From the IMG/VR virus record IMGVR_UViG_3300044993_000095, positions 1 through 35,727 of that record: a stretch of DNA of 35,727 bases; one strand, written 5' to 3'. The stretch's first letter is position 1, and the number at the start of each line of letters is the position of its first letter. Made by a program: the position numbers and the translations under genes. A model generated the notes under the pieces. That model saw only the letters and a list, made by a program, of their open reading frames with translations, was not told the DNA's origin and did no database searches. Shown here piece by piece: positions 1 to 35,727 of this stretch. This stretch comes from a virus (taxonomy: Duplodnaviria; Caudoviricetes).

Positions 1-202
1 GGCTGGGGGATATACACGAGTGGGTGTGTGGATGCAATGCCTGTGGGTGGTTGATGGCGCGTTGGATGGTTGCTTGGTTGACGCCGAAGCGTTGAGCGAG
101 TTGGCGTTGTGTTGGGCGTCTGCCGCAGGATGGGCAAGGGGTGAGGTAGGCAAGGCGGATGGCTTGGATGCGAGCGTAGTAGTCTGGCTTAGGGTATCGC
201 AT
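1..202 (-). CDS. Helix-turn-helix DNA-binding protein, runs off the left edge (absent from the ORF track)
   Basis: Manual translation from ATG at 202: MRYPKPDYYARIQAIRLAYLTPCPSCGRRPTQRQLAQRFGVNQATIQRAINHPQ... TQRQLAQRFGVNQATIQRAI is a classic HTH pattern, preceded by CPSC. No stop codon before the window edge. Confidence 0.65.
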   Translation of the reverse strand, partial: MRYPKPDYYARIQAIRLAYLTPCPSCGRRPTQRQLAQRFGVNQATIQRAINHPQALHPHTHSCISPS

Positions 203-221
203 GGTTTTGGTGGCTGGGAGT

Positions 222-614
222 GCCTTACACCGTGGTATGGAAGTGTAAGGCGGGTGTAAGGGGTTCAAACACCGGTATTTATAGGGTTCTTACACTTCTT
301 ACATTTATTACTCTATATATAGAGTATATAATTTATATAGGGGGTATATAGGGTGTATAGTAGGAAAATAAATAATATAAGGCGAAGGCCGTAAGTCCGT
401 GTAAGGCGTAAGGAAGCGTAAGGCGCGGTTGGTGTGTCTGTTGGGCGCGTTGGGTTTTTTTCTGAGTTGGATGCCAGTTGTGCCATGAGCGGGATTGGCT
501 GTATTTGATGCGTTCTTACACTCATTACGTTTCTTACACTGTGGTGTTAGTGTCGTGGCGCGAACGGATGGAGGGTGTTTTGCGCGGGAGTCGAGGTGGG
601 GGGCAGGTGTAAGG
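222..614. promoter_or_regulatory. AT-rich tract with clustered GTGTAAGG/CTTACAC motifs and an 18-bp palindrome; origin-like region
   Basis: Inverted pair GCCTTACAC (222-230) / GTGTAAGGC (243-251). Further (GT)GTAAG or CTTAC(AC) motifs at about 254, 289, 298, 391, 399, 407, 417, 515, 533 and 607. Perfect palindrome TACTCTATATATAGAGTA at 309-326 lies inside an AT-rich stretch (about 276-380) of an otherwise GC-rich sequence. The origin function is an inference. Confidence 0.5.
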
Positions 615-660
615 AATTTTTTGTGCTGGGTGGGTCGTTGGCGGGTGTTGCGGGACGTCG

Positions 661-987
661 ATGACCGCCTGGTGGTCGCGTTTTTGCCTAGATGACCGCC
701 TGGTGGTCGCGTTTTTGGTGGTGCTGGGTGCGAGATCGCGTCGTTGAGGCGTGAAATGACCGCCTGGTGGTCGCGTGTAGGGCCGAGATGACCGCCTGGT
801 GGTCGCGTTTTGGCCGAAATGACCGCTTAGTGGTCGCGTTTATGACCGCCTGGCGGTCGCGCTTATGGTTGTGATGGGTTCGAGGTCAGTTTTTGGGCCG
901 CCAATGACCGCCTGGTGGTCGCGTGCATGGTCGAGATGACCGCCTGGTGGTCGCGTGTAGGGCCGAAATGACCGCCTGGCGGTCGCG
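661..987. repeat. Nine copies of a 20-bp quasi-palindromic repeat ATGACCGCCTGG(T/C)GGTCGCG
   Basis: Copies start at 661, 692, 756, 788, 819 (variant ATGACCGCTTAGTGGTCGCG), 842, 904, 936 and 968. The core GACCGCC-T-GG(T/C)GGTC is a dyad. Start-to-start spacings are 31, 64, 32, 31, 23, 62, 32 and 32 bp. Confidence 0.95.
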
Positions 988-1123
988 TGGCGGGCGCATG
1001 ATGGGGGTGTGTTATCCGCATAGCGGTCGCTGATGACGATGGCGTCACGTCATGCTTGACGCGTCATTAGCGACGTGGAACAGTGTCATCACTGGCTCGG
1101 GGTGAGCCACAGAGGAGAGGGAC

Positions 1124-1381
1124 ATGACACCACAGACCGCTGTACAGCAGGTCGTCGCGGCGGATCTTGCCGCGCTCGGCACCATGATCGTGGAACTTGC
1201 GCGCGGGTACGAACGCGACGCCATTGCCGGCCACGCCAGCTGGGACATGGTCGGATTGCTACAGGCGATGCGCGAGCGCGCGGTTCAGGTCGTCGCGGCG
1301 GATCGACTGACACCGGGCTGCGACGAACTTGAGGTCGAGGCACAAGTGCTTGCCGAAGCCCAGCGCATGGTGCGGCCATGA
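1124..1381 (+). CDS. Hypothetical phage protein (85 aa)
   Basis: GGAGAGG RBS upstream. First of a series of coupled ORFs (ATGA overlap with the next gene). Confidence 0.7.
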   Translation: MTPQTAVQQVVAADLAALGTMIVELARGYERDAIAGHASWDMVGLLQAMRERAVQVVAADRLTPGCDELEVEAQVLAEAQRMVRP

Positions 1382-1587
1382 GCCTTCTTGATCCCGATCC
1401 GCAGCTTGCGCGCATTTTGGAGACCTACGACGCGGTCGAATATGGGTACATGGTGGTGCTGCGCAAGGCGGGGCAGCTATCGATTGCGGTGCGGGTGGAC
1501 GGCGACGATGACGCCATGGCGCTGGTGGATCGCATGGTTGCGGACGGCTGGAGCCGGGAGGAGTGTTATGAGATCGGGACGATGTGA
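1378..1587 (+). CDS. Hypothetical phage protein (69 aa)
   Basis: ATGA overlap with the upstream stop codon; normal protein composition. Confidence 0.65.
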   Translation: MSLLDPDPQLARILETYDAVEYGYMVVLRKAGQLSIAVRVDGDDDAMALVDRMVADGWSREECYEIGTM

Positions 1588-1596
1588 GGTGCCGCC

Positions 1597-1854
1597 ATGA
1601 GCACACTTGACGAGGACACGGCGAAGATGCTCGAGGTTGTGGATCGTTATCCGGATACGAGCGCCGCCAGCGCCGCCAGCGCGGACGAACAGGATCAGCA
1701 GCCTGATACAGGCGCCGCCGACGCGGACACGGCAACAATGCGCGAGCTGCTGAATCGTTACGACGAGCTGCGCTGGGCGGTGTCGGAACTGCGCGACTGC
1801 GTCGAGCGGCTGCGCAAAGATGTCGATAAGCTGCGCTGGCTGGTGTTGCCATGA
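1597..1854 (+). CDS. Hypothetical phage protein with C-terminal coiled coil (85 aa)
   Basis: GAGGTG RBS; C-terminal heptad-like segment LRWAVSELRDCVERLRKDVDKL. Confidence 0.65.
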   Translation: MSTLDEDTAKMLEVVDRYPDTSAASAASADEQDQQPDTGAADADTATMRELLNRYDELRWAVSELRDCVERLRKDVDKLRWLVLP

Positions 1855-1879
1855 GTGATCGCGTTGGGAGGCTCATGCG

Positions 1880-2320
1880 ATGACAAGCACTGTCACTGAG
1901 TCGGGTGGGCTGAATATCAATCGCAGTGCTGTTGAGCTGGGCGCGCTGGCGCTGCGCTGGGCGGAGGCGAACCAGGCGCTGCACGACTACCACATGCCGG
2001 CGGCGGCGCACGCGGAGCTGTGCATCATCGAGGCGATCAAGCAGGCGGAGTATGCCGGGCTGACGCTGTTGCAGGACGACCTGAGAGCGGCGCTGACGCA
2101 CGTGGATGGGTGCTGGAGGGCGCACTGTGCGAAGGAAGATGCGCTGGCGGCTGAGGAGAAGCGAGCGCGCGAAGACTTGATCGCTGCTGGAGTGAACCCG
2201 CTGAGTCAGGGGGATGTGGATCGGCTGTACGGGCTGCTGGATCGATCCGGGCTGACCGTCGAGCAGCGGACGCTGGTCGAGGTGGAGATGGAGCGGGAGC
2301 TGGGAGCGGATTACACGTGA
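1880..2320 (+). CDS. Hypothetical alpha-helical protein (146 aa) immediately upstream of the repeat array
   Basis: GGGAGG upstream. The TGA stop at 2318-2320 lies 5 nt before the first array repeat. Confidence 0.7.
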   Translation: MTSTVTESGGLNINRSAVELGALALRWAEANQALHDYHMPAAAHAELCIIEAIKQAEYAGLTLLQDDLRAALTHVDGCWRAHCAKEDALAAEEKRAREDLIAAGVNPLSQGDVDRLYGLLDRSGLTVEQRTLVEVEMERELGADYT

Positions 2321-2325
2321 TGGGG

Positions 2326-4009
2326 GATTGAGACACCGCGCATGAGAGAACCAGAGTTGATGATCGAGACAAGTCGGCAGAGAGAACCATGTCGTCGGAT
2401 CGAGACAATGCACGCGAGAGAACCACGATAGGGGATCGAGACATTTGATCGGAGAGAACCAGTTGAGGCGATCGAGACATCTGCGGCGAGAGAACCATGA
2501 TCGCCGATCGAGCCATGCCTTGAGAGAGCACCCCGCGCATTGATCGAGACACGCCAGCCGAGAGAACCAAAGATGAAGATCGAGACATGCGAGCGGAGAG
2601 AACCAATGGCCCGGATCGAGACACGAAATGCGAGAGAACCAGATCTGGTGATCGAGACATTCAGCGGGAGAGAACCACTGGCGAGGATCGAGACAAAACG
2701 CCTGAGAGAACCAAGGGCGCGGATCGAGACATACGTCGGGAGAGAACCACGACGCGAGATCGAGACAAGTTCACAGAGAGAACCAATGAAGCCGATCGAG
2801 ACAGCGACGGCGAGAGAACCAAGCACGCGTATCGAGACATTTAGTGGGAGAGAACCATGATGATCGATCGAGCCATGTGCGACGAGAGAATCATGATATG
2901 CGATCGAGACAGGGATATGGAGAGAACCAAACTCGAAGATCGAGACAGGACCTGAGAGAGAACCACATGCGCGGATCGAGACACCTGACGCGAGAGAACC
3001 ATGCATGCGGATCGAGACATCCATTGGGAGAGAACCATGCAATGCGATCGAGACAGCCAGGTTGAGAGAACCAAACTCGAAGATCGAGACACCGAAGGCG
3101 AGAGAACCAAGACTCGTGATCGAGACAGGGCGCTGGAGAGAACCATCCGCGCGGATCGAGACACATTAAAGGAGAGAACCAAGCCGAGAGATCGAGACAA
3201 GATATCGGAGAGAACCAATATTGATGATCGAGACAGGAGTATCGAGGGCACCAAGCACGCGGGTTGAGACATCGCCGACGAGAGAACCAAGGTACGAGAT
3301 CGAGACACGGTTACGGAGAGAACCACGACGCGAGATCGAGACATCAGGCCAGAGAGAACCATGTTCGAAGATCGAGACAAGCATCGGGAGTGAACCATTT
3401 GCTGGGATCGAGACAGTTGCGCAGAGAGAACCAGGGTGTTGGATCGAGACACGCGATGTGAGAGAACCAGAGTAACGGATCGAGACATAGTGCGCGAGAG
3501 AACCATGCTGGAAGATCGAGACACGCGGTTCGAGAGAACCAAAGCTGGCGATCGAGACAGTCTCGCGGAGAGAACCATACTCGCGGATCGAGACAGGAGG
3601 CGGGAGTGAACCAAAAATAGCGATCGAGACATATATGTGGAGAGAACCACGCCGAAAGATCGAGACAAGAGACGCGAGAGAACCATCACTGGTGATCGAG
3701 ACAGGAGTATCGAGGGCACCAAGCACGCGGATTGAGACATGCATGCGGAGAGAACCAAAGGTGAAGATCGAGACATGCCCGACGAGAGAACCACGACTGG
3801 CGATCAAGACACTGTAGGTGAGAGAACCAAGGTACGAGATCGAGACACGGTTACGGAGAGAACCACAGCTGCGGATCGAGACATCTACGCGGAGAGAACC
3901 AATTTCCAGGATCGAGACAGGGGGCGCGAGAGAACCAAAAAAATTGATCGAGACATCGGCCGGGAGAGAACCATCGAAATTGATCGACCCACGACCAGCG
4001 ACAGCAACA
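2326..4009 (+). repeat. TIGR-like dual-repeat guide-RNA array: 46 complete 36-nt units plus a degenerate 47th
   Basis: Unit = GATCGAGACA + 8 variable nt + GAGAGAACCA + 8 variable nt. Units start at 2326 + 36n with no indel through 3982. By manual reading, 39/46 first repeats and 40/46 second repeats match consensus exactly. A degenerate unit GATCGACCCA-N8-GACAGCAACA sits at 3982-4009. The array lies directly upstream of a Nop-domain gene. Confidence 0.93.
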
Positions 4010-4044
4010 TCTGACACAACCGACGGATCAACCAAGGAGAAATC

Positions 4045-4857
4045 ATGGATACACTCGAACCGATTGCACGACTGACGAAGGACCTTGCGAACGCGGCGCG
4101 CACGTTGAGCGCAGGCGAGGCGCGCTTCCTGGTGGACGCGTACTACGCGATGCAGGAGAACCGCATCCGCACGCACGCGCAGGTGAGGGCGTTGACGGAG
4201 TCCAATGAGCCGCACGACGTGCTCGCGTGGCTGGCGGCGCAGGACGAAGCGCTCGAAGGGCAGATCAAGCGCGCGCTCGGCAAGTACGCCGAGTCGAAGC
4301 CGGTCGGTGAGTGGGCGATGAGCGTCAAGGGCATCGGCCCGGTCATCACCGCCGGTCTGCTGGCGCACATCGACATTACGAAGGCCCCGACGGTCGGGCA
4401 CATCTGGCGCTTTGCGGGTCTCGACCCGACGGTGACGTGGGACAAGGGCCAGAAGCGGCCCTGGAACGCATCGCTCAAGACGCTCTGCTGGAAGATCGGC
4501 GAGTCGTTCGTGAAGGTGTGCAACGCCGAGGATGCGTTTTACGGGCACGTCTACGCGCAGCGCAAGGAGCTGGAGACGCGCCGCAACGAGGCGGGCGAGT
4601 ACGCGGAGCAGGCCAAGGCGATGCTGGCGAAGAAGAAGTTCCGCAACGAGACGGACGCGAAGAAGCACTACGAGGCGGGCCGCCTGCCGCCAGCGCACAT
4701 TCATGCGCGTGCCAAGCGGTATGCGGTGAAGCTGTTCCTGGCGCACTACCACGAGGTGGCGTACAAGGACCACTACAAGACGGAGCCGCCGCTGCCGTAT
4801 GCGATTGCGCATCTTGGGCATGCGCACAAGATCGCCGTGCCGTCGAGGCTGACATGA
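4045..4857 (+). CDS. tasA: TIGR-associated Tas protein, TasA type (IS110/Nop-like RNA-binding domain, no nuclease domain)
   Basis: AAGGAG RBS just upstream. N-terminal coiled-coil, then the IS110 Transposase_20/Nop-like motif WAMSVKGIGPVITAGLLAHI...IWRFAGLDP, and C-terminal HIHARAKRYAVKLFLAHY. No N-terminal DEDD RuvC domain, no HNH, and no IS110 catalytic 'SG' after GLxP. Adjacent to the 36-nt dual-repeat array. Confidence 0.85.
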   Translation: MDTLEPIARLTKDLANAARTLSAGEARFLVDAYYAMQENRIRTHAQVRALTESNEPHDVLAWLAAQDEALEGQIKRALGKYAESKPVGEWAMSVKGIGPVITAGLLAHIDITKAPTVGHIWRFAGLDPTVTWDKGQKRPWNASLKTLCWKIGESFVKVCNAEDAFYGHVYAQRKELETRRNEAGEYAEQAKAMLAKKKFRNETDAKKHYEAGRLPPAHIHARAKRYAVKLFLAHYHEVAYKDHYKTEPPLPYAIAHLGHAHKIAVPSRLT

Positions 4858-5093
4858 TCACCAACGAGCACACCGCGCCGTGGCTGGCCGCCATGCGGGA
4901 GATCGAGGCCGAGCCGCCGTACCGCGATGCAGACCCGCTGTTTGAGCGCGCCGAGCGGCTGGTGCAGATTCGAAACGAGCTGGCGCATCTGCGCGTGCGT
5001 GCCAGCCAGTTGCGCGCCGACCTGTACGCGACCGAGGCGCGCATCGGCGAGCTGCGGGGCGAGTTCGCGGCGCTGGCGGGAGAGCTGCCGTGA
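4854..5093 (+). CDS. Hypothetical coiled-coil protein (79 aa), translationally coupled to tasA
   Basis: ATG at 4854 overlaps the tasA TGA (ATGA): MITNEHTAPWLAAMREIEAEPP...ELP. This is the C-terminal part of track ORF 4311..5093. Confidence 0.65.
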   Translation: MITNEHTAPWLAAMREIEAEPPYRDADPLFERAERLVQIRNELAHLRVRASQLRADLYATEARIGELRGEFAALAGELP

Positions 5094-5605
5094 TCTGCAC
5101 CACGCTGAACAAGATCCGCGAGCACGGCCCGTGCGCCAAGGGGTGGCAGAAGCTGCTGAAGCATCTCGGCAAGACGGAGGCGGATGACGAGCCGTTGCCG
5201 CTGCTGACCGTGCTCGATGTCTGCGGGCTGGACGATGCGTTGTGGTGCATGCGAACCGTGCCTGAGCACGATGTGCTGTGGCGTCACTATGCGGTTGACT
5301 GTGCGGAGCGGTTTGCGCACCTGCTCATGGACAAGCGCATCAGCAGGGCGTTGCGCGTGACACGACGGCACGCGCTGGGGCAGGCGACCGACAAGGAATT
5401 GGCCGCCGCATGGGACGCCGCAGGGGCCGCATGGGCCGCAAGGGCTTCAGGGGCCGCATGGGCCGCAGGGGCTTCAGGGGCCGCTGTGGACTCCGCATGG
5501 GACGCCGCAGGGGACGCCGCAAAGGCCGCCGAAGAGGCATGGCAAACTGCCCGCCTGCGCAAGCTCTTGACTGACGGCGCATGGTCGCCGGTGGAGGCAG
5601 CATGA
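5090..5605 (+). CDS. Conserved-type phage hypothetical protein with Ala/Trp-rich repeats
   Basis: TTLNKIREHGPCAKGWQKLL...DDALW N-terminus and AAWDAA/AAWAA repeats resemble a common small phage protein family. GTGA overlap with the upstream gene. Confidence 0.75.
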   Translation: MICTTLNKIREHGPCAKGWQKLLKHLGKTEADDEPLPLLTVLDVCGLDDALWCMRTVPEHDVLWRHYAVDCAERFAHLLMDKRISRALRVTRRHALGQATDKELAAAWDAAGAAWAARASGAAWAAGASGAAVDSAWDAAGDAAKAAEEAWQTARLRKLLTDGAWSPVEAA

Positions 5606-5802
5606 CCGACTACGCATGGCTGTTCGCACTGTCGATTGTCGTCGGCACGGCGATGCTGACGGCCTCATGGATGACGTGGTGGCTGGCGCGGCGCTACGTG
5701 CGCCGCATCCGCCATCGCCTGTTCGCGCACATCCCGCCGTCGCGGTGGCCGCAGGTGGACTACCGCGTGGGCAAGAGCGTCAGACCGAGGGATTACGAAT
5801 GA
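5602..5802 (+). CDS. Small membrane protein (66 aa)
   Basis: GGAGG RBS and ATGA overlap. Hydrophobic segment AWLFALSIVVGTAMLTASWMTWWL followed by Arg-rich residues. Confidence 0.6.
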   Translation: MTDYAWLFALSIVVGTAMLTASWMTWWLARRYVRRIRHRLFAHIPPSRWPQVDYRVGKSVRPRDYE

Positions 5803-5990
5803 GAAACAGGGGAAAGCTGACCGACGACCAGGTGCGCGCAATCCGTGCGGTCGGAGAAGCGCGCAGCCGTACGCCAAGCGATGACGAGCTGGCGAAAACC
5901 TACGGCATTAGCAAGCGTACCGTGCGCGGCATCATGGCGCGGGAGCTGTACAAGTCGGTGCCGGATCACCCGCCCGAGTCCACGTCATAA
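5799..5990 (+). CDS. HTH DNA-binding protein (63 aa)
   Basis: ATG at 5799 (ATGA overlap): MRNRGKLTDDQVRAIR...SDDELAKTYGISKRTVRGIM, an HTH pattern. Confidence 0.7.
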   Translation: MRNRGKLTDDQVRAIRAVGEARSRTPSDDELAKTYGISKRTVRGIMARELYKSVPDHPPESTS

Positions 5991-8363
5991 CTGCACTTCG
6001 GGGTCGCAATCCAGGTCGGCGTCAGGGAAGACCTGCGCCGACTTTTTGCTTTGGTGCCTCTGTCCGACTGGCTCGTCGGCGGCACTGATCCGGCTTGGAC
6101 GCCATACGCGGATGGACCGACCGTTCTCCCACTTGACGGTGCTGACGAACCCGGCGCGGCGCAGGATCGAGCGCACGCGGGAAACCGCTCTATCATCCTG
6201 CTTGTCCGTGGTCAGTTCCAAAAGCTGGTTACCGAGCATTTCCTCGGGCCGCACGAATGACCGTTGCATCGCGTAGTTCAGCACGCGTTCGGTCCATGGA
6301 TCGGTGATCCTGGCATCCTCATTGAGAGCGGTGGCAACGTCTTGAGGCACGTCCCAGTGCGGCTCATTGCGCAGCACCCTGGCGACCGCTTCGGCGAAGC
6401 ATTGCTCGCGGTTGGCGCGCATCCAATCGAGATCGATCTTGCCGGTCCGGACGCGCCAGAAGCGGCGCGCGCCGGTATCGGACTTGTTCCAGTCGTCGCG
6501 GTTGGTCGAGCAGGTAAAGACGCACTGACGCGGATAGTCGGCGGGCAGCATGTCGTACGGCGAGCGGAACGTGTCTACGCGGTTGGTGATGACGGCCTTT
6601 ACTTTTTCGACGCTGGCGCGCTCGAAAGACGACATTTCCGACAGTTCGACGAGAATCCGCCCTTGCAGGCACAAGTAGAAGTCTTTGCTGGTGATCGGCT
6701 CGATGGCTTCGGTGTACCAGTCGCCACCGATGATGCGCAGGATGCTGGACTTGCCGTTACCCTCGCCGCCTTCCAGCAGCATGACGTTGTCCATCTGGCA
6801 GCCTGGCTCTAGCACGCGGCGAGCCATGCCGACGAAGAAGCAGCGGCCCACGGCGGCATGGTACTCGTCGTCGTCGGTGCCGAATGCGGCTGGTAGGACC
6901 AGCTTCAGCCGTTCTTTGCCATCCCACTTCAGCGAGTGCAGCCATTCCTGCGCGCAGTTGCGGCGATGCAGGGAGGTGTACGCGCCGATGCCGGCCTTGA
7001 TCGTGTTCGGGCTGATCTTGGTCAGTGCGAGGTTGCGTTGCAGCCAAACGGTAAGTGCTTGCAGGGTGGCGGTATCGATGGGGCGCGCGACGCCGGTCAT
7101 CCAGGTCGTCATCGGGCGCGAGAGGAAGGTATCGAACCAGAACACGCCATCGAAGTATTCGCAGAAGCGATGGACCGTGTCTTCGTTCGCGATCGCGCGA
7201 TTGTTGACGATGAACTCTTGGGGAATGCCGATCTGGTGCCAGCGGCCATCCATGCGATGCGCCAGCAGCCTATCTAGCCGCGGATCGAACGAAGCCGGGG
7301 CATCCTCGTTGTGGACGATACTGAGCGCGTGAGTTGCAGGGTCCGGCGTGATGGGCGGCGACCCGGATGCGAGGTGAGGGGTGCTGCTAGGCGTAGCATC
7401 GGTCGCATGAAGGCCGGACCCTGCGGCCTGAAGTCTAACAGAGGTGATATGCCGTCCGCCATTCCTTTTGATCCACCGGGCGATGGCTTTGGCGTCCATG
7501 CCGGCGGCCACGGCGTCGGCGGCGTCCCATCCCTCTGACTGGCCGGTGGGGTCGATCAGGCGAATGTCGTGGCAGCCGAGTTTGATGAGCTTCTCGGCCA
7601 CCTTGGCCATGGCCGCCCGGCCGGGCTCGTCGTTGTCGGGCCAGAGGTCCACGTTGCGGCCGGCGAGTGGCGACCAGTCCACGGTGTCAACGGCTAACGC
7701 GCCACCGGGCCAGGTCATGACGACGTGCCGGCGCAGGACGGGGCGCAGGGCATCGGCGCATTTCTCGCCCTCCACCAGCATCACCCGGTCATGGGGGCGC
7801 TGTGCGAGTGCGTCGAGGCCGTACAGCGGGCGCGGCTTCGGTGCCGCCTTGGCCTGCCAGCCGGTCGAGGTCCAGCGCCACGGTGAGAACTGCTTCGACC
7901 CGTCCGGTAGATCGTACCGGGCGACGTACATGAGCAGCCCTTCCGCGTCGCGGTAGGCGTGCAGCATGGTGTGCGGGCCGTGCTTGCGGTGCGGTCCTGG
8001 CGGCTCCGCATCTTCGGGCGGGCGCTGTAGCGGTGCGTCGATCACTGTCGGCTTGCGCTTCGGAGACTGGGTAGGCGCATGGTCGTGGCCGTTCAAGGCG
8101 CCGAGCGCGCGGGCCGCCTCTGCCTGCGTCAGGCCGTGGATGGCCGCGTACAGGCTGATGAGGTCGCCGCCTTTTTCGCCGGTGGCGAAGTCCATCCACA
8201 GCCCGCTGTTGAGGTTGATCGACAGCGAGTCGCCCTCGTCGCCGCGCACCGAGCCCACGACATACTCATTTCCCCGACGCCGGCCTGCGGGCAACCACTC
8301 GCGGACGTAGGACTCTGCGGACGCCAGCAACTGCGCCGCCAAACCGCTGAAGTCGATAGCCAC
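5985..8363 (-). CDS. Primase-helicase (Toprim primase + VirE/VapE-like P-loop helicase)
   Basis: Toprim motifs MLVEGEKCAD, WPGG, WPDNDEPG and GWDAAD. Walker A LLEGGEGNGKSS, Walker B-like IVELSEM, then FRSPY and STNRDD...DTGARRFW. Probable GTG start at 8363 with AAGGAG RBS (the track ORF extends to 8435). Confidence 0.88.
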   Translation of the reverse strand: MAIDFSGLAAQLLASAESYVREWLPAGRRRGNEYVVGSVRGDEGDSLSINLNSGLWMDFATGEKGGDLISLYAAIHGLTQAEAARALGALNGHDHAPTQSPKRKPTVIDAPLQRPPEDAEPPGPHRKHGPHTMLHAYRDAEGLLMYVARYDLPDGSKQFSPWRWTSTGWQAKAAPKPRPLYGLDALAQRPHDRVMLVEGEKCADALRPVLRRHVVMTWPGGALAVDTVDWSPLAGRNVDLWPDNDEPGRAAMAKVAEKLIKLGCHDIRLIDPTGQSEGWDAADAVAAGMDAKAIARWIKRNGGRHITSVRLQAAGSGLHATDATPSSTPHLASGSPPITPDPATHALSIVHNEDAPASFDPRLDRLLAHRMDGRWHQIGIPQEFIVNNRAIANEDTVHRFCEYFDGVFWFDTFLSRPMTTWMTGVARPIDTATLQALTVWLQRNLALTKISPNTIKAGIGAYTSLHRRNCAQEWLHSLKWDGKERLKLVLPAAFGTDDDEYHAAVGRCFFVGMARRVLEPGCQMDNVMLLEGGEGNGKSSILRIIGGDWYTEAIEPITSKDFYLCLQGRILVELSEMSSFERASVEKVKAVITNRVDTFRSPYDMLPADYPRQCVFTCSTNRDDWNKSDTGARRFWRVRTGKIDLDWMRANREQCFAEAVARVLRNEPHWDVPQDVATALNEDARITDPWTERVLNYAMQRSFVRPEEMLGNQLLELTTDKQDDRAVSRVRSILRRAGFVSTVKWENGRSIRVWRPSRISAADEPVGQRHQSKKSAQVFPDADLDCDPEVQL

Positions 8364-8365
8364 GG

Positions 8366-8545
8366 TCACTCCTTGATCGACAGCATGAGCAGACGCAGGG
8401 ACGACTTGGGCATCGTGCGGGTGCCGCACCGCCACGCATAGACGGTGGACGGCGACTTGTAGACGATCCTCGCCACGTCGTGCGCGGTGAGTCGCTTCTC
8501 TTGCATGATGCGTTTGAGTTGGTTGCGCCGTGCGGTCGTGGTCAT
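8366..8545 (-). CDS. Cro/XRE-like HTH protein (59 aa, below the ORF-track cutoff)
   Basis: Manual translation: MTTTARRNQLKRIMQEKRLTAHDVARIVYKSPSTVYAWRCGTRTMPKSSLRLLMLSIKE. It fills the gap between the VRR-NUC and primase genes, with an ATGA overlap. Confidence 0.7.
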   Translation of the reverse strand: MTTTARRNQLKRIMQEKRLTAHDVARIVYKSPSTVYAWRCGTRTMPKSSLRLLMLSIKE

Positions 8546-8892
8546 GTCGTCACCTTCAACGCTGCTTTCGCTTCAATGGTCCCATGCACCACGGCGCCGA
8601 TACCGCCCGCATTGCGCACGAGTTGGAGAAACCTGCGTTGCGCGTCGGTGAGCTTGCTGTTGTGATGCGCCTTCACTTCCAGCGCGGTGAACACTGCGAC
8701 ACGCTGGCCGACCATGTCGGGCGTGATGACGATGGACTTGTACCCGATCAGATCGGAACTGCCGATGCACAGACCGAATTGGACGAAGCGGCCTGTGCTG
8801 TCGATCAGCCCGCCGACGTTGTTGCGCCACAGGCGCACGTCGCCGCGCGAGCACTCAAGGCGGATTTTCTGCAGTATCTGCGTTTCTTTCAC
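8542..8892 (-). CDS. VRR-NUC domain nuclease (PD-(D/E)xK, Holliday-junction resolvase-like)
   Basis: E-xx-I..., LWRNNVG, GSSDLIG, ALEVK and LTDAQRRFL...AGG motifs. Confidence 0.85.
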   Translation of the reverse strand: MKETQILQKIRLECSRGDVRLWRNNVGGLIDSTGRFVQFGLCIGSSDLIGYKSIVITPDMVGQRVAVFTALEVKAHHNSKLTDAQRRFLQLVRNAGGIGAVVHGTIEAKAALKVTT

Positions 8893-10298
8893 AGCGATAC
8901 CCCGCGCCCTTTGCGTTTTGCAGCACGAGCCGCGATGACATGCATGGCCCAGCCACGAGGATTCTTGTAGCCCCTCATTTTGCCGAGCTCGGTGAGCGCT
9001 TCGAGGTCCGAGGCTTTGGCTTGCTCGACTTTGCGCGCCCGGACGGCGTGGTCAATCGCTTTGACTTCTTGGAGTTCGCCGTCGACCTTGGCGATTTGGC
9101 GCGATTGGACTGGGTAGACGAAGCCGCACTGGCTGCACTTGGGTCTGCCTGACGGCTCTGCGCCAAAACATTGCGGACAAACTCTAACAAAGACAGATTG
9201 ATGATCCGCAGTTCGTCGAGTGCTTCGCTCGCGGCCTTCCAATGACCACTGACGATCCTCAGTTGGTAAGCCATGTCGGAGAGTATTTCCGGCGTGGTCG
9301 AGGATGACGGCGCGGTCCTTGCCGTCAGCCGGTCTGAGACATCGGCCACACTGTTGCAGCCAGAGGCCGATGCTTGCGGTGGGGCGCAAGCTGATGCCGA
9401 CGTGGATTCCTGGCACGTCGAACCCTTCGCTGATGAGGTCGCAGGAGGTGAGGACTGTGAGTTTGCGTTGTCTGAAGTCATGGATGATGCTCCGCCTGAA
9501 TGACGAGTCCATCCCGCCGTCGATGTGTGCGGCGCTGTAGCCGGCGGCCACGAAATCCCGCGCGACATGCCGCGCGTGTTCCACTGACGCGCAGAAAACG
9601 ACGGCTGGGCGACCAGGCGTAAGCCTCTTGTAGTGGTCCACGGCGTCGCCCGTAATCGAAGGTTTATCCATTGTCGCCGAAACTTCGTCACGCCTGAATT
9701 CACCGGCGCGTAGATGCAGCCCACTAGTGTCCACAGTCGGCGGCGCATAAACCGTGACGGGCGACAGGGCGCCCATTTCAATGAGGTCGGCCACGGTCGG
9801 GCCCTGAACCATGCCTTCGAAAACTTCATTCAGTCCCTCGCCTGATAGCCTGATGGGTGTTGCGGTGACGCCGAGCACGCGCGCTGTGTGCCATTTGCGC
9901 AGTATTTGCCCGATGGTGTTGGATGCGGTTGCATGGTGTGCTTCGTCGATCACGACGAGTTCCGGCGCTGGCATCTTGTCAATGCGGCGCGCCAGTGTCT
10001 GCGTGGAGCAGACTTGCACGGGCGCGCGGCGATCATAGGGATAGCCTGCTGCGACGTAGCTGTGCGGCACGTTCATGGCCGCCAGCGCCGCCGCAATCTG
10101 ATCCACCAGTTCGATGCGGTGTGCCAGGATGGCGACGCGGTTGCCGCGCATCATCGCGCCGTGCGTGATGTACGAGAACATCACGGTCTTGCCCGATCCG
10201 GTCGGCGCGACCAGCAGCACCGAGCGCAGCCTGCAGCGGAAGGCGGCGCGCACGTCTTCGATGGCCTTGTGCTGATAGTCGCGGAGAACAATAGGCAC
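8889..10298 (-). CDS. Superfamily 2 (DEAH-box) DNA helicase with C-terminal zinc finger
   Basis: LRDYQ Q-motif, APTGSGKT, IDEAHH, GVTATP, EGFDVP, QQCGRCLR and CPQC...CSQC. Probable GTG start at 10298 (the track ORF extends to 10475, overlapping the divergent gene). Confidence 0.9.
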   Translation of the reverse strand: MPIVLRDYQHKAIEDVRAAFRCRLRSVLLVAPTGSGKTVMFSYITHGAMMRGNRVAILAHRIELVDQIAAALAAMNVPHSYVAAGYPYDRRAPVQVCSTQTLARRIDKMPAPELVVIDEAHHATASNTIGQILRKWHTARVLGVTATPIRLSGEGLNEVFEGMVQGPTVADLIEMGALSPVTVYAPPTVDTSGLHLRAGEFRRDEVSATMDKPSITGDAVDHYKRLTPGRPAVVFCASVEHARHVARDFVAAGYSAAHIDGGMDSSFRRSIIHDFRQRKLTVLTSCDLISEGFDVPGIHVGISLRPTASIGLWLQQCGRCLRPADGKDRAVILDHAGNTLRHGLPTEDRQWSLEGRERSTRRTADHQSVFVRVCPQCFGAEPSGRPKCSQCGFVYPVQSRQIAKVDGELQEVKAIDHAVRARKVEQAKASDLEALTELGKMRGYKNPRGWAMHVIAARAAKRKGRGVSL

Positions 10299-10302
10299 AG
10301 TG

Positions 10303-10331
10303 TTGACACCCCTTTTTAGACAATGTATGAT
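10303..10331 (+). promoter_or_regulatory. Sigma70-type promoter for the recombination operon
   Basis: TTGACA (10303-10308), a 17-bp spacer and TATGAT (10326-10331), in the short divergent intergenic gap. Confidence 0.75.
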
Positions 10332-10360
10332 ATAGACGTTGCACAAGTCAACCCTGCTAG

Positions 10361-11344
10361 GTGACACAAGTGGAATACCCCAAGACACGCGAGGAATGGC
10401 TCGCGCTGCGGCACAAGCATGTCGGCAGCACGGAAGTCGCTGCACTGTTCGGCCTGTCGCCCTATTCGACCGCATTCGAGTTGGCGGTCGTCAAGAGGCA
10501 GTCGGACCCGGACCCGGAGTTCGAGGGCAACGAGCGCATGCGGTGGGGCATCCGTGTGCAGCATGCCATTGCAAAAGGCATTGCATCGGAGTATGGCGTC
10601 AAGGTGCGCGCGATCAGCGGCTACGCCATTCACAGTTACCAGCACATCCGCGCGGGCGCGTCGTTCGACTACGAGATCATCGGGCTGTCGGATGGCGCGG
10701 GCGTGCCGAAAAACTCGTTGCTGCGGGATATGTACGCCAAGCACGGCGCGGGCATTCTCGAGATCAAGAACGTGGACACGTTCGTCTACCGCAACGACTG
10801 GACGGACGGCGAGCCGCCCGTGCACATCGAGTTGCAGTTGCAGCACCAGCTAGCGTGCATCGGTCGGTTTTGGGGCGCGATTGGCGCGCTGATCGGCGGC
10901 AACGAGTTGCAGGTGTTCGTTCGGGAGCGCGACGACGCCGTGCACAAGGCGATTGTGGCCAAGTGCGAAAAGTTTTGGGCCGACGTCGACAACGGCATCA
11001 TGCCGCCCGTGGACCTGCCGGCAGACGCCGACATCGTCGCCAAGCTGTACCGCTACGCCGAGCCGGGCAAAGTGATGGACGCCACCAGCAACGAAGAGAT
11101 TGCGGAGCTGTGCCGGGGTTACGTCGCTGCGGCAAAGCAAGCGCGCGAGGCCGAAGCGACCAAGGATACGCTCAAGGCCAAGCTGCTGATGCTGATTGGC
11201 GATGCCGAGCGCGTCATCGTCGATGGGTTCAATGTCAGCGCCGGCATGGTCGGTGATACCGAAGTGCCGGCCTACACCCGCAAGGGTTATCGCAACGTCC
11301 GTATCACGGCCAAGAAGCCATCAAAGGAGAAGTCACGTGAGTAA
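10361..11344 (+). CDS. YqaJ-like viral recombinase exonuclease (lambda-exo/RecE partner)
   Basis: EEWLALRHKHVGSTEVAALFGLSPY, GASFD, ILEIKN and QLQHQL motifs; upstream of RecT. Confidence 0.9.
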   Translation: MTQVEYPKTREEWLALRHKHVGSTEVAALFGLSPYSTAFELAVVKRQSDPDPEFEGNERMRWGIRVQHAIAKGIASEYGVKVRAISGYAIHSYQHIRAGASFDYEIIGLSDGAGVPKNSLLRDMYAKHGAGILEIKNVDTFVYRNDWTDGEPPVHIELQLQHQLACIGRFWGAIGALIGGNELQVFVRERDDAVHKAIVAKCEKFWADVDNGIMPPVDLPADADIVAKLYRYAEPGKVMDATSNEEIAELCRGYVAAAKQAREAEATKDTLKAKLLMLIGDAERVIVDGFNVSAGMVGDTEVPAYTRKGYRNVRITAKKPSKEKSRE

Positions 11345-11576
11345 GGTCTACATCGTCAACATGGGTGCCGCGCAGGACGGCAAGCCTGTCGTGTCGGCGC
11401 TGGTGCGTGCCAAGTCCAAGGCTGCGGCGCTCAAGTTCGTGGTCAAGAACTACGCCAAGGTCACCCGCGCGACGGTCGAGCAGGCCGTGGAGCTTACGCG
11501 CGCCGGGGTTGTCATCAACGACGCCGATGCGCCCGACATTACGCCCACCACGACACCGGAGCCTGCCAATGAATGA
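11337..11576 (+). CDS. Hypothetical phage protein (79 aa)
   Basis: GTG at 11337 overlapping the upstream gene end: MSKVYIVNMG...ALVRAKSKAAALKFV. Confidence 0.65.
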   Translation: MSKVYIVNMGAAQDGKPVVSALVRAKSKAAALKFVVKNYAKVTRATVEQAVELTRAGVVINDADAPDITPTTTPEPANE

Positions 11577-12408
11577 GAACGCTATCGCCGTTGTCTGCCG
11601 CGCCATTGCGGACCCTGCCATGCAGGACAAGTTCCGCTCTGTGCTGCCGCCCAACGTGTCATTGGACCGATTCACGCGCGTCACGCTGACCGCCGTGCAG
11701 AACAATCCCGCCCTTCTGGAGTGCGACCGAGCCAGCCTGTACAACGCCTGCGTGACGGCTGCACAGCGCGGATTGCTGCCTGACGGCAAGGAAGGCGCGC
11801 TGGTGTCGTTCAACACCAAGCAGGGCGACCAGTGGGTCAAGAAGGTTCAGTTCATGCCGATGCCCGAGGGCATCATCAAGGAGATGGCGAAGGCCGGCAT
11901 CAAGGCGTATGCCGCCAGCGTGTACGAGCACGACACCATTGAGATTTGGTCGGACGACGACGGGCAGCATGTCATGCACCGGCCCAAGGTGTTCGGTGAT
12001 CGCGGCGAGCGCGTGGGCGCGTATGCCAGTGCCAAGGATGCAGACGGTCGCACGTACGTCGAGGCGATGAACATGGCCGAGCTTGCCCGCGCGGCTGCGG
12101 CGTCTCGCTCCAAGGACAAGGCGGGCAACCCTATCGGCCCGTGGAAGGACTGGCCGGAACGCATGGAGCAGAAGACCGTCCTGCACCGGCTGCGCAAGCG
12201 GGTCGCGATCCTGGGCGATGACGACGTGGTGGAGCGCCTGCGCGAGGACGATGAGGCCGCCTTGCTCGACCATGCGCCGACGCCGGCGGTCGAGGCTGTC
12301 GAGCCGCCGTCTGCGCCCTCGCCCGCCAAGCGCCCCAAGACGCTGCAAGCCATCGTCGAGGCGGAGCCGGAGCCTGCGCCGCCGTACAGCGATGAAGAAG
12401 TGTTCTGA
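11569..12408 (+). CDS. recT: RecT family single-strand annealing protein
   Basis: ATG at 11569. VLPPNVSLDRFTRVTLTAVQNNPALLECDRASL...AAQRGLLPDG...GPWKDWPERMEQKTVLHRL is a typical RecT signature. Confidence 0.9.
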   Translation: MNENAIAVVCRAIADPAMQDKFRSVLPPNVSLDRFTRVTLTAVQNNPALLECDRASLYNACVTAAQRGLLPDGKEGALVSFNTKQGDQWVKKVQFMPMPEGIIKEMAKAGIKAYAASVYEHDTIEIWSDDDGQHVMHRPKVFGDRGERVGAYASAKDADGRTYVEAMNMAELARAAAASRSKDKAGNPIGPWKDWPERMEQKTVLHRLRKRVAILGDDDVVERLREDDEAALLDHAPTPAVEAVEPPSAPSPAKRPKTLQAIVEAEPEPAPPYSDEEVF

Positions 12409-12489
12409 TGGGCGCTACGCCAGCGCTGCGGCCATGAGCGCGGAGGATGCCGAGTACATCCTGCGCTACGTGCTCGCGGAGGGTCAGGT

Positions 12490-12708
12490 ATGAGCAACCC
12501 TAGTGCCTCTTGGGAAGATGTCGCCCGCGTGCAAAAAGACATCATCGAGCGCAAGGACTCCGAGATCGCCGCCCTGCGCGCCCGCGTCGCGGAGCTGAAG
12601 CGCGAGAACACCGACTTGCGATGGCGCATCACTGAATTGGCGCAGACCGCAGAGGACTTGCGCCACGAAGTCGATGAGTGGAAGCGAGCGGCGAAGGGGG
12701 AGAAGTGA
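12490..12708 (+). CDS. Hypothetical coiled-coil protein (72 aa)
   Basis: Heptad-rich EIAALRARVAELKRENTDLRWRITEL segment. Confidence 0.65.
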   Translation: MSNPSASWEDVARVQKDIIERKDSEIAALRARVAELKRENTDLRWRITELAQTAEDLRHEVDEWKRAAKGEK

Positions 12709-13055
12709 GCACTTGGCAATGTCCGGACTGTGGCAGCATCGGCACTCCGTATGTAGCGGAGATTGATGCTTTGCGCGCCCGTGTCGCGGAGTTGGAGGCC
12801 GAGAACGCAAGCCTTCGACAAATCCCGTGCTGGGTCGAGTCAGAGGACGGCAATCCCGGCTGGGGCAAGACGGCGGACGCGGTCGAAATGCTGGGCAAGG
12901 CATACGCGCGGATTGAGAAGCTGGAAGAGCTTCTGAGCAACATCGTGCTGAACGCGATCCTGACCCCTGACCCGTCGATGGGCGGCGCGATGGACGGTTA
13001 CATGGTGCCGATTGACGACATCGAGGACGCGCGCCGTGCGATTACCAGAGTCTGA
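12705..13055 (+). CDS. Hypothetical protein with N-terminal CxxC and coiled coil
   Basis: GTGA overlap at 12705: MSTWQCPDCGSIG...EIDALRARVAELEAEN. Confidence 0.6.
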   Translation: MSTWQCPDCGSIGTPYVAEIDALRARVAELEAENASLRQIPCWVESEDGNPGWGKTADAVEMLGKAYARIEKLEELLSNIVLNAILTPDPSMGGAMDGYMVPIDDIEDARRAITRV

Positions 13056-13056
13056 C

Positions 13057-13272
13057 GTGAAGAACCTCTTATCGCGCCTCCGCAACTGGTGGTGGTGGCT
13101 GTGGACCGGCGATCAGAGCGAGGCCGCCACGCGCCGCAGGATCGAGCACGAGGCCGCTAGGTTCGGCGGGACCGTGACGTGGGACACGCCGGCGGAGCGG
13201 CGCGACAAGGTGATCACGGCGCGCCGAAACCGGACTTCCGCCACTTCGCACTCATTGCTTCATTCTAAATGA
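13057..13272 (+). CDS. Hypothetical protein
   Basis: GTG one base after the upstream stop: MKNLLSRLRNWWWWLWTG... Confidence 0.45.
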   Translation: MKNLLSRLRNWWWWLWTGDQSEAATRRRIEHEAARFGGTVTWDTPAERRDKVITARRNRTSATSHSLLHSK

Positions 13273-13301
13273 AAGCGTGAATTTGCAAAGGAGCAAGACA
13301 C

Positions 13302-13517
13302 ATGAACATCATGAACGCGCCATTGATCAGCGGCCGGGCTTTGGCCATTCACATCGGCGTCGATCCAAAAACATTGGCGACTGCGGCGCAGCGCGCCGGC
13401 ATCGCTCCGATGCGAACCTATTCTGGCCGCATGCGTTTCAGCCCTGCGCAGGCCGAGCAGGTCGTGGCACAGCTGGAGCGCGAGCTGATGCGCAGATCAT
13501 CTCGACCGAAAACCTAA
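13302..13517 (+). CDS. MerR/excisionase-like winged-HTH protein
   Basis: AAGGAG RBS. LISGRALAIHIGVDPKTL...APMRTYSGRMRFS is a MerR-type wHTH pattern. Confidence 0.7.
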   Translation: MNIMNAPLISGRALAIHIGVDPKTLATAAQRAGIAPMRTYSGRMRFSPAQAEQVVAQLERELMRRSSRPKT

Positions 13518-13578
13518 CTTCCGCTTTCTGAAAACCTGGCTTCCGGTTTTTGCGATTTGCCACGTGCAGGATTAGGCC

Positions 13579-13872
13579 ATGGATACATTGAATCGCCAAC
13601 CGCTGCTTGAAAAAACGCCGGCCGCACAGCGCGCCGGGGTTTGCACCCGCACCTTGACCGCTGCCGCCGACCGGGGCGAGTTGCCCGTCATCCGAACCGT
13701 CCGAGGCGCTCGGTTGTTTGAAGCCGACGCCGTAGACCGGTGGGCCGCAACGCGAACACCCGCGGGGAAGGCGGGAGCGCAGGTCAATAGGGCAGCGGCT
13801 TGCCCCCCAACGCAGCGCACGACTCGATCAGAACCCGGTAGCGGGCCAGCGCCGCACTCTGCGCCGCCATGA
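13579..13872 (+). CDS. Excisionase-like (HTH_17-type) DNA-binding protein
   Basis: AAQRAGVCTRTLTAAADRGELPVIRTVRGARLFEADAVDRW. The C-terminal tail overlaps the convergent spanin gene. Confidence 0.6.
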   Translation: MDTLNRQPLLEKTPAAQRAGVCTRTLTAAADRGELPVIRTVRGARLFEADAVDRWAATRTPAGKAGAQVNRAAACPPTQRTTRSEPGSGPAPHSAPP

Positions 13873-14086
13873 CATCCTCCGCCGATGCCCTCGGCGGCAA
13901 CGACAGCAGGATCGGCTGCCGGCACTCGGCGGGCAGCTCGACCCACTTCGGCACCTCGACCACCGCGCCCGGCGCAACGTCAGGGGCCGTTGGCCTGTTC
14001 GAGCAGGCGCTCGATAACGTCGTCAGGCAAAGGATTGCGCAGGCACGCCCACTCAGGCGCGGCCAGTTCTTGGCGTAGCTTTTCAC
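13784..14086 (-). CDS. Putative o-spanin (Rz1-like lipoprotein)
   Basis: Lipobox-like LSSAC after a hydrophobic stretch, Pro-rich mature part, and overlap with the end of the i-spanin gene. Confidence 0.65.
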   Translation of the reverse strand: MKSYAKNWPRLSGRACAILCLTTLSSACSNRPTAPDVAPGAVVEVPKWVELPAECRQPILLSLPPRASAEDVMAAQSAALARYRVLIESCAALGGKPLPY

Positions 14087-14429
14087 GTGTCACCCGTTCC
14101 TCGCCGGCGATGCGCCGGAATCCATCGTTGATCGCCTGCACCACGGCGTCGCGTTCGGCGATCCGCCGCTCGTACGCTTCCCGTTCCTTGTCACGGGCGC
14201 GCTGGGCGACCTCTGCCGCCGCCCGCGCCACCTCGCCCCGGTATCGCTCTAGGTCCGCGAGGGCCGCCGCCGTGCGGCCCTCGGCACGTGCCACAGAGGC
14301 CCCGTAGAAGGCTTTGGAGACGCCCCAGCCCACCCCCGCTCCGACCACAAGCCCCACGACCGCCACGACCGCGACAGGGCCGGGGAAGTTGGCGAGGAAC
14401 GTCCTCGCGACCGCCAGTGCGCCGATCAT
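13980..14429 (-). CDS. Putative i-spanin (Rz-like)
   Basis: N-terminal TM helix (VAVVAVVGLVVGAGVGWG), coiled-coil and C-terminal WAC...LP. Last genes of the lysis cassette. Confidence 0.7.
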   Translation of the reverse strand: MIGALAVARTFLANFPGPVAVVAVVGLVVGAGVGWGVSKAFYGASVARAEGRTAAALADLERYRGEVARAAAEVAQRARDKEREAYERRIAERDAVVQAINDGFRRIAGEERVTREKLRQELAAPEWACLRNPLPDDVIERLLEQANGP

Positions 14430-14731
14430 CGCACCCCCGACTTGCCGGTCAGGTTCGGCAACTTGGCGGCCAGCGACGAGGCCATGTACCCGGCGGCCAG
14501 GGCCCCCAGCGGCGGCTCAACCCCCACGTACGGGCCCAACTGTGGCAGCACCAGATAGCTCGCCAGCGCCGCCACCGCCGCCATCGACCATCCGGGCGGG
14601 TCCAGCTTGATGTACGCCCAAAAGCCGTCATGCGCCGTTGTGCGCCAGTGCTCGCCCCAGCGCGACAGGAAATGCAGCAGCAGTCCCGCGAAGATCAGCA
14701 GGCCGGAAAACGGGTCATGGTCGAACGTCAT
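14426..14731 (-). CDS. Putative holin / small multi-TM protein
   Basis: 101 aa with about three hydrophobic segments and a basic C-terminus, located in the lysis cassette. Confidence 0.55.
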   Translation of the reverse strand: MTFDHDPFSGLLIFAGLLLHFLSRWGEHWRTTAHDGFWAYIKLDPPGWSMAAVAALASYLVLPQLGPYVGVEPPLGALAAGYMASSLAAKLPNLTGKSGVR

Positions 14732-15198
14732 GGCAGTACCCCCGGTGTCGGAGTGATGGCGGTCTCGACGGAGCGTAGCGCGGCAATCAGGTCAGTGCAC
14801 AGCGCCGGGTCGATGCCCGCCGTCGGTGATAGGGTAATCTCGCCGCCCGCGCCGATGGAGTCGGACAGCGAGTTGTGCAGCGCACGAAGGGCGGCGATGA
14901 CGCCGGTGTAGGCGGACAGCAGCGCAGACGCTTCCACTGAAAGGTCGAACGTTGGCATGCCCGACACCAGCCGCCCGTACTGCTGCAGCCCCTGAGTGTC
15001 CCTTAGCTGGTTCAAGGTCTGGCGGTACCCACGGAACGCTTGCACGCTGTTGCGCAACGCTCCCATCGTCAACGTGCCCGCCTCGGCGCTGGCGATCAGC
15101 CCGGACGCCGTACGTCGGGCGGCGAATGCGTCGTTGCAAATGCGGCTCCACGCCGCGCCTGCCGATCCCTCGGTGATGGTGTTTGCTGGCCATGTCAT
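14728..15198 (-). CDS. Hypothetical protein (156 aa)
   Basis: ATGA-coupled ORF between the endolysin candidate and the holin candidate. Confidence 0.65.
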   Translation of the reverse strand: MTWPANTITEGSAGAAWSRICNDAFAARRTASGLIASAEAGTLTMGALRNSVQAFRGYRQTLNQLRDTQGLQQYGRLVSGMPTFDLSVEASALLSAYTGVIAALRALHNSLSDSIGAGGEITLSPTAGIDPALCTDLIAALRSVETAITPTPGVLP

Positions 15199-15707
15199 GG
15201 TGTCGTCTCTCCGTCAGGTCGTGGGCATTGGCGTGGTAGGCGCGACTCATCGATGTCCAGCCACAGGTCTAATGCGCCGGTGGCCCATTGCCTGAGTTCA
15301 TTCAGCGCATCGCGCGAGCGGAACACCGCCCACTCTTTGCCGTCGATGCGCTTGCGTTCTTTGCCTGGTGCGATGCAGCCGCGCAGCTCGCTCACGTAGT
15401 TCGCGGGGTGGATCAGCACGGTCGTGCGCGCCTTGCCGCGCCGTGCTGCGGGCACTTGCGAGTCCCAGTGATACACATCGAGCGCCGGATTGACCAGCGC
15501 CCAGACGTTCTTGAACGCTTCCCCGCTGTGCGGGAACAGCCTGTATCGGCCCGGCGGTACGCAACTGACGCCCTTCTGCCCCCCGATTCCGCCGTTGGTG
15601 GACGGCACCCACGGACGTTCGAGCGACTGCACGCGGCGGCCATGCGCCTCGATGGTGCCGAGCGTGCAGCGCGCATCCCGATAGTCGCGGTACAGGGTGA
15701 AGATCAT
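15195..15707 (-). CDS. Putative endolysin, DUF5675 / L,D-transpeptidase-like
   Basis: TLGT...SLERPW...SCVPPGRY...VLIHPANYVSELRGCIAPG (H...GCI motif) and position in the lysis cassette. Confidence 0.7.
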   Translation of the reverse strand: MIFTLYRDYRDARCTLGTIEAHGRRVQSLERPWVPSTNGGIGGQKGVSCVPPGRYRLFPHSGEAFKNVWALVNPALDVYHWDSQVPAARRGKARTTVLIHPANYVSELRGCIAPGKERKRIDGKEWAVFRSRDALNELRQWATGALDLWLDIDESRLPRQCPRPDGETTP

Positions 15708-16012
15708 GATCGGTCGCCGCGCTTGGTGATCAGGCCGTCGATGCGGTCGGTGATGCGGTCCGCGAGCCGCTCAAGGCGTTCCTCGCTGCGCTTTTCGTTG
15801 GCATGCATCTCATGCCGCAACGCATCAATTGCCTTGCTCGTCGCGTCAGTCACGACGCGCATCGCTAACTCGATCTCCTCTTTGACTTTGCGCGTGATCA
15901 TGTGCGTCAGCCATCTCCACATCGCGCCGAGGACGATTGCGGCGGTGGCAACGACTTTTGACACCCACTCTGTGGCTGCCATCCACCATGCAACCAAATC
16001 CGACTCTGCCAT
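15704..16012 (-). CDS. Single-TM protein with coiled-coil C-terminus (holin/antiholin-like)
   Basis: TM segment VVATAAIVLGAMWRWL followed by a charged helical tail; directly upstream of the endolysin candidate. Confidence 0.55.
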   Translation of the reverse strand: MAESDLVAWWMAATEWVSKVVATAAIVLGAMWRWLTHMITRKVKEEIELAMRVVTDATSKAIDALRHEMHANEKRSEERLERLADRITDRIDGLITKRGDRS

Positions 16013-16037
16013 TCTTTCGTGTTCTCCATCGCACTAT

Positions 16038-16571
16038 CTACCACTGAAGCGTGCAGCCGACGCCGGGCAGTTCCCATCCCGGATTGGGCGGCTTGATGCT
16101 GGCATTGCTGGCGTGCAAGTGCTGCACCGAGCACGAGCCATGTTTCACGTGGAACAATCGGTACCTCAGCAGTAGCACAGCCTGCGTGCGCGTCCCGCTG
16201 TAGGGCGACTCTGCGATCCAATGCCCCAGCCCGAGTCCCAGAGACACGCGCCAGCGGGTGGCGACCAGCATGCCGAATGGCATGAGGTTGTTGCGCGTGT
16301 AGCCGTACTCGTCGTCATTGCTTGACCCGAGTAGCAGTAGACCGCCCTCCCAGTGCGTATTGGCGGTCGGCCCTGGATACGCGGCGCTGACCGCGATGTA
16401 CCCGGCCTCTCCCTTGCCGATCCGGGCGCCCACATCGAACCGAGTGTGCGGCAGGTCAGCTGCCCTCGCGCACTGAAACAGCACGAACAGCGCAATGAAC
16501 ACCACAAGCGCGATGAACACCGGCGCCTTGTGCGGGAGCAATTTGCGAAAATGATCGACGAGTTTTTTCAT
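16038..16571 (-). CDS. pagL: PagL-like lipid A 3-O-deacylase (outer-membrane beta-barrel)
   Basis: ATG at 16571 with AGGTG RBS. Signal peptide ends ARA|AD. Amphipathic beta strands, GLGLG, the signature HASNASIKPPNPGWE (PagL H-x-SNA...PNxG-x-E) and a terminal aromatic residue (W). Confidence 0.7.
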   Translation of the reverse strand: MKKLVDHFRKLLPHKAPVFIALVVFIALFVLFQCARAADLPHTRFDVGARIGKGEAGYIAVSAAYPGPTANTHWEGGLLLLGSSNDDEYGYTRNNLMPFGMLVATRWRVSLGLGLGHWIAESPYSGTRTQAVLLLRYRLFHVKHGSCSVQHLHASNASIKPPNPGWELPGVGCTLQW

Positions 16572-16593
16572 GACACACCTATACAAACGACAA

Positions 16594-18738
16594 TCACTGA
16601 AACGGCCCGTAACGGGTGACGCTGACATAGACAGAAAGCGACGCCGTATTCGTCCCGTCCACGATGTTGCACCAGAATGTGCCCTGACGTTCCTCAGACT
16701 GCGCCATGCCGCTACCGGTGAAAGTGGTGATCGGCGCGCCGACCGAGTTGATCCGAATGTTCACGCTCTCTGGATTCGTCCACGAGAACACGGGCGACAC
16801 CGAGCCGGTGATCGTGACCACGACTTGATTCGTCGTCAGGATTGACTGCGAACCGGACTTGAACACCGACGAAGGGGAACGAGATGCGCCCCAGCTTCCA
16901 GACGAGGGCGGCGGTGGTGGCGGCTGGTATTGAGGCGCAAGGAAGACACCAAACGTGTTAGGAACGAACGCGGAAAAATAGCTTCCGGCGCGCGCCTGCA
17001 CCTGCCAATATTTCACGGAGTTCACATCGAACGTGATAGCCGCGTTGAGTACGTCGCCTTCCCATTCCACCTGCTTCGATGCGGCGTCGCTCAGCGAGCC
17101 GGGATAGCTCACCAGCCGGTAGCGTGTGCCGAACGGGACGACGATAGGCTCGTTCCACGAGAACTGGATGGTGCCGCCGATGACAGTGGCGGTGAAGTCT
17201 TGCGGCTCGCTCGGTGTCGTCGGGTTGGTCGTCGGCAACGTTGCCGACGATGGCGCGTTGTACTCGCTCACCGCAAGGTCGGTCCAGTCGCCGGACTGTT
17301 CCTCCGTGAGCGCAACCTCGACCGTGCCGTTCGGCGCAAGCCGCAGCCCGGACACCGTGAACGTCTTGCCCGCCCAACCCAGCTCATCGAAGTTCAGCGC
17401 GACGTTGTCCCACAGCCGCAGTTTCATGAATCGCGGCGGCAAGGTGCCGGAGAGCACGATGCCGTTGCGCGACTGGCGAAGCACAAACTCCGCCTTGCGC
17501 TGGCCCTCGTACTCATTGGTGCACAGCGGTTGCTCGATCTCGATCCAGATGCGTTCGCCGCCGTCGGCGGACTGGTACGTGTTCGAGAAACGCCGGAAGG
17601 CTTCGACGCGCTGCCAATTGCGCTCAGGATTGACGATGTAGCACACGACGCCGTTGTAGCGACCCTCGTTGCGCGGCGCGGTGGTCTGGATGGCGTTGAT
17701 TTGCAGCCAATCCTCTTTGTCGATTGTGAACTCCGGCGTGCGCCACGCGCCCGCGAAGATGCGGTAGACGCCGCCGGTGTCGGACACCTTGCCCATCATC
17801 GCGTCCACGATGGTGCGCATGTTGTCCTCTGGATCAGCCGCCGTGGACAGCCTGCCGTTGAGCGTGTACCGCTTCTGTGTCGCCGACCCTGGGATGTTGA
17901 CCAACTGGTCGCATACATTGGCCGCCGTCACGACAGTCGCCCAATCGATGCGCGCCGGGTTCAGCGCATACCCGTACGACGCCATGAGGTAGTCGGCCCA
18001 GCACAACGCCGGGTTGTCGGTCCACGCGGCGTAGGATGGATTGGTCGGGTTCGCGCCCGGCGTCGTGTCCAGTCGCGGATCGTAACAGCGCTTCCCGCGC
18101 ACGACGAACGTGGTCAGCGGCACGCCGCCCGTGTACACCTTGCCCTTGCCCCAGTCGTACTGCACGGCGGCGTATGCGATGCCACGCCCTCGGAACGCGC
18201 TGGTGAACGCCGACGGGAACGCAGCGTTGAGGATGAAGTCCACGTTCTGCGTGTTCGTGCCACGGTAGCGACGAATCCACGCAGACCCAGCGTAAGGACC
18301 GGAACTGACCGCGCCATCCGACGACGTGCCAGTAACGCTGCCGATGGACGCGTTGGTGATCAGGTCCTGGTTGAAGTACACGTCCTCGAAACCATCGACC
18401 TCGTGTATGGCGAGCGCCAGCACCTGATGCAGGTAGCGACCGTTGGAACCGCTCGACAGCGGTGGGATCACGTTGACGCCCGACACGCGCACGCGCCCGT
18501 AAATGATCAGCCCTTCCGCCGCGCTGTCGGTCACCGACACTTCCAGCCCGCGGCCCGCGCCGCTCTTGGGGCGCGGCGACAACAGGCTCATCGCCTTGTT
18601 GAGCGCAAAGCCGACCGCCGCATAACCGAATGCCAGGCCCACGTAGGACGCCGCGAGCAGCACGCCGGCCGATGACGCGCCAAACGCGATGGCAGCGGAC
18701 GTGACCGCCTGAGCTATTGCGACAACCGCTGCTGCCAC
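16594..18738 (-). CDS. Tail tip / central tail fibre (host-specificity J-like) protein
   Basis: IIYGRVRVSG, RGIAY, VRGKRCYDPR, WTDNPALCWADYL and an FN3-like C-terminal region. Confidence 0.88.
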   Translation of the reverse strand: MAAAVVAIAQAVTSAAIAFGASSAGVLLAASYVGLAFGYAAVGFALNKAMSLLSPRPKSGAGRGLEVSVTDSAAEGLIIYGRVRVSGVNVIPPLSSGSNGRYLHQVLALAIHEVDGFEDVYFNQDLITNASIGSVTGTSSDGAVSSGPYAGSAWIRRYRGTNTQNVDFILNAAFPSAFTSAFRGRGIAYAAVQYDWGKGKVYTGGVPLTTFVVRGKRCYDPRLDTTPGANPTNPSYAAWTDNPALCWADYLMASYGYALNPARIDWATVVTAANVCDQLVNIPGSATQKRYTLNGRLSTAADPEDNMRTIVDAMMGKVSDTGGVYRIFAGAWRTPEFTIDKEDWLQINAIQTTAPRNEGRYNGVVCYIVNPERNWQRVEAFRRFSNTYQSADGGERIWIEIEQPLCTNEYEGQRKAEFVLRQSRNGIVLSGTLPPRFMKLRLWDNVALNFDELGWAGKTFTVSGLRLAPNGTVEVALTEEQSGDWTDLAVSEYNAPSSATLPTTNPTTPSEPQDFTATVIGGTIQFSWNEPIVVPFGTRYRLVSYPGSLSDAASKQVEWEGDVLNAAITFDVNSVKYWQVQARAGSYFSAFVPNTFGVFLAPQYQPPPPPPSSGSWGASRSPSSVFKSGSQSILTTNQVVVTITGSVSPVFSWTNPESVNIRINSVGAPITTFTGSGMAQSEERQGTFWCNIVDGTNTASLSVYVSVTRYGPFQ

Positions 18739-19145
18739 AAGTCGTCAAGCCTCCAAAAGCAATCCGCCATGCCCACGTCCGTCGCCGTCAGCCCTTCGGG
18801 GCTAGGCGCATACACGAGCCGCGAGCCAAGCACGCCGAGCGTCGTTTCGCCGAGCGCGTTGCTGAAGATGGCAATGTCTCCAGCCTCATACTCGCCCTCG
18901 CGCCGACCCGGCAGCCCCGTAAACTCTGTCACCAGCGCCTCGTAGCCGCCGCGCTTGGCAATCAGACGCAGCGCGCTGAGCCGCGTGGTGTAGTCGAGCA
19001 CGCTGCGCACGCGCTGCAAGTACTGCGTGCCGCACTGCCCATCCACCCATTCGCACGTGAACGTCACGCAGTCCACGCTGCCGAGCGCGAACGCGCGGTC
19101 GCGCCAACGCATCAAGTGATTGTGCAGCGCCTGCTGTCGCGTCAC
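18714..19145 (-). CDS. Tail-tip assembly protein, NlpC/P60-like (DUF6950-type)
   Basis: GTG at 19145 (GTGA overlap). FALGSVDCVTF...AGDIA motif; position between hub and tip genes. Confidence 0.7.
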   Translation of the reverse strand: MTRQQALHNHLMRWRDRAFALGSVDCVTFTCEWVDGQCGTQYLQRVRSVLDYTTRLSALRLIAKRGGYEALVTEFTGLPGRREGEYEAGDIAIFSNALGETTLGVLGSRLVYAPSPEGLTATDVGMADCFWRLDDLWQQRLSQ

Positions 19146-19807
19146 GGCAGCCCCCGAAACGGAATGTCCCAGTACGGGAAGTCGGTGGGATTGCCGGCCC
19201 CGCCGGACCGGTTCACGCCGCTCGCTCCGGAAAACGCCGTCGGCTGCTGCCCCCACATGGCCCGAAACAGCGGCACCTGGTCGATGAACTGAAAGAACGT
19301 ATCGCCCGACTGCGCGAGCACGGTCTGGTGTGTCTCGAGGTTGAAGTTGCTGGCCGGCGCGCGCCGACGCAACGCTGTTTCCGCCTCGATCTCGTAGAAA
19401 TTGCCGCGCTCCGGGTCCGCGAACCGCACCTCAACCTTGTTGATGAAGCCGCTCCACAGCAGTTCCGGGGTGCTGACGAACGTATCGCCTTGCTGCGTCA
19501 GGAAGCCGTGGCGGACCACGAACGGACGGCCCGCCATGTCCTCGCGCAGCGGCTCTACGAGGTCTGCAGAGCCAACGGCGGCCAGCCACGCACGGATGGC
19601 GCGGGCACTCCGCCCGGTCGCCTCGTCGATGGCCTCCATGCCGCCGAAGCCGCCGACGGGCGAGTACGTGTTGCCGAGCGTGTACATGAAGTCGTTGCCG
19701 TTGCACAGATACAGCGTCGATGACGTGACGCCAATATCCACGAGCTGACGGTAGCGCATGAGATAGTCATGCGCGGCGGAATTGGCGGCGGCGCTCGCGA
19801 ACCTCAT
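19142..19807 (-). CDS. Minor tail / baseplate hub protein
   Basis: LLWSGFIN...HQ...GDTFFQFI...WG pattern; lies downstream of Dit. Confidence 0.7.
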   Translation of the reverse strand: MRFASAAANSAAHDYLMRYRQLVDIGVTSSTLYLCNGNDFMYTLGNTYSPVGGFGGMEAIDEATGRSARAIRAWLAAVGSADLVEPLREDMAGRPFVVRHGFLTQQGDTFVSTPELLWSGFINKVEVRFADPERGNFYEIEAETALRRRAPASNFNLETHQTVLAQSGDTFFQFIDQVPLFRAMWGQQPTAFSGASGVNRSGGAGNPTDFPYWDIPFRGLP

Positions 19808-21393
19808 TCGTACACCTCGTCAAGCGTCAGGTCGATGTCCATGTACAGCCCATAGCGATTGTTCCACTGCGCGCCGTCGCGCAGCAGGAACTTGCCCATG
19901 GGCTTCGTGACGATGATCGGGTCGTTGTCCGCGACCGGGCGATGCAAGCGCGGACGGAACTGCAAGTAGCCGAGGCCTGCCGCATCGGAATCCAGCGACG
20001 CCGTGACCATCTTCAACTGCTGGTTGATCTCGATCCAGTCGCCCGGGAGCAGCAAGCCGTTGGTGCTCGCGGGCAGTCCCTTGACGTGAATCGCGGATCC
20101 GGTCTGCGCCGTGCCTGAAGGAACCGTGCTTGCAGTGGTCGTTGTCAGCCGCACTGGCACGCCCGACTTCGCGAGCGCGGGGCGGAATACGCGGACGCCA
20201 AAGGTACCATCGCCTGCGAACGTGGCCGTCGAGTCTGCGTTCTGAGCGACAAGCAACCCTTCCAACGTTGTGTTGCTATTAGTCTTTGTTGCGACCAACG
20301 CGCAGTAAAACCAGCCGTCGCCCAATCTGCGGATAAATGCCCGCCGATAGTTCCAGCCAGTTCCGGTGTTGGCGGTCGCGCCGATGTCGCCTGTTGCCAA
20401 GTTGAAAAACTGGAATACTGATCCAGCGGGTAAGCTCATCTGCAACCGCACGAATGTGTACCCATCTGCCTTAAATGCTCCAGCGATGCAGTAATCGGCG
20501 ACTGACGACGGAATAGTCCTAGTTTGATAAGCAAAGTGATTCGCGTTGACGGTAGTCGGCACAATTCTGCCGGCGCTATTTGCTCCGTCTGGGCCGGGGA
20601 ATCCCGTTAAAGCGGTTGCTTCGTTTTTGATCCAATCCGCGTTAGTGAGCGCATCGCTGTACGTGAACAGGTTGGGGCCGTTGTCCGCGAGGATACAGCG
20701 CGCGTAACTGGCAAAGTGAATGTCGATGCCGGTGCCTGCTTGTCCTATGGCTTGTTCGATGCCCGCTGACTGTCCTGTACTGATTGGTACCTGAAGCACA
20801 AGTGCATAGCCGCCTTCGGACGGGAAGGAAGCAAAAAACGACTGCACTGAGTCAAACTGGTAGACCCTTGTGCTATTAGGAAACTCGGTAGCGCCGTATG
20901 GCCGGGCAAAAGCGCGCATGACGTGCGGCGCGTAGACCGTTTTTGTAGGATCTTGAAATGCTGGATAGCTCGTTCCGCCAACGCCGCCAGTCTCATTGCC
21001 GCTTGTGCCTTTCGACACGGCGCGACGCACGCCGTTGACGTGCTGAATCGTATAGTCCGTGTAGCCGCTCCATCCTACCGTCGGGCCTTCTGCAAAGTCC
21101 GCGTTGGTGAACAGCTCAGTTGCGGGGAATGAACCACGAATGTTCTGCGCCGGCGACACGTACACGATGCGGTACGCGCCTTGCGCCTCATTCAATGCAG
21201 TGAGCAGCCGTGCGCGATCCGAGGCGCGCAGTGCGCGGTATGTGCGACGCATGCGCCAGCGCGGGTCGCCGTAGCTGTTGCGCTGCGTGTAGCGGCGCGA
21301 GAACTGCCCGCTGAACACGAACGTCTGATCGTCCACGAGTTCAATCGTTTCGCCGGACTCCGGCAGGATGTCGGGCGGGATGATGACGCTCAT
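19804..21393 (-). CDS. Distal tail protein (Dit) with inserted carbohydrate-binding-like domains
   Basis: Follows the tape measure gene. Dit-like N-terminus (PRWRMRRTY) and C-terminus (LLPGDWIEI...LKMVT...LQFRPRLH) flank an insert containing NLFTYSDALTNADW...RLGDGWFYC. Confidence 0.7.
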   Translation of the reverse strand: MSVIIPPDILPESGETIELVDDQTFVFSGQFSRRYTQRNSYGDPRWRMRRTYRALRASDRARLLTALNEAQGAYRIVYVSPAQNIRGSFPATELFTNADFAEGPTVGWSGYTDYTIQHVNGVRRAVSKGTSGNETGGVGGTSYPAFQDPTKTVYAPHVMRAFARPYGATEFPNSTRVYQFDSVQSFFASFPSEGGYALVLQVPISTGQSAGIEQAIGQAGTGIDIHFASYARCILADNGPNLFTYSDALTNADWIKNEATALTGFPGPDGANSAGRIVPTTVNANHFAYQTRTIPSSVADYCIAGAFKADGYTFVRLQMSLPAGSVFQFFNLATGDIGATANTGTGWNYRRAFIRRLGDGWFYCALVATKTNSNTTLEGLLVAQNADSTATFAGDGTFGVRVFRPALAKSGVPVRLTTTTASTVPSGTAQTGSAIHVKGLPASTNGLLLPGDWIEINQQLKMVTASLDSDAAGLGYLQFRPRLHRPVADNDPIIVTKPMGKFLLRDGAQWNNRYGLYMDIDLTLDEVYE

Positions 21394-23276
21394 TAGACCG
21401 GCCTCCGCAGTCCGTTGCGCTCAAGCAGGCGGACGACCTCGCGCATGGAGCGCGCATGCGTCTGCTCCATCGCGGCGAGCACGGTGGCCTGGTTCCTCTC
21501 GCTCATGTCGCCTTGCACGATGACCTGCGGGTTCATGTTGATGGTTATCGGGTTTGACTCGCGCGGCATCATGGTCGCCATCTGCGCGCGGTTGTACACC
21601 TTCATTGACCCGATGGGGGCGCGCACGAGTTCCGGCCCTGTCTCGCCCACGAGCGTCCAGCCGCTCGACTGGCCGCCGCCCGCCTTGCCGAAGCCGAACA
21701 GCGTGGTGAATCCCTTGATGACGGAGCCGAGGAATCCGCCGCCACCGCCACCGGCAGCCGCCGTGAACTGCTCGCGCAGCGCCTTGCTGATCCCGGACGT
21801 GAGGATGTCCGCGACGATGTTGCGCAGCGCCTGCTTGACGATGTCGCGCAGCGAGGTCAGGCCGTTCAGGCCACCTTGAGAGATGGCATTGCCGATGCCT
21901 GCGCCGATGGTATCGGCGAACTGGCGCAGCCGCTCCTGCGCGGCGGTCAGCGGGACCTCGACCTGATTCTGCACAGACGCGAATATTCGATCCTTCGCTT
22001 CTCCCACTCTGGCCGCGGCCTGCTCTTGCGAGATTCGACCGGCGCGCACAAGCTCCTGCACTTGCGCTTCGAGCTTCGCGTACTCCGCCGCCTGCGCCTC
22101 GACCGACGTGCGCGTGCGTTCTTCCAAGTCCTGATAGAACTGCTCCATCGCGGACAGCGATCGCTTGGTCGCCGTGACGACGACCTCCAGCCCATCCTCC
22201 AACGCTGCGGGCGCGGCTCGTGCATCGTCCGACAGGCCGCTGCTCCCGCTGTCTGCAACCTGAGCCACCGGGCCCGCAGCGCGCCTACGCCCTTGCGGCC
22301 CCTTCGGGTTCGCGTTCTCCAGCCGTGCGATCTCCGCGCGCAGCCTTGCCTTCTCGACCTCGTTGTAGCCTTTCTCAATGGATGCCAGCTGGGCGCGCAG
22401 CGTGTTGAGCCGGGTCTCAGTCGTGTTGTTCGCGCCGCTGCTGAGCAGGTTGCCGAGCGCGGCGACCGCGCGCACCGCCAGCCCCGCAATGTCAGTCAAC
22501 AACGACGCCACGGTCTGCAAGCCCTGCACCACGCGTGGGTCGGACAGCGTCGCGGTCAGCTTGTTGATCGCCTCCGCCGCCTTGCTGGACGTCTTTGCGG
22601 AGGCCTCGAACAGGTCGCTGAATGCGTTGCTCAATCCCTTCAGCGCGCCGCCCAGCGTGTTGCGGGCGGCTTCTGCCGTTCCTTTGAACCGCCGTTCGAG
22701 TTCGCCGAGCAGGACTTCGCTCGCTTTCGCGCGCTGGCCGGTCTCGGACAATCTGCGGATCGTGTCCTCTTGCGACTTTGAGAATACGATTCCTGTCTCG
22801 CGCAACCGCCGCAGCGCGATTTCCGGCCGCTCGATGGCGCGCCCAACGGTCTGCGCAGCAGATTCAACGCTTTGCCCGGTCGCCGCCGCAAAGTCCACCA
22901 CGACCTGACGCGCACGCTTGAACGTCTCGCCGGTGACGGCCTGGAATCGAAGCAGCTCCGTCTGCGCGCGCGTGATCTCCTCGTCGCCAAAGATCGTGGC
23001 CCGCTGCGTCGCGGACGAGAACGCCAGAATGTTGTCGCGCGTGACGCCGACTGTCTTGCCGAAAACTTGGTAGGCCTGATCCAGCTTGAAGACCGCATTT
23101 TCGGCCTCAATCGTGCTGCGAACCACTTTGGCGAATGCAGCACCGACCGTAGCCACGCCGGCCAGGCCAGCGACCGCAGAGCCGAATTTGCCAATGCGGT
23201 TCTGAACACCGCTCAATGGCGCGGTGATCTGATCCTTGAGCCGCAGTACCAGCTCAATGACGTTGTTGGCGGCCAC
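21393..23276 (-). CDS. Tail tape measure protein (627 aa)
   Basis: Long Ala-rich helical protein with TIFGDEEI and C-terminal AGGG...LVGETGPELV; follows the tail chaperone genes. Confidence 0.9.
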   Translation of the reverse strand: MAANNVIELVLRLKDQITAPLSGVQNRIGKFGSAVAGLAGVATVGAAFAKVVRSTIEAENAVFKLDQAYQVFGKTVGVTRDNILAFSSATQRATIFGDEEITRAQTELLRFQAVTGETFKRARQVVVDFAAATGQSVESAAQTVGRAIERPEIALRRLRETGIVFSKSQEDTIRRLSETGQRAKASEVLLGELERRFKGTAEAARNTLGGALKGLSNAFSDLFEASAKTSSKAAEAINKLTATLSDPRVVQGLQTVASLLTDIAGLAVRAVAALGNLLSSGANNTTETRLNTLRAQLASIEKGYNEVEKARLRAEIARLENANPKGPQGRRRAAGPVAQVADSGSSGLSDDARAAPAALEDGLEVVVTATKRSLSAMEQFYQDLEERTRTSVEAQAAEYAKLEAQVQELVRAGRISQEQAAARVGEAKDRIFASVQNQVEVPLTAAQERLRQFADTIGAGIGNAISQGGLNGLTSLRDIVKQALRNIVADILTSGISKALREQFTAAAGGGGGGFLGSVIKGFTTLFGFGKAGGGQSSGWTLVGETGPELVRAPIGSMKVYNRAQMATMMPRESNPITINMNPQVIVQGDMSERNQATVLAAMEQTHARSMREVVRLLERNGLRRPV

Positions 23277-23544
23277 TCAGCGAACGCTCCATTTCTGCAA
23301 TGATGGCCGACTGCACGAGCGAAAATGCCCGCACGACGACCGTCGGCTGATCGGCCAGCCCGCCGGGTTCTGGCCACTCGACGCGCACGAAGCCGCCTTG
23401 CCCATTCGGACAATGCGTTGCGGCGAACAAGTCAAACCAGACATCGACCGTCAAACCTCCCCACAGCGGGTCGCGCGCGTCTGCGAATTGTGCCTTCCCA
23501 GCAGCGACGCGCGTTGCTATGCGCCGGAAGGCGTCGAGTTTCCC
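23254..23544 (-). CDS. Tail assembly chaperone, frameshifted C-terminal (gpT-like) part
   Basis: The -1 frame from the GGGAAAC site reads GKLDAFRRIA...WPEPGGLADQP...; it has no good independent start and ends at the tape measure start. Confidence 0.7.
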   Translation of the reverse strand, partial: GKLDAFRRIATRVAAGKAQFADARDPLWGGLTVDVWFDLFAATHCPNGQGGFVRVEWPEPGGLADQPTVVVRAFSLVQSAIIAEMERSLSGRQQRH

Positions 23545-23843
23545 GGCATGGACTGCGCCATCCACTCCTCCGTCACTTCCGACAGCAGCGGGCCGAAGTA
23601 CGCCAGCGAGCACACATCTTCGGCGGTGATCGGGTTGCCCGCCGCGTCCGTGCCGCCCGACACCTCGACGATGTAGCGCGGCAGCATCTGCACCGCGAGC
23701 ATGTACAGCCCTTCCTGACTGCTTTCGCGGGTCGCGGACATCAACTGCACCGCATCGGCATGCGTCAATGGCTTGAGCGTCACGCGCCACGTCTCGCCGT
23801 CGAACTGCTTGGTCACCACGATATTGCGAACGAACTTGCCCAT
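23517..23843 (-). CDS. Tail assembly chaperone (gpG-like)
   Basis: Lies between the tail tube and tape measure genes. Ends ...MPGNSTPSGA with an in-frame slippery heptamer G GGA AAC. Confidence 0.8.
   Translation of the reverse strand: MGKFVRNIVVTKQFDGETWRVTLKPLTHADAVQLMSATRESSQEGLYMLAVQMLPRYIVEVSGGTDAAGNPITAEDVCSLAYFGPLLSEVTEEWMAQSMPGNSTPSGA
23538..23544 (-). other. Programmed -1 ribosomal frameshift site GGGAAAC
   Basis: XXXYYYZ heptamer in the correct phase (CCG GGA AAC) near the gpG-like stop, with an open -1 frame downstream. Confidence 0.8.
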
Positions 23844-23858
23844 GCATCATCCTTTGGG

Positions 23859-24854
23859 TTAGAACCCTGCGGCCCACGTGGAGATGGCGGTAAACTGGAT
23901 CGCGTAATTGCTCGACGGGTCGAGCACGCCGCGTGCCGTGAAGTTGACAGCAACCTCGCCCGGACCCTGCGACGCGAGTTTCAACGCCGTGATCTTCATC
24001 TGCGGCACGTCGATGGTCAGCGTGTTGAAGTACCCGCTCTGGATTGCCGTGCGCGTGTTGGCCACAGTGACCAGAAGACGGCGCTGCGTGCCGTTCACGA
24101 AGTCGTTGAGCCGGTCGCGGTTGGCAAGGTACAGCGTGCCGCTGATCGTCACTTCCCGGAATCCAGAGCGCGCGTACTTGTACGGTTCACGCGAGGCATT
24201 CACGGTGTACAGCGGTTCCACGTTCTCGTTCAGCGTGATCGTGATGTCGGAATTCTCGCCAACGCCGATGCCGCCGAGCGAGACGCTGGTCGTGTTCCAC
24301 GGGAACAAAGCGCCAACGTCCGCCGCATCGGGAAGCACGTTCAGCGATCCAATGCCCGTCGCAGTGCGCCGTCCACCCGCCGCCGACAGCCGCCCGCGCA
24401 GGAACTGGCCCTGTGCGATCTGGAACTCCAACTGTCCGAATTGCACGTCGAAGAAATGTTCTGCCGACGCCGCGTCCGTGAACTGCGAGTAGACCGTATA
24501 CGGTGCCTTGACCAGCGTGGAACTGAAGTCATCCGTGTTCGGCAGAAACGTGTACGTGCGAAGCGAGCCGGACGTGACGCTCACAGGGGCGTGATTCACG
24601 CACGCCGCGAGCGCCGCAAGCATGTTGCGCGGCGTCGCCTCGAACTCAATCGTGCCGAGCACTCGATCCACGCCATCGTAAGCCGCGCCCTGCTCGAACC
24701 GCCCGACCAGATTCTGGCTGATCAGCTCCTCGCGCTCCAATCCGATGTCGTGCGACACGTGCGCGAATCCGTGGAACGATGTTGCAGCGGTGACGCCCGT
24801 ACCGGCTGACGCCTGACGGGCAATGCCAAACTTGATCTGTGCGCCATACGGCAT
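23859..24854 (-). CDS. Major tail tube protein
   Basis: 331-aa beta-rich protein between the tail terminator and chaperone genes. No sheath gene is present, implying a non-contractile tail. Confidence 0.85.
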   Translation of the reverse strand: MPYGAQIKFGIARQASAGTGVTAATSFHGFAHVSHDIGLEREELISQNLVGRFEQGAAYDGVDRVLGTIEFEATPRNMLAALAACVNHAPVSVTSGSLRTYTFLPNTDDFSSTLVKAPYTVYSQFTDAASAEHFFDVQFGQLEFQIAQGQFLRGRLSAAGGRRTATGIGSLNVLPDAADVGALFPWNTTSVSLGGIGVGENSDITITLNENVEPLYTVNASREPYKYARSGFREVTISGTLYLANRDRLNDFVNGTQRRLLVTVANTRTAIQSGYFNTLTIDVPQMKITALKLASQGPGEVAVNFTARGVLDPSSNYAIQFTAISTWAAGF

Positions 24855-24869
24855 TGATTGCAGTGCCTC

Positions 24870-25337
24870 CTATGAAGATTGAACTGTAACGGGAACTTCG
24901 ACGGCGAACTGAAGCACCGCCTCCTTGAAAAAAGCACCGGACTCGGACCTGAAGTTGGAGTACACGATCTGGAACGGGTCCGTGGTCACTTCAACGGTGC
25001 CGCGGATGCTGGGGTCGGAAAGGATCGCGCCGCAGGTGGCGGCGATCAGTCGTTCGAGCTTTTCCTCCGCCTCGCGCCCAGTGTTGAAGCTCGCCTCGGT
25101 CATGACGACGGCCAGCTCGATGCGCTGCATCCTGAAGCCTGACCCCAATCCGAGCGTGCGAATGGAAAGCGATTGGCGCGTTTCGTACACGCCCACCCAC
25201 GGACAACGGCCCGCGTCGGCGTTGACCGGCTCGTTGCTCTCGACCACTGCGGTCAAGTCGTCCACGTCCGGGAACTGCTTGATCTGCGTGACCAGCGCCG
25301 CCGTGACATCTGCCGCGTTGACCGGCATCACCTTCAC
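24870..25337 (-). CDS. Putative tail terminator / completion protein
   Basis: Size and synteny (directly upstream of the tail tube); PWVGVY...DPSIRGTV. Confidence 0.65.
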   Translation of the reverse strand: MKVMPVNAADVTAALVTQIKQFPDVDDLTAVVESNEPVNADAGRCPWVGVYETRQSLSIRTLGLGSGFRMQRIELAVVMTEASFNTGREAEEKLERLIAATCGAILSDPSIRGTVEVTTDPFQIVYSNFRSESGAFFKEAVLQFAVEVPVTVQSS

Positions 25338-25816
25338 GATGACAACCCCGCATCTTGCGCCAGCTTCGACAGTCGCAGCGTGTAGATTCGCGAAGCGATG
25401 TCGAGCGCCACGTCTTCGGGCGGCAGCATGGGCCGTGCCGGCAGGTTGCGGCCCGGATCGCCTTGCTGGTGCACGGCGGCGTAATCGACGCCGTAGGATG
25501 CCCGCGCGCCCACGCCGGCCGTGTCATTGTCGTAGAACGGCGCGAACGAGTTTCGCAGGTTGCCGGTGTCTTGGAGGATGCGGGCGTCGGTCTGGAAGTA
25601 CCGATTCTTGCCGCGACCCTTCCACCGACCCCCGGCCTTGAGCGGCGCCCAGCGCCCAGCGCCCGTCAGGCCGCCTTCCTGCTCGAAATTGCGGATCACC
25701 CACGCGAACAATTGCGCCCCGATCTGACCGTGCAGCGCGGTGCGATCACGCAGCCCGCGAGCCACTTGCGACATGGCCGCGGACGTTTTGGTCACATCGA
25801 TGCTCGTGCTAATCAT
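25334..25816 (-). CDS. Virion morphogenesis / tail completion protein (Mu gpG-like)
   Basis: RNFEQEG...WAPLK...ILQDTGNLRNS...YAAVHQQG...LPARPML motifs. Confidence 0.85.
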   Translation of the reverse strand: MISTSIDVTKTSAAMSQVARGLRDRTALHGQIGAQLFAWVIRNFEQEGGLTGAGRWAPLKAGGRWKGRGKNRYFQTDARILQDTGNLRNSFAPFYDNDTAGVGARASYGVDYAAVHQQGDPGRNLPARPMLPPEDVALDIASRIYTLRLSKLAQDAGLSS

Positions 25817-26258
25817 TGATCCGGTCCCAAGCGTTGTCGAGTTGCGCCCCGCTGCTCACGCTCCAGTTGACGGGATCGTCGAAGCCGAATGCCGTGCGGT
25901 AGTCCTTGTCGGTCCACGGCTTGGGGTCGCTGGTGGCCAGCAATGTGCCGCTGGACACGAGCTCCATCGTGCCGTCCAGCAGCGCCTCGAACCGTTCGTC
26001 GATGTAGGCCTTGAGCTTGTCGGCGTTCTCCTGCATCCAAATCATGCGGTAGTAGGCGAGGTCGATGGACAGCGTGCGCACGACCTGCGGCGCGTTCGAC
26101 GATCCCGGCACGAACGGCACGGTGTACTTTTTGGCGAGCCGTGCGTCGACTTCGCTTTCCGCGTCGTCCACGAACGCCGCAGCACGCTCCGCAGGCACAT
26201 TGGCAGCGACGCCGGGATAGCGCTCGTTCACATCCGCCCAGTCCACGTAACGGCCCAT
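25809..26258 (-). CDS. Head-tail adaptor (Mu gp36/DUF1320-like)
   Basis: YVDWADV...DAESEVDARLAKKYTVP...LSIDLAYY pattern. Confidence 0.75.
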   Translation of the reverse strand: MGRYVDWADVNERYPGVAANVPAERAAAFVDDAESEVDARLAKKYTVPFVPGSSNAPQVVRTLSIDLAYYRMIWMQENADKLKAYIDERFEALLDGTMELVSSGTLLATSDPKPWTDKDYRTAFGFDDPVNWSVSSGAQLDNAWDRIND

Positions 26259-26259
26259 G

Positions 26260-26550
26260 TCAATCGACCTCCAGCGTGACGACCTTGCCGAATTGCCGGT
26301 CTACGTAGGTGTTGGCATTGATCACCGCGATCCACTCGTTCACGACCCACTGGCGGGAGCCGGGGTGCGGCATCATCGCGTAAAAATGACCGTTCCCTGA
26401 AGCGGTGGCGGTCATCGAACTGATGAGCGCCTCGCTACGATCCCGCAGCGTGCAGGCAATGGTGGACGGCACCGCGCCGGAGCTGACCCACGTCAGCTTG
26501 ATCGTGGCCCCTGCGATGACCTCATAGGGCGGATTGGGTCGCTTCGACAT
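26260..26550 (-). CDS. Hypothetical virion-associated protein (96 aa)
   Basis: Compact beta-rich ORF in the structural operon. Confidence 0.6.
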   Translation of the reverse strand: MSKRPNPPYEVIAGATIKLTWVSSGAVPSTIACTLRDRSEALISSMTATASGNGHFYAMMPHPGSRQWVVNEWIAVINANTYVDRQFGKVVTLEVD

Positions 26551-26553
26551 CCG

Positions 26554-27609
26554 TCAGGCATACGCTCCGAGTTCCGGCCCGCGCGCCCACGATAGGGCTA
26601 CGGGGTGATTATACGACAGGCGCACGTCCACCGCGCGCCCGAGGAATACGCGGACGTTGTACAGGATCGCGAACAGCAACGACGTGAGCAGCTCATCGGT
26701 GACGGTCACTCCTTCTGTGATCCGCGAGTTGCGCAGGAAGATGTTCAGATTGCCGTCTTGAATCGTCACCGACTCGATCAGCGTCGCCAGTCGCTGAATG
26801 GACAGCGCGAGTTCGTCGCTGCACGTAGCCGTGTCCGTCAGCGTGCGCCCGCGTTCAATCGACCGCAGCGCCTCGTCGGCGAACGCGACAAACTCGGACA
26901 GCGTGACACTGGTGACGCCAGAGCTTCCGCCAATGATGAAGTCCAGCAGTGTCAGGCCGTCGCTGCTCACGCGCTGGAACAAAAGGATGCGCAGAGTCTC
27001 GTCGGTGACCTCAATGTCATCAAAAATTAGTCGGTTGCGCTCGATGGACCGCAGCGCCTCGTCGACCAACGCGATGAACTCGGACACCGTGACATTAATC
27101 ACGTTAGCCGCGTCACCGATGATGAAGTCCAGCAGCGTCAATCCATCGCTGGTGACCCGCTGGAACAAGATGCTACGAATGGTCTGGTCGGTGACTTCGA
27201 TGTCCTCCGACACAGCAATCTCTATCTCACGAGTCGCTGTAGTCGGGTCCGTCAGCGTCAGCAACTCGATCAGCGTGCGCCCGCGCACCAACACGCGCAC
27301 AAAATCGTCAGTCAGCAGCACGACATCCAGAACAACGACACCGCGCAAGAGGGACAGAAGCACCTCATCCCCAACGGTGATGAAGTCCTCGCGCGTCTGC
27401 GTGTAGATCGTGCCGCCCGAGTCGCCTGGAATGTACGTCGCAGTGATCGACTCCAGCACGTCCAGCGCGCCGGTCATCGTGACGTTGAACTGACGCTGCA
27501 CCTCACCATCGACGACAGAGACAACGTCATCGACAGACGGCGCGAACCGATAACGGTAGTTCGGACTACCGTTGATCGCCGCTCCGTTGATGACCTTCTC
27601 GTTGATCAT
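26554..27609 (-). CDS. Repetitive acidic virion-associated protein with a 62-aa internal duplication
   Basis: Recurring D/E-x-I/V-x-V/L-x-D motifs. DIEVTD...LFQRV.SDGLTLLDFIIG...SEF...DEALRSIER occurs twice, 186 nt apart. Confidence 0.7.
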   Translation of the reverse strand: MINEKVINGAAINGSPNYRYRFAPSVDDVVSVVDGEVQRQFNVTMTGALDVLESITATYIPGDSGGTIYTQTREDFITVGDEVLLSLLRGVVVLDVVLLTDDFVRVLVRGRTLIELLTLTDPTTATREIEIAVSEDIEVTDQTIRSILFQRVTSDGLTLLDFIIGDAANVINVTVSEFIALVDEALRSIERNRLIFDDIEVTDETLRILLFQRVSSDGLTLLDFIIGGSSGVTSVTLSEFVAFADEALRSIERGRTLTDTATCSDELALSIQRLATLIESVTIQDGNLNIFLRNSRITEGVTVTDELLTSLLFAILYNVRVFLGRAVDVRLSYNHPVALSWARGPELGAYA

Positions 27610-27610
27610 G

Positions 27611-28600
27611 TCAGATGGTGACCGTCACCGGCCCCAGGTTCACCCAGATGGAACTCGTGACCATCGTCGAGCCCGCCACATACGGCGACAGCCAGGCCGA
27701 ATTGGGCGGAATGTCCGTAGTGAACACCGTGCTCACTGCTGCAATGGACGAGATATCGAGCCTGCGCACGGTGCACTCGACCGCTGGCGTGTTGCCCTGA
27801 CACTCAAGGTCCAGCTCAAAGAACGCCGTCGATCCGCAGTTGAAGTGTGACCCCAAGTCCCACTGGACCGCGTTGCCCGCGTTGTCGTTGCGCCAGATGG
27901 ACAAGTTGGGCACGCCGCCTTGTTCCGCCCAGCCTGCTACGATGGCGTTCGTGAGCGATGACGGCGGATGCACCGAGTTCACCGCGCCGGTTGTGTTCAC
28001 CAGTCCGATGAAGAAATGCGACGAGTTCGGCGCAATCCAGACGCCGAAGCGCTGCCTGTACTTGAACCCAAATCCCACGTTGCACACCGGATCGGGCACG
28101 CGCCAGTTGATGGGGTTTTGCGCCGATGTTGCCGAGCGCAGGCTGATACGCGGCTGGGAATTGGCCCAGCTTGAGTTGTTGAGCGTATTGCCCGTGACGC
28201 AGCCCACTTGTGTCGGCACGCGCAACCCCAACGACGACCACGACGCCACGCCGATCAGCGGGATCATCCCCACCTGATTCATGCGCGAGTCGAAGGCCAT
28301 GTCCTGCAACGACGCGCGCGGCAGTCGCAACTGCACCGGCGTCCCCACCGCGAATGACGACTGCGCCGTGGTGCCGTCCTGCCCGCGCAGCACCGTCAGC
28401 ACGTCGCCACTGCGCTCAATGCAGATGCACACCTCGATGTTCGTGCCATCGTCAATCGTCACGTAAAAGAAGCCGGGCGGCACAGGACTCGGGAACCGCG
28501 CGCCGTGCCCAGACTGAAGCGTCAGCGTCGATTGCGTGTTGCTAGTGACCGCAACCGACAAGGTGCTGAACGCATTGTTAGCAATGAAATTGCGCGGCAT
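27611..28600 (-). CDS. Putative fibre/appendage structural protein
   Basis: N-terminal ANNAFSTL...GARFPSP...IEVC...LTVLRGQDGTTA module typical of phage fibre/appendage proteins, followed by a beta-rich C-terminus. Confidence 0.65.
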   Translation of the reverse strand: MPRNFIANNAFSTLSVAVTSNTQSTLTLQSGHGARFPSPVPPGFFYVTIDDGTNIEVCICIERSGDVLTVLRGQDGTTAQSSFAVGTPVQLRLPRASLQDMAFDSRMNQVGMIPLIGVASWSSLGLRVPTQVGCVTGNTLNNSSWANSQPRISLRSATSAQNPINWRVPDPVCNVGFGFKYRQRFGVWIAPNSSHFFIGLVNTTGAVNSVHPPSSLTNAIVAGWAEQGGVPNLSIWRNDNAGNAVQWDLGSHFNCGSTAFFELDLECQGNTPAVECTVRRLDISSIAAVSTVFTTDIPPNSAWLSPYVAGSTMVTSSIWVNLGPVTVTI

Positions 28601-28603
28601 GGC

Positions 28604-29224
28604 TCACCCCGGAATGTTCCTCGTGATGGTTGCAAGCAGCGATTGGATCGTAGAGCCGCCTGGCACTGTATACGTCACGACCAGTTCAGGCCGCGTACCA
28701 TCGGACGCTTCCGACGAGTTGGCAACTAGATAAGTTCCTGTAGAACATAACAAAAGCCAGCCGTCATTTTGATAAGTTCCATCTACCCAGTTCTGAACGT
28801 CACTTATCAATCCAGAGCTAGAAAACTCTTTCCAGCCTAATCCGGTGCCATAACTGAAAGATCCACTGGCCGTTGCAACGCGGTCTAAATCTCCACTCGC
28901 GCTGGTTAATTGCCAATTGTTACCCGTACTATAAACAGCGCTTGTTACTTCGGACTCGACCCAATTGCGCAACAACCGATGTGCCACCACAGTCGCTGGC
29001 GTCTCAGCATAAGTAAAATTAAGACGCAGCGTGACCGCGGTCACTGTTGCATTCGATGGGATGTTAGACAGCCCGGTGAAACGAATCACCGTGCGCCATT
29101 CAAAGCCGCTGATTTCTAGATCGGTGCTTGATCCGTAGTTGACAGGGTTGGGACCCTCTATTTTTGCGTCCTCGACGCCGGTAAAGTCACCGCTCGTGTT
29201 GTCTGTGATCGTGACGGTTGGCAT
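28604..29224 (-). CDS. DNRLRE/CBM96-like beta-sandwich protein
   Basis: EDAKI...NYGSS...IRF...IPSNATVTAVTLRL...NWVESEVT...DVQNWVDG...NDGWLL...SSE...RPELVVTY. Confidence 0.7.
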   Translation of the reverse strand: MPTVTITDNTSGDFTGVEDAKIEGPNPVNYGSSTDLEISGFEWRTVIRFTGLSNIPSNATVTAVTLRLNFTYAETPATVVAHRLLRNWVESEVTSAVYSTGNNWQLTSASGDLDRVATASGSFSYGTGLGWKEFSSSGLISDVQNWVDGTYQNDGWLLLCSTGTYLVANSSEASDGTRPELVVTYTVPGGSTIQSLLATITRNIPG

Positions 29225-29242
29225 TGTCAGAATCCTGTTGAT

Positions 29243-30748
29243 TTAGAATGGCGTCGGCACCGGGCGCGTGTTCACGGTCTCGTACAGGTAAGGTCCTTGA
29301 AATGAAGGCGGGACATTCGTGATGTACGAGTTGGCGCTTTGCGTCACATAGGCGCCTGTTCCATTGTTCAGACGAATATTCCGAGTCGAGAGGATTCGAC
29401 CGTTCATCTGCGTGTCCAATCCAGCTACTAATTGCCAAGCGTCTTGAGCACTCACCGAATCGGAAAACGCCGCAAGTTCTATAGTTCCGATTGGTCCGTC
29501 CGGGTCAGCATTTTCGGCTCCTGCACTCACGCATATATCTGGGATCGTTGATCCGGGTGCGTGATACACCATCTGAGCCATGACGAACTTGCTAGAGGGG
29601 TACTCATACCGATACTTTGGTCCGGTAATTGTTCCAACTTGGTCAAAGTCATTCCAAAGATCGGTACCGCGACCAGCTTGATGTTTGACAAGGGACGCGG
29701 ACGCAACCGAGGCGCGAATCCTGCAATGTCGATAGTTGTGCGACAGGCCAAAATTGCGGAGCGCGTGATTCGCCACAACTTGATTTTTATGAAAGTCAAC
29801 GCCATGCGCGCAGAGCACGCGAAACCCGGCAATCATGATGTACTGAGCACCGGATAGGGGGTTAATTTCCCCAATGTCCCAAAAGAACGTGCCGCGCGGC
29901 CATCTGATATTTTCTCGCTCGTTCGCAGTGGTCGCAACGTTGTCGTAATACCACTCAAAGCTGCCGTTTTCAAAAGTGCGAACTCGGCCACGAACAGCAC
30001 CGCAATAACGGTATCCGATAATGCTTGTGCGGAATAGAGCGCAGTCGATATCTTGAATTCTGATATTTGCGGAAGGCGTCAAAACGCTCGTGCTGAGGTC
30101 GCGAGTTTCCGGCGCAAACGTACCGATGATTGGGTCAGCGCCCGATCCCGTTTTGCTGAAAAGTACGTTGTGGAGTCCAGCGCAGCCAAGTTCGCCGAAC
30201 GATGTATAGTTGCCACCAGCGACCAAAGCGTAGTGGCTATTGCTCGAAAAAGCTGGCCACGATCCGGCGCTTGGATCAATAATCGTTGGGGCTGGCGGAG
30301 CAGAAACCACAACAGAAAGGCTGACTGTTGTTTCGTTTCCGGCACCATCTCTAATCCTCAATCGGACGTTTTTGGTGCCAGTCGTAGTGAACACGCGATC
30401 AAAAATAGGCTCACCCGTATCCTCGTCTCGCGATGCTCCATACCACGGCCAAGTGCCTCCGATATTTTCGTCGTAGTTGATACGGTATCCAAGATGCCAC
30501 CATGCACCGGATTCGCTGTTACCGCTTGAGTGCGTTGACCTCGTTCCGCTTGCGTCGAAGTGGACCAAGAAAGGCGCGATTCCGCTGATTGTAGTCGATC
30601 CGTCAGTTGCCACGGTTACGGTTTGCAAATTACCGTTCGTGTCCACGTACTCGACCTTTAGATCGGGCGTGATGTCGCCGCCTCCGCCACCTCCGCCGCC
30701 CTGCACGCGCGGCGGAAAATGATGCTTACGTTCAATGCGCGTGGCCAT
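29243..30748 (-). CDS. PKD/Ig-like domain protein with beta-rich C-terminus (adhesin or depolymerase-like)
   Basis: Poly-Gly linker and PKD-like GIAPFLVHFDASGT...FTTTGTKNVRLRIRDGAGN. Probable start MATRIER at 30748. Confidence 0.6.
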   Translation of the reverse strand: MATRIERKHHFPPRVQGGGGGGGGDITPDLKVEYVDTNGNLQTVTVATDGSTTISGIAPFLVHFDASGTRSTHSSGNSESGAWWHLGYRINYDENIGGTWPWYGASRDEDTGEPIFDRVFTTTGTKNVRLRIRDGAGNETTVSLSVVVSAPPAPTIIDPSAGSWPAFSSNSHYALVAGGNYTSFGELGCAGLHNVLFSKTGSGADPIIGTFAPETRDLSTSVLTPSANIRIQDIDCALFRTSIIGYRYCGAVRGRVRTFENGSFEWYYDNVATTANERENIRWPRGTFFWDIGEINPLSGAQYIMIAGFRVLCAHGVDFHKNQVVANHALRNFGLSHNYRHCRIRASVASASLVKHQAGRGTDLWNDFDQVGTITGPKYRYEYPSSKFVMAQMVYHAPGSTIPDICVSAGAENADPDGPIGTIELAAFSDSVSAQDAWQLVAGLDTQMNGRILSTRNIRLNNGTGAYVTQSANSYITNVPPSFQGPYLYETVNTRPVPTPF

Positions 30749-30845
30749 TATGCAAGCGAGCTCCACGCTGCGTTGCCGCGAGCGTTTTCGAGTAGCGACG
30801 CAATGAAGCGCCCCTCCTCAGCCCTGTGCTGCGCGCGGAGGTCCT

Positions 30846-31406
30846 TCAACTGCACGCCGCCGCAGCCTCCGTTGTCGGAGCTGTTCCCCACCACGTCACG
30901 TTCTTGACGCGCTTGTACGTGCGACCTCGGTACGTGTATACGGTGGGCCCATAGCATTCCGATCCAGTCGGCACGAAACCGATGACCGTCGTGCCACGCG
31001 TGCCGTCAGCATTGATGCGATACACCGGGTTCATGTTGAGCGCTGCCACGACTGCGACGACAAGGCTCGACGGCGGATTGGGCGGCGACGGCGGTGGCGC
31101 AGGAATGGCCTTGCACGCCTCGTTGCTCGGCGCGGACTCAAGGCCGTTGGCGACCGCCGTGACGTGGTAGCAGTACGTGACGCCATTGGGCGCGCTCGTG
31201 TGCGTGTAGGTGACGGCGCTAGTCGTGGTGATCAACGACTTCGACTGCCCCTGCACGCCGCCGAACACGCGATAGGTGAGCGCGGCAGTGATGGGTGTTC
31301 CGTCCACGTTTTGCGTCGGGGCCACCCACGTCAGCGTGGCAGTGCCCGCGTGCGAGAGCGCTGGAATAGCCATTGTTGCAAGAACGAGCCAACGAACAAG
31401 CTTCAT
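30846..31406 (-). CDS. Fibronectin type III domain protein with Sec signal peptide
   Basis: Signal MKLVRWLVLATMAIPALSHA|G. FN3 pattern ATLTWVAP...YRVF...YCYHVTAVANGLESAPSN, then a Pro-rich linker. Confidence 0.75.
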   Translation of the reverse strand: MKLVRWLVLATMAIPALSHAGTATLTWVAPTQNVDGTPITAALTYRVFGGVQGQSKSLITTTSAVTYTHTSAPNGVTYCYHVTAVANGLESAPSNEACKAIPAPPPSPPNPPSSLVVAVVAALNMNPVYRINADGTRGTTVIGFVPTGSECYGPTVYTYRGRTYKRVKNVTWWGTAPTTEAAAACS

Positions 31407-32095
31407 TCCGCTGCCTCCTGCTCAAGTTCGACGCCTACGTCTTGATGACACGTCGCGCACAGCTTGTAGGGCGACGTGCCCATCGCTTCGAGGTTGTCGG
31501 TGATATGCCCAAACACGCCGACGCCGGTGCCGTCGAAGCAACAGCGCGTCAGCCGCCCGTCGGATAGCACCATTGCCCAGCCTCCGCGCACCCACGGGCA
31601 CGGCATCCGTTGTGCGCTCACGTGCCATTTGACTTGACCGGCCCAATCGACAGCCGAGATTGCCGGGTCAGCACTGACGCCGGCGAGGATGCCCGCACGC
31701 TTGAGTGCTTCGACTGCTGGCCCCGCCCGTTCCGGCCTGTGCAGCGACACGTACACGCGCGGGCGATAGGGAGCCATCGCCTGCGCCATGTCGTCATCTA
31801 CCAACAGGCCGTTGGTCGCAAGCACAATGTCATGCTCATCACCCAACGCCTCACGCGCAAGGGCGAGCATCGGGATGAACTCCGGATGCATCGTGCTCTC
31901 GCCAATGCCCGCCAAGTTCAACTCTCCCTGCGTGCCGCGCTTCTTGAAGTGGTACGCCCATCCAATGGCCGCCAGGTACGTGTTTGCGTCCATGTCGCGC
32001 TTCTCGCGCTTCATGGTCGGATGCACGCAATAGCGGCACCGCAGATTGCACCGCGAGGTGATCTCAATCTGGTGGATGCTGCGCAGCGGGATCAC
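31403..32095 (-). CDS. Radical SAM protein with SPASM/twitch-like C-terminus
   Basis: IEITSRCNLRCRYC (CxxxCxxC), GIGESTMHP, ATNG and C-terminal C...GRLTRCC...CATC. Confidence 0.88.
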   Translation of the reverse strand: MIPLRSIHQIEITSRCNLRCRYCVHPTMKREKRDMDANTYLAAIGWAYHFKKRGTQGELNLAGIGESTMHPEFIPMLALAREALGDEHDIVLATNGLLVDDDMAQAMAPYRPRVYVSLHRPERAGPAVEALKRAGILAGVSADPAISAVDWAGQVKWHVSAQRMPCPWVRGGWAMVLSDGRLTRCCFDGTGVGVFGHITDNLEAMGTSPYKLCATCHQDVGVELEQEAAE

Positions 32096-32295
32096 GCAAG
32101 CGGCTCCGTCTTGGTGACGTTGCCTTCGCTGTCGCGCTCGACGACGATGGCGATGTTGCCATCGCCAAGCTGCACCGCTTCCTTGCCAGCCTGCGCAAGC
32201 TCAGCGCGCACTTCGTAGAACAACTGCGCGGCGAGCTTCCACTCACGCGCGTCGAAGTGCTGCTTCGAGCGGGTTGCTTTGTCGACAATTGACAT
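32092..32295 (-). CDS. Hypothetical protein (67 aa)
   Basis: GGAGG RBS; coupled to the radical SAM gene. Confidence 0.6.
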   Translation of the reverse strand: MSIVDKATRSKQHFDAREWKLAAQLFYEVRAELAQAGKEAVQLGDGNIAIVVERDSEGNVTKTEPLA

Positions 32296-32310
32296 CGTGA
32301 TCGCCTCCTA

Positions 32311-32877
32311 TCAAGTGCTGTGCGCGAGGTCGTGCGAGCCGACGCGGACGCGGTACGTGAGCGCGAGGAAATCGCTGTTGCCCAGCGTCACGCCGAGGCC
32401 GTTGGCCGCAGCCAGGTAGTCGCCGTTCGTCGCGTGCGAAGTGGTGAGGTCCGCGATGAACGCGGTCGCCAACTGCACCGACGTGATGTTGTCCGCCGCG
32501 CCGGCCCACGTCTGGGTCATGAACGCCCATTCGCGCGACTGCGCCGACGCGCCCGTCACGTTCGAGGTCTTGCGCGACACCTCGCCCCAGTTCGGCTGAT
32601 CCGATCCGAGCGTGTGCGCAGCGGTCGCGGTGCCGATGCCGATGACGAAGAACGGCGTCGTGCCGGTGCCCTGCACGGCGCGGTTGGCGAGGCGGTTCAA
32701 GCCCTGCGCCAGCACGATGTTGCGGACGAATCGTTCCTCCACTTCTCCGGACGCGCGCGTCACCCGCACCTGAAACCCGCCGAGCGGCAGAATCTGGTCC
32801 GCGATCCGCGCGCGCTCCTGGTCAAGCAGGGCCTGCACCTGCTCGCCGGTGTACGTCTTAGAGGTGTCGATCTTCAT
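32311..32877 (-). CDS. Putative virion structural protein
   Basis: RNIVLAQGLNRLA...FFVIGIGT...EVSRK...DFLALTYRV pattern seen in phage fibre/neck-associated proteins. Confidence 0.6.
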   Translation of the reverse strand: MKIDTSKTYTGEQVQALLDQERARIADQILPLGGFQVRVTRASGEVEERFVRNIVLAQGLNRLANRAVQGTGTTPFFVIGIGTATAAHTLGSDQPNWGEVSRKTSNVTGASAQSREWAFMTQTWAGAADNITSVQLATAFIADLTTSHATNGDYLAAANGLGVTLGNSDFLALTYRVRVGSHDLAHST

Positions 32878-35727
32878 AGTGCTTGGTGGTCTCCTGTGAG
32901 AGCTTGTTCAGAACCTTCAGGTAAAAGTCCCGGCTGTGGAACCGGCCCTTGAGATTACTCGTTGCCGCGAGGTCCGGCGCGGCAGCGTGCACGGTGTGAA
33001 GCGTCACTTCGGCGTCGAACCCGCCGCCCGTCGTGGCGACGCACAGCGAGTAGTACGGCATCGCGTCGGAGATCATCTTGATCTGCGGCATGTCGGCAAT
33101 CTGCTCCATGAGCTTGATGCCTTGGTACGCCTGCTCGAGATGCTCCGGCCTGTGCCCGTTGCGTTCGGCGTCGAACTGGATGCTTTGGGCGATGTCGCGC
33201 AGCCACAGGAACTTGTTGAGCGGGCGCTCGTTCGGGTACTTGGCCACGTCGCGCATGAGCAGCGGCAGGTTGCGCTGGTAGCGGGCCCGGCGCGTCGCTT
33301 CGTCGAAGTAGCCGTGGTGCAGGAACTTCAGTTCGGGCCGCACGATGGAATACGGGATCGCCTTGCCCAGCGTCTGCTCGGGATGTTCGTGCACGACGCC
33401 GTAGAACCGCACGCCGATGTGATTGCGGAACAGCCTGCATGGATAGTCGGTGGTGAGCACGCTCGGCGGGTCCACGGCGTAGTGAATCTGCGCGAAGCCG
33501 TAAGCGTTGTGCATGGACGGGCGCGCGAGCTTGTGCAAGAGCGGCGCGTCGCGCAGCTCCTCGTCCGAATCGATCCAAATGATCCAGTCGGCGGTCGCTT
33601 TGCCAATGGTCTCGTTGCGCGCCTCTTCGAATCCGTCGCGTTGCGCACTTTTCTCGCCAATGCCGTACACGATGGAACGATGCGGGAAGTCGGCGGCCAA
33701 GTGCTCGCAAATTTCCAGCGTGCGGTCGATTGTCGCGGGGTCGATGCTGATGATGATCTCGTCCACCCAGTCCACGAACGACTCGACGCAGCGGCGGAGC
33801 GTCTTCTCGCCGTCGCGGACGATGAGGCACGCCGCCACGGTCTGGCGCGGCGCGTACTCGGCCAGCTTGCGCTCGTAGTCAACCGTCCAGAACGGAATAG
33901 ACTGCGTCGGCCACACGGCCCACACCCACGAGCCGAGCGAGAAGCCGCTGCGGTCATGGCCCGCAGGCGCGTGCAGCACGGACACCTCATGACCGCGACA
34001 AATGTCCTCGATGTCCGCGCGCTCAAAATGGTGCAGATGCTCGCGGCCCGTGCGGAAAGCGACCGTGCCGGAATGCTCCCAGCGTCCGCACGGCGTCGTC
34101 ACGATCAAGCAGCCGCCCGGGCGCAGCAGCTCCTTGAGGTCGTTGAGCAGCTTGTTGTAATCCCAGACGTGCTCGACCACCTCGCCCGCCAAGATGACAT
34201 CGAACTTGCCGAGTTCGCCACCGGCCAGCACCGACTGATCGCCGCGCACGAAGGTCACGTTCTCGACCTTGTCGCGCTCCGCCCACTTGCGGGCGGCGTT
34301 CACGGCGCGGTCGGAGATGTCGACCCCGACGAACTCGCAGACGCTGAACGCTTTGGCGAACGGGATCGTGTAGTGGCCATGCGCGCAGCCGTAGTCCAAC
34401 ACGCGCAGCGACGTAGCCTTCGACTTCTCGACATGCGTCGCAAAGTGATGCATCGTGCCGCGGAACCGCGCCGTGCCCGTCACGTCCTCGCCAATGACGC
34501 GCTCCTCAAACTCGTCGTAGTAAGCCGTCTGGTGCTTGGCGTAGTGCGCGGCATAGGCGTCTTGCGACGACTTGAACGCGTACATGGTCGCGAGCTCGCG
34601 CTTGAGCGTGTCGCTGACGGCGCTCTCGTTGTGCCTGACCACCCACTCCGCAAATCCGATGTCCGAATGCTCGATGGCGTGACGGACGATGGCGTTGACG
34701 TTGCGGCGGCTGGCGAGCGCTGCGCGGTACACGTCGAGCAGCGTATCGACCGCGCGCTCCCACGTCCGGGACTGCGCCGCCTCAAGCTGCCTCGCGCGCA
34801 TCGCCGTCAACTCGTCCGGATACTGACCTGGCAGCACGAGGCCGAATGTCGTCTGCAGCCACTGGTCGAAAGCGTCCAGGTCCGCCTGCCCGTCCGCCGT
34901 CAGCGGGATGAGCGTCGTGCCGGAGTCTTTGCACGTCTCCGGCAGCGCGGCGCACTCCGACGTGAGCATCGGCAGCCCCGCATGCATCGCCTCCATGGCC
35001 GTGATGCACGACACTTCCTCGAACGTCGTCGGATACAGCAGCAGGTCGCAGCGCTGTTGCAGGGCGGCGAGCTGAGGCTTGGATAGCGAGCCGATGTAGG
35101 ACACATTGTCCATGCCCGTCATCTTGCGGCGCAGCATGGCGTAGTACGGCGCCATCGTGGCGGTCGTGTTGTCGTAGCCGCAGACGATCAGATGGACCGG
35201 CATGCCGGTGATCTTCGCGCGCTCCATCAATGCGAGCGCGTTCTCAAGGCCGCGCTCCGGGCGCGATTGGTACAGCAGCAGGAACTTGCCCGAGGGCAGG
35301 CACACCGCATCCTTGTCCGCGCGTCCCACGTTCGCCGAGTCGTCGCTCAGCGTGATCCTGAGCGCGTCATGGGTCTGCGGCCCGTACAGCGCCGGGTCCA
35401 CGCCGTTCGGGACGACGTTCACGTAGTCCGGGTTCAGGCCCCAGACCTTCAGAACCTGTTGCCGGTGCCACTCGCTGACCGTCGTCACGGCGTCGATCTG
35501 CCACGTGCCGCCGAGCGCCTGCTGCGCGCTGCGGTGCAGGGCGAGATCGTGCAGCTGCCAGATGCAGACCTTCGCCGCGTACTGCTTGTGAAACGCGAAC
35601 GGCAGGCGCTGGATGATGAGCAGGTCGTGCGGCGTGTTGAGCGCGTAGTGCTCGAACCGCTCGCCCAGTGGCGACTGTTGCGACGTGTCGCCGTGCCAGA
35701 TGTATGTGACGCCATCGCACGCGCTTT
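32858..35727 (-). CDS. Multidomain GT4 glycosyltransferase - SAM methyltransferase - GT2 glycosyltransferase fusion (5' end outside the window)
   Basis: The frame is open from the right edge (SACDGVTYIWH...DLLIIQR...IWQLHD...VTTVSEWH). GT-B motif EEVSCITAMEAMHAGLP; MTase motifs VLDYGCAHG, GVDIS and FDVILAGEVVEHV; GT2 motifs CLIVRDGEKTLRRC, ARN, WIDSDE, RLFRN and GVVHE. Confidence 0.88.
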   Translation of the reverse strand, partial: SACDGVTYIWHGDTSQQSPLGERFEHYALNTPHDLLIIQRLPFAFHKQYAAKVCIWQLHDLALHRSAQQALGGTWQIDAVTTVSEWHRQQVLKVWGLNPDYVNVVPNGVDPALYGPQTHDALRITLSDDSANVGRADKDAVCLPSGKFLLLYQSRPERGLENALALMERAKITGMPVHLIVCGYDNTTATMAPYYAMLRRKMTGMDNVSYIGSLSKPQLAALQQRCDLLLYPTTFEEVSCITAMEAMHAGLPMLTSECAALPETCKDSGTTLIPLTADGQADLDAFDQWLQTTFGLVLPGQYPDELTAMRARQLEAAQSRTWERAVDTLLDVYRAALASRRNVNAIVRHAIEHSDIGFAEWVVRHNESAVSDTLKRELATMYAFKSSQDAYAAHYAKHQTAYYDEFEERVIGEDVTGTARFRGTMHHFATHVEKSKATSLRVLDYGCAHGHYTIPFAKAFSVCEFVGVDISDRAVNAARKWAERDKVENVTFVRGDQSVLAGGELGKFDVILAGEVVEHVWDYNKLLNDLKELLRPGGCLIVTTPCGRWEHSGTVAFRTGREHLHHFERADIEDICRGHEVSVLHAPAGHDRSGFSLGSWVWAVWPTQSIPFWTVDYERKLAEYAPRQTVAACLIVRDGEKTLRRCVESFVDWVDEIIISIDPATIDRTLEICEHLAADFPHRSIVYGIGEKSAQRDGFEEARNETIGKATADWIIWIDSDEELRDAPLLHKLARPSMHNAYGFAQIHYAVDPPSVLTTDYPCRLFRNHIGVRFYGVVHEHPEQTLGKAIPYSIVRPELKFLHHGYFDEATRRARYQRNLPLLMRDVAKYPNERPLNKFLWLRDIAQSIQFDAERNGHRPEHLEQAYQGIKLMEQIADMPQIKMISDAMPYYSLCVATTGGGFDAEVTLHTVHAAAPDLAATSNLKGRFHSRDFYLKVLNKLSQETTKHYEDRHL

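What the first reader, a model, noticed from the sequence alone, without database searches (positions are those of the whole stretch)
2326..4857. Phage-encoded RNA-guided system: 46-unit 36-nt dual-repeat array plus Nop-domain protein (TIGR-TasA-like)
Seen: 46 exactly phased 36-nt units with two alternating fixed 10-mers (GATCGAGACA, GAGAGAACCA), each followed by 8 variable nt. The array ends about 35-60 nt before the start of a 270-aa ORF carrying the IS110/Nop-like motif (SVKGIGPVITAGLLAHI...WRFAGLDP). Known: TIGR-Tas systems consist of 36-nt dual-repeat, dual-spacer arrays processed into guides that load onto Nop-domain Tas proteins and recognise both DNA strands without a PAM. Inference: this phage expresses about 46 distinct guides and a TasA effector, possibly against competing phages, plasmids or host genes. 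It is not CRISPR (no cas genes, spacers far too short) and standard annotation would miss it.
Basis: partly seen in the sequence, partly recalled or inferred. Interest (0 to 1): 0.95.

Follow-up and report, generated by a model that had tools for sequence, protein, structure and literature searches.

The report
Phage TIGR-TasA with fast-changing guides
A phage carries 46 two-part guide units in front of a nuclease-free Tas protein that is already in the published TIGR-Tas catalogue and likely works as an RNA-guided DNA-binding repressor, and nearly identical phages carry largely different, reshuffled guide sets or lack the whole module.

Summary
Confirmed. Bases 2326-3981 hold 46 exactly phased 36-nt units (45 distinct): two alternating 10-nt repeats, each followed by an 8-nt spacer. 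A 270-aa gene follows. The protein passes the NCBIfam TIGR-Tas model, folds like TasH/TasR without a nuclease domain and keeps the Tyr/His RNA-processing dyad. It is a dual-repeat TIGR-TasA, and an identical protein is listed in Table S1 of Faure et al. 2025, so the system is known. It likely cuts its transcript into 36-nt guides and binds 16-bp DNA sites without cutting; this is inferred from homologues, and no RNA data were found. What this locus adds is population data. Phages with about 98% identical tasA carry arrays of 12, 24 and 25 units. Only 7 of the window's 45 units recur, shared blocks are out of order, half-spacers are re-paired, one unit is in all four arrays, and a co-occurring allele lacks the whole cassette. 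Two adjacent guides have predicted targets overlapping by 13 nt (3 of 1000 shuffles). No host or natural target was found. This scan reported TIGR-TasA loci and half-guide shuffling before on other DNA.

The parts
2326..3981 (+). Dual-repeat TIGR array: 46 units of edge repeat (GATCGAGACA), spacer A (8 nt), loop repeat (GAGAGAACCA), spacer B (8 nt)
3982..3987 (+). 3'-truncated terminal edge repeat
   Evidence: same end in L001-L004
3226..3261 (+). Unit 26: the only unit found in all four distinct arrays, with a variant loop repeat
3694..3729 (+). Unit 39: second copy of unit 26
2938..3009 (+). Units 18 and 19, whose predicted targets overlap exactly over 13 nt
4035..4039 (+). Shine-Dalgarno-like AGGAG before tasA
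   Evidence: sequence; function inferred
4045..4857 (+). tasA: 270-aa Nop-domain protein without a nuclease domain; predicted processing dyad Y252/H259
4854..5093 (+). 79-aa ORF of unknown function overlapping the tasA stop; lost together with array and tasA in the empty allele; found only beside the closest siblings among the loci tested
2322..5091 (+). Extent of the accessory cassette, skipped by a co-occurring allele
   Evidence: joint 2321 to 5092 in run X5; loose ends at 2321 in X1 and X5
1880..2320 (+). 146-aa ORF of unknown function, left flank of the cassette
5090..5605 (+). 171-aa ORF (phrog_18326, unknown function), right flank of the cassette
10361..12408 (+). YqaJ/RecE-like exonuclease (10361-11344) and RecT annealing protein (11365-12408); candidate cause of array shuffling, link untested

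Best explanation
This is a dual-repeat TIGR array with its nuclease-free TasA gene, carried as an accessory cassette in a tailed phage, and TasA likely cuts the array transcript into 36-nt guides and uses them to bind and likely repress matching 16-bp DNA sites outside the assembled part of its own genome. Shown here: array anatomy, Tas fold, no nuclease domain, Tyr/His dyad, an allele without the cassette, and different, out-of-order, re-paired guide sets in near-identical phages. Inferred from homologues: co-transcription with the flanking genes, cleavage inside the edge repeat by Y252/H259, a TasA dimer holding one guide, spacer A pairing one DNA strand and spacer B the other without a PAM, and blocking of transcription. 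Inferred from the array comparison: guide sets turn over mostly by exchange at both short repeats between co-infecting relatives and within the array, plus point change, possibly through the phage's own RecE/RecT pair. The targets are most likely host DNA or competing mobile elements; which of the two is open.
For: Protein: NF052498 223.9 bits, cut-off 100. phmmer against PDB: TaTasR E 2e-13, SpTasH 3e-12, IS621 0.27. AlphaFold2 model, pLDDT 93.3: the top 10 Foldseek rows are all TasH/TasR; VIA-align Z 19.9 (rmsd 3.6, 221 aligned) to TasH, 18.6 (2.7, 194) to TasR, 13.4 (3.5, 176) to IS621. Model residue 20 aligns to TasH residue 65, leaving no room for HNH or RuvC. SpTasH Y289/H296 align to Y252/H259; H259 is invariant in 119 of 119 homologues. 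Array: repeat positions 3 and 8 can pair in 44 of 46 edges and 46 of 46 loops; positions 4 and 7 pair in 46 of 46 edges but 2 of 46 loops, as the paper describes for edge versus loop (PMC12045711). 16 of 20 related viral loci hold 36-nt periodic arrays. Repression by a TasA is shown for another protein in 10.64898/2026.09.09.750476. Turnover.
Against: No target was found: 0 of 89 distinct guides match the window at up to 1 mismatch in the published geometry with gaps -2 to +3; window plus sibling contigs gave 0 exact and 3 one-mismatch hits against a mean of 2.0 for shuffled pairings. The host is unknown. Repression was shown in E. coli for a different TasA; I did not establish whether that one uses dual-repeat guides. 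Re-pairing halves at random would give mostly guides without a 16-bp target, which fits poorly with every unit being functional. The edge boxes (AU/ACA) differ from the loop boxes (AG/CCA), whereas the paper says they almost always covary. No promoter-like site near the array and no terminator-like site after it were found by a simple scan. The RecE/RecT link rests only on gene presence and on PMC3945230 (abstract).
Confidence: 0.85

Rival explanations
1. Same system, but the guides act on the phage's own genome (lysis-lysogeny or late-gene control) or help integration by bending DNA.
For: The window lacks part of the genome: a 34-kb sibling covering the same span is estimated 62% complete. 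An excisionase-like gene lies at 13579-13872 (below cut-off). The paper raises the integrase-aid idea. One unit is kept in all four arrays. The 18-nt composite of units 18-19 matches the phage's own tape-measure gene at 15 of 18.
Against: No self-target at up to 1 mismatch in the window and no excess in sibling contigs. Half-spacers occur in the genome no more often than in Markov copies of it. Most guides differ between strains whose genomes are 90-98% identical, and the cassette can be absent.
Confidence: 0.1
2. TasA works, but most units are neutral by-products of recombination, and only a few guides (such as unit 26) are under selection.
For: Half-spacers recur with unrelated partners (4 of 82 A halves, 11 of 76 B halves; chance 0.17 and 0.11 pairs). 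Array length varies from 12 to 46. Only one unit is shared by all four arrays.
Against: Phase and box pairs are almost perfectly kept in all arrays. Spacers are strand-biased (CA 0.041 vs TG 0.095, CC 0.041 vs GG 0.080), which suggests selection on the RNA. Units 18 and 19 look sampled from one DNA site.
Confidence: 0.35
3. A degenerate IS110 transposase beside an unrelated repeat, or a 12-residue protein repeat read on the minus strand.
For: Pfam Transposase_20 hit at residues 92-130 and PHROG 4285 'transposase'. One minus-strand frame has 1 stop in 552 codons over the array.
Against: IS110 model 26.1 bits against a cut-off of 140; no N-terminal RuvC-like domain; arrays accompany 16 of 20 relatives. 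Stop-giving triplets are rare at every spacer offset (4, 4, 1, 3, 0, 1 among 157 spacers), so the open frame follows from composition.
Confidence: 0.02

Closest known systems
Dual-repeat TIGR-TasA (Faure et al., Science 2025, PMC12045711; example FpTasA of Flavonifractor plautii)
   Same: Solo Nop-domain protein beside a 36-nt dual-repeat array in a phage. A protein identical to this one by reading is row 152 of Table S1, sheet ProteinInfo, with its siblings in the same 50% cluster.
   Different: 46 units against 'most often 5 to 15' and a mean near 16 (65,635 units in 4,126 arrays). 8-nt spacers with 10-nt repeats, where FpTIGR has 9-nt spacers. The strain-level array comparison and empty allele were not in the parts of the papers I read.
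SpTIGR-TasH of Salicola phage CGphi29 (PDB 9W03, 9W04, 9VZX, 21KL; PMC13421893)
   Same: Same 10+8+10+8 register; edge AAGCGAGCCA and loop AAGACAACCA line up with the window's repeats; Y289/H296 dyad kept; best structural match.
   Different: No HNH nuclease here; 23-24% identity; the edge box pair is U-A here and G-C there; the array lies upstream of the gene here and downstream there.
Nuclease-free Tas repressors MbTasA and dead TasR (10.64898/2026.09.09.750476)
   Same: No nuclease; RNA-guided DNA binding and repression is the likely shared output.
   Different: That study centres on stem-loop systems without the Tyr/His loop; this protein has the loop and a dual-repeat array.
IS110-family bridge-RNA recombinases (IS621, ISCro4)
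   Same: Shared Nop-type RNA-binding fold (Z 13.4) and the GIGP motif.
   Different: No RuvC-like catalytic domain; far below the family cut-off; array of short guides instead of one bridge RNA.

Membership tests
TIGR-Tas, dual-repeat, TasA | Nop-domain protein of the Tas family | tested here: met
   NF052498 above cut-off; sequence and fold matches to TasH/TasR; identical protein in the catalogue
TIGR-Tas, dual-repeat, TasA | No HNH or RuvC domain (solo Nop domain) | tested here: met
   All-helical model; only about 19 residues precede the part that aligns to TasH residue 65
TIGR-Tas, dual-repeat, TasA | Adjacent array of two alternating 8-12-nt repeats with short spacers, 36-nt unit | tested here: met
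   46 units, 10+8+10+8, 63 nt upstream of the gene
TIGR-Tas, dual-repeat, TasA | Box D/box C base pair in both repeats and one extra pair in the edge repeat | tested here: met
   3-8 pair in 44 of 46 edges (U-A) and 46 of 46 loops (45 G-C, 1 G-U); 4-7 pair in 46 of 46 edges (43 C-G, 3 U-G). Edge and loop boxes differ in sequence, unlike the usual tendency.
TIGR-Tas, dual-repeat, TasA | Array typically ends in a truncated edge repeat and a terminator | tested here: inconclusive
   Truncated edge present at 3982-3987; no terminator-like site there; the array runs into tasA
TIGR-Tas, dual-repeat, TasA | C-terminal Tyr/His dyad for guide processing | tested here: met
   Y252/H259 align to SpTasH Y289/H296
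TIGR-Tas, dual-repeat, TasA | Array transcribed and processed to 36-nt RNAs bound by the protein | not testable with these tools
   Needs small-RNA sequencing or pull-down
TIGR-Tas, dual-repeat, TasA | PAM-free binding of both DNA strands by the two spacers | not testable with these tools
   No natural target found; needs EMSA or a reporter
IS110 transposase | N-terminal RuvC-like (DEDD) domain and family-level score | tested here: not met
   26.1 bits against cut-off 140; no such domain in the model
CRISPR-Cas | One repeat of about 25-36 nt with spacers of similar size, and cas genes | tested here: not met
   Two alternating 10-nt repeats with 8-nt spacers; no cas family among 27 ORFs scanned against Pfam and 82 against PHROGs, of 231 mechanical ORFs; no Rfam match in 1-6000
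Box C/D snoRNP Nop56/58 | Nop domain with N-terminal fibrillarin-binding domain | tested here: inconclusive
   Not among the listed fold-search rows, which does not exclude a shared fold; the protein has no such N-terminal domain

The most novel reading that the evidence does not exclude
This phage population shows how TIGR arrays are built: new units are sampled from real target DNA (adjacent units 18 and 19 read one site, 3 nt apart, with A-B spacings that differ by one base), then whole units and single half-spacers are shuffled between co-infecting phages at the 10-nt repeats by the phage's own RecE/RecT, giving a combinatorial repressor library that needs no Cas1-Cas2-like machinery.
Probability: 0.2. 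Interest if true: 0.75.

Novelty: already known. Interest (0 to 1): 0.33.

Why it matters
The system type and this protein are published, so the call is right but not new. Two questions that both key papers leave open are how TIGR arrays gain guides and what the guides target. Here four different arrays and an empty allele sit at one locus in near-identical phages, some in the same sequencing run, so long reads and a host genome from the same kind of sample could test both directly. A 270-aa, PAM-free, likely self-processing DNA binder from runs labelled hot spring or microbial mat may also be of interest as a tool.

Tried and rejected
Single-sequence AlphaFold model: pLDDT 40.7, not used. Expression: no RNA holder listed among 15 runs; this says nothing either way. 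Self-targets: none in the window in either pairing and four orientations beyond chance level, none in sibling contigs. Origin of half-spacers from the own genome: an apparent excess over column shuffles vanished against Markov copies of the genome, also with box-like flanks. Target scans of IMG/VR for 3 of 89 guides: 15, 83 and 23 matches, scattered over many data sets. Only the 23 for unit 18 were examined: none continued as unit 19 predicts, and 6 of 23 lay in one protein family that I did not identify. The only genome-collection relatives of tasA were two Acidobacteriota assemblies at 60-67% identity; phage DNA 4900-20000 found no prophage and no CRISPR-spacer-like match in 251 and 201 genomes drawn around them, with only 2 candidates scored per genome. 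RecT and a lysis-region protein gave no host hint. The metagenome scan for the repeat pattern gave 2 loci, both from more distant phages. Array transcript 2326-3060 has no marked fold (z -1.68). Excess of one-mismatch spacer pairs: 19 against 8.4 pooled (maximum 16 in 300 shuffles), but per slot 8 and 6 do not exceed the shuffle maxima 9 and 6, and the control ignores dinucleotide bias: weak. Leader-end polarity as in CRISPR: not seen, first and last units differ in all four arrays. No complex prediction was run: a TasA dimer would pass by likeness to solved structures.

Full report
Observation. The array is real. From 2326 to 3981 there are 46 units of exactly 36 nt, each GATCGAGACA, 8 variable nt, GAGAGAACCA, 8 variable nt, followed by a truncated first repeat at 3982-3987. 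The first repeat is exact in 39 of 46 units and the second in 40 of 46; 45 units are distinct. Neither 10-mer occurs elsewhere in the window at up to one mismatch. The 270-aa ORF starts 63 nt after the last full unit, behind AGGAG. In run X1, five listed contig pieces without a mismatch cover the array at depth 384-458, except 3255-3314; X1 may be the window's source. The window is part of a tailed phage: tape measure, tail tube, tail fibre, spanin-like, RecE-like and RecT genes. The runs that hold half or more of the locus are labelled hot springs or microbial mat metagenome (6 of 15 rows).

The protein. It scores 223.9 bits on NCBIfam NF052498 (TIGR-Tas; cut-off 100) and 26.1 on the IS110 model (cut-off 140). 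Against PDB sequences it finds TaTasR (E 2e-13) and SpTasH (3e-12), and IS621 only at 0.27. An AlphaFold2 model from 119 sequences (pLDDT 93.3) has only TasH and TasR chains in its first ten Foldseek rows. VIA-align gives Z 19.9 (rmsd 3.6, 221 aligned) for TasH, 18.6 (2.7, 194) for TasR and 13.4 (3.5, 176) for IS621. The alignment to TasH starts at model residue 20 and TasH residue 65, so there is no nuclease domain: this is TasA. The residues that process guides in SpTasH, Y289 and H296 (PMC13421893), align to Y252 and H259; H259 is invariant and Y252 nearly so among 119 homologues. The family is large: 7032 of 7997 scored candidates pass E 0.001.

The array as guides. GATCGAGACA is the edge repeat and GAGAGAACCA the loop. 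The array begins and ends with the former. Positions 3 and 8 can pair in 44 of 46 edges and 46 of 46 loops, and positions 4 and 7 in 46 of 46 edges but 2 of 46 loops. This is the pattern described for box D/box C plus one extra edge pair (PMC12045711). The Salicola phage array has the same 10+8 register, and relatives change the 4-7 pair to other pairing bases. One departure: the edge box pair is U-A and the loop pair G-C, whereas the paper says the boxes almost always covary between the two repeats; L028 and L029 share this edge. From the published cut positions and 8-nt 3' overhang I derive the target as spacer A followed by the reverse complement of spacer B, 16 bp, with small gaps tolerated. 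Spacers are strand-biased, poor in CA and CC and rich in TG and GG; selection against box-C-like words or tolerance of wobble pairs are my inferences.

How it likely works. Inferred from homologues: the array and tasA are transcribed with the small same-strand genes around them; TasA cuts inside each edge repeat; a dimer holds one 36-nt guide and opens a matching duplex without a PAM; lacking a nuclease, it blocks transcription, as shown for another TasA in E. coli (10.64898/2026.09.09.750476). None of these steps was tested on this locus.

What the siblings add. Four IMG/VR contigs carry tasA at 98-100% amino-acid identity; three of them were measured at 97.6-98.2% nucleotide identity over 790 nt. 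Their arrays sit between the same flanks but have 24, 12, 25 and 25 units, the last two identical. Only 7 of the window's 45 distinct units recur in any sibling; shared blocks are out of order (L002 units 2-3 are window 26-27, its units 10-11 are window 17-18); first and last units differ in all four distinct arrays. Four of 82 A halves and 11 of 76 B halves occur with unrelated partners, against 0.17 and 0.11 identical pairs expected by chance; one 8-mer is used in both slots. Shared runs begin and end in both repeats. One unit with a variant loop is in all four arrays and twice in the window. In run X1 the window's array (depth about 400) and an L003-type array (277) occur together, and other runs list further joints at low depth; the tool warns that joints in repeats can come from other organisms. 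One contig of run X5 (depth 147.5, against about 30 over tasA) joins 2321 to 5092, skipping the array, tasA and a 79-aa ORF; loose ends at 2321 in X1 and X5 agree; the joint is not listed for X9-X11. So the cassette is accessory, and arrays change much faster than the gene, without visible polarity. Exchange at the repeats is the simplest cause. The phage's RecE/RecT pair is a candidate because Rad52-like phage recombinases work on diverged DNA (PMC3945230, abstract only); this link is untested. These comparisons rest on short-read assemblies of a repetitive locus, and the runs may be one campaign.

Targets. None found. No guide of 89 matches the window at up to one mismatch in the published geometry; siblings add no excess over shuffled pairings; half-spacers are not enriched in the phage genome; scans for three guides in IMG/VR gave scattered matches; the host was not found. 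The genome is incomplete, so self-targeting is not excluded. One lead: the predicted targets of adjacent units 18 and 19 overlap exactly over 13 nt if their A-B spacings differ by one base; shuffled pairings reach this in 3 of 1000 trials. Slippage inside the array does not explain it, because the extra letters are not those of the neighbouring repeats. It is one event among 89 guides, noticed by eye before the test, and no sequence holding the whole site was found.

Comparison with what is known. It works like, and is a member of, the dual-repeat TIGR-TasA class. A protein identical by reading is row 152 of Table S1 (sheet ProteinInfo) of Faure et al. 2025. The array is long: most have 5-15 units and the mean in the TIGRFinder set is near 16; earlier notes of this scan mention arrays of 45 and about 55 units (unchecked). 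Both papers call spacer acquisition and natural targets unknown. My searches for strain-level array comparisons listed no such paper, but the library is partial.

What I read. PMC12045711: parts 1-4 of 12, passages, supplement list, Table S1 by term search and its first part (held cut at 9,182 rows); its supplementary PDF was too large to read and may show this array or target searches. 10.64898/2026.09.09.750476: parts 1-4 of 7 and passages. 10.64898/2026.08.11.744272: passages. PMC13421893: passages and section 15. PMC3945230: abstract. Preprint supplements were not seen, and TIGRSafari is not public.

Verdict. Observation confirmed, interpretation supported, system already known and catalogued. 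Interest 0.33, for the population snapshot that makes array turnover and target questions testable.

Noticed in passing
window 661-987: Nine copies of a 20-nt hairpin-like element (ATGACCGCCTGGTGGTCGCG) at spacings of 23-64 nt upstream of the small-gene cluster, with the same spacing in siblings L047 and L048. Could be protein-binding sites or origin iterons; an AT-rich stretch lies at about 275-380.
   Followed up: partly
window 5090-5605; L001 5058-5369 and 6242-6772: The gene right of the cassette has a low-complexity Ala-rich repeat (5417-5531), occurs twice in L001, and its start is joined to several different upstream sequences in runs X5 and X11: this region is a mosaic of exchangeable modules.
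   Followed up: partly
L014 4824-5104: A tasA relative (51% identity) is followed by nine repeat-like sites 35 nt apart rather than 36: a possible 35-nt TIGR unit.
   Followed up: no
L017 675-5385: A tasA relative (58% identity) with a 20-residue acidic insertion in the coiled-coil tip and several separate 36-nt array blocks on both sides of the gene.
   Followed up: no
window 4842: Siblings carry a 12-nt insertion near the end of tasA (274 aa against 270); the window's allele is the short one.
   Followed up: no
window 31403-35488 (-): Radical-SAM-like gene and an 876-aa frame with glycosyltransferase and methyltransferase domains next to structural genes; possible virion or DNA modification.
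   Followed up: no
L145, L147, L157, L158, L163, L165: The predicted target of unit 18 falls in one conserved coding motif of a protein family in 6 of 23 viral matches (five near-identical); from recall it resembles a phage prohead protease motif, not tested.
   Followed up: partly
L029 5-104: Three units with the same repeats precede a tasA start that breaks off after about 50 codons.
   Followed up: no
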